This document shows, piece by piece, positions 1 through 64,000 of a stretch of 64,000 nucleotides of DNA (its first letter is position 1; each line of letters begins with the position of its first letter). The position numbers and the translations under genes were made by a program. A model generated the notes under the pieces. It saw only the letters and a program-made list of their open reading frames with translations. It ran no database searches and was not told the origin of the DNA. Origin of the DNA: a virus (Duplodnaviria; Caudoviricetes); the IMG/VR virus record IMGVR_UViG_3300028048_000099, positions 34,151 to 98,150 of that record. One strand, written 5' to 3'.

Positions 1-3000
1 CTGGAAATACATCAGGGGACTTATCTGCGCGTCTCCCATCATGTCTACCGTACAGGAGTAGGAATAGTTGGAAAAGACCCCGTAAAGGTCCTGTCCCACG
101 ACCGAGGTCTCCCTGGGTCCCCTGTTATTCTGGTAGGATATCATCAGGGTGTTCTTCAGGGCGTACTCCGTGACCTGGTGCTCACTCATGTTCAGGCGCA
201 CGTTCTTGAAAAACGACTGGTTCTGTTTCGCGAATGTCACGCCGAAGGCGGGGACCACGAAAGAGTCCGGACCCGAGTCGGCGAAAAAGGGGACTGAGTC
301 TATCGGAGCTATCTTTCCCCACGTGTCCGCTATGTCAAAACCGTCGGACTTGTACCCCATCTTGCCGGACTTGTCCTTGACATCAAGGAAAGAGGACTTG
401 GGACTTGAATAGAGGACCACGAAACTGGTCTCTATGTCATCCCCGTGCACGGCGTCATTATACGGGAAAGCCTTGAAAACGTCCTCTATGGAGCTCCTCC
501 TGTCCTCGGAACCGTTACGGGCGAGACCTAACGCCAGGGGGAGGGTGAGTATTGAGCATTTCGCCTTCTGCGCCACCGTGCTGAGAATCTTTAGAATGGA
601 GTCACCGGCGAGGTTAAACTCATCCGTGTCCTCCGTGAAGCCTCCGAGCTTACAGAGCAAATCAATCACATCGGATAGGTTTGTCTCAACCTTCATCCCG
701 CTGTCATGGTAAAACTCGTCAATGTAATAGAAGCGGCTGAAATCGCTGCGTACGCCTCCCCCGTTGGTCTTTAGCCTCTCAGGATTGCAACTGAAATACC
801 AGCTTTCACGCCTCCTGCTGCATAACCATCTGTCGTACAGGCTTTTAAGGGCTATATAGATAGCGAGACGCACCTTGTCACCCTTGAACTGTGTCGGCAC
901 CTCATACTCATCCTTGGGCACACCGTCAGACGTGGTCCCGTCATTATTCTTAAGCCGCTCCTCTGATATATTGTTCTGCTCCTTGAGGATTTTAAGGAAG
1001 GATGACACCGCCTCGGTTATGGCGTTTTCCGTGATAGGCGTTTTCCTGTCATCCAGGTTCGCGTAATCAAGCACGGAGTCAAAACCGAAATAGAAATCGG
1101 AGAAATAGGAAATGAATTCCCTCATCCCGACGCTTGTCATGTCGGCCGGATTCCGCATAAGCACACCTGTCCTCAGTTTTCCGTTTGTTTTACCGAGTTT
1201 CCCGTCCTCCCCGATGTCATAAATCTTCATCAGGGTATCCCCGTTCTCAAACTCACTCGCGTACTGAGCCGTCACGGCGGAGCCGCAGTTCTCGGGCGAG
1301 AGAGGCTCCTTAACGGTTAGCCCTCCCACGGTATTCTCTGTCCATAACCCCAGAATCCTCTCAATATCGTAAAAAGACAACGCGGGGAAGGGGTTGTTTG
1401 ACCCGGTAGCCTCCGCCCCCTCCTCCGGGAGGCTGTTTCCAGTAGCCCAATCAAGAAAATATTTCGTGAGTGTCTTTTTTCTCGCGGCGGTTACGTTAGC
1501 CGGTAACATGGATGTGCTTCCGGTGAGGAACTTCTTCCCGAGGCGTGGGTCATACCGCTCCACGTCCTCCAGGGCATCAACTCTCGAGCCCTTGACATTG
1601 TACACGTAATTGATTGGGTCAACGCCTCTATTAAGAAACGCCTCCCTCCAATATGCCGCGCCCTCCCTCAGAAGGAGTGTGGTGGGATAATCACCGTTCT
1701 CAACCTTTCCCGGCAGGAAAAAGTTCCCATCAGTGCCTGCCATATACGGTATTCCGAAAAGGAAAAGATACGCCCTCGCGACCTGCGACTCCTGGGCGTA
1801 ATAGAGGGGGTCCATGAAAATGTTGGTCACACCGGCCTGGCTCTTGCGGAAGGACGGCATCATGAAAACCCTCCCGCCCGTGGAGGAGTTTTTGTAAATA
1901 TCCCCGACGCTTGACGCCTTTCCGAACGCCCCGATGCCAAAATACAGGCCGGCTATGGACTTGGGACATTTCCCATAGTTGGTGAAAAGGGACGACGCCT
2001 TGACAAAGTCACCGGTGGGGTGTTTCGCGAACTCCCTCTCAATAAAACCGCCACCGTTATATAAAGAGCAGGTGTACTCATTGGAACGGGTGTCCCTGCC
2101 CGAGATACGCAGGAACTTGCCGGTGTTCTCAAAACCTCCGGGCCACGCGGACAGCTTGGCGCTCTCCAGAATCTCAGGGTTGAACGTCCCCAGGGGATAA
2201 AGATATGTCCCGGAGTCCTCATCCTTTATCCAACGGTATGACAACTCGTTGTATGTGCTGAGAGTCGTGAAGAGGGGTGTGTCGCCGGAAAAGATTTTCT
2301 TGACGAACTCACCGGGGTTTGACCCGTACATGTGGAGCTCCGTGATGAACTCCTGTGTCGGGTTCATTCCTATGAGGTTGAAAGCCCTCTTGACGTTCTC
2401 CGCCTCAAGCTCGGCTATGAGACGGGCCTTCTTGAGCGGGGGCATGTCGTGACCCATGAAAAACGCGAAGTAACACCTGAGGATGAAAACCTCGGCGACT
2501 TTCCGCAATGTGCCCGGAACGTTTATCGAGTACTCGTTCAACACGTCAGTGTACGGGTTGTTCCTCATGCCGGTCGCTATGTCATAATAATTCGTCGGGA
2601 CAAGGTTGCCGTCAAGCGGAATCTTGTTGTCCCTCGGTCTCACGGGCTGGTAAGTCTTCTCGTCAAGGGCCGTGGCGTTTATGATAGCCTCAACCAGCCT
2701 CACCTCCTCAAGATTTTTCCCCGCCTCCAACGAGCCGGGCCAGACCATGACCACTTTCGTGTCCTCGGAATCCTTGACCTGCTCCTCCTTGTAAAACATC
2801 GTGAACGGGGGAATCTTGCCGCCGTGCGATGAGGGACTTTTTAAGGTGTTCTCGTTGACATCTATCGTGATGCCGCCACCCACGAAGTTCTCGGCCTTTC
2901 TGGAGTTATCCGTGCTTGACAGGAGACTCCAGCGTATCCTGTCAAGGGTGTTGTAAAAAATCGACATGAACGTGTCAATATGGGCGAAAACCATGTTGAA

Positions 3001-4725
3001 CATGTTCTTTATCGTGGGTTTCAGGCCTATCATATGCATGACTTCTATATCCCTGGTCTTCTCCCATTCGGCCTTTAAGGCGTCGGCGCTCTTCTTGAGT
3101 CCCTGCATGGTGTCCTCTATATGGGTGAAATACCTGATATTATCAATAGAGAAAGCAATCAGCGTCTGCTCTTTCTTGTCGGATTTCGGGGATATGGGGG
3201 AATCGGACGTCCAATTGTCAAAACGCCTCTTAACCTCCTTGACAAGGTCAGCGTAATAGGGCTCCACCGAGGGGTTGGACAGGCTGTATGTCGGGTTGCC
3301 CGCGGAGCTTGACGTCCCGGTGGCCGGCATGGAGATATAGTCCAGCGTGTACTTCTCCTTATTGGAGTCGTTGATACGGAAACGGAGGGAGACCACATGT
3401 CCGTCAAGGAGCTTATGGACCTCCTCGTCCGTGTAGTCCGTCAGGAGGACACTCTGGGTCGTGGATTTGGTGGCCGCGGCCTTCTTCTCGCTCAACTCCT
3501 TGCTGGCCTTGTAAATGTCGCTGAACACGGACTGCTCCTTAATCATCCTGTCCTCTGTCGACACCGCGGAGCTGCTGGGGTTCTTGGCCAGCTCGTTATA
3601 CTCCTCCAACGCTTTTGAGAACCTGAGGAAATTGGTCAATATGAGACGGTTGTTCTCCGGGGACTCGTCAAGGGGCACGAAGAAATAACCCTTGCCTTCC
3701 TTGTCAAGGGACGTCTTTGACCATGACCACCATTTCAGGTCTTTGTGTATGGGGGGATAATAAGGCTTGACCTCATTCTTGATTTTGTCATAGAGAATCA
3801 CCAGCTGCTTCCGCTCAAGCTCCTCCTTGGAGTTGGCGTGCACCTTCTCAGCGTTCTCAGTAAGGCTTTTGACCAATGTCCTCAACTCGGGAAAAGTATA
3901 CATCGTGTGCGACAGGGACTGCGCGCCCGGCGCCCCGGATGAGGACTCGAGATAGCAGAAATCATCACTCGCCTTCTTCTCCTCCCAGGTGTTCTTTCCG
4001 TAAAGGTCAATATATGGCGCGAGATAAACGAACGGGAAAGGGAGGTCGGCGTACATGCCGTACATATAGCCGATGAAGTTCGCGGAAACCTCAAAATTGC
4101 CGGTCTGGGAGTTGAACTCAATGTTGGTGCTCACGACACTCAGGTCATAGGTCACCTCCTTTCCGTAGAACCCCTTGACACTGAGTTTGAAAAGCGGGTA
4201 CGGGAAACTGAAGAACGCCTTGAAGAAGTCGCTGTTCGTCAGGTTTGAGTCACTCTTGCCGGTGGAGGCCCTGCCGTTGTTATAGTACTCGTACTCGGAG
4301 GGCTGCATGAGGGAGGCCCCGCGGACGTCAATGAACTTGATGTCAACGCTTGGGGTGTACCAGCTGGTGTACTTTATGTTAATTGACTCAATTCCCAGGC
4401 ACTCCCTCGTGTTCGTGTCCGGGTCGTTCATACTTATGTCCGTGAAGTTCGTCGTGAGATAACCCTGCTCGTCCCCGTTCGCGGTACCGTCTATGAAAGA
4501 CAGCGTGCCGTTGTCGGACGAGAACTCCAGGGCCTTCCCGAGAATGTCCCTGCCGCTCCCGGGCAAGCCGCAATCGTAACGGTTGCCGTTGACAACCCTC
4601 AGGTTAACCGAGAACGAGTAGTTCTCATAGGGTTGTGGTATGCCGTTCTGTATCGGGCCGTCCGTGAAAAGACTGTTCGGCTCGATATACTCTATCCTGC
4701 CCGACCTCTGTACCTTGTCCGCCAT
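1..4725 (-). CDS. Very large virion/baseplate-region protein, runs off the left edge (>=1575 aa; possible gp27-like hub)
   Basis: Absent from the ORF track because no stop falls in the window. ATG at 4725 (MADKVQRSGRIEYIEP...LGIESINIKY...IKFIDVRGASL...FPYPLFKLSVKGFYG); the same frame reads ...QISPLMYFQ at position 1. Follows the baseplate genes directly. Function inferred from context. Confidence 0.75.
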   Translation of the reverse strand, partial: MADKVQRSGRIEYIEPNSLFTDGPIQNGIPQPYENYSFSVNLRVVNGNRYDCGLPGSGRDILGKALEFSSDNGTLSFIDGTANGDEQGYLTTNFTDISMNDPDTNTRECLGIESINIKYTSWYTPSVDIKFIDVRGASLMQPSEYEYYNNGRASTGKSDSNLTNSDFFKAFFSFPYPLFKLSVKGFYGKEVTYDLSVVSTNIEFNSQTGNFEVSANFIGYMYGMYADLPFPFVYLAPYIDLYGKNTWEEKKASDDFCYLESSSGAPGAQSLSHTMYTFPELRTLVKSLTENAEKVHANSKEELERKQLVILYDKIKNEVKPYYPPIHKDLKWWSWSKTSLDKEGKGYFFVPLDESPENNRLILTNFLRFSKALEEYNELAKNPSSSAVSTEDRMIKEQSVFSDIYKASKELSEKKAAATKSTTQSVLLTDYTDEEVHKLLDGHVVSLRFRINDSNKEKYTLDYISMPATGTSSSAGNPTYSLSNPSVEPYYADLVKEVKRRFDNWTSDSPISPKSDKKEQTLIAFSIDNIRYFTHIEDTMQGLKKSADALKAEWEKTRDIEVMHMIGLKPTIKNMFNMVFAHIDTFMSIFYNTLDRIRWSLLSSTDNSRKAENFVGGGITIDVNENTLKSPSSHGGKIPPFTMFYKEEQVKDSEDTKVVMVWPGSLEAGKNLEEVRLVEAIINATALDEKTYQPVRPRDNKIPLDGNLVPTNYYDIATGMRNNPYTDVLNEYSINVPGTLRKVAEVFILRCYFAFFMGHDMPPLKKARLIAELEAENVKRAFNLIGMNPTQEFITELHMYGSNPGEFVKKIFSGDTPLFTTLSTYNELSYRWIKDEDSGTYLYPLGTFNPEILESAKLSAWPGGFENTGKFLRISGRDTRSNEYTCSLYNGGGFIEREFAKHPTGDFVKASSLFTNYGKCPKSIAGLYFGIGAFGKASSVGDIYKNSSTGGRVFMMPSFRKSQAGVTNIFMDPLYYAQESQVARAYLFLFGIPYMAGTDGNFFLPGKVENGDYPTTLLLREGAAYWREAFLNRGVDPINYVYNVKGSRVDALEDVERYDPRLGKKFLTGSTSMLPANVTAARKKTLTKYFLDWATGNSLPEEGAEATGSNNPFPALSFYDIERILGLWTENTVGGLTVKEPLSPENCGSAVTAQYASEFENGDTLMKIYDIGEDGKLGKTNGKLRTGVLMRNPADMTSVGMREFISYFSDFYFGFDSVLDYANLDDRKTPITENAITEAVSSFLKILKEQNNISEERLKNNDGTTSDGVPKDEYEVPTQFKGDKVRLAIYIALKSLYDRWLCSRRRESWYFSCNPERLKTNGGGVRSDFSRFYYIDEFYHDSGMKVETNLSDVIDLLCKLGGFTEDTDEFNLAGDSILKILSTVAQKAKCSILTLPLALGLARNGSEDRRSSIEDVFKAFPYNDAVHGDDIETSFVVLYSSPKSSFLDVKDKSGKMGYKSDGFDIADTWGKIAPIDSVPFFADSGPDSFVVPAFGVTFAKQNQSFFKNVRLNMSEHQVTEYALKNTLMISYQNNRGPRETSVVGQDLYGVFSNYSYSCTVDMMGDAQISPLMYFQ

Positions 4726-4734
4726 TCGCTGATA

Positions 4735-5049
4735 TTATTTGTATAACCTCTTATGCTCATCTATTGACGCCTGGTAATCCTGGATAGACTGGCTCAAAGG
4801 ATACGGAATCCTGAGAGTCACCCTGTCAGGTATCTCAAACTCAACGGAGCCGTACTGCGGGTTGGCCTGCATTATAAGCCACCCGTAACTGCTATCATTA
4901 TAATAGCGGTAGGATAAAATATCAAGCCTTGTCTTCCCCCTCTCGTAAACCTCAAAGAAATCGGTGCTCTTGGCCGGCACCTCACCGAACGGGACGACCG
5001 CTATGGCGCCGTCCTGCCTGAATTGTGAATATCTGTCGTATGTCGCCAT
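4735..5049 (-). CDS. LysM-like baseplate wedge protein (T4 gp53 / P2 gpX-like)
   Basis: RLDILSYRYYNDSSYGWLIMQANP...LRIP matches the gp53/gpX pattern; position after tape measure and tube initiator. Confidence 0.7.
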   Translation of the reverse strand: MATYDRYSQFRQDGAIAVVPFGEVPAKSTDFFEVYERGKTRLDILSYRYYNDSSYGWLIMQANPQYGSVEFEIPDRVTLRIPYPLSQSIQDYQASIDEHKRLYK

Positions 5050-5052
5050 ATC

Positions 5053-8000
5053 CTAACTGTTTTCCCCCTCTTTATTCTTGGGTCTCTCCTGTATTTTTGA
5101 GGAGAACTTGAAATGCTCGGTGATGTTCTTCTGCTTGTCCTTGTCCTTTATGACCGGTGACCAGGACATCGCGGTGTCATCGGACTCGCTTATGAAGTTG
5201 TCGCGGTAATCGGCGCGCCTGTCGTAGACCGACGTGTTGGCGTAGTAGTTGTAGGACACCGCGTTCTGAAGCCTTGATATAGGGCCGGAGAGGTCACTGC
5301 CGCCGAGGAACGTGAACGTCATGTTGACATTCGCCATCATCGGCTGGAGGCCGACCCCCTCAGGGTTGAGGTCCCACTGAACCCCGCCGCCCGTGTCATA
5401 CTCTATGTTTATGCTCTCAATGCATATCTTCGTGTTGAAGAAGTCGCCTATGCGCAGGACACAGAACGGCGCCCTGCCGAACGAGAGGTTACCCGCGCCG
5501 TAGGAGCCCCCGCCGAAAGTGTCCGACGCGGAGATTGTCGGCCCTTGCCTCAGGCATTGCTGGAGGAAGGTCAGACGCGCGTTGAAACCCTCGGGCGTGA
5601 TTGAGTGGAACGCCGGGTCAAAGTAATCCACCTTATCGGAGATGTAACGCTTGACCATGTCGTCATTCTCGTTAATCTGCTTGAAATAGGTATACTCGTC
5701 GTCATAGGTCTGGTTCTCGTAATCGTCAGCCTTACTCGTGTCAAATTCCTCCGTGTAACCGGTCTCGACCTTGGTGTTCTGCACAAGCCTGGTCTCAACC
5801 ACTTCCGCCTCCGCTAACTCCTGAACCTCGGTTATTATCGTCTCCTTCGGCACTATTCTAAAGGTGATTTTCGCCGCTCTCGCGGCCTTAGGCCTAAAAT
5901 CAGACTCGGACGCCACCGTGGTGCCGACTATCTGCCCGTTGCCGTTGGAGGATATCTTGTCTTTACCCTCTGAGAAATCAAAGCAACCGAGACTCCTTAT
6001 CCACCCCTCCAGCACGCGCGCGCGATTCTCCGCGAGAATCTTGTTGGAGGCCACATAACCGTCCGATGAGGCGTAACCCTGTATATCTATACTATACGTA
6101 TAATTATTCTTTGTTGCGGCGTTGAAAACCGTCACCATCTGTTTGAGGTTACGGAAAAAATTATACGCGGGCACGAGATATTTTTTCTGCTCGGCGTCCA
6201 TACTGAGAAGTGACATGGCGTCCTTCAGATTACTATCCGACTCACTGATGTCAACATTGCCGGTGTTGAGATACTCAACAATCTTATCCTCAGAAGGTAC
6301 CCCTGACCAGAACGTGCCATATAATGACGCGTCGGGGTTATTTGACCTGGAGCCGTTAAGCCCGTAATCATTCAAATCCTTATACGCCTTTATCTTGTCA
6401 CGGTTGACATTGTTGGAACGCACACCCAAGGTCTCGTTTTTGACCCTGGAATCAACCGGGTAATACCAGCTTTTGACGGTCCCGTTCTTGTCAGGCCCGC
6501 GGTAATAGTAGCCGTCGGGAAACCCCTTCCCGTTATATGTCATGCCTGTTTTTCCCGAGCCTTGTCCGAGCTCGTACCCGATTCCGCCACCATCCCTCAG
6601 TCCTTTCTCAAACATCTCCTCAATACCGGCGGTATAGTTTTGGGACTCGTTGAAATCCTGCGCGGCATAGTTGTTGGGATAATAGAATACGCTGTAAAAG
6701 GTCATGCCATCCTTATCGGGATTTTCCTCCTCCTTCTGGATGGTCTTGGCTTCCTTACCCGGAGACACCACCCTGTCCTTAAGTTCCTCATTGACATTGA
6801 CATTACGGGAGTCTATGAGGTCATAAGGCACGTCATAAGCCTCACGGGGATTGAACTCCATAGCGTCGCACCCGGCGAAATACCTGAGAATCATCTCGTC
6901 CTTACTCAACGGGTCAACCTTGTTCGCGGTCTTTCCCATCTTGCCTCCCCTGGCCCACTCGTTGATGATTGACGGGTGGTCTATAAGGAGCGTGAACGAG
7001 AGGCTCCCGTGTCTCTCGGAGTTGATATAGGTGTAAATCTTCTCGCCGCGGCCTATGAACTGGTTGTCGTTCCAGTTCGCCCTGGCCTGCTCGCTGAACT
7101 TAAGGTTATATGGAGGGAACCACATGATGCGTCCCCCGTTCGGTCCTCTCTGCTCCTCGGTCAGGGTCATTCCGAAACCGGTGGCCACGCCGCTCCTCGC
7201 ATTAACGGTGTTGACCGTGGTTGAGGTTGAGCGCTTGTCAAACTCGAATTCCGCGGAAATTGAGGATTTGTCCCGATTGAATTTGGCGTCCTCGCGTCTG
7301 ACGTTTACATTCACCGCGTCGGGTACTATATCCTTCCACGCCAGGTTCTCAATGGAGAACATGCACCTCTTGATTGAGTCCTCCTCCATCTTGTTCCTGT
7401 CATTGACATAGTACGGTGTGATAATCGGCCTGCCGTTCTCGGGGTCAAGGGACGTGAATTTCTTAAGCCTGTCATAACCCTTGTTCGGCCGCATGAGCTG
7501 GTCACCGTTATGAAGCGTGTAATGGCTCACGCCGGCGTTCATTGAGTCATCAGCCCATTTTCCCCTTATAAGGTGCTTGTACTTTGAGTACTGGTAATGG
7601 GTCGTCCATACTCGGCAGTAGGGATTCGGGTAGCCGTTCTCGTTCGTCAGGTCCAGCTTGCGGAGGTTCCTTCCCCTTGAGAGACCGTAAAGATGGTCTG
7701 TCGCCGTGTTCAGGAAACCCGGCATTCCCTCGTTATGCCCGTTGAGTGTCGCGAACCTGTTGGCCAGCGACCTTATCTTACCCTCATAGAACATCCTGTT
7801 GGTTTTCCCGAGCAGGCCCTTAATCTCCTTGTCGGGTGAGATAGTGTCAACGTCAAGGAAATACGCGTAATCGGACTGGGGCACGGCGTCACGGTCGTGC
7901 ACCATGACCCTGTTCCTCGGCTCGCCGTCGTAATTCTCCACGTAGAGCCCGTGCTCCGCGACACCGTTGAGAAGATTCAGGTAATAGTGTGACCCCATGT

Positions 8001-8745
8001 AGTCCCAGTAGTCAAGCAGCGGCCCGTGGAAAAGCTCCCTGTCCTGCACCACTGCCTCAAACCTGTCCCTGAAACCCTGGACGTGCCCGTTCATCGTCTT
8101 GCGCACGAGATTCTCTTCCAAGGGTTTAAGGACATAAGGCGCGGAGGGGTTATATCGTTTCGGGCCCCACTTGTATACCTCAATATCTTGATAATCAAAA
8201 GGATATTCCAAATCGTTGAAAACACCGTAGGTGCTTCTTAAATATACCTTGTCATCCTGGGCTTCACCGCTCCTCTCTATCGCCGCGTTCTCAAGGTGCG
8301 TGTATCCGAGAAGGTCCCTGCCGACCGTGTCGTCAAGGAAACGGAGACGGTTGGACTCACTCTCATAGACATCGTAGTACTCCCCGATGGCGGGACTGCC
8401 GTCCAGACCGAAATTATATCTCCCGTTCGCGTCAGGCCCCTCATATCTCCTCATGTAGGGGTTGCCGAGGAGGTTGGCGGTCCTGGCCGGGGTGCTCTTG
8501 GGTCCCACGCCTCCCTGCCTGCTGCTCACGGTCTTGCCTATCTGACGTGACGACACCTTGCCCACCTCACGCGAGCCTATCCTCCCGTCCAGCGAGGCCC
8601 TGCTGTCGTCATCCCCGTTCGCGAGTTTCATGATGGTTGAGTTGAGGCCGAGGAGGTTCCCGCCCATCGTCCTCAGCTCACTCCTTATCGCGTGGGCCGT
8701 GGCGAACATGTCAAAACTGCTTATGCCAGGTTTACCGTTTCTCAT
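5053..8745 (-). CDS. Baseplate/tail-tube initiator-like protein (gp48/gp54-like) with inserted OmpA-like domain
   Basis: Tube-like segments (WNDNQFIGRGEKIYTYINSERHGSLSFTL; APFCVLRIGDFFNTKICIESINIEY) flank an OmpA-like motif (IDIQGYASSDG...NKILAENRAR...AARAAKI); directly downstream of tape measure. Confidence 0.65.
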   Translation of the reverse strand: MRNGKPGISSFDMFATAHAIRSELRTMGGNLLGLNSTIMKLANGDDDSRASLDGRIGSREVGKVSSRQIGKTVSSRQGGVGPKSTPARTANLLGNPYMRRYEGPDANGRYNFGLDGSPAIGEYYDVYESESNRLRFLDDTVGRDLLGYTHLENAAIERSGEAQDDKVYLRSTYGVFNDLEYPFDYQDIEVYKWGPKRYNPSAPYVLKPLEENLVRKTMNGHVQGFRDRFEAVVQDRELFHGPLLDYWDYMGSHYYLNLLNGVAEHGLYVENYDGEPRNRVMVHDRDAVPQSDYAYFLDVDTISPDKEIKGLLGKTNRMFYEGKIRSLANRFATLNGHNEGMPGFLNTATDHLYGLSRGRNLRKLDLTNENGYPNPYCRVWTTHYQYSKYKHLIRGKWADDSMNAGVSHYTLHNGDQLMRPNKGYDRLKKFTSLDPENGRPIITPYYVNDRNKMEEDSIKRCMFSIENLAWKDIVPDAVNVNVRREDAKFNRDKSSISAEFEFDKRSTSTTVNTVNARSGVATGFGMTLTEEQRGPNGGRIMWFPPYNLKFSEQARANWNDNQFIGRGEKIYTYINSERHGSLSFTLLIDHPSIINEWARGGKMGKTANKVDPLSKDEMILRYFAGCDAMEFNPREAYDVPYDLIDSRNVNVNEELKDRVVSPGKEAKTIQKEEENPDKDGMTFYSVFYYPNNYAAQDFNESQNYTAGIEEMFEKGLRDGGGIGYELGQGSGKTGMTYNGKGFPDGYYYRGPDKNGTVKSWYYPVDSRVKNETLGVRSNNVNRDKIKAYKDLNDYGLNGSRSNNPDASLYGTFWSGVPSEDKIVEYLNTGNVDISESDSNLKDAMSLLSMDAEQKKYLVPAYNFFRNLKQMVTVFNAATKNNYTYSIDIQGYASSDGYVASNKILAENRARVLEGWIRSLGCFDFSEGKDKISSNGNGQIVGTTVASESDFRPKAARAAKITFRIVPKETIITEVQELAEAEVVETRLVQNTKVETGYTEEFDTSKADDYENQTYDDEYTYFKQINENDDMVKRYISDKVDYFDPAFHSITPEGFNARLTFLQQCLRQGPTISASDTFGGGSYGAGNLSFGRAPFCVLRIGDFFNTKICIESINIEYDTGGGVQWDLNPEGVGLQPMMANVNMTFTFLGGSDLSGPISRLQNAVSYNYYANTSVYDRRADYRDNFISESDDTAMSWSPVIKDKDKQKNITEHFKFSSKIQERPKNKEGENS

Positions 8746-8773
8746 GAGATTTCCTGTTTAAAACTTATTTTTT

Positions 8774-10828
8774 TTATTTACCCGTACCGTGATATTTCAC
8801 CTCAGTTCCGCACTGAGAGGCAATCATGTTTGCCAACTCCTGCATAAAGGTCGGGTTTTCCCTGAGAATTTTCATTAAATCCTCGGTTCCTATCTTGCCG
8901 TTGTCACCAACCACGTCCACCGCGACATGACCGTCAAGCCTGATAACCAGCGGCCCCGAATCCTCTCGCCTAGATGACGGGTTTTGCCCTCCTGTTTGGG
9001 TAGTGTTGTTCTTTCCCGTCTCAACACTGGCTGTCGGGATTGTTGAGCTGTTCTGACTGAACGTATATCCGGGGGCACTCCCCCCTCCGGTGATGACGGC
9101 GCCGGTTGAGGATGAAGTTGTGCCTGCGCCCGCGGTGGTTGTTGAGCCGCCCGTTGAGGGAGCGACTGTCGTTCCCCTGGCGGCGGAAGATGTCACCGGA
9201 CTTGTAGCCGGGGCTTTTTTGGGTTCATTATACGCCAAAGGGTTAAAGCCGTACTCTTGCTCAAGTTTCTCAGCCACGTCGTGGAGCCATTTACCGACAT
9301 CAGTCCCAACATTCTGCATGGTTCCTTCAACACTGGGGCCTAATATATCCCCGAATGCCTTACCTATCTTCTCCCCAAACTCCTCTGGGGTTGTCGCGTT
9401 GCCGGCCTTGAGAAATGACGTCATGATTGAGCTCCCGAAATTCACCATATGGCCCTGTAAATTGTTTGCATACTCATCAATTTTCGCCATAGCCTGCATT
9501 TCCGGCGTCCCAACCCGGAGGATGGAGGCGGTTGCTAAATCAACGGTTGAAAGTCCCCCTATAATACCAGGCTGTACCGACTGGTAGGCTTTCTCATTGA
9601 CCATCTGTTGCTGTCTTCCGGTCACAACCTCAGCTATGGAGAGGACATTCGCCGCTATCTGCTTGACGTCCTCCTCCTGGGTAGTGTTCTGCCTTATGAA
9701 CTCATCCACCTTGTCCGGCTTATTCATTAATTCCGCGACTGACAAAAACTCATCACCTACCGTGAGACCCGCGACGCCATTCTCATCAATCTGTCCGGAG
9801 TTGAGGAGAATCTTCTCAAGCCTGTCATCAACACCCATTCCCTGTATCTGGTTCTTAATCTCACCCCTCCTCGCCTGGGCTGTCGCCTGGTCAAAGAGAT
9901 TGTCGGCATTGAGACCCGCGGCTTCCGCGGCCGCCTTTATCCGCATCCTCGTGAGGGGGTCTATCTCAATCTGGTGTGTCCTGGAGTTGTATGTCGCGGC
10001 TCCCTTGGTCATCTCCGTCAACCGGTCCTGAAGCCCATTCATGTCGGTCAGACTCTCGTTAAGCATCGCGAGGGGATTCGCCATCGCGGTGAACGAGCCT
10101 CCGAGCACCTGTAATCTCGCGGCGGTCTCAACGGCCCCAGTCACGGTCCCTACCTTATTGGCAAAATTGGCGACCTGTTGCATGTCCTGCCTAATCTCCG
10201 TGGCTTTCCTGGCCATCTCCTTAAGCCCGTCAACACCATTACGGAAGGTGTATTTCTGGGCCATGGCGAGATTGCTCGCGAAATTCTTGGAATAAAGCTG
10301 GAAATTTATCCCATATTCACCGGCCTCCTTGAAAAGTTTACCGACAGCCTTGCCGGCGGTTTTCATGGATATACCGAGTTTGTCATAACCGGTGGTAATC
10401 TGGGACATCATCTCGGACCCGACAAGCCTTGTGCCGGCCATGATATTCTCGAGCGTGGAGTCGGGACCCTTCATATCCATGAGCGCGTTCCTTCCGAGCT
10501 CACCCGTAATCCTGGCTTGTGCCTCCAACATCTGCTTGTTGCTAAAGCCATATTTCTTGGACAACTCCAGTTGATGGTTGGTCTCAACAAGGTTCTTGGA
10601 CATCTGGATGATATTGGAATTACCCAGACCCAGAGACCTGACCATTTCCGCGACAGAAGACTGCACGGTACTAAAGGGCTCTATCAAACCCAACGCGTCG
10701 TCCAGGATTCCGTTTAACATTTTAGCAACGCCTGAGGACAGGGAAGTCAGCGTGTTTTTCACTGACTGCTCGGCATCACTTACTCTACCAAGCACCCTGC
10801 CTATCGCGTCTTTGTTCTGGTCACTCAT
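8774..10828 (-). CDS. Tail tape measure protein
   Basis: 684 aa, Ala/Gly/Met-rich predicted helical sequence with S/T/G-rich C-terminal linker; lies between chaperone genes and baseplate genes. Confidence 0.75.
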   Translation of the reverse strand: MSDQNKDAIGRVLGRVSDAEQSVKNTLTSLSSGVAKMLNGILDDALGLIEPFSTVQSSVAEMVRSLGLGNSNIIQMSKNLVETNHQLELSKKYGFSNKQMLEAQARITGELGRNALMDMKGPDSTLENIMAGTRLVGSEMMSQITTGYDKLGISMKTAGKAVGKLFKEAGEYGINFQLYSKNFASNLAMAQKYTFRNGVDGLKEMARKATEIRQDMQQVANFANKVGTVTGAVETAARLQVLGGSFTAMANPLAMLNESLTDMNGLQDRLTEMTKGAATYNSRTHQIEIDPLTRMRIKAAAEAAGLNADNLFDQATAQARRGEIKNQIQGMGVDDRLEKILLNSGQIDENGVAGLTVGDEFLSVAELMNKPDKVDEFIRQNTTQEEDVKQIAANVLSIAEVVTGRQQQMVNEKAYQSVQPGIIGGLSTVDLATASILRVGTPEMQAMAKIDEYANNLQGHMVNFGSSIMTSFLKAGNATTPEEFGEKIGKAFGDILGPSVEGTMQNVGTDVGKWLHDVAEKLEQEYGFNPLAYNEPKKAPATSPVTSSAARGTTVAPSTGGSTTTAGAGTTSSSTGAVITGGGSAPGYTFSQNSSTIPTASVETGKNNTTQTGGQNPSSRREDSGPLVIRLDGHVAVDVVGDNGKIGTEDLMKILRENPTFMQELANMIASQCGTEVKYHGTGK

Positions 10829-10847
10829 GGTTCACTTCTTTTCTAAG

Positions 10848-10855
10848 TATAAATA
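10848..10855 (-). promoter_or_regulatory. TATTTAT-class (putative late) promoter for tape measure/baseplate operon
   Basis: Sense TATTTATA about 20 nt upstream of ATG 10828; the motif recurs at 17 gene starts. Confidence 0.7.
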
Positions 10856-10879
10856 TCCCACACTCTTTTTCTTAAACGG

Positions 10880-10906
10880 AAAAAAAGGGACCGACATCAG
10901 CCCCTT
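10880..10906 (-). terminator. Intrinsic terminator
   Basis: Minus strand AGGGGCTG-ATGT-CGGTCCCT followed by a T-tract. Confidence 0.6.
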
Positions 10907-11130
10907 TCCCTGTTTTTCTTGTTCTCCTGCTCAAGACGGGCGTACTCGTTGATTGAGTCGCCGTCAACCTTGCTCCTCCCGTTTCTCATGTCAATGTCTC
11001 TCTTTATGCCCTGCTGCTCCTCGTTGTGCTTCTGGATGTAATACCTTCGGTCCTGGACCGGGAGCCTCATCACGGTCTCCATCGGGAGTTTCATGTAATG
11101 CGTGCAGCCCCATATCTCATCCTTAAGCAT
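10897..11130 (-). CDS. Tail assembly chaperone C-terminal (GT-like) ORF; frame is open back to 11202
   Basis: Small ORF (MLKDEIWGCTHYMKLPMETVMRLPVQDRRYYI) whose frame overlaps the end of the upstream gene; immediately precedes tape measure. Confidence 0.6.
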   Translation of the reverse strand: MLKDEIWGCTHYMKLPMETVMRLPVQDRRYYIQKHNEEQQGIKRDIDMRNGRSKVDGDSINEYARLEQENKKNRERG

Positions 11131-11140
11131 CTTCTCATAC

Positions 11141-12463
11141 TCACTCGGAATCAACGAGAAAAATAAACTGGTCAAATTGTAGAAACACGGGCATGGAGCC
11201 ACCTCCGAGACTCTCAGGTTTCTCTATCTCAAAATTATAATCCACGCCTGGGGTGTTCTTGGCTATGTATCTTCTCAACGAGGAGGCGTCCCGGATAGGC
11301 ATCATCCGCACGTAATCATGGATGAATTTCCTGTCGGTGTTCCCGTTGACGGACATAATCTCCATCTCGAGCTCGTTTGACGCCCTGTGGGAGAACCTTG
11401 ACGCCTCGGGGTCACCCTTCTCCGACCATTTCACGAGCGTCTCAACCGCGTCCCTGATATCGGCGGTCTCTGACGCGCTCAGCGTCCCGTCCTTGCCGAG
11501 ATAGAACTCAACCCTCTCCTTGAAATCGTCTATCTCCGCCTTACGGAGGTCGGGCACCTCAAGCTTGTCAATCTTGGCCAGACCCGCGTAGTCGCCGTGG
11601 GTGAGGAACCTGAACTTGACCTTGTCCCCCGAGACAGGCAGCCCGTAGTCGAACCATCCGTTCTCGTCACCGGTGAGCGTGAAATCCTTGTATTTTATCT
11701 TTGACAGGTCAATCTTCGTGTCAAAACTCTTCTTGCTGACGGGGTCCGTGGCGGTCACGCTGTACATGTTACCGTAGGCCGATGACCTGAGGAAAAGTAT
11801 TATCGCGTCCCTGTCGCCGTCAAGAAGGCCGTCCGGGTCAATCTCCTGGTCACGAATCTTCTCCTTCAGGAGGATGTCAAGCACCAGGTTGTCCCTGTAA
11901 AGGTTGGGGGAGACTATGATGTTCTCGTCCATGGCCGTGAGGTAGGACACCGCGATTCTCCCCTGCTTGCTCTTGTAGCACTCGCCTTTTGAGGGGAGGG
12001 GGATAATGTCATAGGACGCCATCGGGTTCGTGTCCTCCATCTTCGTTATCACCTTCGCGGGGGATGTCTCGGCGATATCCCGCACGGACACCGGCTCCGA
12101 CACGGCTTTCTTCTTCCTCACCTTTGGTTTCTCGCTGACCTCCTCGGCCTCGGCTATACGTTCAAGGACCGTCTTGCCGGACGGTTTCCTGCCCGGTTTA
12201 GCGGATTCCTTTTTTGTCTCTCCCCTGAGCTCGTCCATCGTGCCGCCGAGGAAGAACCACTTGTCTATTATGTCCTGCTCGCCGTCCTTCAGGAGGGCGA
12301 GGCGGTCGTTAATCTGGCTCTCGGTGTATTTGGGCGACTTGTCCTCATTTTTCGCCTCGGACATCCTTTTCTCCGTCTCCTTGATGGTTTTCTCCCACAT
12401 GTCAAAGGAGGCCTTAAGTTGTCTCTTCTGTTTGTCAAGGTCCTTAATCTCAATGCTCGCCAT
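11141..12463 (-). CDS. T4 gp26-like baseplate hub / tail assembly chaperone
   Basis: YDIIPLPSKGECY...LTAMDENII...DGDRDAIILFLRSSAYG...KFRFLT pattern; charged N-terminal extension. Confidence 0.65.
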   Translation of the reverse strand: MASIEIKDLDKQKRQLKASFDMWEKTIKETEKRMSEAKNEDKSPKYTESQINDRLALLKDGEQDIIDKWFFLGGTMDELRGETKKESAKPGRKPSGKTVLERIAEAEEVSEKPKVRKKKAVSEPVSVRDIAETSPAKVITKMEDTNPMASYDIIPLPSKGECYKSKQGRIAVSYLTAMDENIIVSPNLYRDNLVLDILLKEKIRDQEIDPDGLLDGDRDAIILFLRSSAYGNMYSVTATDPVSKKSFDTKIDLSKIKYKDFTLTGDENGWFDYGLPVSGDKVKFRFLTHGDYAGLAKIDKLEVPDLRKAEIDDFKERVEFYLGKDGTLSASETADIRDAVETLVKWSEKGDPEASRFSHRASNELEMEIMSVNGNTDRKFIHDYVRMMPIRDASSLRRYIAKNTPGVDYNFEIEKPESLGGGSMPVFLQFDQFIFLVDSE

Positions 12464-12487
12464 CTTAATGTCTTCTGTTCTTGTCTT

Positions 12488-13588
12488 TTATCTTATCTCA
12501 CAAAATTTCCATTTGTGTTTATATCTGGTTTTCCCGGTTCTACATGCAACAAATATTTCCCTGGTATTCGCTTTCGGGTTTAGCGTTTTTTTAATATATT
12601 CACAAGCGCTGATACCATCGGAAAAGGCCTCTTTCAAAACCCAATTTTCGTCATACATATTAACTTTTTTCTCGCAATAATTTGCGTTATTCCTCCCTCG
12701 TCTTTGTTCTGAGAACTTTCTTCGTGTTTCCTCACTCGCCTTCTTCCCTCTTTTACTCATAGAAATTTTTAGACAATGCTCACTTGTCCGCGGTGGCATT
12801 TTAAATTTTTTCCTAGGGCCGGACTTATGCGTTTTCTGATAAAAAAACTCTCTAAACTCCTCGTTCTCTAAAAATATTTTTTTCACTAAATCGTTATTTT
12901 TATGGGTACGCGCATAACTAAAGGCGGAACTAAAATTTTTATCTTCAATGTTTTGTAAAAAAATTTTTAAAAATCTATTTTTTTGACTGTCAGACATTTT
13001 TTTCCTCTCTTCCTGGCTTATCGTCCTTTTTTTCATAATTTTTGCCAGCATATCTTTTTTCTTTTTTCCCGCGTCGGTTTTAAAAAAGGTTTTATGCCAT
13101 TCTGAGATTTTTCTTTTTTCTTCGTCAGTATGTTTTTTTCCTATACACGTTATTCTTTGTTTTTCAATAGATTCTTTTGTCCTCTTTTTTCCAGTGCGTA
13201 CTTTTGCTGAGTTTTTTATCATTTTACTTGAGTACCCATCGCTACCGCCTGGAATTAAATTCAAACACTTTTCATCCAATCTATAATTTTCACCTATAAT
13301 AGCCTTTTCCTTTTCTTGCATTTCTTCTTTATTCCGAAGAAAAAGCATATATATCTTTTTAACAGACGTCATGACCGCCTTTCCATATTTTCCCGGTAAT
13401 AAAGACCCGGAACCAGCGTATCCATCTTTTAAATTTTTAGTTACATGTTCACCAATATAATATTTACCATCCGGAAATAATATTTTATAGATTACATAAT
13501 ACTTGTTATCTTCACCAATAAGCGGTTCACTTTCAAGTAAATAATTATTCTTAAAATATTCTTTATAAATTGAATTCACTTTTTTCAT
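12488..13588 (-). mobile_element. Free-standing GIY-YIG homing endonuclease (Seg-like) with NUMOD3/NUMOD1-like DNA-binding motifs
   Basis: VIYKILFPDGKYYIGEH...GYAGSG; KKHTDEEKRKIS, GKKASEETRRKFSE repeats; C-terminal VNMYDENWVLKEAFSDG...CRTGK...HKWKF; strongly AT-rich relative to flanks; own TATTTATA at 13607-13614. Confidence 0.85.
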
Positions 13589-13636
13589 TATGACTTCCTT
13601 TTTCTATATAAATATTTAGTAATAGAAAAAGATGCA

Positions 13637-14095
13637 TTAATGACGCTGGTTTTTCTTGTTTTTTGTTTGGTATTTCTTTAAAATCTCTTTTAACGTTGAC
13701 ATTATCTTCTCTGGATTTTCATGGATATCCTTTTCCCAAAAATAATAAATTTCTATGCCATTATTTTCCGCCCATCTTCGCTTAATATTATCAATGTATA
13801 TGTTTTTCTTCTGGACTCTATTCAAATTTTTCTCCTCATAGATTCTTTTATCTCCATGCCAATAAGAACCATTTATTTCCAGAATCGGCCCATTTTCGAT
13901 TTTAAAATCGTAAAAACGTTTTATGTCCCTGGCCTCGTATTGCCTGACGTACTTGACCCCGAGCCTGTCCAGGAAGTTCTCCGCGAAGAAGTCCTCAAGC
14001 TTTGACGTCCCGTATCTCGGGTGCGGTCTCTTTCCTGACGGTTTTCTCGCGGGTCTCGCCCGTCCCCCTTTTCCCCTGGGTATCGGCTGTGGCAT
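13637..14095 (-). CDS. DUF559/Vsr-like PD-(D/E)xK endonuclease
   Basis: SKLE...YDFKI...ILEINGSYWHGD...D..KRRWA...IYYFWEKDI motifs. Confidence 0.75.
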   Translation of the reverse strand: MPQPIPRGKGGRARPARKPSGKRPHPRYGTSKLEDFFAENFLDRLGVKYVRQYEARDIKRFYDFKIENGPILEINGSYWHGDKRIYEEKNLNRVQKKNIYIDNIKRRWAENNGIEIYYFWEKDIHENPEKIMSTLKEILKKYQTKNKKNQRH

Positions 14096-14100
14096 ATCAA

Positions 14101-15522
14101 CTATTTTATTGTCAACTTCTTATATTTAAAAGTAATCCCGCAATGGTGCGACGTGAGAGTATCCGTAGGGACATACCCCTCATCCATGACAGACTCTGTC
14201 GCGTACATTGTGTCATCAAACCCGACAATCCCGCATCCCTCAAACGTGAGGCGGTGATACCTTTCCTTCTTGCCGGCCTGTGTGTGGATATCCATAAATA
14301 TTGTGCGGCGTTTTTTTCCGAAAATTTTGCGGCGGTTGTTCTCCCACTCCTTAAGGAAAGACAGGAAGATGTCGTAATCCTCCACATCGACAAACCTGAC
14401 GTCCAGCAACCTCTTGACCGGGTCTATCCTCCCGCAGACATAAAGGGGCCCGGTAAGCCCTTCCGGGGCGGACAGGTCAATGAACATCTTTATCATTCTC
14501 ATCTTGTCCCGGAACGCGTGATATACGGGAAAATCGTTTCGCTGTCCGGTATCCTCGGTCCCGATGGCGGACTGGGTCCCATCAGTCCCCGGACCCTCGG
14601 CGGGAACCACGGTTACGGGATAATCGGAACCAATCTCCTCACCCTTTTCCACGGCAGGCTTAGGCCCGTCCTGCGCCTCGGGATGCGGGTCCGTGACGAC
14701 AGCCTTCTCAAATACCGGCTCCGGCTTGTCATCCCTGTTTAACGCGTACCAGGCGCCCTCGTCGGTGAACACGGGGTCCGGCGCGGCCGGTTCCGCCTGG
14801 ATATCCTCCCCGTCAGTGACAGGTTCGAGGTCGGCGTTGAGGGGATTGCTGTATACGGGTTTATCCTCCCTCGGCGCGACAGCGACGTCAGGCGTTTTTT
14901 CCGGGTCGGGCGGGACGGGCCGGGCGTTTGTCACGAAAACATCGTCCTCCCGCTTTAAGAGGTCATATATCCCCGGAAGCTCGTCATCCGGCGCGGAGGT
15001 GAGGTCATACTCGTTCTCGCCCGCCCTGTATTTGTCCAGTATGACGCTCTCAGCCTCGGGCTTTGCCGTCAACCCGGCCTCAGGAGCCGCGGATTCGGCG
15101 CCCGTCTCCTCGGGCTCCATGGTTATGGCGGAGGTGTGCGCCACCCCGTCAGGGATATCCCCGGCCTCGGCCATGGCGAAATCCTGCGGGACGGGCCGCT
15201 TGCCCCCGGCCGCCGTGTCGGGGCTCTCCACGCTCTCCGCGGCTTTCGCGGATTCCCCGAGCACGCTGTCTATGGCCTGGTCTTTAGCGGGTTTCTCGCT
15301 CTCCCTCCTGTATATTGTCTTAAGAAAGGAGAGTTTTATCTTGGAGTCCCGTATCTTGGCGAGAAGCGGCCTCTCGTTCTTCCCCCTGAGCCGTATCTCC
15401 CTCAGGGTGTCCTCCTGGCTCTCAATCTGGTTCTCAAGAGTAATGATATCGTCTTCAAGCGCCTTAAGACTGACGACGCCGTTATAGGTGTAACTTTCCG
15501 TTATTTCGTCAATAATGTTCAT
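14101..15522 (-). CDS. Hypothetical protein: coiled coil, acidic Pro-rich linker, C-terminal tail-tube-like domain
   Basis: Likely ATG 15522 (MNIIDE). C-terminus aligns by eye with the tube at 16053. Sigma70-like promoter TTGACT-17-TATCTT at 15576-15548. Confidence 0.65.
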   Translation of the reverse strand: MNIIDEITESYTYNGVVSLKALEDDIITLENQIESQEDTLREIRLRGKNERPLLAKIRDSKIKLSFLKTIYRRESEKPAKDQAIDSVLGESAKAAESVESPDTAAGGKRPVPQDFAMAEAGDIPDGVAHTSAITMEPEETGAESAAPEAGLTAKPEAESVILDKYRAGENEYDLTSAPDDELPGIYDLLKREDDVFVTNARPVPPDPEKTPDVAVAPREDKPVYSNPLNADLEPVTDGEDIQAEPAAPDPVFTDEGAWYALNRDDKPEPVFEKAVVTDPHPEAQDGPKPAVEKGEEIGSDYPVTVVPAEGPGTDGTQSAIGTEDTGQRNDFPVYHAFRDKMRMIKMFIDLSAPEGLTGPLYVCGRIDPVKRLLDVRFVDVEDYDIFLSFLKEWENNRRKIFGKKRRTIFMDIHTQAGKKERYHRLTFEGCGIVGFDDTMYATESVMDEGYVPTDTLTSHHCGITFKYKKLTIK

Positions 15523-15594
15523 TTTTTTATTTTTTTTATCCGTTTTAAAGATAAGGATAAAAAAGCGGGAAGTCAATAAAAATGGTTTGAATGA

Positions 15595-15603
15595 CTATTT
15601 ATA
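15595..15603 (+). promoter_or_regulatory. TATTTAT-class promoter
   Basis: CTATTTATA upstream of the 15613/15625 start. Confidence 0.65.
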
Positions 15604-15612
15604 ATGTAGTAA

Positions 15613-15996
15613 ATGTACCGAGTTATGAAAAAGACAGTGAAGAAAAATATCAACGAGATGCGTGACCTTGTCAAGAGCATGCCTAAAACCATAAACGAGT
15701 CGCTTGACTTTAGCGGCGAGGGTGACATGTATGAGGAGGAGGAAACGCCTGAGGAAGAACCTGTTGGGATTGAGGACGAGCCTGACCAGGCGACGGCGAG
15801 CGAGCACGCGGCACAGCTTATTGACGATATCAGGAAAAAGGCGCTGAGGGCCATGGCTGACCTCGCGGACACCCCCGAGGATGAGAACTATATCATGCTT
15901 AAGAAAGTCTGGCAGATGACCGACAGGAAGCCTGAGCAGCAGCAACAGAACCAGAACGCCCCGGTACAGGGACAAGCCGGCGTCATTCAGAGATAA
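15613..15996 (+). CDS. Acidic small protein with INE motifs (possible head scaffold/internal protein); start may be 15625
   Basis: Backbone codon usage; KNINEM..KTINES; late-type motif upstream. Confidence 0.65.
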   Translation: MYRVMKKTVKKNINEMRDLVKSMPKTINESLDFSGEGDMYEEEETPEEEPVGIEDEPDQATASEHAAQLIDDIRKKALRAMADLADTPEDENYIMLKKVWQMTDRKPEQQQQNQNAPVQGQAGVIQR

Positions 15997-16012
15997 AAAA
16001 ATATTCACGGCA

Positions 16013-16020
16013 CTATTTAT
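16013..16020 (+). promoter_or_regulatory. TATTTAT-class promoter for tail tube
   Basis: CTATTTAT about 33 nt upstream of ATG 16053. Confidence 0.7.
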
Positions 16021-16052
16021 TGGAAAAATAAGAGAACAAGATTAGTGATACA

Positions 16053-16541
16053 ATGAGTGACCTTCTTACCAAAATGCCATTGACCTATGAACCGTTAAGG
16101 AATAATAGGTGGATACTTCGTTTCCCGGCGGACCTCGGAATACAGGAGTGGACGTTAGAGTCAGCCGCAAGGCCCACAATCAACCAGAAAGCTACTGAGA
16201 TTGAATTTCTCAACACCTCAACCTGGGTGGTCGGAAGATACACGTGGGATACCGTCAAGGTGACATTCCGCGACCCTATCGGCCCGTCAACCTCCCAGGC
16301 TATAATGGAATGGGTCCGTCTGACCTCAGAGTCCGTCACCGGACGTCAGGGATACGCCATCGGCTATAAGAGGGACCTTGAACTTGAGATGCTTGACCCT
16401 ACCGGGGCCGTCGTGCAGAAGTGGATTCTCAAGAACTGCTTCCTCACGGACGTTGACTTCGGCCAGCTCAAATACAGCGACGACGGTCTCGCCACCATTG
16501 ACGCGACCATCCGTCCCGACTATTGCATACTCGCTTACTAA
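16053..16541 (+). CDS. Tail tube protein (T4 gp19-like)
   Basis: EPLRNNRWILRF...GRYTWDTVKVTFRDPIGPS...GYKRDLELEMLDPTGAVVQKWILKNCFLTDVDFG; typical gp19-family sequence. Confidence 0.9.
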   Translation: MSDLLTKMPLTYEPLRNNRWILRFPADLGIQEWTLESAARPTINQKATEIEFLNTSTWVVGRYTWDTVKVTFRDPIGPSTSQAIMEWVRLTSESVTGRQGYAIGYKRDLELEMLDPTGAVVQKWILKNCFLTDVDFGQLKYSDDGLATIDATIRPDYCILAY

Positions 16542-16572
16542 TCAACCTTTTTAAGACATAAAGCAAAAACAA

Positions 16573-16603
16573 ATAAGGACACCTTAGGGGTGCCCTTATT
16601 TTT
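16573..16603. terminator. Bidirectional terminator between convergent genes
   Basis: ATAAGGACACC-TTAGG-GGTGCCCTTAT with A- and T-tracts on either side. Confidence 0.7.
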
Positions 16604-17235
16604 TAGCTGATGATTGTCCAGATTTCAAGGAACCTGTTGAAATCCTCGTAAGGCAGGACCGTGTATCCGCCGTCGCCGAAACCGGTCCCCCAGGAGTTCC
16701 TTATAATGAAACCCCTCTTGTCGTAACCGACTATTGATATCGCGTGGAAACCGTAGAACCCGTCACGGGGCAACTTGTCCCAGAACGCGGGGCGGTCACC
16801 GTAAACGGGAAGGGCGGCGAGGCACGGCCCGTTCATCACTATGGCGGCGCGGAGGCTGTCATAGTTGCGCACCATGGCGTACTCGCCTATCTTAAGGTTC
16901 CCAACGTCGGACTTGACACCGTGGTGCCTGAGATAATGCAGGGCCTCCTTGTATGTCATGCCCTCACCGTCATTGGTCCTGATTTTATAAATCTCATGGT
17001 AATCAATCTTGTTGTCCCTCCTGGACCCGGTCTCCAGATTCTCGCGCCAGTTGAGCCAGGCCGAGACGGAACAGGGCACGCAAATCGGCTCGGAGCCCTG
17101 GTTCAGGACGCGCGGAAGGAACATCCTGTAAGAGTATGACTCCGGAAGACGCTGGGACTCGGGGGCCCCGAACACATGCTCGGTACCGTCCATCTCGGAC
17201 TTTATGAAACCGAAGTTGACGTTCTCACTTAACAT
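16603..17235 (-). CDS. Papain-family (C1) cysteine peptidase
   Basis: LNQGSEPICV (oxyanion Q, catalytic C), FHAISIVGYD (H), IRNSWGTGFGDGGY (N). Confidence 0.9.
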   Translation of the reverse strand: MLSENVNFGFIKSEMDGTEHVFGAPESQRLPESYSYRMFLPRVLNQGSEPICVPCSVSAWLNWRENLETGSRRDNKIDYHEIYKIRTNDGEGMTYKEALHYLRHHGVKSDVGNLKIGEYAMVRNYDSLRAAIVMNGPCLAALPVYGDRPAFWDKLPRDGFYGFHAISIVGYDKRGFIIRNSWGTGFGDGGYTVLPYEDFNRFLEIWTIIS

Positions 17236-17238
17236 GGC

Positions 17239-17616
17239 TTATTCCTCCTCCGTGACGACTTTCCTCTTTGAGACGGCGAACACGTCACCCTTGGGGGTCA
17301 CTATGTAAACCATCTCTCCGTTATCATTCAACTCCTTGATAAACATGTACCTGTCCACGACATTGCCCGTCTCGTAATCAATATAAGACCTCATTGTCCA
17401 TTCCCACAGTTTCGGGGGAAGGTTGTCGGCGACGCACATGGAGTCAAGCTGGCGGGCGTCATACTCATGCCTTACCTGGTACATGTTCTGGACGGTCCCG
17501 GCGACAACCTCCACATCAGGCTTGCCCTTGTGGAAAATGCCGCGGAGAAGACCGCAACCCGTGACCGACAGCCCGAGAAGGACCGCGACGGTCACCCTTA
17601 ATAAAATGTTTCTCAT
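17239..17616 (-). CDS. Predicted lipoprotein
   Basis: Basic N-terminus, hydrophobic stretch and lipobox VTG-C; late-type motif at 17636-17643. Confidence 0.7.
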   Translation of the reverse strand: MRNILLRVTVAVLLGLSVTGCGLLRGIFHKGKPDVEVVAGTVQNMYQVRHEYDARQLDSMCVADNLPPKLWEWTMRSYIDYETGNVVDRYMFIKELNDNGEMVYIVTPKGDVFAVSKRKVVTEEE

Positions 17617-17657
17617 GATTCAATCTGTTTTTCCCATAAATAGTCAGCTCCGGACAT

Positions 17658-17689
17658 AAAAAAATGGGAAACCTTGGAGGCTTCCCATA
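17658..17689 (-). terminator. Terminator downstream of sheath gene
   Basis: Minus strand ATGGGAAGCC-TCCAA-GGTTTCCCAT followed by a T-tract. Confidence 0.7.
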
Positions 17690-17708
17690 ATTCGTTATTA
17701 ATCAACCA

Positions 17709-20627
17709 TTAAAGGCTCTCGTCAAATTGAACGCTCTCCGGATATACAACGAAGCTGATGCTGATGTACTCCAACGCGGGTGTGGGCTTGATGAGAATCT
17801 TCGCGGGCAGTATGTGCTGGTCGCGGGTCTCCTCGGTGCTTTCCGTAACCACGCGGTAATCGTAGATACCCCTGTTGGCCTTGACATCCTGGAGAATGGG
17901 CTCAACGATGGAGCGGAACTGCTTCTCAAGGGTGGCGTCGTACTGCTCAAAGATGAGGTTCCTCGCGGCCTGGGAGACAAGCTTCTTCACACGAATCATG
18001 AGTCTTGAGACATTGATTCGGTTGCGTGGCGTCTCCTGGTGGTAGAGGGTCTTGTTACCCCAGACCTTGACACCGTCAACCGCGAAGGTCTTGATGGGGT
18101 TAATCATGTTCTCGTAGAGGGTGTCCTCGTCAAGAAGCGTGGTCTTGAAATACGCCCTGGCGCAATCCACCTCACCTCTGGTCAGACCGGCGGGTGAGAA
18201 CCAAGGGAACGAGACATTGTCTGTCGCCGCCATATCCCTCACGACATCCTTTGTGGGAGGAAGGTCTATATACCTCTTGCTGTCACCGTCATAGTACTTG
18301 ACCCAAGGATAGTAGGTGCAGGCGTAAGGACTGTCAATCTCGGTGTCCTCAATGAATGACGCGACATCGTCCGGTCCGTAAGCCGTCATGTCCTTGTCAT
18401 ACTGCGGCGCCGCCATGATGTAGAGCGCGTCACCGCCGCGGCCGTCCTCGCTGTCCTCAATGATGTCAAGAGCGTCCTCGGTGAGCAGGCTCTGGTCGTA
18501 CCAGTTGATACCGGGGGTCGCGAAGAGGTTGATGTCAACATCCTCAGGGTTCGCGAACTGCATGTAACCGGCGAGATACGCGTAGTAGTCGGTGGTTATC
18601 GCGATGTTCGGGAGCTTAAGGCTTACCATGGGGTCAAGCTCGAGCTCAAAATCACCTCCGATGGGACGGAAAATCTCCTTCTCATAATATCCGGAACCCT
18701 CTTTCTTTAGAGTGTACTTGTTACCCCTATAGTTGTTGGTGTTGGTCCTGTGGTCGCGGTTGATGTCCCAGCCGTCAAAACCACCGTAAGGATACACGGT
18801 GAACTTGCGGAGATTGATGTCCTTGTAAAGGCAATCCTCAAGATACGCGGTGGGCAGGATACGCGGGATTCGGTTGTACTTGTTCATCTGGATGGGGTCC
18901 ACGGTGGTGAAAGTGAAACCTGACTGTCCGTCAACCTGCACAACCGGGGCGGTCTCCCCACTGGGGACGTCCTGTGAGGCCGTGATAATGGAGTCAAGGT
19001 GGAAACCGTTGGTCAGAATCTCAGGCTCAGCATCACCTACTCCGTCCGCATAAGCGTCAACACCCTTATAGTTAAGGATATCGTAATCAAGAACCTCGTC
19101 ATTGAGTCCGAAATACTGCCTCTTGGGTTTGACGGTGTTATCATAAACCGTATTGTAATTCATGGTCAGACCACAAACGGTACCGTATTTAGGAACGGGA
19201 TAACCAAGGAATCCGCAAGGGACACAATCATCTATACCCTCTTCCCCGCTAAGCTCAATTGCCACATATTTTGACTTGTTGGGATAACTACCGTCAATGG
19301 TACCTATCTTAAGACCTACGAAGTTAGACTCACCCTCAACCATTGAGCAGTTGGTGAACTTCTCAAGGACAACCTGGGACATGTCGCTGTCATAGAAATC
19401 ACGTACCACAACATCGAACAGACCCTCAACCGGACGGATTCTCTGGATTGATATCTTGACCTGATAGTTGGCCGCGTTACCGTCACTGATTGTATACACC
19501 TTGAAAAGTTTCTTGAGGTCAATGGTCTGGGTTGAGGCCGCCTTAACCTCGGAAACAAGCCAAGGGGTTACCGCGCAACGGTAAGTTGATATGTAGTTCC
19601 AATACCTGAACTCCCTATCGGTAGTCTCGGATTCCGGGAAATAATCACAAGGGACCCGGGTTTCACCGGATGTCTCTCCGGAGGTGGTACCGGTGTCGCC
19701 GGTGGTTCCGCTCTCCTTCCCACAACCCTTTGGAATGGGGCCGAGACCGTGAATCTTATAAGGAAGTTCATACTCCTCAACATATCCAGTCTCTACGTCA
19801 GCGGTCCTTGCCGTCTCGGTATTCGCCGTCATCTTCGCGTAAATCGTATCATAAAGCTCCTTGTAAAGAGCCATATCATACGCCGCCTCAATATAGACGG
19901 GCGCCGAACCTACGAGCGGGTCCTCGGAAAACATCTTGTAAATGTAATCCGGGTCAGACGGGTTCATGGACACGTTATAAACAACCTTATTAGCACTGTC
20001 ACCCGTGACCGTGGCGTCACAATAAGTGATTTCAAGCGCGAACTTACCCAAATCCACGTTGATATTATTATTACAGTCATAACCAGCCACAGCCTTAGGG
20101 TCCTGTGTGTAACCACTTCCGGTTATCTCACAATTAGCTCCATATACATTCCCGCTGTAAGGAAGAATGTCAATATTGGTAACTATATCCTCGGGAAATT
20201 CCGAAGATTCCACACAAATACCCTGCTGGGTTGTATCTCCTGAATAAGTCTTCTTTGAACGGAGGATAACGGCGGGTAGTTTATCGTCGGCCGAGATGAC
20301 CCATGCCGCGCCGGCCCAATATCCCGAGAGACCGAGGACGCGGACGACCTGGAGCTGTTTTGACTCCTCAAGGTACGCCTTCGCCACATAGGGAAGCTCG
20401 TATTTGGGGTAATTCGTGCCCTTGAACTTTATGGGAGAGGTTCCCCCGAAATAATCGGTGAAATCCGTCCAGCTCGCGATTGAAATCGGCTGAAACGCGG
20501 GGCCCTTGAGGGTCTCGCCGGCCAGGCCGAGTGTGGTGATACCCAGACTTCTTGTGGAATAGGTTACGTCCCTCACCTCGGTGTACACGCCGGGGGAGAC
20601 ATGACCGCCTCTTGCATCGCTTATCAT
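17709..20627 (-). CDS. Contractile tail sheath protein (gp18-like)
   Basis: N-terminal SPGVYTEVRD..GETLKGPAF; C-terminal YYPWV..PWFSPAGLTRG..INPI..VWGNKTL..RINVSRL..IKPTPALEYI. Confidence 0.95.
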   Translation of the reverse strand: MISDARGGHVSPGVYTEVRDVTYSTRSLGITTLGLAGETLKGPAFQPISIASWTDFTDYFGGTSPIKFKGTNYPKYELPYVAKAYLEESKQLQVVRVLGLSGYWAGAAWVISADDKLPAVILRSKKTYSGDTTQQGICVESSEFPEDIVTNIDILPYSGNVYGANCEITGSGYTQDPKAVAGYDCNNNINVDLGKFALEITYCDATVTGDSANKVVYNVSMNPSDPDYIYKMFSEDPLVGSAPVYIEAAYDMALYKELYDTIYAKMTANTETARTADVETGYVEEYELPYKIHGLGPIPKGCGKESGTTGDTGTTSGETSGETRVPCDYFPESETTDREFRYWNYISTYRCAVTPWLVSEVKAASTQTIDLKKLFKVYTISDGNAANYQVKISIQRIRPVEGLFDVVVRDFYDSDMSQVVLEKFTNCSMVEGESNFVGLKIGTIDGSYPNKSKYVAIELSGEEGIDDCVPCGFLGYPVPKYGTVCGLTMNYNTVYDNTVKPKRQYFGLNDEVLDYDILNYKGVDAYADGVGDAEPEILTNGFHLDSIITASQDVPSGETAPVVQVDGQSGFTFTTVDPIQMNKYNRIPRILPTAYLEDCLYKDINLRKFTVYPYGGFDGWDINRDHRTNTNNYRGNKYTLKKEGSGYYEKEIFRPIGGDFELELDPMVSLKLPNIAITTDYYAYLAGYMQFANPEDVDINLFATPGINWYDQSLLTEDALDIIEDSEDGRGGDALYIMAAPQYDKDMTAYGPDDVASFIEDTEIDSPYACTYYPWVKYYDGDSKRYIDLPPTKDVVRDMAATDNVSFPWFSPAGLTRGEVDCARAYFKTTLLDEDTLYENMINPIKTFAVDGVKVWGNKTLYHQETPRNRINVSRLMIRVKKLVSQAARNLIFEQYDATLEKQFRSIVEPILQDVKANRGIYDYRVVTESTEETRDQHILPAKILIKPTPALEYISISFVVYPESVQFDESL

Positions 20628-20659
20628 CTTAAACTAATCTTTTTAACTTATTATTTTTC

Positions 20660-20668
20660 TATAAATAG
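20660..20668 (-). promoter_or_regulatory. TATTTAT-class promoter for sheath
   Basis: Sense CTATTTATA about 33 nt upstream of ATG 20627. Confidence 0.7.
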
Positions 20669-20703
20669 TGGGGAAGACCCGAAAAACGGGCGACCCTTGT
20701 TTT

Positions 20704-21897
20704 TTATTCACTGATTATCACCTCCCCCTCACCACTCTCGTCAGCGGGGTCGTAATCGGAGACTGTCTCGTCCCACGTGAAACCCTTGAGCGTGACCACG
20801 GAGCGCTTGCTCTCGGCGAATCTCGTCACCTTCGTTATCTTGACCTGGTCTCCGCGGCGGAGCTCAATGTCACAAGGGAGGACCCCCTCGTAAGCCTCGG
20901 CGACGGTCTCCCCGTTGACCTTGACCTTGTAAAACCTGACATTGACCGAGAAGGACCACTCAGCCTTGACCCTCATGTCCATGTCCATCGTGAAGGAGAT
21001 GTTCCTCTCGCACGGGTCCATGTTAATGTCCAGGGCGGCCTCCCGGTACCTGTACGGCTGGTCGTTGACGCAGTCATCGGTCTCGGTGAGGATTGACTGC
21101 AACGCGGCGGGCCCGAGCCTCCCCCCGACCTCAATGTCGGCGTAACTCCCCTCACCCTCAACGTCAAAACCTATGAAGGCGAGCCTCGGGACCTCACGCA
21201 CTATGAAACTGTCCTCCGTTATTATGTAAGCCCTCACCGTTATGTTGTAGGACTGGGAATAGTACTGCCTGTCGTTGATGCTGTACTCGCTGTCGTCGCT
21301 TATGTCGTTGAGTTTCATTGACACGTAGTGCCCGTTCGGCCGTATGTACGCGGTTATCGCCTTGAAACGGTCATTGACGAGGGTGTTGAACTCGTTCAGG
21401 AGCTCAAACTTGTTGGTGAAAAGGCTGACCTTGTATATGAGGTCAACCGAGAAGGGCTGTTTCATCCTGTACTCAATGAAATACTCGCGGTTGTTCTTGT
21501 CGCGGGCGGGCACCCTCCTCATAAGCCAGGTGTGCTCCCCGGGTATGTTCTTGGTCTCGCCGTTTATCGTCCCCGTCTTGGGGTTGTTCTCCCTTGTTAT
21601 CGCCTTGAAGTTGAGTATCGGGTTCTGATTCTCGTCCGTGAACTTCCAGGACTGCATGTACTCGCTGAACCTCTGGTTTGAGAAGAGGGTCATGGTGGGC
21701 AGCCTCTTGCCCTCGTAGGACATCTCAAGGCTCTCCTCAACCCATTTCCTGAACTCCCTGTCTATATCCTCATAGGTCAAGGGATTGGGAAAGGGGGTGC
21801 CGTTCTTGAGCTCCTCCTTGTCAAAGTTCAGCCTCAACTCTTTCGGGTCGGGCCTGTTGTCGTAACCCATAAAGTTCTTGAAATCCCTGCTTCCCAT
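20704..21897 (-). CDS. Tail completion / sheath stabiliser (gp15-like)
   Basis: DIDREF...SNQRFSEYMQSW...QPFSVDLIYKVSLFT pattern; immediately upstream of sheath. Confidence 0.6.
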   Translation of the reverse strand: MGSRDFKNFMGYDNRPDPKELRLNFDKEELKNGTPFPNPLTYEDIDREFRKWVEESLEMSYEGKRLPTMTLFSNQRFSEYMQSWKFTDENQNPILNFKAITRENNPKTGTINGETKNIPGEHTWLMRRVPARDKNNREYFIEYRMKQPFSVDLIYKVSLFTNKFELLNEFNTLVNDRFKAITAYIRPNGHYVSMKLNDISDDSEYSINDRQYYSQSYNITVRAYIITEDSFIVREVPRLAFIGFDVEGEGSYADIEVGGRLGPAALQSILTETDDCVNDQPYRYREAALDINMDPCERNISFTMDMDMRVKAEWSFSVNVRFYKVKVNGETVAEAYEGVLPCDIELRRGDQVKITKVTRFAESKRSVVTLKGFTWDETVSDYDPADESGEGEVIISE

Positions 21898-21900
21898 CTC

Positions 21901-22449
21901 TTATCCGTTGAACTCAATGTTATCCGCGGGGGCGCACTCTATCGTCCTGTAGTACGGGGCGACGCCGTATATGGTGTTCTTGTTCGCCGTCATCCCGACC
22001 CTCCCGTCGTTCGTGACGGTGAAGAACTCCATCCTCTGGGGAGTGATTTGGACACCCACGTAATCCCCTCTCTTGATGTCTATGTCAAGCTCGTCAAAGG
22101 TTTTCAGCAACACGCTGAAAATCAGCTTTCCGGGCTTGGCGTACATTCCTTTCATCTTACTCTTCTCGTATGATTGAAGCTCAGCCTCCTGAATCTCATA
22201 GACACACGGGACCTCAACCGGCGGAAGGTAACGAATGGCGTCCTTGTCGGCCTCCTTGTAAATGTCGTTGACCTTAGTCTTTGAGAGGTCCACTTGGTAC
22301 AGTATAACAGTCTGGTTCGCGTCCTGCTCCATATATTCCATGGCGAATTCCATCTCGAGATTATAGTCGTCCCTTCCGAAGAACTTGTGGTTCCTCTTGA
22401 CCGGGGTTTTCCTGTGCATGGTCGTGTTCTCAAATCGTAAGTCAGCCAT
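21901..22449 (-). CDS. Neck / head-closure protein (gp14-like)
   Basis: VILYQVD..DIYKEA..PPVEV..IKRGDYV pattern; synteny with gp15-like and sheath; late-type motif at 22475-22482. Confidence 0.6.
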   Translation of the reverse strand: MADLRFENTTMHRKTPVKRNHKFFGRDDYNLEMEFAMEYMEQDANQTVILYQVDLSKTKVNDIYKEADKDAIRYLPPVEVPCVYEIQEAELQSYEKSKMKGMYAKPGKLIFSVLLKTFDELDIDIKRGDYVGVQITPQRMEFFTVTNDGRVGMTANKNTIYGVAPYYRTIECAPADNIEFNG

Positions 22450-22613
22450 AAATAAAGCCTATTTTGTTATATAGATAAATATCTCTTTACTTGATAAAGA
22501 GACAAAATGTACTCGTACCGTAAAAATAGATAAAATAGCTATAGATAATATATAATATTATATATAATATATCTTAAGATTTATCAGTAAGTAATGAGAA
22601 TAACATTATTAAC

Positions 22614-22642
22614 TTGCTTTATTAGGTTTTTTTTAGTATCAT
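22614..22642 (+). promoter_or_regulatory. Sigma70-like promoter for helicase operon
   Basis: TTGCTT-N17-TATCAT. Confidence 0.55.
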
Positions 22643-22665
22643 AATATTGACAGATAATAAGATTA

Positions 22666-24690
22666 ATGGTTTTTACGAGCGCGAAGGCACAAAACGAGGC
22701 GATTGAGATATTAAGGGGGTATTCAGGTACTAACCCTTACTATCTCATGCTAAAAAGGGATGTCATCCTCAATGGTGACGTCAAGAAGCTTAATGCCTTC
22801 AATGTGGAATATATCATTGAAAACCAAAACTTCATACCGAGACAAATCGGTAAGACGGTTAAAATCGCCGACTGGTACGGACTCAAGAAACAGCAGGACT
22901 GGGGCACGGAATTCGTCCCCCAAAAACTTCGTGTGGTCAGTCTTCTCGGGGAAACGAGCACGACTTACCATTGCTATGTCCAATACAGGCAGAGCGTGGA
23001 CCCGGTTATGGCGTTCCTCCCCAAAAAAGCGGTACTTACCAACTTCACTTTACCGGACTGGCACGATTATCCGGTTGATTTTGACCGATATGATAAACTG
23101 TCAATGTCAAAAGACCCGAACAGGAGGCTGAAACTTCACCAGAAGGACGGCGTGAGGTTCCTTCTCGCGAGAAAAAAGTGCGTCCTCGCCGATGATATGG
23201 GTTACGGGAAGACCTGTGAGCTCGCCGTAGCCGCCATTGAGGGTAATTTTGACGCCGTGCTCATCATCTGTCCCGCCTCAATCAAGACAAACTGGAAAAA
23301 AGAGCTCATGTGGTATGTCCCGGAGAGGGATATCACCATAATCGAGTCATATCTTGACAAAAATAAGGGAGAGCTGGAAAAATATCTCGGTTACAAGGAA
23401 GGAAAGTCCGGTTTAAGTGTCCCGGAGCTTCAGAATGAGGCCAAAGAGGCCGGTAAATGGGGTGAAAACCGTTTTGTCATTGTCAATTACGATATCATCA
23501 ACGAGTTTTATGAAATACCGGCCACGAGAAGCCGGGAAAACATAGAAAAAGCATACCAAAACAGCCCGATGCTCCAATATATAGCAAACAAGAAGGCGTT
23601 GGTAATCGTTGACGAGGCCCACAGACTGTCAAATACGACGGCTGACAGATATAAAATCATAAAGGACCTCATAAAGAGGGGAAACCCGGACAGCGTTTAC
23701 CTGGCGACCGGAACACCAATCACGAACAACCCCCAAAACTATTTTAATCTGCTCCAGCTCATCGGCGACCCTGTGGCTGATGACAGGGAATATTATATGA
23801 AGCGTTACTGCGCGGCGATAGAGATACCGAGAAACGCGAAGGAAAAGGCCAAGCGCGACGCGATAAGCAGGAAATTCATCGCGAACAGGGGCAAGTCAAA
23901 CTGGTACGAGCTTACGGACGGCGAAAAGGACGAGTTGCGTGAAATCGTGAAGAAAAGCGTGCGTATGCTGACCATTCCAAACGGCGAGAGCAACCTGGAG
24001 GAACTTAAGGACCGCACCGCGCACATTTATCTCCGCCGGGTGAAGGAAGACCTGCTTGATTTGCCGAACAAGACCGTTCACGAGGTGTTCTATGACCTTG
24101 ATATGGGTCAGATAATGGAATACAACCGGCTCTGGGAAGAATACGAGGCGGCGCAACTGGAGGCTGACCCGACGAAGGACCTGAACAAGGAACTTTTGGA
24201 GGGCGCGATTTACCGCAAGTACCTTTCAAACCAGATGGTGCCTAACACAATCAAACTCGCCGACTCATTCATCGGGAAGGGTGAGAAGGTCGTCATCGCG
24301 TGCTGTTATGACGAGGAACTGTATACGTTGAGAGATTACTATGGGGACAGATGCGTAATCTACAACGGGAAAGTGTCCGCCAAAGACAAGGACAGGAACA
24401 TTGAGAGGTTCACCAACGACCCGAACATTATGGTTTTTATCGGGAATATTCAGGCGGCGGGCGTTGGGATTACCCTATTGGCTTCCCACGTGCTGATTTT
24501 CAATAATATAAGTTTTGTGCCGGGCGATAATCTCCAGATGCAGGACAGGATTTACAGGATTGGGCAGACAAAAGACGTGGATATTTACTACCAGATTTTC
24601 AGGGACACACAATATGAGAAGATGTGGAATATTGTTCTTCGTAAATCATTGGTTATAAATCAAATAGTAAAGAAAGAAGACGAAAAGTGA
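22666..24690 (+). CDS. SNF2-family helicase/translocase
   Basis: LADDMGYGKT, ICPAS, DEAH, ATGTP, YLRRVKE, AGVGITL, QMQDRIYRIGQ. Confidence 0.95.
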   Translation: MVFTSAKAQNEAIEILRGYSGTNPYYLMLKRDVILNGDVKKLNAFNVEYIIENQNFIPRQIGKTVKIADWYGLKKQQDWGTEFVPQKLRVVSLLGETSTTYHCYVQYRQSVDPVMAFLPKKAVLTNFTLPDWHDYPVDFDRYDKLSMSKDPNRRLKLHQKDGVRFLLARKKCVLADDMGYGKTCELAVAAIEGNFDAVLIICPASIKTNWKKELMWYVPERDITIIESYLDKNKGELEKYLGYKEGKSGLSVPELQNEAKEAGKWGENRFVIVNYDIINEFYEIPATRSRENIEKAYQNSPMLQYIANKKALVIVDEAHRLSNTTADRYKIIKDLIKRGNPDSVYLATGTPITNNPQNYFNLLQLIGDPVADDREYYMKRYCAAIEIPRNAKEKAKRDAISRKFIANRGKSNWYELTDGEKDELREIVKKSVRMLTIPNGESNLEELKDRTAHIYLRRVKEDLLDLPNKTVHEVFYDLDMGQIMEYNRLWEEYEAAQLEADPTKDLNKELLEGAIYRKYLSNQMVPNTIKLADSFIGKGEKVVIACCYDEELYTLRDYYGDRCVIYNGKVSAKDKDRNIERFTNDPNIMVFIGNIQAAGVGITLLASHVLIFNNISFVPGDNLQMQDRIYRIGQTKDVDIYYQIFRDTQYEKMWNIVLRKSLVINQIVKKEDEK

Positions 24691-25469
24691 GTATAGAAAA
24701 CAGCATAAGCTTAATGGAAAGAATGGGGATGCTTCCCCCCGATAAAAAATTAAGGAGAAACGTTTTTGGATGTCACGAAACCATTGACGGAATAATAGAG
24801 GAAGGCATATTCAGGTCTTACGATGCGGAAAAAATACTTGAGGTCCTGAAACATCATTATATTATACATCGTGATAATCAGGCGCCAAAAACAGAATCGG
24901 AAATCACTATAGAGTTTGACGCATATAAAGATACCCCGATGACATATGGCACGGAAGAAGCGAGTGTCATAACAATCATCGTAAAAAGAGGAACGGAAGA
25001 AAAAAAACTGAAGCGTTTTTTCAACACCTGCGGATGGCCAACGGCGGAAGAGCACAACCATGAAACGGATAAAACGTCAGTAGTTGTAACGTTTGAAAAG
25101 AGGAGACAGGAAGATGAATTACCCGTACCAAAATTTTTATATCATCTGACACCGGAAAACAAGGTTGGTAAGATTTTGAAAAACGGATTAGCGCCAAAAG
25201 CGCAAAACAAATTGGGGGAGCATCCGGATAGAATATATTTTTTCTCGCAAAAAGATTTAACATTGAATTATAAATCTTATGCCGATGATTTTTGGGCAAG
25301 CGCGCACAAAGACACGAGGCGGGACATCAAATACTCATTACTTAAGATAGATACTGAAAAATGCCGGAATGATTTTAAAATATATGGCGACCCGAACATG
25401 ATTAGAGGGGTATGGACTTTTAACAATGTGCCGCCAGAAGCAATAACAGTGGAAGAAGAGGGAATTTAA
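24687..25469 (+). CDS. Protein with C-terminal ADP-ribosyltransferase-fold domain (Tpt1/KptA-like)
   Basis: LYHLT...ILKNGLAPK...RIYFF...LLKID...GDPN...NVPPEAI; AT-rich. Confidence 0.65.
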   Translation: MSIENSISLMERMGMLPPDKKLRRNVFGCHETIDGIIEEGIFRSYDAEKILEVLKHHYIIHRDNQAPKTESEITIEFDAYKDTPMTYGTEEASVITIIVKRGTEEKKLKRFFNTCGWPTAEEHNHETDKTSVVVTFEKRRQEDELPVPKFLYHLTPENKVGKILKNGLAPKAQNKLGEHPDRIYFFSQKDLTLNYKSYADDFWASAHKDTRRDIKYSLLKIDTEKCRNDFKIYGDPNMIRGVWTFNNVPPEAITVEEEGI

Positions 25470-25471
25470 TT

Positions 25472-25939
25472 ATGGAAAGAAGAGGATTTTTAAAGCGTTT
25501 ATTCGGCGCGGGTGTCGGGGCGGCCGCGTTGGCCACTGTTCCTGGTATCGCGAAGACAAGGGAGAAAGGGACATTCAAATTGGAAGATATATTTGAGCAA
25601 TGCGACGGAAACAAGCAACTTTTTTTCTTAAAGACCGACTCGTGGCTTGAGCAAGAAATAAGGGACATACTTGGGGATAAGTTTGTTGATGAGAAGTATT
25701 TCAGTTGCTATGACCCGATTTTCAATTGCTATCTCCCGGTAAAGGACGAATATACGAGGAAGGATTTTGAAAGTTTCCTCCTAACCGTAAAGACAAAGAA
25801 GTACGATTATTTCTGTGACCATTCAAGAAATCACGGGAAGAAGTGTGGCGCAATGTATCTATCAAAGTACGAAAAGGACGGATATTACGCAATAAACATG
25901 TATCAGGCAAGGAACCCTAAATATAACGGGTACTATTAA
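25472..25939 (+). CDS. Protein with twin-arginine (Tat)-like signal peptide
   Basis: MERRGFLK followed by hydrophobic GAGVGAAALATVPGIA. Confidence 0.65.
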   Translation: MERRGFLKRLFGAGVGAAALATVPGIAKTREKGTFKLEDIFEQCDGNKQLFFLKTDSWLEQEIRDILGDKFVDEKYFSCYDPIFNCYLPVKDEYTRKDFESFLLTVKTKKYDYFCDHSRNHGKKCGAMYLSKYEKDGYYAINMYQARNPKYNGYY

Positions 25940-25941
25940 AA

Positions 25942-26430
25942 ATGAACGAGGAGTTTTTGGGATTCGTGGCTGAGATAGGGAGGACGACGGACAGGAAATA
26001 TATGTACCGTTTTGACTTCACGTATGACCCGGACAGTCTCTGGGGCGAGTTTTTCAATATCCCGCCCGCGTGCATCATACCGGACCTCGCGCCGGACCCG
26101 AACTGTCTCTCACACACGGCAAAAATCGTTTCCCCGGTGAAGTTGATGACCGCGAAGGAAAACGCCTGCTTCTCAATGCAGGATTGCATAGACGGGATTA
26201 TCCCCTTATGTTTCAGTGAGATAGACGAGAACACGATTGAGTTCAAGGGCAAGCCCCTGAAGTTCAGGTTCGGTGAGAAGAGGGAGACGGTTGAGATGAA
26301 ACTGTCCGCGTGCGGTCTCGAGAATCTCGGTTACGAGGAGATTAAGAGGGATGATGAGAACCTTGTTAACGATTTGATTAACAACCTTAATAATAATAGC
26401 GATGATGATTTAGACCCCGATGAGTTCTAA
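25942..26430 (+). CDS. Hypothetical protein, paralog A of tandem pair
   Basis: Aligns along its length with 26420-26821. Confidence 0.8.
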   Translation: MNEEFLGFVAEIGRTTDRKYMYRFDFTYDPDSLWGEFFNIPPACIIPDLAPDPNCLSHTAKIVSPVKLMTAKENACFSMQDCIDGIIPLCFSEIDENTIEFKGKPLKFRFGEKRETVEMKLSACGLENLGYEEIKRDDENLVNDLINNLNNNSDDDLDPDEF

Positions 26431-26821
26431 AGATGAGGTCCTGATATTCGTCAAGCCGATATGCAGGAACACGGACCAGACATACGAGTATGATTTGTTC
26501 TTCAGCGACACGCCGGACATTGTCTGGGGCGTTGACTGGGAGGTCAACACGCCCGGGCTTGTCTCCACCGATGAGATAACCCCGGACCCGACCACTTATA
26601 ACAAGGTCGTCAGGATTAAGGTGCCGTACCCGTTGAAGACCGTACAGGAGACATATTGCTACTCAATGGAATATGCTATCGCGAGGATTATAGCACTTTC
26701 ATGGATTGATATAGAGAATATGGAAGAATACCCCGAAAAAGGAAGAATGGTTCTCTATTTCGGGGATACCTTTGAACATGTACAAGGGGTTTTGAGTGAG
26801 TTTGATGTATATATAAAATAA
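26420..26821 (+). CDS. Hypothetical protein, paralog B of tandem pair
   Basis: Overlaps the paralog A stop; shared PD.(L/V)WG, PDP, C(F/Y)SM, II.L, FG(E/D) blocks. Confidence 0.8.
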   Translation: MSSKDEVLIFVKPICRNTDQTYEYDLFFSDTPDIVWGVDWEVNTPGLVSTDEITPDPTTYNKVVRIKVPYPLKTVQETYCYSMEYAIARIIALSWIDIENMEEYPEKGRMVLYFGDTFEHVQGVLSEFDVYIK

Positions 26822-26848
26822 AAAAAATCAGGTTAAGCCTGATTTTTA
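26821..26848. terminator. Bidirectional terminator
   Basis: AAAAATCAGG-TTAAG-CCTGATTTTT between convergent genes. Confidence 0.7.
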
Positions 26849-26855
26849 TTTATCG

Positions 26856-27350
26856 CTACCAATCATAATCTCTCTCGGCACGTTCAGGGTCACTGTCATC
26901 ATACCCCCATCCATCAGTATCCGGGTCGTCATATGGGAATTCCCAATCAAAATCATTCCAATTCAAATTATTTAGATATTTGTCAAGAGCTTTCATAAAT
27001 AAACTGACTTCTTCGTTTGATAATGGCTTAATACCGTAATTTTCACAATATCTTGGGCTCTGTAAAACATTCATAATTTCATCCCTGTTCGAGATGTCAC
27101 CCCAGTTAACATCACCACCAGCATCAAAACTAGCTTCAAGACACATATAGTCACTTACGAGTTCACAAACCGAAATAAGCATGTCATTTGGGAATATCTT
27201 TGGAAATTTGTCATCGTCTATACGTATAAAAGCATGTGGCCATTCTTGCTTTGCTTCATTAATAGTATTAAATACACGCCTGACACTCTCGCTAATCATC
27301 TTGTGAAGCTGTGCCTCATTTATTCTTATTATGTTTCTTTTCCTTTCCAT
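26856..27350 (-). CDS. Accessory acidic protein with shared N-terminal leader (IRINEAQLHKMISESVRRV)
   Basis: AT-rich single-gene cassette with TATTTATA (27367-27374) and terminator. Confidence 0.75.
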   Translation of the reverse strand: MERKRNIIRINEAQLHKMISESVRRVFNTINEAKQEWPHAFIRIDDDKFPKIFPNDMLISVCELVSDYMCLEASFDAGGDVNWGDISNRDEIMNVLQSPRYCENYGIKPLSNEEVSLFMKALDKYLNNLNWNDFDWEFPYDDPDTDGWGYDDSDPERAERDYDW

Positions 27351-27423
27351 ACGGTTATTTTTTTCTTATAAATATTTGTTTTTTATGGTTTGATTTCATA
27401 TATTTATCTAAAAATGGTACTTT

Positions 27424-27753
27424 ATGGAAGACGATAGGACAATCATATACGAATTTCTTAGTCAATTCGAGGACTTTACCGCCGCCGACCGTGAAAGCGG
27501 GTATAAAAATGTATATAGGCCAGAGAGACATCCGGTTGCAATGCAATTCTGGTTTAACCCACCATTTTCCGAAGACAATGATGTAAGTATGCCAGTTCCA
27601 AGCTCAGCCATGATTTTAACATCTGATGGAAAAATTATGGTAGAAAATATGTTTACCGGTTTGTTTTTCAATCTTTCGGAATGCATTGGAGACAGTATAG
27701 AGAATTGCATTAATTCAATTGAAAATTATTATCGGAAAATAACTCTCGGATAA
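27424..27753 (+). CDS. Hypothetical protein
   Basis: 109-aa ORF with ATATTTAT at 27400-27407; 3' end overlaps the convergent gene by 44 nt. Confidence 0.55.
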   Translation: MEDDRTIIYEFLSQFEDFTAADRESGYKNVYRPERHPVAMQFWFNPPFSEDNDVSMPVPSSAMILTSDGKIMVENMFTGLFFNLSECIGDSIENCINSIENYYRKITLG

Positions 27754-30532
27754 TACTTTCAAATAAACTTTCTTCACCAGTTTCTTTATTTACTTTTGGT
27801 TCACCAAGATAACCCATTATACTGGCTAATATATTATTTTTTTCAGATTCATCCCACTGAAAAACGAAAGACGATGGGTTAGCCAATTGTTGTGTAAACT
27901 CAACATCCTCATTAGAAACCGTATTATTCTTAAAAGATGGTAAAATGTATAGTCCGGCCCAACCCCTTTTCTTAATAACACTGCTCTTTCTTTCGTCCGT
28001 AATTTTTCTAATCTGAGCATTAATCTCTTCATAAAAACGGTTTGGAGAGCCAAGAAATGATATTTCATATCCAAGTTCCTTTTTCGGGTACATTTTCAAT
28101 AAACTTATTGTTTGCTGTTTCATGACCTCATCATAAGATTTAACAAACTTAAAACCGTTCGGAATTCCCGTATTTTTAGTGTACTGTATGCCGTTATATT
28201 GAAGTAGTAGAGCGTAAATTGTTTGAACAACTTCATGCTCCGGACTTGTAGCTTTAATATATTCATCCGGTAAAACATCAGCTATTTCATTTAAATGCGT
28301 TTTTCTTTTAAACTCATCAAGCGTGATTTTAAATGGATTAAAAATGTCATATACCTCTAAAAATGGTTCACCTACAAGCATTTCGAAAATACTCTCATAC
28401 GCCTCTTTTAGATTCGTACTTACGAGTTCGTCTGAGACCAAATCTTTTCTCCTTATCGATTTTTCCTGATATTTAGTCATTTCATCATTAAATTTTTTCA
28501 AAAATTCAAGTTTAATTTTAGTCCACCAGTAAATTACACCATCTTTTTTGTTCACACTTTCGTCCGACGGTTTTACAAAGGATGGTCTGCAGTGGCCCTC
28601 TCCTTGATATTCAATTGAAAGAACTTTATCATTCTGCTCCTTCGCTAATTCAAACCAGTTAGGATTCTCAAGGTCGCCATTATATGTTGTATATAAAATA
28701 TCAATAGACTGGTCTCCAAATGCAGCATCTATTTTTTTTGCTCTGTTATATTCCCATGTATTATTGTATCCATTTGGTAGGTTTGCCAGCAAAAAACTAT
28801 ATATCTCGTTCTGCGTTCTATCGCGTGAGTCTTCAACATAAGAAACTAACTGTCCAAAAATTAAATCTTCTCCATATACTTTTCCTGCATTTTTTTTATA
28901 GGACTTAATCTTCTGGTCTGAGTCAGTATCTTCTTTGTATATTTCACTTAATGGCCTAAACATATTGCTTATAACAAGATAATCATCACCCCCATATAAT
29001 CCACTAGATAAGTTTTTATCAATTAATTTGTTAGCACTATTCATCATATCTATAAATCGTTCAAATGGAGTAAGTGAATAAAAAGTACTGTGCTCCGCCA
29101 ACCCAAGGCTTGCAAATTCTGTTAAAATGGTCTTAACCGTAGATTTTTTCCCAACATCAAACTTAAACTTTCTTTCGTATAATGGTTTTTCACTTTCATT
29201 TAGCCCCAATATGTTTTTCACTACATATGTAATTGTGTTTGTGTTTACTTCGGTAAACAAATCAAACAATCCAATAATTGAAGATACGCTATATGCAGCT
29301 GCATTAAATTCTTTAATCAGCCTATCACCCCAATTTTTAATTATGTTATTAAAATTACCTCCAGCAAAATCTCTTTTATATTTAACATAATATACCATTT
29401 GGTATATTGGTTTGATTGACGGAGTAGCCGCGATAAAAGGACGAATCGTGTTAGTTAATTCTTCTATATTTTTACTAATATCAAAAGAAAGAATATAAGC
29501 AGCCGTCATCAGCACTCCTCCGACGGTTCCTATATAGCTGTTCTTTATATCACCCCAATCAATTTGCCCGTTGTTAATTTTTTGGAAAAACTCATTAACC
29601 TTATCCTCCGAATCAAAATAACTATTCTTAAGAATTTCCAAATTTTCCGACGTTATTAAATCACCATAGTTCATTGCAATGTCATCAAGGACTGAATATT
29701 GTAAATAATCGGTTTTTTTTGCTTTTTTGAGGCTATCTGTTTCATTGTCATCAACCAAACTATATTCTTTTCCATAGAGTAAACTATGCAGTCTTTCTTC
29801 CTCATTTTTTACATATTCCCTAAAGTCAGGTGGTATTGAATTTTTTAAAACGTTTATTCCATGTAATCCTGATTTTGCAACAAAAGAGAAATATATAAAA
29901 TACAAAAACATAGAATAAGGGTCATAGACATTACCAATATTAAGAGAAGATATTTTTCTAATGTCTCCCAGTATAGTTTGGTTTTCCTGCATATATTTTA
30001 TGGCATTATACGACAAATCAGATATTTTCTGAAAATACCTTCTTATGTCGTTTTCATTTCCGCTCTTTAATATTTCTGGAGATAGTAGAGATTTACAACC
30101 GTTGTCATATATAGTTTTTACTATATCAATTCCATTATTACTCACTTTTATTGCACGCAAAAAGTTTCCTCTCGCCGTATCGTAGTTGTACCATGGACCA
30201 GACTCTCGATTAAATACTCGTGGTATGTTATTTAAAATCTCGTCTATGTCAGCATCAGTAAATTCCCTAAACTTTGCAAAAGGGCTGTTAGCAATTAAAT
30301 TTTTAGCCTCCTCATAATCTTCCGGGGATAGTGGATAATTTGGTACTGCGGGTAAATTTAGGGCTTTCAAAAAATCTAAATCCGGAGAGTATTCTTTAAA
30401 AAAGTTAGCCCATGATATACCAGCTCTTCCCCTTCCACCGAATATACTCTTTTCATTAAATGCATTTTCCTTTATCAAACCCTTCAGGTCCGACAAACCG
30501 AACAAATTATTTCTAACTTCCGTAATTTTCAT
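27710..30532 (-). CDS. Large AT-rich protein with possible PD-(D/E)xK (DUF559-like) nuclease motifs
   Basis: 940-aa ORF; SIDIL...LSIEYQGEGH and distal TDERKSSVIKKRGWAGLYI; late-type motif at 30567-30574. Confidence 0.7.
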   Translation of the reverse strand: MKITEVRNNLFGLSDLKGLIKENAFNEKSIFGGRGRAGISWANFFKEYSPDLDFLKALNLPAVPNYPLSPEDYEEAKNLIANSPFAKFREFTDADIDEILNNIPRVFNRESGPWYNYDTARGNFLRAIKVSNNGIDIVKTIYDNGCKSLLSPEILKSGNENDIRRYFQKISDLSYNAIKYMQENQTILGDIRKISSLNIGNVYDPYSMFLYFIYFSFVAKSGLHGINVLKNSIPPDFREYVKNEEERLHSLLYGKEYSLVDDNETDSLKKAKKTDYLQYSVLDDIAMNYGDLITSENLEILKNSYFDSEDKVNEFFQKINNGQIDWGDIKNSYIGTVGGVLMTAAYILSFDISKNIEELTNTIRPFIAATPSIKPIYQMVYYVKYKRDFAGGNFNNIIKNWGDRLIKEFNAAAYSVSSIIGLFDLFTEVNTNTITYVVKNILGLNESEKPLYERKFKFDVGKKSTVKTILTEFASLGLAEHSTFYSLTPFERFIDMMNSANKLIDKNLSSGLYGGDDYLVISNMFRPLSEIYKEDTDSDQKIKSYKKNAGKVYGEDLIFGQLVSYVEDSRDRTQNEIYSFLLANLPNGYNNTWEYNRAKKIDAAFGDQSIDILYTTYNGDLENPNWFELAKEQNDKVLSIEYQGEGHCRPSFVKPSDESVNKKDGVIYWWTKIKLEFLKKFNDEMTKYQEKSIRRKDLVSDELVSTNLKEAYESIFEMLVGEPFLEVYDIFNPFKITLDEFKRKTHLNEIADVLPDEYIKATSPEHEVVQTIYALLLQYNGIQYTKNTGIPNGFKFVKSYDEVMKQQTISLLKMYPKKELGYEISFLGSPNRFYEEINAQIRKITDERKSSVIKKRGWAGLYILPSFKNNTVSNEDVEFTQQLANPSSFVFQWDESEKNNILASIMGYLGEPKVNKETGEESLFESIIRELFSDNNFQLN

Positions 30533-30600
30533 ATGCCATAAAACGCCACAAGAGGCACTTATTTGCTATAAATATCTCTCTGGCAATAAAAAGAGTCAAT

Positions 30601-30629
30601 TTGTTTTCCACGGATTTTTTCCGTACTAT
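30601..30629 (+). promoter_or_regulatory. Sigma70-like promoter for PolB N-half
   Basis: TTGTTT-N17-TACTAT, with a T-tract in the spacer as in sister promoters. Confidence 0.55.
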
Positions 30630-30675
30630 AGGGTTGGAAACGGTCAGAGGATATGGCCTGATAAACAGTAAAGTT

Positions 30676-33192
30676 ATGGAAGAATTTAAGAGACAAGAGA
30701 TTACGATGGAGGCCGTGCGCACCTTTATGGAAGGGCACGACCCGGAGGAGAGGATAGTCAATATCACGGCAAGTTTCAGGGACCCCTTCGTCAAGGTCTA
30801 TTACAGGGATGAGGACGATAACAAGTGTGTTTCGGAGCGTCCTTTTTATCCGTTCGTGTGGGCCAAAAGGGAGGTCTGCGTGCTCATGAAGAGGTATGTC
30901 ATGGACAACGGCATCTGCGGCGGCAGCATGGCCAAGCTGATGGGGAAGCACGGAATCTTCGTCAAGGAGCTCTCAACGAGAAACAACGAGGGCCAGGTCG
31001 TGGAGTCAATGGAGGACGGCTACACCTATATCTTCTACGCCACCAGGGCCATGTCATACAGTGATTTCCTTAAGTTCTTCAAGGAGGCCGGATATCCGGT
31101 GTACAAGGACAGGAAAGACGGGCAGGAGGAGCTCGCGAGAAACAAGACCAGGTATTACCTGACCGCGACGCCCGAGGAGCAGTACCTCATCTCCACCGGA
31201 AAGAGGTATTTCAAGGGCTACAACGATTACGACGAGACCCTGCGCATGATTTTTGACCTTGAGACCACCGGCCTTGACACGAGGAGGGACCGGATTGAGC
31301 AGATTGGTGTCCGGTTCAACAGGCCCGTCAAGTACAAGGGCAAGACATATAATTTTGAGAGGGTTTTCGCGGTTGAGGGCGCGACCGACAGTGAGAGGGA
31401 CGCGAGCGAGCTGGAGGCCATCAGGAACTTCCTCCTGTGCGTGTCGCTTTTCAAGCCGGATGTCATCACGGCCCACAACGGGGAGAACTTTGACTGGAAC
31501 ATGCTCATAGGTGCGTGTGAGAGGCTCGGCACGTCAATGTACGAGCTGTCAAAGGAGTTCCTCAACGGCGAGCCGATTTACAAGAGCCAGAAGGAGAACG
31601 TCCTGAAGCTCGGAGGCGAGGTTGAGAAGTACCGTCCCACCGTCGTCCCGCACACCGTCATCACGGACAGCCTGCATGCCGTGAGAAGGGCCCAGGCCAT
31701 GGACTCGAATATGAAGAAGGCCGACCTTAAGTACGCGACCAAGTACGCCAAGCTCGTCAAGAAGAACCGTGTGTATGTTCCCGGCGACAAAATCTCAACC
31801 GTATGGAACGACAACGAGGCACATTACGCTTTCAATGATGAGGACGGCAAATGGTACGAGATAACGGACAAGAAGCCGTTGAGGGATGGTTATGAGGCTG
31901 TCACCGGAAGGTACATCGTTGAGAGGTACCTGCTGGACGACCTTTGGGAGTGCGACAAGGTGGAGCTGAAATACAACGCCACGAACTTCCTCATCTGCAA
32001 GATTCTTCCGCTTCCCTACCAGAAGTGCACCACGATGGGCACCGCCGGACAGTGGAAGGCGCTCCTCATGGCGTGGAGCTACGAGAACGGGCTCGCGATT
32101 CCCGACGCCCCGAACACCGGCAAGTTCACCGGCGGGCTGTCAAGACTTTTGAGGGTCGGCTATGTCGACAATGTCATCAAGCTTGACTACAACTCCCTGT
32201 ATCCCTCCATCATCCTCACCTGGGGTATAGAGGACGAGAAGGACCTCATGGGAACGATGCTGAAGTTCCTGGAGTATGTCCTCACCACCCGAGAGCAGTC
32301 AAAGGCGTTGAAGAAGAAGGCCGGCGAGGTCGTTGAGAAGTATGAGAAAAGGATAGCCAAGGGACAGACGCTCACTCCCGAGGAACAGCAGGAGTACCAG
32401 GACGCGCAGAGGGATTACGCGTTCAATGACGGAAAGCAGATGCAGCAGAAGGTCCTTGGAAACTCGTTCTTTGGTTCCTATGGTTCTAACATTGGCTCGC
32501 TGTTCCCTTGGAAGTCAATTGTTTGTGCCGAAAGGACTACCTGCACCGGCCGTCAGTCACTCCGTCTTATGATTAGCCATTTTGCAAAACTTGGATATAT
32601 ACCTATCGTTGGTGACTCATTCACGCCAGACACCCCGGTCTTCATAAAATACAACGAAACCGGACTGATTAACATTAAACCGATTTGTGAGTTGATAAAT
32701 GAAGAAGAAATAAAAACTGATGAACTTGGAAGGGAGTATGATTATTCCAAGAAGGACTACAAGGTACTCTGCCGTTCAGGTTGGGTTGAGCCGTCATATA
32801 TTTACCGACACAAGACAGACAAGGATATCTACGAGGTCAACGATGGTGATATGAGGATTGACGTGACGGAAGACCACTCGCTTTTTAACGCTGAGCAGGA
32901 AAAGATAAAGCCGAGTGAATTAAGTGGGGAAACCGAACTTGAATATTATAATGGTAAGATAAGGCCCGACGGTTATCATAGATATTTTGCAAACATGACA
33001 CCTTTTGCTAAACAATGGGCAGAAAAAGTAGCAGAAGGAAGCCTTGATAGGGTCCCGGTTGAGGTTTTGAACTATCCTCCTGTTTATCAAAAAGCTTTTT
33101 ATGAAACATTTATGGAAAACTCCCACGATGATGTTGACTACTCAAAAACTTGTCTCGCTGGTTTGCAATATATAAAAAGTCAAATTAAATAG
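30676..33192 (+). CDS. polB: Family B DNA polymerase, N-terminal half, fused to split-intein N-fragment
   Basis: Exo I FDLETT, Exo II HNGENFD, Exo III YLLDD, motif A LDYNSLYPS, motif B KVLGNSFFG; polymerase sequence ends at IVGD and intein follows. Likely start ATG 30676. Confidence 0.93.
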   Translation: MEEFKRQEITMEAVRTFMEGHDPEERIVNITASFRDPFVKVYYRDEDDNKCVSERPFYPFVWAKREVCVLMKRYVMDNGICGGSMAKLMGKHGIFVKELSTRNNEGQVVESMEDGYTYIFYATRAMSYSDFLKFFKEAGYPVYKDRKDGQEELARNKTRYYLTATPEEQYLISTGKRYFKGYNDYDETLRMIFDLETTGLDTRRDRIEQIGVRFNRPVKYKGKTYNFERVFAVEGATDSERDASELEAIRNFLLCVSLFKPDVITAHNGENFDWNMLIGACERLGTSMYELSKEFLNGEPIYKSQKENVLKLGGEVEKYRPTVVPHTVITDSLHAVRRAQAMDSNMKKADLKYATKYAKLVKKNRVYVPGDKISTVWNDNEAHYAFNDEDGKWYEITDKKPLRDGYEAVTGRYIVERYLLDDLWECDKVELKYNATNFLICKILPLPYQKCTTMGTAGQWKALLMAWSYENGLAIPDAPNTGKFTGGLSRLLRVGYVDNVIKLDYNSLYPSIILTWGIEDEKDLMGTMLKFLEYVLTTREQSKALKKKAGEVVEKYEKRIAKGQTLTPEEQQEYQDAQRDYAFNDGKQMQQKVLGNSFFGSYGSNIGSLFPWKSIVCAERTTCTGRQSLRLMISHFAKLGYIPIVGDSFTPDTPVFIKYNETGLINIKPICELINEEEIKTDELGREYDYSKKDYKVLCRSGWVEPSYIYRHKTDKDIYEVNDGDMRIDVTEDHSLFNAEQEKIKPSELSGETELEYYNGKIRPDGYHRYFANMTPFAKQWAEKVAEGSLDRVPVEVLNYPPVYQKAFYETFMENSHDDVDYSKTCLAGLQYIKSQIK
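32617..33189 (+). mobile_element. Split intein N-fragment (191 aa) with degenerate LAGLIDADG-endonuclease remnant
   Basis: Block A SFTPDTPVFIK, YRHK, block B VTEDHSLF; then VPVEVLNYP..QKAFY and SKTCLAGLQYI. Confidence 0.88.
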
Positions 33193-33194
33193 TC

Positions 33195-34103
33195 ATGGAT
33201 AAGCTAAACGAGACATTTATAAAAAGGATAAACAAAATCATAACGGAAGAGTTCGGCATTAACGATGCGTTGGACAAGGAGGCAACCAGAGCCGCGACGT
33301 CAATCATTATGAACATCAACGGAAAAGATTTCAAATGGGACGATGAAAGTGGGGTATATAAACGATATCACACGGAGAAAGTCACCTTAGGAGAAAAGAG
33401 CGTTAAAATATATGTCACAAACTATTGGTTTAAAACTGTTGGTGAGCGTGACAGCTTTTTGAAATCCGCGATTGTGCCACTCGGTTACGTATATGAGGTG
33501 AATATGATATTCATTCCGTTGTATAGTGTCGGTGATGCGTCATTTGATGTTGACGACGCGACGGACACTATCTATCACGAAATAGAGCACTTCTTTCAAA
33601 CGTCTAAGATGGGTCATAATTTCGGGTCCGCTGAATTATATGCAAAAGCAAAAAGCAATATAAAATCACGGAACGAAACAACCAGGGCTATCGCCGAGAT
33701 ATTTTACATGTCTTTTCCAAGCGAACAGGACGCGATGGTCAACGGAATGTATGGTTCACTCAAAAAATATTCGTATGTTGAAGTACATAAGAAAATAATG
33801 GAAAGTGAGGCGGCAGTATGGTGCAAAAAACTTTACGAGGATTATAATCTGTTAAAAAAGACGGACAGGGACGCTTTAAATGCTGAACTTGAAAAATATG
33901 GCAAAAGCCATGAACAGTTTTTCAAAATTGCTACAAAGGCGATAAAACGTTTTGAGAAAAAACTTGCGAGGACAACATTCAAACTCATAAAAGACGCGCA
34001 ACTAAGAGACGGGGTAAGACTTGAGCCTGGGAAACTTGAAGAAAGTTATACGCCTGGGAAAGATTACTGGCTCACCACCTATTTTGACAAGTTTTTGAAG
34101 TGA
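33195..34103 (+). CDS. Putative zinc metalloprotease-like protein (HExxH...ExxA) between the intein halves
   Basis: IYHEIEHFFQ and SEQDAM; N-terminal KLNE..INKIITEE leader. Confidence 0.7.
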   Translation: MDKLNETFIKRINKIITEEFGINDALDKEATRAATSIIMNINGKDFKWDDESGVYKRYHTEKVTLGEKSVKIYVTNYWFKTVGERDSFLKSAIVPLGYVYEVNMIFIPLYSVGDASFDVDDATDTIYHEIEHFFQTSKMGHNFGSAELYAKAKSNIKSRNETTRAIAEIFYMSFPSEQDAMVNGMYGSLKKYSYVEVHKKIMESEAAVWCKKLYEDYNLLKKTDRDALNAELEKYGKSHEQFFKIATKAIKRFEKKLARTTFKLIKDAQLRDGVRLEPGKLEESYTPGKDYWLTTYFDKFLK

Positions 34104-34122
34104 GAAAATATTTTTGTATTAT
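34095..34122 (+). promoter_or_regulatory. Sigma70-like promoter dedicated to PolB C-half
   Basis: TTGAAG-N16-TATTAT, about 30 nt upstream of ATG 34153. Confidence 0.55.
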
Positions 34123-34152
34123 ACAGGTGTTAATGATTTTAATGATATTTTT

Positions 34153-34254
34153 ATGTTAAAAGTTAAAAACAAAGGGAAATCAAACGAATATGTTTATGAC
34201 ATTTCGCTTGACGGAACGGTTGTTAACGCGTTAGGACTGAATGTTGTTTCAAAT
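34153..34254 (+). mobile_element. Split intein C-fragment (34 aa)
   Basis: MLKVKNKGKSNEYVYDISLDGTVVNALGLNVVSN: block F YVYDIS, terminal Asn, Thr at +1. Confidence 0.88.
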
Positions 34255-35733
34255 ACCGACGGTTTCAACTTCAAGCTCCCGGACACGTTCAGATATACGG
34301 AAGACAACCCATATGTAAGTCCAGGATTATCAAGGGAAACAAAGAAAGGGAAGGCTTATACAGGTTATGAGGCTGATGTTGCGGAGTTCAACGACCAGTT
34401 TATGTCCGACAAACATTATGCTGACAATGCGGTTAACAAAATGGGTCTCGGAATAGACGAAATCGTTTCCGCGACCATCAACTTCTCCAGGAAGAACTAC
34501 GCGGACCATTTTCCCGACAAGCCGTACCCGGAGGACGTGAAGATGGTGGGAAACACCATCAAGTCAAAGAAGATGCCGGAGTACATTGAGAAGTTCCTTG
34601 ACAAGGGAATCCGCCTGCTATTGAAAAATGACGGGCAGTCCTTCCTGAACGAGTATTACGACTATATTGACAAGATTTACAGCTACCGCATCCCCCTGAG
34701 GGAAATCGCGTCCAGGGGCAAGGTTAAGAAGAGCCTGCGGGAGTATGTTGATGACTGCAAGACCATAACCAAGGCCGGGAGGCCGAAGTCAAGGCAGGCG
34801 TGGATGGAGCTCGCGATGAGGGACGGGCTTGAGGTCAACCTCGGCGAGACGCTGTTCTACATCAACACCGGCAAGTCAAAGTCCCAGAGCGACGTGAAGA
34901 AGGTGACCCACTATTATGAGGTGGGAGGGCTTTTCGGCGACAAGATGGACATGAGGGTGGCCCTTGAGAAGGAGTGGAAGGCGGCCCCCAAGACGAGGAC
35001 AGTCATTGACGGCATCCCGCTGAGCCTGGCCGAGTACGTCAAGAGATACCACCCCGAGGTCACCGTGGAGGACGAGATTATCCTCAACGCGTCGCTGCTC
35101 CCCAGGGACATGGTCGAGTCGGAGAAGGACATTTACTGCAAGGACATGCCGGGAATGGAGTACAACGTCCCCAAGTACATCAGCCAGTTCAACAGCCGAA
35201 TCAAGCCGCTCCTCGTCTGCTTCTCAAAGGATATAAGGGACAGGATATTGATTAACAACCCGTCCGAGAGGCCCTATTTCACCGAGGAGGAGTCAAGGCT
35301 CTCAAGCGGCGAGCCCAACAACCCGGGTGACCAGGACACTTTTGAGCAGCTCATGACTATGGAGGACAAGGAGATAAGGTTCTGGAAATCACATCCGGAG
35401 TTCAAAATCCCCTTCCTTGACGAGTGCGGCATGGACTGGGACGCCATCCTTAAGGACTATGACGGCAGGATGGCCAGGGAGAAGGAGCTCGGTATAAGCT
35501 TCGTGCGCGAGGAGGTTGAGAAGGCAATCGGCAAGATGACGGCCGAGGAGTTTGACAAGTTTGAGGAGGAGGGTGAGATACCGGCCTCACTGAAAAGGCT
35601 GGTTGATTTTGACCCGGTCACGAGCAATTTCGTGGACAAGACATACCCGGACATCATCATCATGACGATTTACGACCTCCTCGACGCGAGATACGCCAGG
35701 GAAAACGAGAATGGAGAGGAAGCCGAAGCTTGA
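34153..35733 (+). CDS. polB: Family B DNA polymerase, C-terminal half, preceded by split-intein C-fragment
   Basis: After the intein ...VVSN comes TDGFNF (rest of motif C), then RKNYA and GNTIKS palm/thumb motifs. Confidence 0.92.
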   Translation: MLKVKNKGKSNEYVYDISLDGTVVNALGLNVVSNTDGFNFKLPDTFRYTEDNPYVSPGLSRETKKGKAYTGYEADVAEFNDQFMSDKHYADNAVNKMGLGIDEIVSATINFSRKNYADHFPDKPYPEDVKMVGNTIKSKKMPEYIEKFLDKGIRLLLKNDGQSFLNEYYDYIDKIYSYRIPLREIASRGKVKKSLREYVDDCKTITKAGRPKSRQAWMELAMRDGLEVNLGETLFYINTGKSKSQSDVKKVTHYYEVGGLFGDKMDMRVALEKEWKAAPKTRTVIDGIPLSLAEYVKRYHPEVTVEDEIILNASLLPRDMVESEKDIYCKDMPGMEYNVPKYISQFNSRIKPLLVCFSKDIRDRILINNPSERPYFTEEESRLSSGEPNNPGDQDTFEQLMTMEDKEIRFWKSHPEFKIPFLDECGMDWDAILKDYDGRMAREKELGISFVREEVEKAIGKMTAEEFDKFEEEGEIPASLKRLVDFDPVTSNFVDKTYPDIIIMTIYDLLDARYARENENGEEAEA

Positions 35734-35748
35734 CCTCTCCATTTTTTT
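35710..35748. terminator. Terminator at end of PolB C-half
   Basis: AATGGAGAGG...CCTCTCCATT followed by a T-tract. Confidence 0.65.
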
Positions 35749-36398
35749 TATCCGTATCTCTCGCTGGTACCCTTAAGCCTGTCCCGTAAATCCGAGTCAA
35801 GCGCGGCCGTGTAGTTTTTCCAGTCATTATAGTCATTATAACTGACACTCGTGTTCATAACGCTATCGCCGGATGAACAGGTTATGTTGTTTTTATCCAT
35901 CCAATCCGGCTGGTCGCCGATGGTGTGCTCATACGTTATCCAGGGTGTTGTTCCCGTGGACCACGGATTGGGGTATGGCGTCGCCGGGTTTATAATGGGC
36001 TCCCTTGTCAGTTTCTCAAATTCAAGCCCGTTTATTTTCGATTTTGCCTCGTTCAATTCCTCCTCAAGTTCCTTTACCGTTTTACGTAAGGATTTCACCT
36101 CGTACAGCAGCTTGTCAATCATCGCCTCGTCGTCGGTGAGCTCCTCCGCGTGACTCTTTATCACCTCCGCGACCTTTGACTTAAGCTCTTCCTTGAAAGA
36201 TTTGATTCCATTCTCAAGTTTATACCCGGAATTCGCATCGTCTGTCTTGTAAAAAGTCTTCTCGTGTGTGACTGTCACGTCAACCCGCTCAATGTAAACT
36301 TTCCCGAACAAATGTACCTTTTTCCCGGTCTGCTCAATCGTGTAGGTATAGTTCTCCATGACCTTATCCAACACCTCATAAACTGTCCTGTTCTTCAT
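35748..36398 (-). CDS. Hypothetical coiled-coil protein
   Basis: 216-aa ORF; upstream TTGACA-N17-TATTTT (36445-36417) overlapping an inverted repeat. Confidence 0.7.
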   Translation of the reverse strand: MKNRTVYEVLDKVMENYTYTIEQTGKKVHLFGKVYIERVDVTVTHEKTFYKTDDANSGYKLENGIKSFKEELKSKVAEVIKSHAEELTDDEAMIDKLLYEVKSLRKTVKELEEELNEAKSKINGLEFEKLTREPIINPATPYPNPWSTGTTPWITYEHTIGDQPDWMDKNNITCSSGDSVMNTSVSYNDYNDWKNYTAALDSDLRDRLKGTSERYG

Positions 36399-36450
36399 AA
36401 CGCATCATTTACAGTAAAAATAAAACCTTGACAGGTGATTGTCAAGGCTT

Positions 36451-38304
36451 TCAAACATCATATAACCTGTTGAAACCGGTCACTTTTTTTCCGGTGTTGT
36501 TCCTGACGCTCATCTCCCTCGCCTTCTCGCGGGTCGCGACCCTTCTCGTCACGACAGGTACGGGAGGTTTCTCCTTTTTCATGACCGTCTTCACCTGGGG
36601 CTCAAGCCTTCTCGTGACCATGGGCTTCAGATGCTCAGGCCTTGTGAACCTGACCGGCTTCTCCACTGTTCTCCTTACCGGTCCCGGGCTCTCCTTGATT
36701 TTGTTTTTTTGAGGGATTCCAGCAACCTCTCCTTCTGTAGGGCCGTCATCCTTTTTTTCCCCCACCCGCGTTATCTTCGGCGCGGGTTTTCTCGGTGTGA
36801 CCGGTGTCTCCGTCGTGTGAGGTTTGGGCTCGGGCTCGATTTTCCCGTACGGGTGTGTGTCAAGCCCTATCTTGTCATAACCCTCGTTTTTCCTGGTCTT
36901 CAGTTTGGGGTCCTGTATCGCGAGATTCACGATGGCAAACGACCCTGTCAGGCCCTTGTCATTGAGCGGGGTGTCCGGGGGCAGCAGCCTTTGCTCCTGG
37001 GCACCGATTATCCTCTCCATAGCCTTCCTGTCCAGTGAGTAGCATGAGCAGAAAATGAAAAAGACCTTGGGCGCCGCCATGTCGCCATAAAGGGCGCCCG
37101 CGGGCAATGAGTTGATATATTGCTTGTATCGTGACCCCTCGCCTCCGGCCGAGCAGACCATCTTGTCAAACATGACCACATTGGTGTCGGGCATGCTCGA
37201 GAGGAGCTCCCTGACATGCCACATGTCCCTGTGGAACCTGACGTCGTCCTCCATGATTAATATCCTCTTGTAGCCAAGCGAGTAAGCCTCCTTTATAATC
37301 TCGTAGTGCTTAAGTGAGACACGTTTGACATATTCCCTGCTTGACGCCTTGAGCGCGGTGTCCATTTTCAGCTTAGGGTCCTTGAAAACAAGGTCGTTCA
37401 ACGGGGAGGGATAATCATAGACCCATGAGAAATAATCGGCGTCCTCATCAATCCCCACCCGCTTGAATTCTTCCCTCAGTTTCGGGAGCCTGTCATTTGA
37501 CGGGAGGTAATGCAGGCAATATATATGGTCAAAGACGTCACTAAAATTCGAATTTTCAAAACCACCGGCCCCAGTATTATCAGACCAATATTCTTTGTAT
37601 TTATTGAGCCATTCAACGACCGGCATATGCTTTGGTCTTTTCATTTTCTCAGCGGCATTAACCCAACTGCCGTTACCATAATGCACAATGTAATCAGCGG
37701 CTTTTATTTCTCTATGTAGCCCTTTTTTTTGCTCCGTTAAAATGTATAATGCCCCGCCGGTATCATAGTTATCACTATTACCCTTAAACCTTAAACCATG
37801 CATATAGTTCTCATCAAAGTAGTGTATTCCTTTTGTTTTACACATTGGTGTATTGATAAAACAAATAAATGGAAGAACCCTTTTTATCCTCTTATTTGTA
37901 CCAGGTTGATATATCACTTCTCCCTTATAGCAAACAATCTCATCAAATAGAATACTAAAGTCTTTTTTGACGAGAACGTCGCTATCAAAAAGAACAAACG
38001 GTTCCTTGATTAGTTCCATACACTTTTCAACACTGTATGCGTGTTTCGCGCTTCCCCAGTTATTCGCTTTTCCGCCTGACTTTTCCCTATTTGGATATTT
38101 TTTCAACCACTGGTCAAAATTAATTATTTGCCCCCTTGTATTATCAAAAACCGTCACGTTGTAGAATGAGTTTATGAAAGGGGCCTTGTCACTATTGTCA
38201 AATATGTATATTTTCGTCCCCGGTGTATGTTTGTTTATGCTCTTGACCAAATGTGCGGTAAGAACAGGCGTATTATAATGTATTATGCAAACATTTTTAT
38301 TCAT
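36451..38304 (-). CDS. Two-domain glycosyltransferase (GT2-like + GT25-like) with basic Pro-rich tail
   Basis: IIHYNTP..IFDNSD..LFDSDV; then FDHIYCLH..LKHYEII..ILIMEDDVRF. Confidence 0.8.
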   Translation of the reverse strand: MNKNVCIIHYNTPVLTAHLVKSINKHTPGTKIYIFDNSDKAPFINSFYNVTVFDNTRGQIINFDQWLKKYPNREKSGGKANNWGSAKHAYSVEKCMELIKEPFVLFDSDVLVKKDFSILFDEIVCYKGEVIYQPGTNKRIKRVLPFICFINTPMCKTKGIHYFDENYMHGLRFKGNSDNYDTGGALYILTEQKKGLHREIKAADYIVHYGNGSWVNAAEKMKRPKHMPVVEWLNKYKEYWSDNTGAGGFENSNFSDVFDHIYCLHYLPSNDRLPKLREEFKRVGIDEDADYFSWVYDYPSPLNDLVFKDPKLKMDTALKASSREYVKRVSLKHYEIIKEAYSLGYKRILIMEDDVRFHRDMWHVRELLSSMPDTNVVMFDKMVCSAGGEGSRYKQYINSLPAGALYGDMAAPKVFFIFCSCYSLDRKAMERIIGAQEQRLLPPDTPLNDKGLTGSFAIVNLAIQDPKLKTRKNEGYDKIGLDTHPYGKIEPEPKPHTTETPVTPRKPAPKITRVGEKKDDGPTEGEVAGIPQKNKIKESPGPVRRTVEKPVRFTRPEHLKPMVTRRLEPQVKTVMKKEKPPVPVVTRRVATREKAREMSVRNNTGKKVTGFNRLYDV

Positions 38305-39142
38305 TTCCTAAATCAATCCAATCGCCAAAAATCTTATTATACTCTTCTTTCTTGTATTTGAAAAATCCCGCGCCAGGAGTAAAAGTAAGTTCTCCAAGAT
38401 ATAGTTTTCCGGACACTTCATAAAAATCAACCCTCACAAACTTAAAATCCTTTGACAATAATTTTGAATATTCAACCATTTTATCGAAATTAACCGGTTT
38501 TTGTTGCTCATCTTTCATCGGTCGGAAATCGGTCCGCTCAATATCAAGTTTGTTGAAATCAGTGTCATAATAACTCATCGTGCCATGTCCATGACCGTCA
38601 TTGACTGTCATGAACTTTGGAACGCCATTAAAACACCAGAACTTATAATCCAACAATGAGTTTTTCTGTTTTTCATCTTCCTTATACTCCTCAACAAATA
38701 TCTTATGGGGAATATCGTGGTAATGCATCTCGTAACCGACATGAAACGCAAAATCATCTTTCATAAAACGGGTTAATTTGGCTTCCGCGTCTTTGATGTC
38801 CAGTTTTGACTTATCTTTTACTATGATGTTCATTCCGCTCCCATGATTACATTTTATTACAAATGCGTCCGGAAGTTCTGCCCAATTAATCTCATTAACA
38901 TTGTTGTATATTCTCAAAATGGGTATGCATAAATCAATGCCAACTTTCTCCTTACAATAATCATGCACAAGTATCTTGTCCGCGCACTTCGTCTTAAGCG
39001 GTGTGCTGTCATATAGTTTTAGCCAATTAATCTTATCCTGGATTGTTTTCGGGTTATCCAAATCCAAATTAAGCCCAGCCCTCTTTCCGATGGCGATGAG
39101 TTTTTCCTTGTATTCTGGGTATGTTTTAAACTGTTCCATCAC
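38297..39142 (-). CDS. TupA-like ATP-grasp protein
   Basis: NPKTIQDKINWLKL, ADKILV, FVIKCNHGSG, DYKFWCFNG, FVRVDFY, GELTFTPGAG. Confidence 0.88.
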   Translation of the reverse strand: MMEQFKTYPEYKEKLIAIGKRAGLNLDLDNPKTIQDKINWLKLYDSTPLKTKCADKILVHDYCKEKVGIDLCIPILRIYNNVNEINWAELPDAFVIKCNHGSGMNIIVKDKSKLDIKDAEAKLTRFMKDDFAFHVGYEMHYHDIPHKIFVEEYKEDEKQKNSLLDYKFWCFNGVPKFMTVNDGHGHGTMSYYDTDFNKLDIERTDFRPMKDEQQKPVNFDKMVEYSKLLSKDFKFVRVDFYEVSGKLYLGELTFTPGAGFFKYKKEEYNKIFGDWIDLGNE

Positions 39143-40191
39143 TTTTTTCTATGAACTTTTATCCAATTGAATGTCTTTGAGTTGCATGTGGTCTTTATGA
39201 GATACTTGAAGCCTTTGCCCCCCATTTTCCAAAGCGCGTAGTTGAACGAGAGCTGGTCCCTGTGGGAGTAATCCTTAAGCTCGGACCACCATTTCTCCAT
39301 CAGGTCCCTCGAGCGCTGGTCATTATGGCACCTGGCCATCACGTTTGACTGGACGAGCCCGTAATTCGCCGGGAAACCCTCATCCTTATACCTTTTCATC
39401 TGCCTGTCGGCCAGAGCCACCTCATCGCCCTTGATTTTCCCTATCCTGACACACGCGTCCTTCTCCGCGTATATGCATTTCCTCGCGGGATGCTCAGGGA
39501 TGAAGACGCTGTAAGCCGTCGTGTCCAGCGTTTTAAGAAACTCATTGACATCGCCTTTCACGATAACCGCCCCGTCAACCCAGATACTAATATCATAATC
39601 ACTTAAATACCTGTGCGCCAATATTTTGACCCCCCTCTGTTGTTTCACCTTTGAATATGAGAGCAACTCCTCGGGGATTGGCCTGAACTTCCAGGTCTTG
39701 CTTTTAAGGGTCTTGTCGTCAGTGAAGCACACGTAATCTACCCCCGGGGTCACGAAGCCCGGCTCAAGGATATTGTCGTAACCTCCCGTTATGCAGGTGT
39801 AAACGACAACCCTGGGTCTCCTCCGCATCGTCTCAATCTTCTCCTTGACAGTGGCGAGCAGCTCGTCAATGTCCGTCACCTTCTTCTCGTACATCTCGCA
39901 AATCATTCTCGCCTGTTCCGCCGTGAACTCCCCCGTCCATCCGGACAGGATTGAGACCGTTATCTTGTCGTAACCGAGATACACACCCTGTTTCAGGACC
40001 TTGTAAATCTCAATGTCCCAGTCAAACTCCTCCCTGTCGGTTATCTCGGTCCTGTTCTCCCTCACGGCGGTGTCAAAAAGATATCCCTTGAACGGGTTGT
40101 CAATGGCATAGACAACCTCAGCCCCGTCAGGGTTGAGTGTCGCGCCGTTTTTCACGTCCTCTATGTTGACCAGCAAATACTTCTTCTCCAT
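39139..40191 (-). CDS. DUF616-type glycosyltransferase with N-terminal extension
   Basis: VVYTCITGGYD, DYVCFTD, KILAHRYL, SIWVDG, HPARKCIY, RDQLSFNY. Confidence 0.82.
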   Translation of the reverse strand: MEKKYLLVNIEDVKNGATLNPDGAEVVYAIDNPFKGYLFDTAVRENRTEITDREEFDWDIEIYKVLKQGVYLGYDKITVSILSGWTGEFTAEQARMICEMYEKKVTDIDELLATVKEKIETMRRRPRVVVYTCITGGYDNILEPGFVTPGVDYVCFTDDKTLKSKTWKFRPIPEELLSYSKVKQQRGVKILAHRYLSDYDISIWVDGAVIVKGDVNEFLKTLDTTAYSVFIPEHPARKCIYAEKDACVRIGKIKGDEVALADRQMKRYKDEGFPANYGLVQSNVMARCHNDQRSRDLMEKWWSELKDYSHRDQLSFNYALWKMGGKGFKYLIKTTCNSKTFNWIKVHRKK

Positions 40192-40196
40192 ATCAC

Positions 40197-40226
40197 AAAA
40201 AAAGGGAGATTTTCAAGTCCCCCTCC
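40197..40226 (-). terminator. Possible (leaky) terminator just upstream of the glycosyltransferase genes
   Basis: Minus strand AGGGGGA-loop-TCTCCCT followed by a T-tract ending a few nt before ATG 40191. Confidence 0.45.
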
Positions 40227-40912
40227 TATTTCTTGTCCTTCGTGTTCCCCTGGTATTCAAGTTTGGCCGAGAAGACGTTGCCCTTGTTGTCCACAAGTTT
40301 TATCTTCCCGCCGCTAAGCCCTATGCCTTTCAGGGTCGCGCCCTCGTTAAGTATGCCTTTCTGGCTCATCTCCGCCAGTTTCTCGTCCAGGCACTCGTTG
40401 ATTATCGTCTTGATGAGCGCGTAATCAACGCTGGCGCCTCCCGCCCGCTCGTTTATGGCGGTCTTTTTTCCGCCCTTTTCCCCGAGACGCTCCTCAACCT
40501 TTCTCGCCCCGGACAGCATCTTGTTGAGCCTCGCGTTGTTCGTCGCGGCGTCACCGTTGCCGGCGCTCTCAATCAGCTGCGTGTTCAGGGCTGTCGTGTC
40601 AATCGGGTGCTTGACCATATCCTCAAGAATGGCCGAGCTCATCCTGGAGCCCCGCACCCTCTCGGGATTGAAATCGTTGCTTGAGTAATCGGTGAGCGCC
40701 CGCGCCTTAGCGGCCGCGGACTCACTGAGATACCCACCGTTTGAGGGCACGCCTCCCGGCTCCTCATAAGTCTCGGCCAGGAACATGCTGTCGTCAAAAT
40801 CGTCAGCGGTTCCCGTCCTTCCCTCGTCCATGATTTTGTCCCCCTTAGGGCTGCTCAGAGCCTTCGCGTTCGGGGTTATGAGTTTCCTGAGCACCTCCTC
40901 GCTTAACGCCAT
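40226..40912 (-). CDS. Hypothetical protein rich in (I/L)xE sites (possible head/scaffold protein)
   Basis: LSE, LAE, LIE, INE, LNE motifs; in an operon downstream of a late-type motif. Confidence 0.7.
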   Translation of the reverse strand: MALSEEVLRKLITPNAKALSSPKGDKIMDEGRTGTADDFDDSMFLAETYEEPGGVPSNGGYLSESAAAKARALTDYSSNDFNPERVRGSRMSSAILEDMVKHPIDTTALNTQLIESAGNGDAATNNARLNKMLSGARKVEERLGEKGGKKTAINERAGGASVDYALIKTIINECLDEKLAEMSQKGILNEGATLKGIGLSGGKIKLVDNKGNVFSAKLEYQGNTKDKK

Positions 40913-41763
40913 TATATATTCTCCTCCTCTTCTTCGTCTTTATTGAGATTGTCCATCCTGTTTGTCATGTCCCTAAAGGTCCCGGCCAGCGTCGTGTCCC
41001 TCTCCGGCGCGACGTCCGTCTTCATGACCGGCCCGTCGTCCCTGTTAAGGCTCTGGTCCGTCCTCTCCGGCTCATACGCCGCGTCAGGGTCAACCTCGGT
41101 CTTGGACACCGGCACGGCGTCCCGGACAGGCTGTGTCTCCATTGAATTATCGTCCTGACCGGCGACTTTGTCAATGTTTTTCTGTATGTTTTTGTCATTG
41201 GTCATGCCCACCATCGGGTTAGCCGTCCTCAGGACGTCATTGACGGCGTCATTGGCGGTGTAATAAGTCTTCTCGGTGTTCTTGTCTGCGCCGCCGTTGT
41301 CAACCTCACCTTTTCTCACGGGATGGCCGGTGACAATCTTCTCCGGTTTCTCCTCCCTCCCGGGTTGCCTCTCCGCCGTGGCGCCGCCTATGGGCGAGAC
41401 GGCGTAGAGCGTCTCAATCTGCTCGTCACCCTTGTCATTGAAGCCGTTAAGGTCCTTGGGGTCAAAGGTGCGTGAGTTGTCGTTCCGCCAGCTCGTGACC
41501 CTGTCAAGCCTGAAAAATTTCCATGAGGGCACCTCTGTTGACGTCGAGCCCTGGGGCTGAAACGCCCGCACGACAGGATTGCCGGCCGTTGATATCCCGT
41601 AGGCGACCGGGTATATCTCCCTCTCGCCCTTCCCGGTTCCGGACGGCCCGTTATAGGTTATCCTGACAGGACGCATGTTCCTTACCGCGTCGTTGACCGC
41701 GGTGACGGAGGCGTCCTCCCTCAAAAGGAAAGACTCAGCAAGTATGTCCCTCAGCAAGCCCAT
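40912..41763 (-). CDS. Stand-alone WYL-like domain protein with disordered tail
   Basis: VRITY...REIYPVAYG...VVRAF...WKFFRLDRVTSW; likely start ATG 41763. Confidence 0.72.
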   Translation of the reverse strand: MGLLRDILAESFLLREDASVTAVNDAVRNMRPVRITYNGPSGTGKGEREIYPVAYGISTAGNPVVRAFQPQGSTSTEVPSWKFFRLDRVTSWRNDNSRTFDPKDLNGFNDKGDEQIETLYAVSPIGGATAERQPGREEKPEKIVTGHPVRKGEVDNGGADKNTEKTYYTANDAVNDVLRTANPMVGMTNDKNIQKNIDKVAGQDDNSMETQPVRDAVPVSKTEVDPDAAYEPERTDQSLNRDDGPVMKTDVAPERDTTLAGTFRDMTNRMDNLNKDEEEEENI

Positions 41764-41764
41764 T

Positions 41765-42136
41765 TTAGACCACAATCTGTCCGTCAGCCACGTTGAGTGA
41801 GGTGTCCACGAGCGCGGGCCCGTAGGCGTTCTCCCTGTTGTAGATGCTTATCGCCATAAGCCTGTTCCTACCGCCGATTTCGTTACGGCCCTCGATGTCA
41901 TAAAGGCCTCCGCCGCCCTCGGTATCGAAGTTGGCGTAACTAATCATGGACGTCGGGAGGTTGCAGTCAGGCACCGAGTGCGTGTGGCCGCCGTATCCCG
42001 TACCCTTACCCTGGGGGTCGCCGTTTGAGAGGGCGTCCGGATGGGTCACGGAGTACTCGTCATGAATCGTGTAGTCGTTTCTTGTCAAGGCGCTCGCTCT
42101 CGCGGGGATACCTCTCTTTTCCAAACAAGTCTGCAT
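41765..42136 (-). CDS. Hypothetical Gly-rich protein (possible virion protein)
   Basis: 123-aa ORF in operon; backbone codon usage. Confidence 0.7.
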   Translation of the reverse strand: MQTCLEKRGIPARASALTRNDYTIHDEYSVTHPDALSNGDPQGKGTGYGGHTHSVPDCNLPTSMISYANFDTEGGGGLYDIEGRNEIGGRNRLMAISIYNRENAYGPALVDTSLNVADGQIVV

Positions 42137-42158
42137 ATCTTTTATTATAAACTATTCA

Positions 42159-42896
42159 TTATGCGTATGTTATAAAACCGGTACCCACATTGGGGTCCTT
42201 CACTTTCTTTGAGTGGGCCTTCCCGTTTCCGGAGTTCTTGGTCCCGCCCGCTTTCTGGAACTGGTTCTCAAATCCCAGGTTCTTCCTGTTCGTCTTCCTT
42301 TGCTTAATCGCCCCGGTTTCCCTGTTAAGGACCGAGCAGATAACCTTAATGGCGTGCTTCACTCTCTCTAACTGCTGCCTCGGGGCGTTCTGACGGGTCA
42401 GGTTTGCCAGGAGCCGCTCGAGCTCGGTCTTTTTGGTGGTCAGGTTCGTGTAGGAATATGTCTTTTTGAGCCCGTCGCCGTCAAGGTCCAGTCTCCACGT
42501 CCTTCCCTCAAGCTCCCCGTTGCTCTCCCGGAGTTTTTTTTTACCGAAATCATCCTCGTCCTCGTCATCCCAACCGTCATGATACTCAAACTCGTTATCA
42601 AAACCGTCAAGGGTGTTCGCGCGAAGGCCTGAGCCCCAGTGTCCCCAGAGCCCGTGTCCCCCGTTCCTGAACAACAGGGCGAAAAGGGTCTCGGGGGCGA
42701 GCTCGTGCGCGTAGTCGTCAGTTGTGAGGGGGTCGGAATACTCCTTCTCCCCGTTGCTGTCGCTCACCGCGCCTCCAGCCTTGGTGGTCGTCAACCCATC
42801 CTCGGCGTAATCGCTGGAGTTGTCAAGGTACGCTGTGTTCGTCCCGCATATCTCGTCAAGCTGGTCTCGTCTCAATATTAAAGTCTTACGGCCCAT
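42159..42896 (-). CDS. Hypothetical protein (acidic N-half, basic C-half)
   Basis: 245-aa ORF; CTATTTAT at 42931-42924. Confidence 0.7.
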   Translation of the reverse strand: MGRKTLILRRDQLDEICGTNTAYLDNSSDYAEDGLTTTKAGGAVSDSNGEKEYSDPLTTDDYAHELAPETLFALLFRNGGHGLWGHWGSGLRANTLDGFDNEFEYHDGWDDEDEDDFGKKKLRESNGELEGRTWRLDLDGDGLKKTYSYTNLTTKKTELERLLANLTRQNAPRQQLERVKHAIKVICSVLNRETGAIKQRKTNRKNLGFENQFQKAGGTKNSGNGKAHSKKVKDPNVGTGFITYA

Positions 42897-43017
42897 ATCC
42901 TATATCCCGAATATTATTTTTACATAAATAGTCGCTAAAATAGTTTTGTCCCGTCGTCGCCCACTTGACTTTCGCCGGAAAACCGATAATATTATATCAG
43001 AAAACAATTTTGACGAT

Positions 43018-43710
43018 ATGAAAGAGAACTTTATCCACGTGTGCTTCGTGATTGACGAGTCCGGAAGCATGGCAGGAACCGAGAGTGACATCATCGGGGG
43101 TTTCAGGAAGGTTGTTGACGAGCAGAAGGCGGTCAAGGACGGCAAGTGCGCGGTCTCGCTTTACAAGTTCAACGACCGGGTGAGCGAGATTTATATCGGG
43201 AAGGACGTCAACGAGATTGATTACCTTGACGATAAGACATACAGGCCCGGAGGGTGCACCGCCATGAACGACGCCATCGGGACGGCCATTGACAAAATCG
43301 GGAAATGGCTCTCCGATATGGACGAGGCCGAGAGACCGGAGAAGAACCTCGTGGTCATAATGACTGACGGCGAGGAGAACTCATCGTCCGAGTACAGTCT
43401 TAAGAAGGTCAAGGAGATGATTAAGCACCAGGAGGAGAAATACAACTGGACGTTCATGTATCTCGGCGCCGACATCACCGACGCCGCCTACGCCAGGAGT
43501 TACGGCTTTGAGAACAGGATGTATTCCTCCAAGGACAACCTTGGGAAGTCCTATGACACGATAAACACCGCGCTCAACTGTTACCGCAGCGCGAAGGGCT
43601 CCTACGAGGAGAGGAACAGCCTGTGGTTGTCGGGCCTCGAGGCCTCCATTGACAATATGAACACGGCCTACGAGAACGAGACCGGGAAAAAGATAACGAA
43701 TAACGCTTAG
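43018..43710 (+). CDS. von Willebrand factor A domain protein
   Basis: MIDAS motif DESGS, GCTAMNDAI, IMTDGEENSS; promoter TTGACT-N16-TAATAT at 42965-42992. Confidence 0.9.
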   Translation: MKENFIHVCFVIDESGSMAGTESDIIGGFRKVVDEQKAVKDGKCAVSLYKFNDRVSEIYIGKDVNEIDYLDDKTYRPGGCTAMNDAIGTAIDKIGKWLSDMDEAERPEKNLVVIMTDGEENSSSEYSLKKVKEMIKHQEEKYNWTFMYLGADITDAAYARSYGFENRMYSSKDNLGKSYDTINTALNCYRSAKGSYEERNSLWLSGLEASIDNMNTAYENETGKKITNNA

Positions 43711-43714
43711 GGAT

Positions 43715-44962
43715 ATGCCGGAGAACAAGAAAATAAAGGTGCTGGTGGTCCCCTCGGACGAATTCGGCGTTGGGCTCTACAGGTCCCGCCGCCCGCACGA
43801 GAAGCTGCGTGAGCTTTACGGGGACGAGTTTGACGTTGAGATAAACATGCAGCCCAACTGGGCGGACTTCCCCTCGTTTGAGAAGTACGACATCATACAC
43901 TTCCACAAGGGGCTGTTCAGCGACGAGGGGCAGAAGGTGTTCCATGAGGCCCTGAGATACTTCAAGGCCCATAACATCACGACAGTGATGGATATTGACG
44001 ATAACTGGGACGTGGGGCAGTTCCATCCCCTGTACCTCTCCAACAAGGCCATCAAGGCCCCGGAGAAGATAACGACCAACTTCACCCTCGTGGACTATGT
44101 CACGACGACCACCAGGATATACGCGGCCAAGATAAGGAAATGGAACAAGAACGTGATGATATTCCCCAACGCGATTGACCCGGACGAGGAGCAGTACCAG
44201 CCCATAAAGTACCCGTCCGACAGGATTCGCTTCGGGTTCGTCATGGGCTCCTCCCACGAGAGGGACATGGAGCAGTTCAAGGGCGTGGCGGAGCAGATTT
44301 ACAACTCGGCCGTGAGGGACAAGGTCCAGCTCGTGCTCTGCGGGTATGACCTCAGGGGGACGATAACGATGGTTGACAAGGACGGCAAGCCCACGGGTCA
44401 GAGGCCCATTGAGCCGAAGGAGAGCGTGTGGTACCGTTACGAGCAGAACCTGACGAAGGACTACTCGCTGGTGTCGCCCGAGTACAGGGATTTCCTCATG
44501 CAGTTCATACCCAACTCGCAGTATCCCGGGGTGAGGGACGAGTTCTACCGCAGGGAGTGGACCAAGGACGTCAACAACTTCGCGACCCACTACAGGAACA
44601 TTGACGTGCTGCTCGCCCCGCTTGACACCAACTCGTTCAACGAGGTCAAGTCCGAGCTCAAGTTCGCCGAGGCCGGTTTCACCAGGACCGCGGTGGTGTG
44701 CAGCGACTTCGGTCCGTACACAATCGGAAGCAAGTCCATCTTCAAGAAGGGCGGCGAGATTGACGAGACGGGCAACTGCGTCCTCATTGACCCGGCCAAG
44801 AAACACAAGGCGTGGGTGAAGGCCATCCTGAGGCTCGCGTACAACCCCGAGCTCATCAAGCTCCTGCAGGACAACATGTACGAGCACGTCAAGGACATCT
44901 ACGACATCAACAAGGTCACCGCCGACAGGGCGAAGTGGTACAAGGAGATAGTGAAGAAATAA
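43715..44962 (+). CDS. GT-B fold glycosyltransferase (GT4-like)
   Basis: MDIDDNW, FPNAID, GSSHERD, LAPLDTNSFNEVKSELKFAEAG. Confidence 0.85.
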   Translation: MPENKKIKVLVVPSDEFGVGLYRSRRPHEKLRELYGDEFDVEINMQPNWADFPSFEKYDIIHFHKGLFSDEGQKVFHEALRYFKAHNITTVMDIDDNWDVGQFHPLYLSNKAIKAPEKITTNFTLVDYVTTTTRIYAAKIRKWNKNVMIFPNAIDPDEEQYQPIKYPSDRIRFGFVMGSSHERDMEQFKGVAEQIYNSAVRDKVQLVLCGYDLRGTITMVDKDGKPTGQRPIEPKESVWYRYEQNLTKDYSLVSPEYRDFLMQFIPNSQYPGVRDEFYRREWTKDVNNFATHYRNIDVLLAPLDTNSFNEVKSELKFAEAGFTRTAVVCSDFGPYTIGSKSIFKKGGEIDETGNCVLIDPAKKHKAWVKAILRLAYNPELIKLLQDNMYEHVKDIYDINKVTADRAKWYKEIVKK

Positions 44963-45074
44963 GGATATAACCCCTCCCTGACATGGGAAAACCGCGGTCA
45001 TTTTTTCTCTTCAGTGGCCGCGGTTTTAATTTTATGGCACGGTTTTTGCATATATGTGTAAAAAAAGGAAAACT

Positions 45075-45371
45075 ATGGGAAGAGAAATCTACAACATGCT
45101 CACCAGGGGTGACGACGGGATGTTCACGATAAGCGGCTTTGAGACCCTTGATAGCGCGAGAGAGGCGTTGAAGACGCACATTGAGTGCCAGGAGGCGATT
45201 GAGGGAAAGGGCGCGGACATGCACGTGGACTACCACGCCCTTGAAAGGTTATCCGTTCCCGGGTTTGTCATAAAGCCGGAGGATGTCATCTCGCACGTTA
45301 CCGTATTCGTGAGGCGCGGTGATGTGATAAACAGGACCGACAGATATGTCGTCAAAGTTCAAATCAGTTAA
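45075..45371 (+). CDS. Hypothetical protein
   Basis: ORF with backbone codon usage; likely ATG 45075. Confidence 0.6.
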   Translation: MGREIYNMLTRGDDGMFTISGFETLDSAREALKTHIECQEAIEGKGADMHVDYHALERLSVPGFVIKPEDVISHVTVFVRRGDVINRTDRYVVKVQIS

Positions 45372-45383
45372 AATCAAATACTT

Positions 45384-46427
45384 ATGATTAAAAGCGTTAC
45401 ATTCCCGAAGCAAGGGGAAGGATATTTGTACGCGAAGCCGGAAAATCCGGGAAAGGCCCCGGACAAGGAGAGCTACGAATACTCTGACTGGGATTTCAGC
45501 CACAACAGGAAGGAGGGCAAGAAGGTCTACAAGGAGGAGAAATACGCCAGGGACTATGAGCGGTGGAAGGAGGAGAAGAAGTTTTATGACGACAACAAGG
45601 GCAAGTTCATAAACCCCGCCGCGAAAACCCTAATCGGAAAAGAGATTAACTTCGAGCCGGGCAAGCTGAACATCATATTCGGACCCAACGGCTGCGGGAA
45701 GACCACAATCCTCAAGGCCATCGCCGGTACCGCCGGGATTATGGGGGACGGCATGACGCGCCCCGGGGACCCGCTTGATGTCTTCGGGTGGGACAGCGAC
45801 AGGGAAAGTATTGGGGCTGTGGCCAGGCACATTGAAGAGCTCAAGCAAAACACCGCTGACGTCGCCTGGGACGGGAATGTCGTCTATTATGACAACTTCG
45901 CCCACACATTTAACCAGGGCAACAGCCTCATCGGCGGGCTTGAAGGGACCGCCCTGGGCAGCTTTGGTGATGAGATTACTTTCAGAATCGCGGGAAGTAA
46001 GACCAATTCCGGCAGAAGGGCTATGTGGATGCTCGGGAATGTCCTTGAATACCAGAAAATGGGGCTGACACTAAAGAAAATATTTGAGCCTGTTTTGAAA
46101 AACAAGAGGCAGAACGACACATGGTACAAGTCCTACAAGACCCAGGACAAGTATTTCCAACGGTTTGAGAACTATGACAAGGAGGTGCCGATGACGATAC
46201 TGTTTGACGAGCCGGAGGTTAACTTTGACATCATGACGGTATGGAACCTTTACAATAACGTGTTCCCGACCATCTGTGAGAGAATGGGGACGCAGATTAT
46301 AACCGTCTCGCACTCGCCAATCGTGATGAGTGAGGACATCATCGGCAATGGGCATATCAACCTCATCTCGCTTGACGGGGAATACACGAAATCCGTAAAG
46401 GAACTGCTGCGGACCGTGCGCTTTTGA
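45384..46427 (+). CDS. ABC-type ATPase (non-transporter)
   Basis: Walker A GPNGCGKT, signature-like NSGRR, Walker B ILFDEPE, H-loop VSHS. Confidence 0.85.
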   Translation: MIKSVTFPKQGEGYLYAKPENPGKAPDKESYEYSDWDFSHNRKEGKKVYKEEKYARDYERWKEEKKFYDDNKGKFINPAAKTLIGKEINFEPGKLNIIFGPNGCGKTTILKAIAGTAGIMGDGMTRPGDPLDVFGWDSDRESIGAVARHIEELKQNTADVAWDGNVVYYDNFAHTFNQGNSLIGGLEGTALGSFGDEITFRIAGSKTNSGRRAMWMLGNVLEYQKMGLTLKKIFEPVLKNKRQNDTWYKSYKTQDKYFQRFENYDKEVPMTILFDEPEVNFDIMTVWNLYNNVFPTICERMGTQIITVSHSPIVMSEDIIGNGHINLISLDGEYTKSVKELLRTVRF

Positions 46428-46483
46428 TTTGATATTTCGGCTATTTTTCGGTATATTACTGGAGAATAACCGATTTATCATAT

Positions 46484-47086
46484 ATGAGAATAGAACCGAT
46501 GAAGGGACTGGAAGATGTCCTGCTTATACGCCCCGACCTGCATGAGGATGAGCGGGGTTATTTCTATGAGGTCTTCAACGAGAGGGAGTTCAACGAGAAG
46601 ACGGGAGGCAAATACGATTTCCACGCCCTCCAGGAGAATGAGAGTAAGTCAAAAGCCGGTGTGTTCAGGGGGCTACATTTCCAAAAAGCGCCTTATGAGC
46701 AGGCGAAACTCGTGAGAGTGTTAAAAGGGCGTGTCGTTGATTTCGCCGTTGATATCCGTAAGGACAGCCCTACTTTTGGGAAATGCGTATTCGCGAACCT
46801 TACGGAGGAAAACAAGCGCCAATTCTTTATCCCGAGGGGCTTCGCGCACGGTTTCTATGTGTTCAGTGACGAGGCGGTTTTTGAGTATAAGTGCGACAAC
46901 TACTACAACAAGGAAAGCGAGGGCGGGATACGATGGGACGACGAGAACATTGAGGTCCTGGAATATACACACCTTGACGGAAAGCACCCATCAATAAAAG
47001 AAGCATTTAACGCAATCAGGGGTGAATATGAGTTTGTGCTCTCCGAAAAGGACAGGAACAGGATAACGACACTAAAAGACCTTTAA
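46484..47086 (+). CDS. rmlC: dTDP-4-dehydrorhamnose 3,5-epimerase
   Basis: DERGYF, QENES, RGLHFQ, QAKLVRV, DIRKDSPTFG, PRGFAHGF, YKCDNYY; promoter TTGATA-N17-TATATT at 46429-46457. Confidence 0.95.
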   Translation: MRIEPMKGLEDVLLIRPDLHEDERGYFYEVFNEREFNEKTGGKYDFHALQENESKSKAGVFRGLHFQKAPYEQAKLVRVLKGRVVDFAVDIRKDSPTFGKCVFANLTEENKRQFFIPRGFAHGFYVFSDEAVFEYKCDNYYNKESEGGIRWDDENIEVLEYTHLDGKHPSIKEAFNAIRGEYEFVLSEKDRNRITTLKDL

Positions 47087-47087
47087 T

Positions 47088-48011
47088 ATGAACATACTTG
47101 TAACAGGAGCCAACGGGCAGCTCGGGAAGTGTATCCGTGACAAGGTGAAATCCCTTAAAGAAACCGAAAACACATACATATTCAGCGATGTTGTCGGAAG
47201 TGACGACGCCGACACCGAATACCTTGACATTATTGACGAGGAAATGGTCAAGAGTTTCGTCAAGAACAGCAACATCAATGTCATAATCAACTGCGCCGCC
47301 TACACCAACGTGGACAAGGCGGAGAGCGACTACAAGACGGCTGAGGCGTTGAACGCGTTCGCGCCGAAATATCTCGCCGAGGCCGCGCTGTCGGTCGGGG
47401 CCAAGCTCATCCACATCTCAACGGACTATGTGTTCAACGGGATGGGGTTCATGCCCTACACCGAGGACAGGATGACGCTTCCCGTCTCAGTCTACGGGAC
47501 GACAAAGAGGATGGCTGAGGAGTTCATACAGGAGAGCGGATGCAACTACCTGATTTTCAGAACCGCGTGGCTTTACTCCGAGTACGGGAACAACTTCGTG
47601 AAGACAATGATGAGGCTGTTTGACACGAGGAAGGAGGTCAATGTCGTCAACGACCAGATTGGGACACCCACATACGCCGGGAATCTCGCCGGGCTTATCG
47701 TGGACATCATTGAGCGAAAGGAACCACTTGAGGGCGAGGAGACAATCCCGCTTCTGAAAAACGGCATATATCATTTCACGGATGAGGGTGTCGCCTCATG
47801 GTACGACTTCGCCTGGCAGGTTTATGAGCGTTCCGGGAAATTCGGGGTCAGGCTCAACGGGGTCACGACGAGGGAATACGGGTCAAACACGAGGCGCCCT
47901 TACTACTCGGTCCTTGACAAGACAAAGGTCAAAACCGATTTCAAGGGTTTGTACGAGCCGAAACACTGGCACAACGGCGTACATGAGGTTGTTGAGAAAC
48001 TGCTTAAATAA
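47088..48011 (+). CDS. rmlD: dTDP-4-dehydrorhamnose reductase
   Basis: GANGQLG, NCAAYTNVDKAE, HISTDYVF, YGTTK, RTAWLY, DQIGTPT. Confidence 0.95.
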   Translation: MNILVTGANGQLGKCIRDKVKSLKETENTYIFSDVVGSDDADTEYLDIIDEEMVKSFVKNSNINVIINCAAYTNVDKAESDYKTAEALNAFAPKYLAEAALSVGAKLIHISTDYVFNGMGFMPYTEDRMTLPVSVYGTTKRMAEEFIQESGCNYLIFRTAWLYSEYGNNFVKTMMRLFDTRKEVNVVNDQIGTPTYAGNLAGLIVDIIERKEPLEGEETIPLLKNGIYHFTDEGVASWYDFAWQVYERSGKFGVRLNGVTTREYGSNTRRPYYSVLDKTKVKTDFKGLYEPKHWHNGVHEVVEKLLK

Positions 48012-48028
48012 CTGAAAAACAAATAGTT

Positions 48029-49024
48029 ATGGTAAAAAAGAAAACAGATATTGAGAGAATGAGCGACGAGGATAGGATGAACCTGGAAGCCGGGTGGTAT
48101 TGCAAACATGAGACAGAGGAAGACCCGGAATTCGCGAAGGAACGCGAAGAAAACGCGAGAGAACTCAGGAAGAACGTGTTAACTCCAGACGATGAGATTA
48201 AGTTAAAGGAAATATGGAGAAAACATAACGAGGAAAGGGAAAAACAGTTAAAAAAACACGAGGAGAAGCTTGAGCTGGAAAAACACCTTAATGAGGTCCG
48301 GCAAGAAATAGAAGATAAGGAGAGAGAAAAGGAAAACAACAATCCCCTGAAGAGATACGAGGAGGAGAAGATACGCGAGAACATAAGGGAAAACATCCAA
48401 AAGGGTATGCTCAGTGACAAGGAAGAGGAAGAAATCAAGGAAAAGTTTGAAAATCCGGAAGTTCGCTCCGTTTATGATATTCTGTCTGGTATGCTTTCAT
48501 TTTTATTCCCATATGAACCAGGGGAAAACATTGACAAAAGCAGGAAGATAAGCGAAAGCGATATGATAAACGTCGCCGCGAACCTTATCCCGAAAATGCG
48601 TGAGGTGAGGAAAAACATGTTTTACGACAAGCACAAACTGCCCGAAAACAAGGCGGAGGATGTTGAGAGACTGGCGAAAGACCTTTCCGGTTATAGTGAT
48701 GCCGCCAAAAAGGAATACGTCGCCCCCAAATGCGAGTTTGGTGAAAAAACGCCCTCAAAGCGCTTTGATTTTGACGGGATATGCCAGGAAATGATGGACC
48801 TTCACCGGAGAAAGAACAACGATTACGGGAACGCGGCGCAGAGGTCATATGACAAGTTCGGCATCATAAGTTACGTGATGCGGCTCGGGGATAAGATGAG
48901 CCGGCTGGAGACATTGACAAGTCCCGGCGCGGAACAAAAGGTGGAAGGGGAAAAGATTGAGGACACGCTCATGGACCTCGCCGCCTACGCGATTATGGCG
49001 ATTGAGTCTCTAAGGAGCTCTTAA
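48029..49024 (+). CDS. Charged coiled-coil protein with C-terminal DUF1599 (nucleotide-modification-associated) domain
   Basis: RKNNDYGN..RLGDKMSRL..IEDTLMDLAAYAIM. Confidence 0.75.
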   Translation: MVKKKTDIERMSDEDRMNLEAGWYCKHETEEDPEFAKEREENARELRKNVLTPDDEIKLKEIWRKHNEEREKQLKKHEEKLELEKHLNEVRQEIEDKEREKENNNPLKRYEEEKIRENIRENIQKGMLSDKEEEEIKEKFENPEVRSVYDILSGMLSFLFPYEPGENIDKSRKISESDMINVAANLIPKMREVRKNMFYDKHKLPENKAEDVERLAKDLSGYSDAAKKEYVAPKCEFGEKTPSKRFDFDGICQEMMDLHRRKNNDYGNAAQRSYDKFGIISYVMRLGDKMSRLETLTSPGAEQKVEGEKIEDTLMDLAAYAIMAIESLRSS

Positions 49025-49031
49025 AACAAGA

Positions 49032-49060
49032 AAGACCCTCATTTACTGGGGGTCTTTTTT
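49032..49060. terminator. Bidirectional terminator
   Basis: AAAGACCCTCA-TTTAC-TGGGGGTCTTT followed by T's. Confidence 0.65.
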
Positions 49061-49419
49061 CTATGGTTGTCCATCACTTTCCCGACCATCTTGACCTCAT
49101 CGTACAGTGAATAGTCCTCCTTCCCCTTCCTCATCCCGTCCATCGTGTCGCACATCTCCCGGTAAATCTCCTCGGGGTTGAACTTGCCCTTGAACGAGCC
49201 GTCCCTCGTCATCATGTCGGCGATGGCGTACACGTCGGCACAGAACTGCTCGTTGAACGGGGGCCCCTGCTTTCTTCTGTCAGCTTCCCACCTCTCAATC
49301 ACATCATATCTTTCATTTAGCAAATCAAAGTACTCTTCCGGAAAATCTTTAGGCCAGGACCATCTTCCCCTCCATCTTTCTGCCGGTTTCTTTTCTTCTT
49401 CCGTTTTCTTTTTAGCCAT
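49039..49419 (-). CDS. Hypothetical protein
   Basis: Likely ATG 49419 (MAKKKTEE); TATTTAT at 49442-49436. Confidence 0.65.
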   Translation of the reverse strand: MAKKKTEEEKKPAERWRGRWSWPKDFPEEYFDLLNERYDVIERWEADRRKQGPPFNEQFCADVYAIADMMTRDGSFKGKFNPEEIYREMCDTMDGMRKGKEDYSLYDEVKMVGKVMDNHRKKTPSK

Positions 49420-49504
49420 ATCGGTTTCTTTATCCATAAATAATAAACACTGAAAATCTTGCTTAGTAAAGGTTTTTTCCGTATATTTCCTTAAAAGGGA
49501 TGTT

Positions 49505-50011
49505 ATGGCGATAAAAAGAATCACATTGACGGACGAGCATATCAGGCTTATACAGAACATTGATTTCCACGCGTTCGAGTTCGGCGAGGAACTGCCCATC
49601 CAGCCGATTGTTGACGCGATGGGGGAGATTGACGAGATGCCGAAAGACGACGCGAGGAGATTCTCGCGCCTCTACGGCAAACTTTTCGACATCCGGAACA
49701 GAATCAACGAGTACAATGACGAGGCCGCCCAGAACGGATGGGGCGTGAACCAGTGGAACATGTTCGGGGGCACGTACGTCATGGAGGACGTGGCGCTCAT
49801 CACCGGGCATTACGGGGAGGCGATTGACGACGGCGCCCAGGGAAAGGTTTACCCCAAGGAGCTGGAGGACCACATGTGGGAGCTTTACCTGTATATCACG
49901 AGCAACATGGAGTGGGTCATGAGACTGGTCCTGTGGTCCGTCTCAAACGGGGGACTCACACCGGGAACGTACAAGACGACGGATAAGGGGATAAGCTGGA
50001 CGAGGGAATAA
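49505..50011 (+). CDS. Hypothetical protein
   Basis: 168-aa ORF; promoter TTGCTT-N17-TATATT at 49459-49487. Confidence 0.75.
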   Translation: MAIKRITLTDEHIRLIQNIDFHAFEFGEELPIQPIVDAMGEIDEMPKDDARRFSRLYGKLFDIRNRINEYNDEAAQNGWGVNQWNMFGGTYVMEDVALITGHYGEAIDDGAQGKVYPKELEDHMWELYLYITSNMEWVMRLVLWSVSNGGLTPGTYKTTDKGISWTRE

Positions 50012-50053
50012 AAAAACGGACTCACAATCAAGTGGGTCCGTTCTCTTTTTTTT
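50010..50053. terminator. Bidirectional terminator
   Basis: AACGGACTCAC-AATCAA-GTGGGTCCGTT with flanking A/T tracts. Confidence 0.7.
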
Positions 50054-50069
50054 ATCCGGTTGAGAGGCG

Positions 50070-52478
50070 CTACGCCGCGTCCTGCACGGTCCATCCGTTT
50101 GGAATACCGCTCGTGCCTGTCGACCAATATGTCATAGAAGCGGCTTTAACGAATATACCTGTATTTGCCACACCATTTACCCAATTACTTGTACAACTAC
50201 TTGCTGATATATCAGTTGCAAGACATTTTATATAGTTAAGATTTGTACAACCATTGAACATATTCATATAACACTGCTGTGGCAATGAAGTAGCAGGTAA
50301 TTCAGGCGCTGTGGTTAGACTTGTACAACCATAGAACATATTCTCATAACACCATCTTGTTAAACTAGTTGCGGGTAGTTCAGGTGCTGTTGTTAGGCTT
50401 GTACAACCATAGAACATACTATTATAACAACTCTGTGTTATACTAGTTGCTGGTAATTCAGGTGCTGTGGTTAGACTTGTACAACCTTGGAACATACTAC
50501 CATAACAACTACTTGCCAATTTGGTAGCAGGTAACTGTGGCGCGGTGGTAAGACTTGTGCAATCATTGAACATACCATAATAACAAGCGCTTGTCAATGT
50601 TGTCGCAGGTAACGAAGGTGCTGTAGTAAGACTTGTGCAACCATCGAACATATAATTATAACAATTACTTGCTAATATAGTTGCTGGTAATTCAGGTGCT
50701 GTGGTTAGACTTGTGCAATCATTGAACATATTATTATAACAACTGCCGGCCAATGTTGTTGCGGGTAACGAAGGTGCTGTAGTAAGACTTGTGCAACCTT
50801 GGAACATATATCTATAACATTCAGTTTCTAATGTTGTTGCCGGTAACTCAGGTGCTGCTGTTAGACTTGTACAACCTGAGAACATAGCATAATAACAATG
50901 AACTGCTAATGTGGTAGCAGGTAACTGTGGCGCGGTGGTAAGACTTGTGCAACCATCGAACATATAATTATAACAACTAATTGCTAACGTAGTAGCAGGT
51001 AACTGTGGCGCAATAGTAAGACTTGTGCAACCCCAGAACATATTATCATAACAATTGGCTGCCAATGTAGTTGCGGGTAACTCAGGTGCAATAGTAAGAC
51101 TTGTACAATCTGAAAACATACTACTATAACAACTACCTTCTAATGTTGTTGCCGGTAATTCAGGTGCTGTTGTTAGGCTTGTACAACCATAGAACATACT
51201 ATTATAACAATCAACTGCTAATGTTGTTGCAGGTAACTGTGGTGCTATTGTTAGACTTGTGCAATCATTGAACATATTAATATAACAACCGCGTGCCAAT
51301 GTTGTCGCAGGTAACAGTAGTTCGCTTGCATCAGTTAAACCAGTACAATTCCCAAACAAATAATTAAATGTATAATCACTTTTTAATGTGGTTAATGTAC
51401 CAAAATTAGTACCCTTAATCAAGGACATTATATTACCTTTGATTTTGAATTGTGCTGTACTTCCGCTAAATGTGTTATAATTCTGAAATGATGTGCCATA
51501 TTGTGAATTATTTCCACAGAATTGAACGGTGTCACCCGCCGCGACTGTTATGCTTGGTGATGGTGAACCCGTATCACTTGTGATGGGTGTCCACTCACCA
51601 TCATTTAATTTATATTGAATGGTTTTACCTAATACCAAGCCCCTGCCATTTGCCATCCAATAGATAGTACCACCACTGGTTATCTCAAATGTAAGTGGTG
51701 TTGAGAATTTTATTTCTTCTTCGGTTTTATTATAATTAATTCTGTTTATTGTCTCACCTTCCTCAGCCTCAACAATTGATTTGACAATAATATTGTTATA
51801 AGTATCTCCAGCTTGAACATGCTTTCCGTTTTCACTAACAAATTCCACGGTACTATTGGTGTAGTTAATGTATTTAAACAAAACACCAACCGCGGGTTCA
51901 ACTGATGTATAACCATTAAGTTCAAGTCGCCCAGTTATTGTTACTGATTCGTTAACTTGTAACTCATGGTCAACTATAAAACTTTTTGAACCTATTGAGA
52001 CGGTAGCAAAATCAACTTCTATCCAATAATATTGTTCACCATCGAATTGAATCATACCAAAAGTAGTACCATTAACGGTACAGGCACTGATTTGTTGGGT
52101 TTGCTCGCCAATTTGCAACTCCTCAATCCATGTTCTCTCAACTGTTCCGGTTGTCTGAGACTCCCCTTGGTAACTGTACATATACTTGTTATCCTGACTA
52201 TTTTCGAAACTAAACGCATAACCGTCAACAGTTATCGTTTGGTTTTCCCCGTCAATCGCGGTTATGTCGCTTTCAATGATATCAGTATTCACATAATCAT
52301 CACCATAACTGCCAAAATAATTAAATTGTTGTTCTAGACCATTTTCAAATTCACCAATAAATGATTTGACATCACCGGTCCCTTTCACCGTCAGGCTTAC
52401 CCAAGGCTCAATATAGTCGTTCCCCCTCGCCGGGCTGAACTCGCCCTCGGTCTCAAACAGATGTAAGTATCTTCCCAT
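50070..52478 (-). CDS. BspA/DUF285-like leucine-rich-repeat protein (candidate adhesin/receptor-binding protein)
   Basis: About 14 tandem 26-aa repeats LPATTLAxxCYxxMFxGCTSLTTAPx, capped by ...GIPNGWTV; likely ATG 52478; CTATTTAT at 52505-52498. Confidence 0.85.
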   Translation of the reverse strand: MGRYLHLFETEGEFSPARGNDYIEPWVSLTVKGTGDVKSFIGEFENGLEQQFNYFGSYGDDYVNTDIIESDITAIDGENQTITVDGYAFSFENSQDNKYMYSYQGESQTTGTVERTWIEELQIGEQTQQISACTVNGTTFGMIQFDGEQYYWIEVDFATVSIGSKSFIVDHELQVNESVTITGRLELNGYTSVEPAVGVLFKYINYTNSTVEFVSENGKHVQAGDTYNNIIVKSIVEAEEGETINRINYNKTEEEIKFSTPLTFEITSGGTIYWMANGRGLVLGKTIQYKLNDGEWTPITSDTGSPSPSITVAAGDTVQFCGNNSQYGTSFQNYNTFSGSTAQFKIKGNIMSLIKGTNFGTLTTLKSDYTFNYLFGNCTGLTDASELLLPATTLARGCYINMFNDCTSLTIAPQLPATTLAVDCYNSMFYGCTSLTTAPELPATTLEGSCYSSMFSDCTSLTIAPELPATTLAANCYDNMFWGCTSLTIAPQLPATTLAISCYNYMFDGCTSLTTAPQLPATTLAVHCYYAMFSGCTSLTAAPELPATTLETECYRYMFQGCTSLTTAPSLPATTLAGSCYNNMFNDCTSLTTAPELPATILASNCYNYMFDGCTSLTTAPSLPATTLTSACYYGMFNDCTSLTTAPQLPATKLASSCYGSMFQGCTSLTTAPELPATSITQSCYNSMFYGCTSLTTAPELPATSLTRWCYENMFYGCTSLTTAPELPATSLPQQCYMNMFNGCTNLNYIKCLATDISASSCTSNWVNGVANTGIFVKAASMTYWSTGTSGIPNGWTVQDAA
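50237..51314 (-). repeat. Coding tandem repeat, 78-nt period, about 14 copies
   Basis: Period read directly (e.g. GC(A/G)GGTA at 50293 and 50371). Confidence 0.92.
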
Positions 52479-52545
52479 AACAAAAAATAGTTTACCAATA
52501 AATAGTAAACTATCCTTGTAAAACCCTTCCCGCGGCGAAAAAAAA

Positions 52546-52839
52546 CTAATATTCCCCCGAGTCAATCGAGCCCTTGTCTATGTTGAAGGGTGACCCGTTC
52601 TTCGCGTCCTCTATGGCTTCCCTTATCCTCTCGTCCACGTACTCGCGCATCTTGCTCTCCGGGACGAACCTCACAATCTCGTCGTTCTCGTTCCTAATCG
52701 CGATGGTCTCAATCCCGGCACCGTAGTTTATCGCTATCTCACCGTACTCAAGCTGGTCGCTGGTCGGGAGTTTGGGGCTGTCGGGGGTCTCCCCATGCTG
52801 CCTGCTCTTTATGTGTATGACTTTCCAGTTCTTCGCCAT
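52546..52839 (-). CDS. Small tail-fibre connector-like protein
   Basis: PTSDQLEYGEIAINY resembles tail-fibre N-terminal attachment motifs; ends IDSGEY; CTATTTAT at 52862-52855. Confidence 0.6.
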   Translation of the reverse strand: MAKNWKVIHIKSRQHGETPDSPKLPTSDQLEYGEIAINYGAGIETIAIRNENDEIVRFVPESKMREYVDERIREAIEDAKNGSPFNIDKGSIDSGEY

Positions 52840-52930
52840 GACGCTCCTTTTATAATAAATAGTTTTGAAACGGGAATACTTTTTTGTATATTAATGATAC
52901 GGATAACATTTAAATTCAGGAGACAAGATT

Positions 52931-53530
52931 ATGACAAACAACACGCTTACCGAGGAGAATTTCAACAGGGAATGGGTCACCTTCTGGGGGAACATGCAAA
53001 CTACCGGTCTCGCCGGACATTGGGACGAGGAGACGCTTAAGGGGCAGCTGAGGAACGCGGCGGGAGCCCTGTCCATTGACACGGGCCTGGCGTATCCTGG
53101 CGCGCTCATCGTCCACATCAACCTTTTCACGAGCATAGCGCTGAGGCTGGCCAAGATGGTGGCCGGCACTTTCCCGGGACTGTCCCCGGAGATGATAACC
53201 AAGGTGTGCCTGGTCCAGCACCTATCGAAGATTGAGATGTACGAGCCCAACGACAACCAGTGGGAGATTGACAAGCGCGGTTTCGCGTACAAGTTCGCCG
53301 AGCTCGACGGGTGCCTGAAGTTCGGCGAGAGGAGCGCGCTCAACGCGTTGAATCTCGGTGTCAAGCTCTCCCCAATAGAGTTTGAGGCCATATGCTCGCT
53401 TGACAAGGATGGCGAGGAGGCGAGGAACCGCAAGTACGTGGTTGACATCCTCACGACCATAGTCCGTCAGGCGAACGAGCTGGCGTACGCCATTGAGCGG
53501 GAGAGGCTCAACAAGGTCCAGGATATCTAA
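52931..53530 (+). CDS. HD-domain-like protein with degenerate metal site
   Basis: AYPGALIVH..VCLVQHLSKIEMY..FGERS; promoter TTGAAA-N16-TATATT at 52865-52892. Confidence 0.65.
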   Translation: MTNNTLTEENFNREWVTFWGNMQTTGLAGHWDEETLKGQLRNAAGALSIDTGLAYPGALIVHINLFTSIALRLAKMVAGTFPGLSPEMITKVCLVQHLSKIEMYEPNDNQWEIDKRGFAYKFAELDGCLKFGERSALNALNLGVKLSPIEFEAICSLDKDGEEARNRKYVVDILTTIVRQANELAYAIERERLNKVQDI

Positions 53531-53533
53531 AAG

Positions 53534-53566
53534 AAAAAGGCCGCGACTCGCGACCTTATTTTTTTT
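53534..53566 (+). terminator. Terminator
   Basis: AAGGCCGCG-ACT-CGCGACCTT followed by a T-tract. Confidence 0.6.
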
Positions 53567-53662
53567 AGGGAACTATATACCTGTTGTCCACGAAAATCCC
53601 GTAGTTTTTCTGTTTTTCAAACTATTTATAAGGAAAATAACGGATTGTAAATAGATTGAAAT

Positions 53663-53959
53663 ATGAAAAAGAATACTGTAAAAATTAATGAAAACACCCT
53701 CAGACAGATTGTTGTTGAGAGCGTGAATAAGGTGTTGAAAGAAAATCAAATGGCATATGCTAACGATGCTGAATTTACCAAAATTATCAATGCTGCTATT
53801 GAAGCTATTGGTAACAAACTATACGATAACTATGGTGGATATAGTGAGCCTAATTTTGAAGACAATTGGGACGAGAATTATTACTATAGGTACAAAGTCT
53901 TGAAACATGCATATGATGCCTTGAATACTTTAATTGAACATCAAGACTCTGACTATTAA
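53663..53959 (+). CDS. Accessory protein with shared N-terminal leader (VKINENTLRQIVVESVNKVLKE)
   Basis: AT-rich cassette with CTATTTATA at 53622-53630 and downstream terminator. Confidence 0.75.
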   Translation: MKKNTVKINENTLRQIVVESVNKVLKENQMAYANDAEFTKIINAAIEAIGNKLYDNYGGYSEPNFEDNWDENYYYRYKVLKHAYDALNTLIEHQDSDY

Positions 53960-54018
53960 CCTACCATCTTCACATCCTAATACCGAATCTTACCGATAGA
54001 CTTTCGAAAAAATAATAT

Positions 54019-54051
54019 AACCCGCAGGATTTCTCCTACGGGTTTTCTTTT
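54019..54051 (+). terminator. Terminator
   Basis: AACCCGCAGGA-TTTC-TCCTACGGGTT followed by T's. Confidence 0.65.
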
Positions 54052-54088
54052 ATTCCATATTGGACAATAGGTATATAGTTCCCTTTTT

Positions 54089-54823
54089 TTATATGAGTTT
54101 GGAGTTCTCCCCTATCCAGGACTCGTATGCCTCATCCCTCTCCTTAAGCCAGTCGGCGAGCGCGCGCCTGTATCTTCTCTGGAACCTGGCCTGGCGGTCC
54201 GGGTCAACGCTGCCGTTCCTTGTCGCGGCCCTTCTCACCCGCTCCTCAATCTCCTCAACCTTATTGAGCCATCCCCTCTCGCCCTCATCATGATAATGCC
54301 TTCCGAAAGCGCCCCAGTCCATGGTGATGTTATACCGCTGTCCGTTCGGCCGCGTGGCTCTCGTGGCTGTGTCCATAGGGTTCTCTATCTCCCTCTTTCT
54401 CTCAAGCTTAACGTGACGGCCCCAGCCCGGTACGGTCTCCGGCCGGCCCCATTCCTGGGCGAGGTATTTCGCGCTCTTATACCTCTCGTTCCTCCGTTGG
54501 GTCCTGGACATTTTTGTACCGCCGTTCTTCCCCCCTGATGAGCTTCTGCCGGCCCCCGTGCCGCCGCCTCCCAGAATCTGGTCAGCGGTCCCGGCCACGG
54601 TATCCTTGCCTTTCGGGTCCACTATACCCCCGATTTTCTCCATCGCCTTTCCGGCGGCGAGACCGGGAGCTAACGTGGCCAAACCAGCCCATTTGGCGGT
54701 GTTAAGAGCCATGTTACCCAGCCGTCCCAAGACACCCTCGTTAGTGGCGTTGGAGACTTCCTCCATGATGATATCCCTCAACACGGATTTGAGCTCACTC
54801 TCCCTCAATATATATTTCGGCAT
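54089..54823 (-). CDS. Leader-bearing protein (ILRESELKSVLRDIIMEEV) with amphipathic then basic regions
   Basis: 244-aa ORF downstream of 54848-55279 in the same unit. Confidence 0.7.
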   Translation of the reverse strand: MPKYILRESELKSVLRDIIMEEVSNATNEGVLGRLGNMALNTAKWAGLATLAPGLAAGKAMEKIGGIVDPKGKDTVAGTADQILGGGGTGAGRSSSGGKNGGTKMSRTQRRNERYKSAKYLAQEWGRPETVPGWGRHVKLERKREIENPMDTATRATRPNGQRYNITMDWGAFGRHYHDEGERGWLNKVEEIEERVRRAATRNGSVDPDRQARFQRRYRRALADWLKERDEAYESWIGENSKLI

Positions 54824-54847
54824 AGCTACCTGTATATAATCTTAATC

Positions 54848-55279
54848 TTATCTCCCGCCGCTTCCGGATGTCTCACCGCCGAGCCCAAGGAAACCTCCCT
54901 TGTCCCTGCTCTTGTTGTCAAGCCCTACGGGGTCCCATTTCTTGTCAACCCACTGGCCGAGAGTGTAACCGCCGACCTCACTCACCCTTTTAAGGATAAA
55001 CTGGCCCAAGGCCCCGTCAGCCGGAATACCTATGGCGTTCAAAAGCTTGGTCAAAATCGGGGCTATCGCGATATGCCCCAGAATCGCGCCTATAATACCC
55101 TCCATGCTTATCCTGCTTCCGAAACCGCCCTCCTGGCCGCCTCCGACCAGTTTACTTAGCCAATTAAGTATACCCTCATCAGTCATGCTCTCGTCAAGCT
55201 CCTCGCTCATAAGGGCCTTGCGCACCTCGTTCTCAACATATTCACGCATTTGCGCCTCATTCAATTTTCTCTCCGTCAT
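54848..55279 (-). CDS. Leader-bearing protein (KLNEAQMREYVENEV) with hydrophobic/amphipathic helices
   Basis: ATATTTAT at 55310-55303; GIIGAILGHIAIAPILTKLL segment. Confidence 0.7.
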   Translation of the reverse strand: MTERKLNEAQMREYVENEVRKALMSEELDESMTDEGILNWLSKLVGGGQEGGFGSRISMEGIIGAILGHIAIAPILTKLLNAIGIPADGALGQFILKRVSEVGGYTLGQWVDKKWDPVGLDNKSRDKGGFLGLGGETSGSGGR

Positions 55280-55370
55280 ATCCTGTTAAACTATAGTTTC
55301 CCATAAATATCTTCCAAGGCATAAAAGTTGACTTTTAAGGGGGTATCCCTTACTTTTTTAGAAAAAAGAT

Positions 55371-55610
55371 ATGGCGAAGAGTATTAATGAGATGTCCATT
55401 GAGGAGCTCGTGGCGGGCGAGAGCGCCGCGGCCACCGTCAGGAGATACCTGGAGGACAAGATGGTGATGTACCGCGGGGTTGACTACAACACCCTGCAGG
55501 GCAAGGAAAGGGAGGAGTACGGCGAGTTGTCCCGGAAACTGTCAAGGGTCAACGCGGCGAGAATTGAGATATTGGCCGAGATGGAGAGGAGGCTCCTGGG
55601 AGAGGAATGA
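55371..55610 (+). CDS. Hypothetical protein
   Basis: 79-aa ORF; promoter TTGACT-N17-TACTTT at 55328-55356. Confidence 0.7.
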   Translation: MAKSINEMSIEELVAGESAAATVRRYLEDKMVMYRGVDYNTLQGKEREEYGELSRKLSRVNAARIEILAEMERRLLGEE

Positions 55611-56605
55611 TGGGCGGTTTTCTCAAAAGGTTCCGGCTTGGCCTGACGCTCTTTTTCCACGGGCTCTTCCAGGGCATGAGGAGCGCGGACACGGCGATGC
55701 TGTCCCAGGTGAGCGGCGAGGACGGGGATGACCAGGAGGTGTCCCACAAGCTTGAGATAAACAGCGTGTACAAGGACCTCCTCAGGGAGAAAAAGACCCA
55801 GGAGGTGCGGGAGACCATTGACATGTCTTACAGGGTCGCCCGTGAGGCGGACAAATATGAGGTGACGCTCATCGGGGACCTGGGAGACGACTCCGTGGGG
55901 TCGGGGAAGGACCTGTCCGCCGTCGCCGTGAGGAAAGTGGCCATGAGATACGACAAACACCCGGAGGTCTTCAACGAGAGGGGTTATCATGTCACGCTTA
56001 TCCAGGACAACAAGAAAATCCAGAAGGCAAACAATTTCTCAATGACCGCAGATGACCTAAAGGAGGCAATAAATACAAATGGAGGAGATTTTGTGACGCT
56101 CATAGACATAAAGTACGACGGGTTCACGCCACGGTTCGCCCTGCAAAACTTCGTTACGAGAATTGTCGTAAGGGAGACCAAGGCCGGAAAGGTCAGGTTG
56201 GACCTGTATCTGCCCGCTGAGGCCGGCCAATTCACCAAGACCGACGCCATCCTCATCGCCGAGCTGCACAGAATCAAGGATAACAACCTGAAAAGGACGG
56301 ATTTTCTTGATATCCAGGCGCTCAGTTTCACTACGGACAAGGCGTTCGGGGCGGAGGATTACGTCTGGTACAATTTCGCCTTCCTGAAGTTCAAGAAGAT
56401 ATCGGTTTTTGACGGGAGTTTCGTCCTCACGTTTGAGGCTGGCGCCACACAGAGCGTTGACATAGTTGAGGAGCATAAGACGGAGAGCCTGAGCAGGAAA
56501 TACGAGGAAATGGCGCCGAGAAAAGGCGATTTGTCCATTGAGAATATCGGGGCGATTGAAAGAAGGGAGAGGAAACTCGCCCAAAATAGCCCTAAGACCG
56601 AATAA
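55607..56605 (+). CDS. Hypothetical protein
   Basis: 332-aa ORF coupled by an ATGA overlap. Confidence 0.75.
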   Translation: MMGGFLKRFRLGLTLFFHGLFQGMRSADTAMLSQVSGEDGDDQEVSHKLEINSVYKDLLREKKTQEVRETIDMSYRVAREADKYEVTLIGDLGDDSVGSGKDLSAVAVRKVAMRYDKHPEVFNERGYHVTLIQDNKKIQKANNFSMTADDLKEAINTNGGDFVTLIDIKYDGFTPRFALQNFVTRIVVRETKAGKVRLDLYLPAEAGQFTKTDAILIAELHRIKDNNLKRTDFLDIQALSFTTDKAFGAEDYVWYNFAFLKFKKISVFDGSFVLTFEAGATQSVDIVEEHKTESLSRKYEEMAPRKGDLSIENIGAIERRERKLAQNSPKTE

Positions 56606-56608
56606 CGC

Positions 56609-56636
56609 TTGACAATGGCCGCCGCGGGGCTATATT
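56609..56636 (+). promoter_or_regulatory. Near-consensus sigma70-like promoter
   Basis: TTGACA-N16-TATATT, about 23 nt upstream of ATG 56660. Confidence 0.7.
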
Positions 56637-56659
56637 CTTAAGGAAAGACATTTTGAGAC

Positions 56660-57256
56660 ATGAGAATAGCGATAGACCTTAATGACGTGGTGAGGGATTT
56701 CACGTACAATTTCCTTATGTGTTACGTGAGGGGTTACAACCACCAATATGACCCGGAGGATTTCAACGAGACGACCAATGACATGGAGCTCGCGCTGCCG
56801 TTCAAGACGACGAGGGCCTACGAGAAGTTCGTCTACGAGGATTACCCCTTCGAGCTGTTCGGGAAATGCCCGACATGCACGAAAAAACTGACTGAGCAGC
56901 TGAACGAGTGGACCGAGCGGACATTGAAAGACATTGACACGGACGAGCCGGTGGAGGTGATGTTCGTCTCAACCATGGAATACGGCGCGTCAATCGGGAA
57001 CACGTACTTTTTCCTCTCAAAGTTAGGCACGAAAATACGCGAGGTTTACCTTCCGAGCGATTCAAGCACCATTTGGGACCGCTGCGATGTCCTCGTAACC
57101 GCGAACCCCTCGCTTCTCGAAAGCAAGCCGGACGGGAAGACCGCAATCAGGATTGAGAAGGAGTACAACAAGGATTGCCCGGCCGATTACCACTATGAGA
57201 CATTGAGCCTTTTCCTCACGGACAGGAATATAATCGAAAAATTGCTTGAAAAATGA
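56660..57256 (+). CDS. HAD-superfamily 5'(3')-deoxyribonucleotidase-like protein (atypical active site)
   Basis: MRIAIDLNDVVRD; C-terminal IRIEKEYNKD. Motif I is DxN rather than DxD, and motif IV acidic residues appear absent (LVTANP). Confidence 0.65.
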   Translation: MRIAIDLNDVVRDFTYNFLMCYVRGYNHQYDPEDFNETTNDMELALPFKTTRAYEKFVYEDYPFELFGKCPTCTKKLTEQLNEWTERTLKDIDTDEPVEVMFVSTMEYGASIGNTYFFLSKLGTKIREVYLPSDSSTIWDRCDVLVTANPSLLESKPDGKTAIRIEKEYNKDCPADYHYETLSLFLTDRNIIEKLLEK

Positions 57257-57660
57257 ATATACTGCAAGAACTTAGCAAGAAAGTGATGGACATCGGTACC
57301 GACCAGGAAAGGTTATACGAGTTATGGAAATCAACAAATATGCTTGATGGGTTGGATGAGGGAACCGCCAGGAAAGTAGCTGATGGTTTCACAAGAATGG
57401 CACGATATCTGTTTGTTACGGAAAGCGCCTATCTCGGGTCGGTACTTGTATGTGCCTTTCCTGTCGTGAGGGCAGTCTTCTCAAGGTATGGCGGTCCAAA
57501 TGATAAATATAGCCCGATGGCCGTGTGTGAGCAACTTAACCAAACGATAAAAGAGCTTGCCGATAAGGATGTGTCTTCTCTCGGTATTGATTGTGAGGCG
57601 GAGGCAACCCAGGCGGTGGCGAAGTATTTTTCAAACGAACCTACAAAAATAAATGAATAG
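57253..57660 (+). CDS. Small protein resembling the N-terminal part of a T4-type major capsid protein
   Basis: LWKSTNMLDGL...MARYL...AFPVVRAVFS; resemblance recalled, not searched. Confidence 0.55.
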   Translation: MNILQELSKKVMDIGTDQERLYELWKSTNMLDGLDEGTARKVADGFTRMARYLFVTESAYLGSVLVCAFPVVRAVFSRYGGPNDKYSPMAVCEQLNQTIKELADKDVSSLGIDCEAEATQAVAKYFSNEPTKINE

Positions 57661-58039
57661 AAAGGATAAAATGTTGAACGACAAGTTTTCACTGACCTTT
57701 AACGGGAAACACTACAAACTGAACATTGAGAGGATAAACAAGTTCTGCCTCGTGTCCAGTGAGAAGACCGGGAACGAGTCGGAGATAACGGAGGCCTACG
57801 AGACGGATGACGAGGGGGAGTTCCGCCTGACCTCAAAGATAAACAGGGAGGTGAGGACGGCCGGGAACTCGCAGGACGACATGATTGTCTACGATTTCGT
57901 CAAGAGCCTTGTCGCGAAACTCCTTGACTCCCAGGTCATGGCGAGTGACACCGAGGAACATGTGACCTTCGGGTTCGCGTTGGCCTTCAATACCCTCATA
58001 TCCGAGGGGATGATAGAGGAAATAATTGAAAAACAATAA
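57653..58039 (+). CDS. Hypothetical protein
   Basis: 128-aa ORF in operon. Confidence 0.75.
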   Translation: MNRKDKMLNDKFSLTFNGKHYKLNIERINKFCLVSSEKTGNESEITEAYETDDEGEFRLTSKINREVRTAGNSQDDMIVYDFVKSLVAKLLDSQVMASDTEEHVTFGFALAFNTLISEGMIEEIIEKQ

Positions 58040-58045
58040 TACAGA

Positions 58046-59182
58046 ATGGCAGAATTGAACAAAGAAGAAATGTTGAAAGTCGTTGAGGAGAACATCCAGA
58101 AGATGGAGAACAAGTCCTTCAACGTGTTCTTTTTCGTGATTGACACAAAGGGGAACCCGTCCGGCTCCCTTGAGTATATCTACCGCACGGCCCTCACCCT
58201 GAAGGACCTCGGTTATAACGTCTCCATACTTCACCAGGAGGAGGAGTTCGTCGGTGTCCGTGACTGGCTCGGTGACGCGGCCGCCGACCTTCCCCATCAC
58301 AACATTGAGAAGGAGAACGTGGAGATATCGGCGTGTGATTTCCTTTTCATACCGGATATCCTGTCCTCGGTGATGTCCCAGACCAAGACATTGCCCTGCA
58401 AGAGGGTAATCATCCTGCAGAACCACAGTTTCATGGCTGATTTCATGCCCGTCGGCGTCACCCCCTTTGACATGAACATCAACGAGATGGTGGTCACGAC
58501 AAACGCGCTTAAGGATATCGCGGACGAGTACTTCCCCGGTATCAAGACGCATGTCGTGCGTCCCATGATTAACCCGGTCTTCCGGAATAACGACACACCC
58601 AAAAAGTTGATTATCAATATGGTGTCCAGAAGCCAGGACGACATCAGCAGGATTATCAAGCCTTTCTACTGGAAATACCCTGTCTACAAGTGGGTGTCCT
58701 TCCGTGACCTGCGCGGCGTGACCCAGGAGGTGTTCGCCGACGCTCTCCGCGAGGGCGCCATCACCGTATGGATGGACAGCGTCACCGATTTCGGCTACTC
58801 AGCCCTCGAGGCCGCCAAGTCAGGCTCAATCGTCATAGCGAAGGTGCCCGACACGCCGACCGACTGGACATTCGTCAAGGAGGAGAATGAGGAGCGCAAG
58901 GAGGCGTCAAACGGCCTGAACCCGGCCTTCATCTGGTTTGACGACATCCGCAGGGTGCCCGACATGGTCGCCAGCATCGTGAGGACCTGGACACTTGACA
59001 AGATTCCCCAGGACCTTTACGACAGCCTCGCGAAGGCCGCGGGCAACTACACTTATGACGAGCATAGGGATGATGTTGAGAAGGAGTACGCCAAGGGGCT
59101 GTTTGAGAAGAGGCTCTCCGATTTCAGGGAGGTTCTCGCCCAGATTAAGAATAATAAGTTGACACCTAATGATTTGAAGTAA
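58046..59182 (+). CDS. GT-B fold glycosyltransferase-like protein
   Basis: PSGSLEYIY..LGYNV..FIPD..ILQN; C-terminal DFGYSALEAAKSGSIVI. Confidence 0.75.
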   Translation: MAELNKEEMLKVVEENIQKMENKSFNVFFFVIDTKGNPSGSLEYIYRTALTLKDLGYNVSILHQEEEFVGVRDWLGDAAADLPHHNIEKENVEISACDFLFIPDILSSVMSQTKTLPCKRVIILQNHSFMADFMPVGVTPFDMNINEMVVTTNALKDIADEYFPGIKTHVVRPMINPVFRNNDTPKKLIINMVSRSQDDISRIIKPFYWKYPVYKWVSFRDLRGVTQEVFADALREGAITVWMDSVTDFGYSALEAAKSGSIVIAKVPDTPTDWTFVKEENEERKEASNGLNPAFIWFDDIRRVPDMVASIVRTWTLDKIPQDLYDSLAKAAGNYTYDEHRDDVEKEYAKGLFEKRLSDFREVLAQIKNNKLTPNDLK

Positions 59183-59183
59183 T

Positions 59184-59972
59184 ATGAGCAAGATAACCAC
59201 AATTATACCGGTCCACAAGTTTGACGACGCCGTGCTGGCCCTCCTGAAGAACGCGGTCAAGAGTTTCACCGAGACCAGCAAGGATGTCCCTTCGACACTC
59301 ATGTTCGTCGGGCCGAAGGAGGTCCTGGAAAAGATACAGGAGAACAAGGTCGCTGAGGATGTTGCCGGAGGCGCCGTTTACGTGGAGAACAGCAAGCCCG
59401 GTTTCTCCGCGCAGATAAACGCCGCGGTCAAGGACGTCACCACCGACTATTTCTCAATCCTGGAGTTTGATGACGAGTACTCCCCGATTTGGTTCAACAA
59501 CGTGTCCAGGTACATGGACTCCGGCGAGGAGATATCGGTGTACCTTCCGCTGACAGAGGTCTTTGACTACCAGAACATGAGCCAGGGGCCCGTGGGTTAT
59601 GTCAACGAGGCCGTGTGGGCCAGCTCCTTCTCGGAGAGGCTCGGCTACTTTGACAACGAGTGCCTGCAGGACTACCTTATTTTCAACACCACCGGGGGTG
59701 TCTTCAAGACCAAGGACTTCATTGAGGTCGGGGGGCTGAAGGAGAGCATGAGACTCTCGTTCTGGTACGAGTTCCTGCTCCGCGCGATAAACAAGGGCAA
59801 GGACATCTTCGTCATCCCCAAGGTCGGCTATTTCCATATCGTGAACAGGCCCGGCTCGCTCGCCGACGAGTACGCCAAGAATATGGACGAGCGTGAGAGC
59901 GACTTCTGGGTTGAGCTGGCCCGTAAGGAGTACCTTTACAAGACCGACAGGAAGAAGACTTACGAAAAATAA
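59184..59972 (+). CDS. GT2 (GT-A) glycosyltransferase
   Basis: TIIPVH, QINAAV, FSILEFDDEY, EVGGLKE, YEFLLR. Confidence 0.8.
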   Translation: MSKITTIIPVHKFDDAVLALLKNAVKSFTETSKDVPSTLMFVGPKEVLEKIQENKVAEDVAGGAVYVENSKPGFSAQINAAVKDVTTDYFSILEFDDEYSPIWFNNVSRYMDSGEEISVYLPLTEVFDYQNMSQGPVGYVNEAVWASSFSERLGYFDNECLQDYLIFNTTGGVFKTKDFIEVGGLKESMRLSFWYEFLLRAINKGKDIFVIPKVGYFHIVNRPGSLADEYAKNMDERESDFWVELARKEYLYKTDRKKTYEK

Positions 59973-60107
59973 GAATGGCACGGACAGGGGGTCGTGAGGC
60001 CCCCTTACATCTTTTAAGGTAAAACGGGAAGTGCATTGTTATTTTGCAGGTTAGGACAGGAAAGAAGATGAGAAAGTGTCGCGAAAACTGATGTTTTTTA
60101 CGACAAG

Positions 60108-61043
60108 ATGGCTAAAAGAGGAAGAAAACCGAAGGAGAGAAAAGGTTATTTTTACGAGAAGGAGGAGCAGGCGATAGTTGACTACACCACCACGCGGGAC
60201 ATTGAGGAGAAGAACAGGATTTTCAACACAATCCTGCTCCCGGCCCTGACCAAGATGATAGAGTCAATCATAAGGCGCTACAAGCTGTTCGTGCCCGAGG
60301 AGGAGTTCCAGCAGACGTTTAACGACACAATATCGTATCTGCTGACCAAGATAAACAACTTCAAGCCGGAGATGTGGGTCTACGCGGAAATCTCGGGGGA
60401 GACGCCCGAGGCGCCGGTTGACCTGACCCAGGCCGGTTTCACGGAGATTAAGAAGACCATCAACGCGCACTCGCCGAGATATGTCAGGGTGTTCAGGGAC
60501 CCGTGCCGTGAGATTCCGGAAGACGAGGATGAGAGGGAGGAGCCGTTTTTCAAACTCTACAGGCTTGAGCTCCATCATTACAAGGCGTACTCATATTGCG
60601 GTACCGTATGTAAGAACTATTTGATTTACAAGAATATACAATACACAAAAAACAAACAGAGGAACCTTCCGTATGACGACATGGTTGATGATTTCATGCG
60701 TGACCCGAGATATGTTGACGCCACCGAGAACGAGCAGAAGACCGCGGTTGAGGAGCTCATCCGCGCCGTGTCCAAGGAGATAAAGGGGATGATGAGCGAG
60801 CCCGAGAAGAATCTCCTCACGGAAGGCGAGATGAAGGTGGGGCTGGCTCTCACGGAGCTGCTGGACCGCTGGGAGGATATCCTCAACGTGGACGGCAGCA
60901 ACAAGCTTCAGAAAAGCTCGGTCCTCTATTTCCTCAGGGAGGAGACCATGATGACCACCAAGGAGGTGAGGGATAACATGCGAAAGTACAAGAGCGCGTA
61001 TTACATCCTTAAGAAGGGTATGATTGACGAGGACAAGTCCTAA
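60108..61043 (+). CDS. Phage sigma factor (T4 gp55-like, region 2) with 70-aa insertion
   Basis: LTKMIESIIRRY..FNDTISYLLTKINNFKP...KAYSYCGTVCKNYLI parallels sigma regions 2.1-2.4. Confidence 0.62.
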   Translation: MAKRGRKPKERKGYFYEKEEQAIVDYTTTRDIEEKNRIFNTILLPALTKMIESIIRRYKLFVPEEEFQQTFNDTISYLLTKINNFKPEMWVYAEISGETPEAPVDLTQAGFTEIKKTINAHSPRYVRVFRDPCREIPEDEDEREEPFFKLYRLELHHYKAYSYCGTVCKNYLIYKNIQYTKNKQRNLPYDDMVDDFMRDPRYVDATENEQKTAVEELIRAVSKEIKGMMSEPEKNLLTEGEMKVGLALTELLDRWEDILNVDGSNKLQKSSVLYFLREETMMTTKEVRDNMRKYKSAYYILKKGMIDEDKS

Positions 61044-61057
61044 AAAACACGCCCTGA

Positions 61058-61065
61058 CTATTTAT
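61058..61065 (+). promoter_or_regulatory. TATTTAT-class promoter
   Basis: CTATTTAT about 20 nt upstream of ATG 61085. Confidence 0.65.
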
Positions 61066-61084
61066 CGGTAAGAAATGATTTGAG

Positions 61085-61480
61085 ATGGAGAAGAAAGTGA
61101 AAATCAGGCTGAACTCGACCGAGAAGGTGGAGGAGCTCCTGCAGGAGATATATGACCAGGCGTGCCGGCAGCTGGTCGGGGTGCAGAACGAGATGAACAA
61201 ACTCATCAGCAGCACGAACCTCGCGGACGCGTCCATTGACTCAAAGGCCAAGTACGCGAAGGCCATGCACGACTACCACGGGGACATGAACAGGGCCCTC
61301 GCCATGAAAGTTGAGCTCGTCAAGTTCATGGGCGAGATTATCAAGCACAACGGGGACATTGAGGGGGCCCTTAACGACCAGCAGTTCGCCAAGGCCACCA
61401 AGCTTGACCTCGACCAGCTGCGGGCCGAGATAGCCGGGGATGACGGTGACGACGTGGATTCCTACGACCTCAAAAACTAA
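61085..61480 (+). CDS. Hypothetical helical protein (late unit)
   Basis: 131-aa ORF; backbone codon usage. Confidence 0.75.
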   Translation: MEKKVKIRLNSTEKVEELLQEIYDQACRQLVGVQNEMNKLISSTNLADASIDSKAKYAKAMHDYHGDMNRALAMKVELVKFMGEIIKHNGDIEGALNDQQFAKATKLDLDQLRAEIAGDDGDDVDSYDLKN

Positions 61481-61509
61481 CAATAACCGGAGACTAAAAA
61501 CTAACGGAC

Positions 61510-63663
61510 GTGCCAGGGACAGATAAGATGAGCACCAGCAAGCTTCTGGGGAAAATAGGGGCTTTCAAGACGATTATCCAGGTTAACGAGCTACAGAAAC
61601 TGCTCGGTAACCTCTCCCCCTATGCCAAGGAGTATGAGTCGGCCCTTGACCTCGTGCTTGATATCCTTCGGATGGTCGGTATCACCCAGGAAAGGCTGAC
61701 AAGGGAGATACTAAACATAGTCCTGGGAGACTCGGGTCTCGCCGCGGCCGTTGAGGGCGGATATCACGGGGCTCTCAATAGTCTTGAGTCCAGGATATCA
61801 ATGATTGAGGCCAATGAGGAGAAGGACAGTTTTATCACCAGACTCGAGAACGCGGTCAAGGTGACCATAGCCTCCATACTGACCACTTTCCTCAGTTGCT
61901 CCGTGTCGCCGTTCATACCGAAACGCGCGCTGGACAAGGTATACAAGAACAAGAACGCCGGCGCGGCGGGGGACGTGACAATAGCCCCCCTGAACATTCC
62001 CACCCATATCCTGGATTTCAGCAACACGCTGCATGTGTCCCCGGTGAGCGAGAGCGGCGTGTATTTCTACAACACCCCAATCAACGAGCCCACATGCTAC
62101 GCCAGGGATAACGGGACGCCGGAGGCCACGACAGCCACGGAAGGTGACGTGAAGGAGAGGAACGCCGACAGATATATCATATACAGATATTCCCACGTCA
62201 ACATAGAGACGCTTTCCGACAGCGAGAGGAGGTCCTTGAGAAAAGTCGCGAGCGTCCCCTCGGAGGTCAAGGTCAAGGAGGGGGAGAAACCGCCGAGAAA
62301 GTTCGTGTATGTCCAGAGACCCGCGCTCACCGCCGAGAGCCTTTACCAGACAAAGGACATGAACGCCTTCATCTGGTACGTGGCGAACCGCGGCGACAAT
62401 TTTGACGAGACACGCCAGGACGCGGCCGACGAGCATACCATGTATGAGTACAACAAGATGGCGTGGGACTCAAGAAGGATTAACGCGAGGAAAAGCGATA
62501 CGGCGAGGTCTACCGCCGAGGACTGGAACAACTGGCTCTCGTCAAGGACCTCGTGGCAGATGGACGAGACAGGGGATTTCAAGTTTGAGAAGGGCGGTAA
62601 GGAGGTCAAGGACCTTTACCCTATACTCCAGTTTGAGCCCAGCGAGAACTACGGCGCGCTTGAGCATCTCATAGTGACTTTTCCCGCCCAGAGATACCTC
62701 ACGACGAAAAAGGCGCTCGGCAAGGAGTTCAAGATAACGAGGACGATTTACAAGTTCAATTCCGATTATCTTAAGAGCATCAAGATTTTCAACTGGAAAA
62801 CCTTGGTTATGAACCTTTTGTATGAGCTGAATGGCATATGCCCCATTCCGGACGTTCAATTCAACCTGTCATTGAGCGACGAGATTATTGACGCGAGGCT
62901 GTCAACGCTCATACTGAACACGATAACCGCCGACGACAAGGAGATTGACGACAGCTTCTTCTCTTTCTCAAACGAGGATTACTCGGAGGCGCTCAAGAGG
63001 ATGGAGCTGAAGAAATACGGGGCCAAGCCCTACGACACGGCCGGCAATCCCGCGATTCAGAACCCCTCGGGACTTCCTGTTGACGCCATGAACGCGGTCT
63101 CCACGGCCGCCACGCTCAACGAGGTCCACTCGACACTCACAAGGGGCGTCTACTCGGTGGCGGGCTCATCCGGAAGCACCGGAATCACCAAGACGGAGCT
63201 CTCGGCCAACCTGTCGTTTGAGTCAAACTTCCTGTCCCAGTTGCTGATGGCCATAGTCAAACCCTTCGTGAGGATGCTCCTTTCACCCCAGGTCCTGCTC
63301 CTTTTCTGCATAAACCTTGACGTGATGGGACTGATAAACCTCCAGGAGCTGGGCAAACGCGATTACGAGCTAATCACGGACTTCATTTTCCGCAAACTCA
63401 CGGGCATCATCAAAAAGCTCATCCTTCAGATTAAGGACATGATTCTGGTGTACCTCCTGGAGATTGTGAAGAGGGAGCTTAAAAAGCTTGTTGACGAGAT
63501 TATCAGGATTCTCCTGCTTGAGCAGCTGAACGATTACATACGGCTGCTGAACCAGATACTGGAATGTATAAGGAGGTTCGGAATCGGGAAGACGATTACC
63601 GGCATTGACGATGTCAGGTACGCCGACATCATTCCCGAGGCCAACACGCCGAAAAAGAGATAG
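61510..63663 (+). CDS. Hypothetical large protein, probably virion-associated (start may be ATG 61528)
   Basis: 717-aa ORF in late-type unit; amphipathic Ile/Leu-rich C-terminus. Confidence 0.75.
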   Translation: MPGTDKMSTSKLLGKIGAFKTIIQVNELQKLLGNLSPYAKEYESALDLVLDILRMVGITQERLTREILNIVLGDSGLAAAVEGGYHGALNSLESRISMIEANEEKDSFITRLENAVKVTIASILTTFLSCSVSPFIPKRALDKVYKNKNAGAAGDVTIAPLNIPTHILDFSNTLHVSPVSESGVYFYNTPINEPTCYARDNGTPEATTATEGDVKERNADRYIIYRYSHVNIETLSDSERRSLRKVASVPSEVKVKEGEKPPRKFVYVQRPALTAESLYQTKDMNAFIWYVANRGDNFDETRQDAADEHTMYEYNKMAWDSRRINARKSDTARSTAEDWNNWLSSRTSWQMDETGDFKFEKGGKEVKDLYPILQFEPSENYGALEHLIVTFPAQRYLTTKKALGKEFKITRTIYKFNSDYLKSIKIFNWKTLVMNLLYELNGICPIPDVQFNLSLSDEIIDARLSTLILNTITADDKEIDDSFFSFSNEDYSEALKRMELKKYGAKPYDTAGNPAIQNPSGLPVDAMNAVSTAATLNEVHSTLTRGVYSVAGSSGSTGITKTELSANLSFESNFLSQLLMAIVKPFVRMLLSPQVLLLFCINLDVMGLINLQELGKRDYELITDFIFRKLTGIIKKLILQIKDMILVYLLEIVKRELKKLVDEIIRILLLEQLNDYIRLLNQILECIRRFGIGKTITGIDDVRYADIIPEANTPKKR

Positions 63664-63668
63664 ACGGG

Positions 63669-64000
63669 ATGGGCATAAAGGATATAATAGAGCTGACGAA
63701 CTCCGCGTTGGACGCCGCGAGGAAACCTCTCGTGGCCTTGGCCGGGTACATGGTCTACGCCACGGCCATCCAGAGGAAAGGCATCTCCAAGGACAAGATT
63801 TCGGCCGAGGTGATATCCAATAACGAGGGCCTTGGAATCATGACCGGGAAAATGCCGGACGGGACGGACAACGTGGTCAACGCTTTCGTCATAAACCTGA
63901 CGGAGAACATAGTGGACGAGCTGAAGGAGAACGCCAAGATTGAGTGCGTGATACCCCCGGGGTCCATTGTGGTTCAGGCTGTCGGCGGTAACGCTGGAGG
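63669..64000 (+). CDS. Hypothetical protein, truncated by window end
   Basis: ATG 63669 (MGIKDIIELTN...PPGSIVVQAVGGNAG), open to the edge. Confidence 0.75.
   Translation, partial: MGIKDIIELTNSALDAARKPLVALAGYMVYATAIQRKGISKDKISAEVISNNEGLGIMTGKMPDGTDNVVNAFVINLTENIVDELKENAKIECVIPPGSIVVQAVGGNAG

Follow-up and report, generated by a model that had tools for sequence, protein, structure and literature searches.

We describe a family-B DNA polymerase gene (polB) of a large phage that is broken by a split intein and that carries, in the gap between the two intein fragments, a gene for an uncharacterised HExxH...E protein. Comparison with related loci makes it probable that this is a fractured polB whose spacer has turned over its contents, such that a mobile passenger gene, hereafter the cargo gene, would have been kept and the homing endonuclease gene (HEG) lost.

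The stretch of DNA analysed here (the window; 64,000 nt) corresponds to bases 34151-98150 of a 98,150-nt IMG/VR virus record. CheckV estimates the completeness of this record at 26% so the window covers part of a large phage genome; related contigs reach 242-393 kb.

A split intein interrupts PolB at catalytic motif C

The features of the polB locus, all on the plus strand, are the following.

30601/30676-33192, plus strand: ORF of the PolB N-half and IntN, containing the N-terminal two thirds of a family-B polymerase; stop codon TAG at 33190-33192
30676..32616, plus strand: PolB N-extein, with exonuclease and palm domains, ending in ...GYIPIVGD; matches Pfam DNA_pol_B and DNA_pol_B_exo1 and phrog_262
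32617..33192, plus strand: predicted IntN (N-terminal fragment of the split intein), 191 aa plus stop; Ser1 (SFTPDTPVF), block B ...VTEDHSLF
33195..34103, plus strand: cargo gene, encoding a 302-aa HExxH...E (gluzincin-like) protein of an uncharacterised family
33207..34126, plus strand: exchanged cassette, the stretch with high identity to locus L051 (blastn)
34095..34122, plus strand: putative sigma-70-like promoter match TTGAAG-N16-TATTAT, 9/12 positions
34153..34254, plus strand: predicted IntC (C-terminal fragment of the split intein), 34 aa, MLKVKNKGKSNEYVYDISLDG...NVVSN; ends in SN, followed by Thr+1
34255..35733, plus strand: PolB C-extein, TDGFNF..., with the remainder of motif C and the thumb; matches phrog_262 and phrog_1918 (DNA polymerase)

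PolB is broken within motif C (...IVGD / TDGFNF...) by an intein of the Ser1/Thr+1 type, and joining the exteins as IVGD + TDG restores the motif. As in fractured genes, two adjacent ORFs on the same strand encode exteins that rejoin into one contiguous conserved protein. The expected splicing blocks are found: SFTPDTPVF beginning with Ser1, TEDH in block B, YVYDIS in block F, and VVSN followed by Thr. Sequence similarity to known inteins is low. The Pfam Intein_splicing match stays below the cut-off, and the similarity of IntN to solved PolB inteins is marginal, with E values of about 0.2: 0.24 for NEQ068, the split intein of Neq Pol, and 0.22 for another chain, whose title is DNA-directed DNA polymerase. 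The intein call is thus based on the blocks, on the seamless intein-less orthologues described below and on published precedents (PMC6892783, PMC11923092), and on these grounds we take the insertion to be a real intein. PolB would then be restored by protein trans-splicing, a reaction predicted to proceed without any need of the cargo. IntN also bears a conserved C-terminal extension of about 80 aa; a vestigial LAGLIDADG domain was sought in this tail and Pfam returned nothing, even at E <= 10.

Both precedents resemble the window in part. In the jumbo phage vB_PaeM_MIJ3, PolB is split as well, and an HNH HEG separates the two intein halves (PMC6892783). This phage shares with the window a phage family-B polymerase, a naturally split intein and a similar block B (...VTEDHS in MIJ3, VTEDHSLF in the window), whereas the window's gap gene is a zincin-like cargo. 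The Aes123 PolB1 split intein of T4-like Aeromonas phages is cysteine-less (PMC11923092); likewise, the nucleophiles at the window's splice junctions are Ser1 and Thr+1, although its IntN, with 191 aa, is longer than the 120-aa AesN.

The three genes follow one another closely on the same strand. The cargo ATG (33195) lies 2 nt past the IntN stop codon, as the earlier note on this DNA had stated, the cargo is the only ORF in the gap, and 49 nt separate it from IntC. The most likely start of the C-half is the ATG at 34153, because the IntC start M(L/I)x(V/I)KNKGK is kept in the split loci L051, L009 and L012. An Rfam search found no RNA family between positions 30000 and 36500 of the window.

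Related split polB loci share the break point and differ in spacer contents

Related polB loci were found in viral contigs (ten) and in a metagenome (one), and the arrangement of each was deduced from tblastn with five separate parts of the locus as queries. Both intein-less contiguous and split forms of polB exist among them:

L005-L008 and L011: PolB 88-90% identical to that of the window; uninterrupted polB, the N- and C-extein matches abutting to the base
L010 and L013: PolB 54% identical; uninterrupted polB
L012: PolB 53-54% identical; same split intein, one gene in the gap
L009: PolB 59% identical; same split intein, two genes in the gap
L051: PolB 69% identical; same split intein, three genes in the gap

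The intein is absent from the seven intein-less orthologues, whose extein matches abut (for instance at 9944/9945 in L005). The closest PolB relatives of the window belong to this group: the N-extein is 88-90% identical at the protein level to the uninterrupted polB of L005-L008 and L011. In L051, L009 and L012, IntN occupies the same site as in the window, with identities of 54-68% that track those of PolB (54-69%). IntC is 76-88% identical across the four split loci and begins at the same first residue in all of them, and all four have in common the IntN C-terminus ...YSKTC(L/I)AGLQ(Y/F)(I/L)K... as well as the IntC start given above.

The gaps of the three other split loci hold HEGs: one of 311 aa in L012, two of 565 and 554 aa in L009 and one of 495 aa in L051. 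All four match phrog_559 ('HNH endonuclease', E 2e-66 to 1e-157), and all except that of L012 match phrog_3339 ('homing endonuclease') strongly; matches to phrog_559, phrog_3339 and phrog_9084 ('HNH/homing endonuclease') span E 1e-64 to 1e-157. They carry DUF723, treble-clef zinc-finger repeats and a weak REase-like segment. With HEGs in their gaps, L012, L009 and L051 are therefore textbook fractured genes in the sense of Dassa et al. 2009 (PMC2677866). In L051 the order is IntN stop, HEG (3487-4974), a homologue of the cargo (4986-5894), a 102-aa ORF (5928-6236) and IntC, whose start overlaps the end of that ORF. This cargo homologue has 302 aa and is 91% identical to the window's cargo. We read L051 as the key intermediate of the series.

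The divergence of the intein and of the HEGs is about that of PolB. The shared break point, together with the IntN identities that track PolB, indicates that the split happened once, long ago, and the fracture of polB is accordingly best read as old and HEG-associated. The earlier note had proposed that the intein served as a safe landing pad into which an accessory gene inserted, splitting polB. The first half of this idea is borne out, since spacer contents among the related polB loci comprise nothing, one HEG, two HEGs, a HEG with the cargo and a small ORF, or the cargo alone, and a spacer whose content varies in this manner behaves as a tolerated landing site. The second half is not: with one break point in all four intein loci and intein and HEG divergence following that of PolB, the cargo does not appear to be the cause of the split. 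As the window's spacer shows no remnant of a HEG, we infer the loss of the HEG there from the relatives.

The cargo gene was exchanged recently between divergent spacers

The cassette at 33207-34126 and positions 5004-5922 of L051 share 90.8% nucleotide identity over 920 nt (blastn), whereas the adjoining polB and intein sequences reach 68-69% on either side. Synonymous divergence (pS) from L051 is 0.27 for the cargo, against 0.79 for IntN, 0.57 for IntC and 0.95, a saturated value, for the PolC extein. The dN/dS of the cargo relative to the L051 copy is 0.12. Together, the low pS and this ratio indicate that the cargo is functional, with an ancestor shared with the L051 copy far more recent than that of its surroundings, and the gene is judged to be under purifying selection. 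It has thus moved between the spacers of inteins that are just 68% identical, separately from the acquisition of the intein itself.

That the intein was also acquired is indicated by composition. The exteins have a GC content of 53-54%, compared with 39% for IntN, 39.5% for the cargo and 33% for IntC; the backbone of L051 has 34-38%. An AT-rich intein in a GC-rich polB, with nearest relatives that are intein-less, implies that the window's lineage acquired the intein element. A co-conversion tract was sought in the exteins by comparison with five intein-less relatives, and no dip in identity was seen at a resolution of 90 nt.

The arrangement of the window recurs elsewhere. Layouts among 47 close homologues of the cargo were deduced from their N-terminal variants and from one metagenome locus (L051). 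The homologues fall into two N-terminal classes, MKNRTLNETF... (L051-like) and MDKLNETF... (window-like), and three window-like versions of 317 aa are extended upstream by SRW(I/V)AI(H/Y)KK(A/T)NGIV, which corresponds to the +1 frame of the 3' end of IntN. Since these versions read into the IntN 3' end, the cargo lies directly behind IntN on further contigs, of 63-85 kb, as well, and this layout is no assembly artefact. Searches of isolate phage records (tblastn, megablast) gave no match for the cargo or the locus.

The cargo is predicted to be a divergent zinc metallopeptidase

The earlier note had seen no endonuclease motif in the gap gene, and profile searches agree: the cargo has no significant match in Pfam, PHROGs, NCBIfam or PADLOC, and a PDB profile search gave none. 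As this is the sole ORF in the gap and lacks an endonuclease match, no HEG was found there. Among nuclease classes, LAGLIDADG, GIY-YIG, HNH, His-Cys box, PD-(D/E)xK and EDxHD gave no profile match in these libraries, and none was prominent in the fold searches.

The protein belongs to a large family. An exhaustive HMMER search (E <= 1e-3) collected 295 clusters at 50% identity, nearly all of 250-340 aa, encoded at loci on viral contigs of up to 393 kb; neighbours in the Atlas are annotated as viral. In an alignment of 64 sequences with 24% mean column identity, H128, E129, H132, Y171 and E177 are invariant, and Q135, Y149, N183, G184 and E18 are found in at least 90%. The HEIEH and downstream EQDA motifs singled out in the earlier note are thus real and far beyond chance. 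Its (I/L)xE leader likewise corresponds to a family-wide N-terminal motif, (I/L/V)xEE(L/F)GI(S/N), which includes E18.

An AlphaFold2 model reached a pLDDT of 91 for the whole protein and of 94 for residues 1-192 modelled alone. It predicts, in order, a pair of helices at the N-terminus, a sheet of five strands, the HExxH helix (119-139), the helices bearing Y171 and E177, and a long helical C-terminal half; the N-terminal motif sits in a lower-confidence linker between two helices. As in gluzincins, H128, E129 and H132 lie on an alpha-helix (119-139, pLDDT >94). E177, the candidate third ligand, is within S-x3-EQDAxxNG on a later helix (175-189). The N-domain was modelled again on its own because the helical C-terminal half produced generic helical bundles in the whole-protein search. 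With this domain, an exhaustive VIA search placed zincin peptidases at 8 of the 20 top matches, all with Z <= 4.9: PprI/IrrE (Z 4.9; rmsd 4.7 over 102 residues), lugdulysin (M30; 3.9), Dcp (M3; 3.9), the VgrG2b metallopeptidase (3.7), organellar oligopeptidase (OOP; 3.6), neurolysin (3.6), CapP (3.6) and ArdC (3.4). Foldseek against the PDB gave nothing at E <= 0.001, and the leads from the Atlas (SprT-like, Zn_peptidase_2, LPD23, DUF3920) had scores below 0.9. The structure search that the earlier note had suggested therefore points to zincins among the top N-domain matches, all of them weak.

Since all fold matches have Z < 5, we infer protease chemistry from the motif in combination with the weak fold, and the cargo is most likely a divergent gluzincin-type zinc metallopeptidase. 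His128, His132 and Glu177 would most likely be the metal ligands, Glu129 the base and Tyr171 a helper; these invariant residues seem to fit a zinc peptidase site better than a nuclease. In the model, the HExxH helix following a beta-sheet, the invariant Glu on a later helix and the invariant Tyr would be features shared with gluzincins and with the IrrE-ImmA-CapP-type and SprT-like zincins. Unlike those families, the cargo falls outside the Pfam, NCBIfam and PHROGs profiles, has its Glu 45 residues past the second His and a long C-terminal helical domain, and belongs to a family found mostly on large viral contigs, often in several copies per genome.

The cargo family is mobile and often adjoins homing endonuclease genes

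The same genome encodes two paralogues of the cargo outside the window, 29% and 23% identical to it. One is flanked by a RecA-like gene and by a 394-aa ORF that resembles a FEN-type 5'-3' exonuclease, the other by dUTPase-like and thymidine kinase-like genes (names judged from translations). In a related genome with 80-87% nucleotide identity (G002), the dUTPase/TK paralogue is precisely absent, the flanking matches overlapping by 20 nt, and at the FEN/RecA site a 140-aa lipoprotein-like ORF replaces the paralogue. The paralogues form AT-rich islands, with 35% GC between neighbours of 51-55%. In other phages, family members adjoin tail sheath-like or terminase-like genes, among others, as judged from N-termini. 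The family is thus to be regarded as accessory, mobile and not specific to polB.

HEGs of the same family as those in the polB spacers directly adjoin family members, on the same strand and often overlapping them, at seven independent loci (L028, L031, L033, L035, L051, L052 and L053/54). Comparison of L033 with L034 and of L035 with L036 reveals clean indels of the HEG next to a family member that is resident. Upstream of its HEG, L035 has a tract of 76% identity amid 98%-identical DNA; the tract belongs to the gene upstream rather than to the family member. According to Barth, Dunham and Seed 2023 (PMC10448857), HEGs mark the borders of DNA exchanged between phages. Adjacency to HEGs, taken with these exchange boundaries, implies that co-conversion could move the cargo without the cargo being a nuclease, though the adjacency may merely mirror shared insertion hot spots. 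As in the HEG islands of that study, a high-identity accessory segment moves between divergent phages beside a HEG, in or near essential genes; the differences are that the exchanged unit is here a single 0.9-kb gene in a split-intein spacer, and that the window's HEG is gone.

Could the HExxH protein itself be a new homing nuclease, cutting intein-less or cargo-less alleles and driving its own spread, so that the locus would be an ordinary fractured gene? Three copies of the family occur in 98 kb, all of them flanked by conserved DNA-metabolism genes and missing from a close relative, which would suit such an enzyme, as would a recently transferred cassette with sharp borders and a best fold match, PprI, that is a ssDNA-binding zincin. 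We nevertheless hold this to be quite improbable. Four libraries contain no nuclease motif or family for the cargo, and its invariant residues suit a peptidase zinc site. Its mobility is sufficiently explained by the bona fide HEG that adjoins it in L051, and in the pairs L033/L034 and L035/L036 both genomes carry the family member as a resident, the indel being the HEG. Moreover, neighbouring slots in the window's genome vary for unrelated genes too.

A different proposal concerns the function of the family: its members would be effector proteases packaged in the capsid and injected, with (I/L/V)xE-E(L/F)GI as a leader for cleavage or targeting by a prohead protease, and the position in polB would be incidental. 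The motif is family-wide, with E18 in at least 90% of sequences and a location in the lower-confidence linker between helices; multi-copy, diversifying genes polymorphic for presence are typical of arms races; and some members lie beside the tail sheath-like or terminase-like genes mentioned above. However, conservation runs beyond the presumed cleavage site, and this points to a structural role. No T4-type prohead protease was identified, in a PF03420 search that is uninformative because it missed those of control genomes too. We consider this proposal unlikely. As it bears on function only, it is compatible with spacer turnover as the explanation of the locus.

Transcription of the split locus

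The earlier note had assigned the C-half a promoter of its own. TTGAAG-N16-TATTAT is indeed present at 34095-34122; as a signal it does not stand out. It matches the consensus at 9/12 positions, and 5.7 kb contain 11 sites of this quality, compared with 7.1 +/- 2.7 in shuffled sequences, so that the claimed promoter is a chance-level consensus match. At the equivalent place L051 has TTGAAG-N16-TAAAAT, but this promoter-like conservation is not independent evidence, because the site lies inside the exchanged cassette. The enriched upstream motif of this phage, TATTTAT, precedes 21 of 91 genes where about one is expected, and it was not found upstream of IntC. A Bacteroides-type -7 element (TAnnTTTG), seen upstream of IntC in the window and in L009, was rejected as a candidate: it occurs 49 times genome-wide against 51.5 expected and precedes 1 of 91 genes.

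No terminator-like site was found in the gaps between IntN, the cargo and IntC; the sole plus-strand site of this kind in the stretch (33897-33912) falls inside the cargo ORF. With one strand, gaps of 2 and 49 nt and no terminator in them, co-transcription from the polB-N promoter is the simpler reading. IntN, the cargo and IntC are thus probably transcribed together with polB, and a separate transcription start for the C-half is possible.

These observations bear on the suggestion that the cargo protease processes or regulates the PolB precursors and that, with a separate promoter for the C-half, polymerase assembly becomes a two-input switch. The cargo is embedded in polB and probably co-expressed with it, and a sigma-70-like hexamer pair does precede IntC in both the window and L051. 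Nevertheless, the promoter match is at chance level, the phage motif TATTTAT is absent before IntC, the IntC start of L051 overlaps the upstream ORF, and the three genes are packed on one strand, all of which speaks against a two-promoter switch. A dedicated role on PolB precursors fits poorly with a family most of whose members lie far from polB, at unrelated sites that include those of the two paralogues in the same genome; besides, L012 and L009 have the same intein without the cargo and the closest relatives have no intein at all. We regard this coupling as very improbable. Instead, the cargo probably acts as a dispensable accessory factor, and its target is most likely a host or defence protein rather than PolB.

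Discussion

How could a gene without recognisable nuclease features come to lie between the halves of polB? The sequence of events that we favour begins with an old event of the type described by Dassa et al. 2009 (PMC2677866), in which a split intein came to interrupt motif C with a HEG in the gap. The window's lineage would have taken up this intein element from a low-GC relative, and the cargo would have travelled as a passenger neighbouring a HEG, by co-conversion or by recombination at HEG-induced breaks. Later loss of the HEG would have left IntN, the cargo and IntC. From then on, the cargo may resist deletion, because an imprecise deletion between the two halves of an essential gene destroys PolB.

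Fractured genes have been described as combining an intein with a homing endonuclease, and Dassa et al. 2009 (PMC2677866) report one locus, gp41-7, that has no HEG between the intein parts. The window is like fractured genes in having an essential gene of DNA metabolism broken at a conserved motif, with IntN and IntC ORFs and a free-standing gene between; it differs in that this gene is of the HExxH zincin-like kind and no HEG is present. A non-HEG gene between intein parts is not among the cases in the passages of that study considered here. The related polB loci provide a comparative series in which the spacer turns over its content and ends with a non-nuclease passenger alone, conserved and recently transferred. 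The model of Dassa et al. (PMC2677866) would thereby be extended: a gap once invaded by a HEG can take up further genes and shed the HEG. Besides, the Ser1/Thr+1 split intein with its 34-aa IntC would be a natural addition to the cysteine-less PolB split inteins of protein engineering.

More tentatively, it is possible that split-intein gaps in essential phage genes are deletion-proof harbours that capture, retain and spread accessory genes via HEG-driven recombination, and that the HExxH family is a large, as yet unnamed class of zincin effectors that hitchhike with HEGs in large phages, perhaps proteases for anti-defence or host takeover and possibly delivered with the virion. An uncharacterised zincin-like family that is often multi-copy and often adjacent to HEGs would be a reasonable target for anti-defence screens.

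Accessory genes and a likely promoter motif in the record

In the whole record that includes the window (G000), the slot of the first of the two HExxH paralogues found outside the polB locus differs from that of the close relative G002, where it is taken by a 140-aa ORF whose signal peptide is of the lipoprotein type (MKSMKKILVFIAGLLCLFGCGF...).

L019:2642-3064 (G002), 140-aa ORF with lipoprotein-type signal peptide, occupying the slot matching G000 24625-25431

The ART-like gene that adjoins recA in G000 is also absent from the G002 region, and the stretch around this paralogue and recA is a hypervariable region of accessory genes. The HExxH family itself includes fused forms: P0078 (886 aa) consists of two complete HExxH modules in tandem, and P0185, a protein of 1,429 aa with a WG beta-repeat, carries a single module at its C-terminus.

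Over the full record, which adds 34 kb upstream of the window, 21 of the 91 called genes have the motif TATTTAT no more than 60 nt upstream, compared with about 1 expected by chance; the motif is likely a phage promoter element.

Homing endonuclease genes and other mobile elements

L035 and L036, two related loci with an HExxH family member, come from phages that are 98–99% identical outside one tract. Only L035 carries a homing endonuclease gene (HEG), and the tract directly adjoins it.

L035:2601-3330, divergent tract, 76% identity to L036, directly upstream of the HEG insertion

This tract would be the footprint expected of homing co-conversion or of a target-site-immunity tract.

At polB, the N-terminal intein half (IntN) has 191 aa, around 70–80 aa above the typical length, and the extra segment, ending in ...YSKTCLAGLQYIK, is kept in all four split loci.

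Window 32920-33189, IntN tail, final ~80 aa

A Pfam search of this ~80-aa tail gave no match; the extension may be the remnant of an older embedded endonuclease domain.

Long HEGs occupy the intein gap in two relatives.

L051:3487-4974; L009:10613-12310 and 12469-14133, long intein-gap HEGs

Their C-terminal ~200 aa, which follow zinc-finger repeats and a nuclease-like segment, show weak similarity to the Mom family or to GNAT acetyltransferases (E 1e-5 to 2e-3). These genes would represent a HEG fusion of an unusual type. In a third relative, polB has a group I intron on top of the split intein and HEG.

L012:11845-12149, + strand, group I intron within the polB C-half (Rfam RF00028, 70.6 bits, E 1e-17)

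Within this clade, polB is a hot spot that hosts selfish elements of several kinds.
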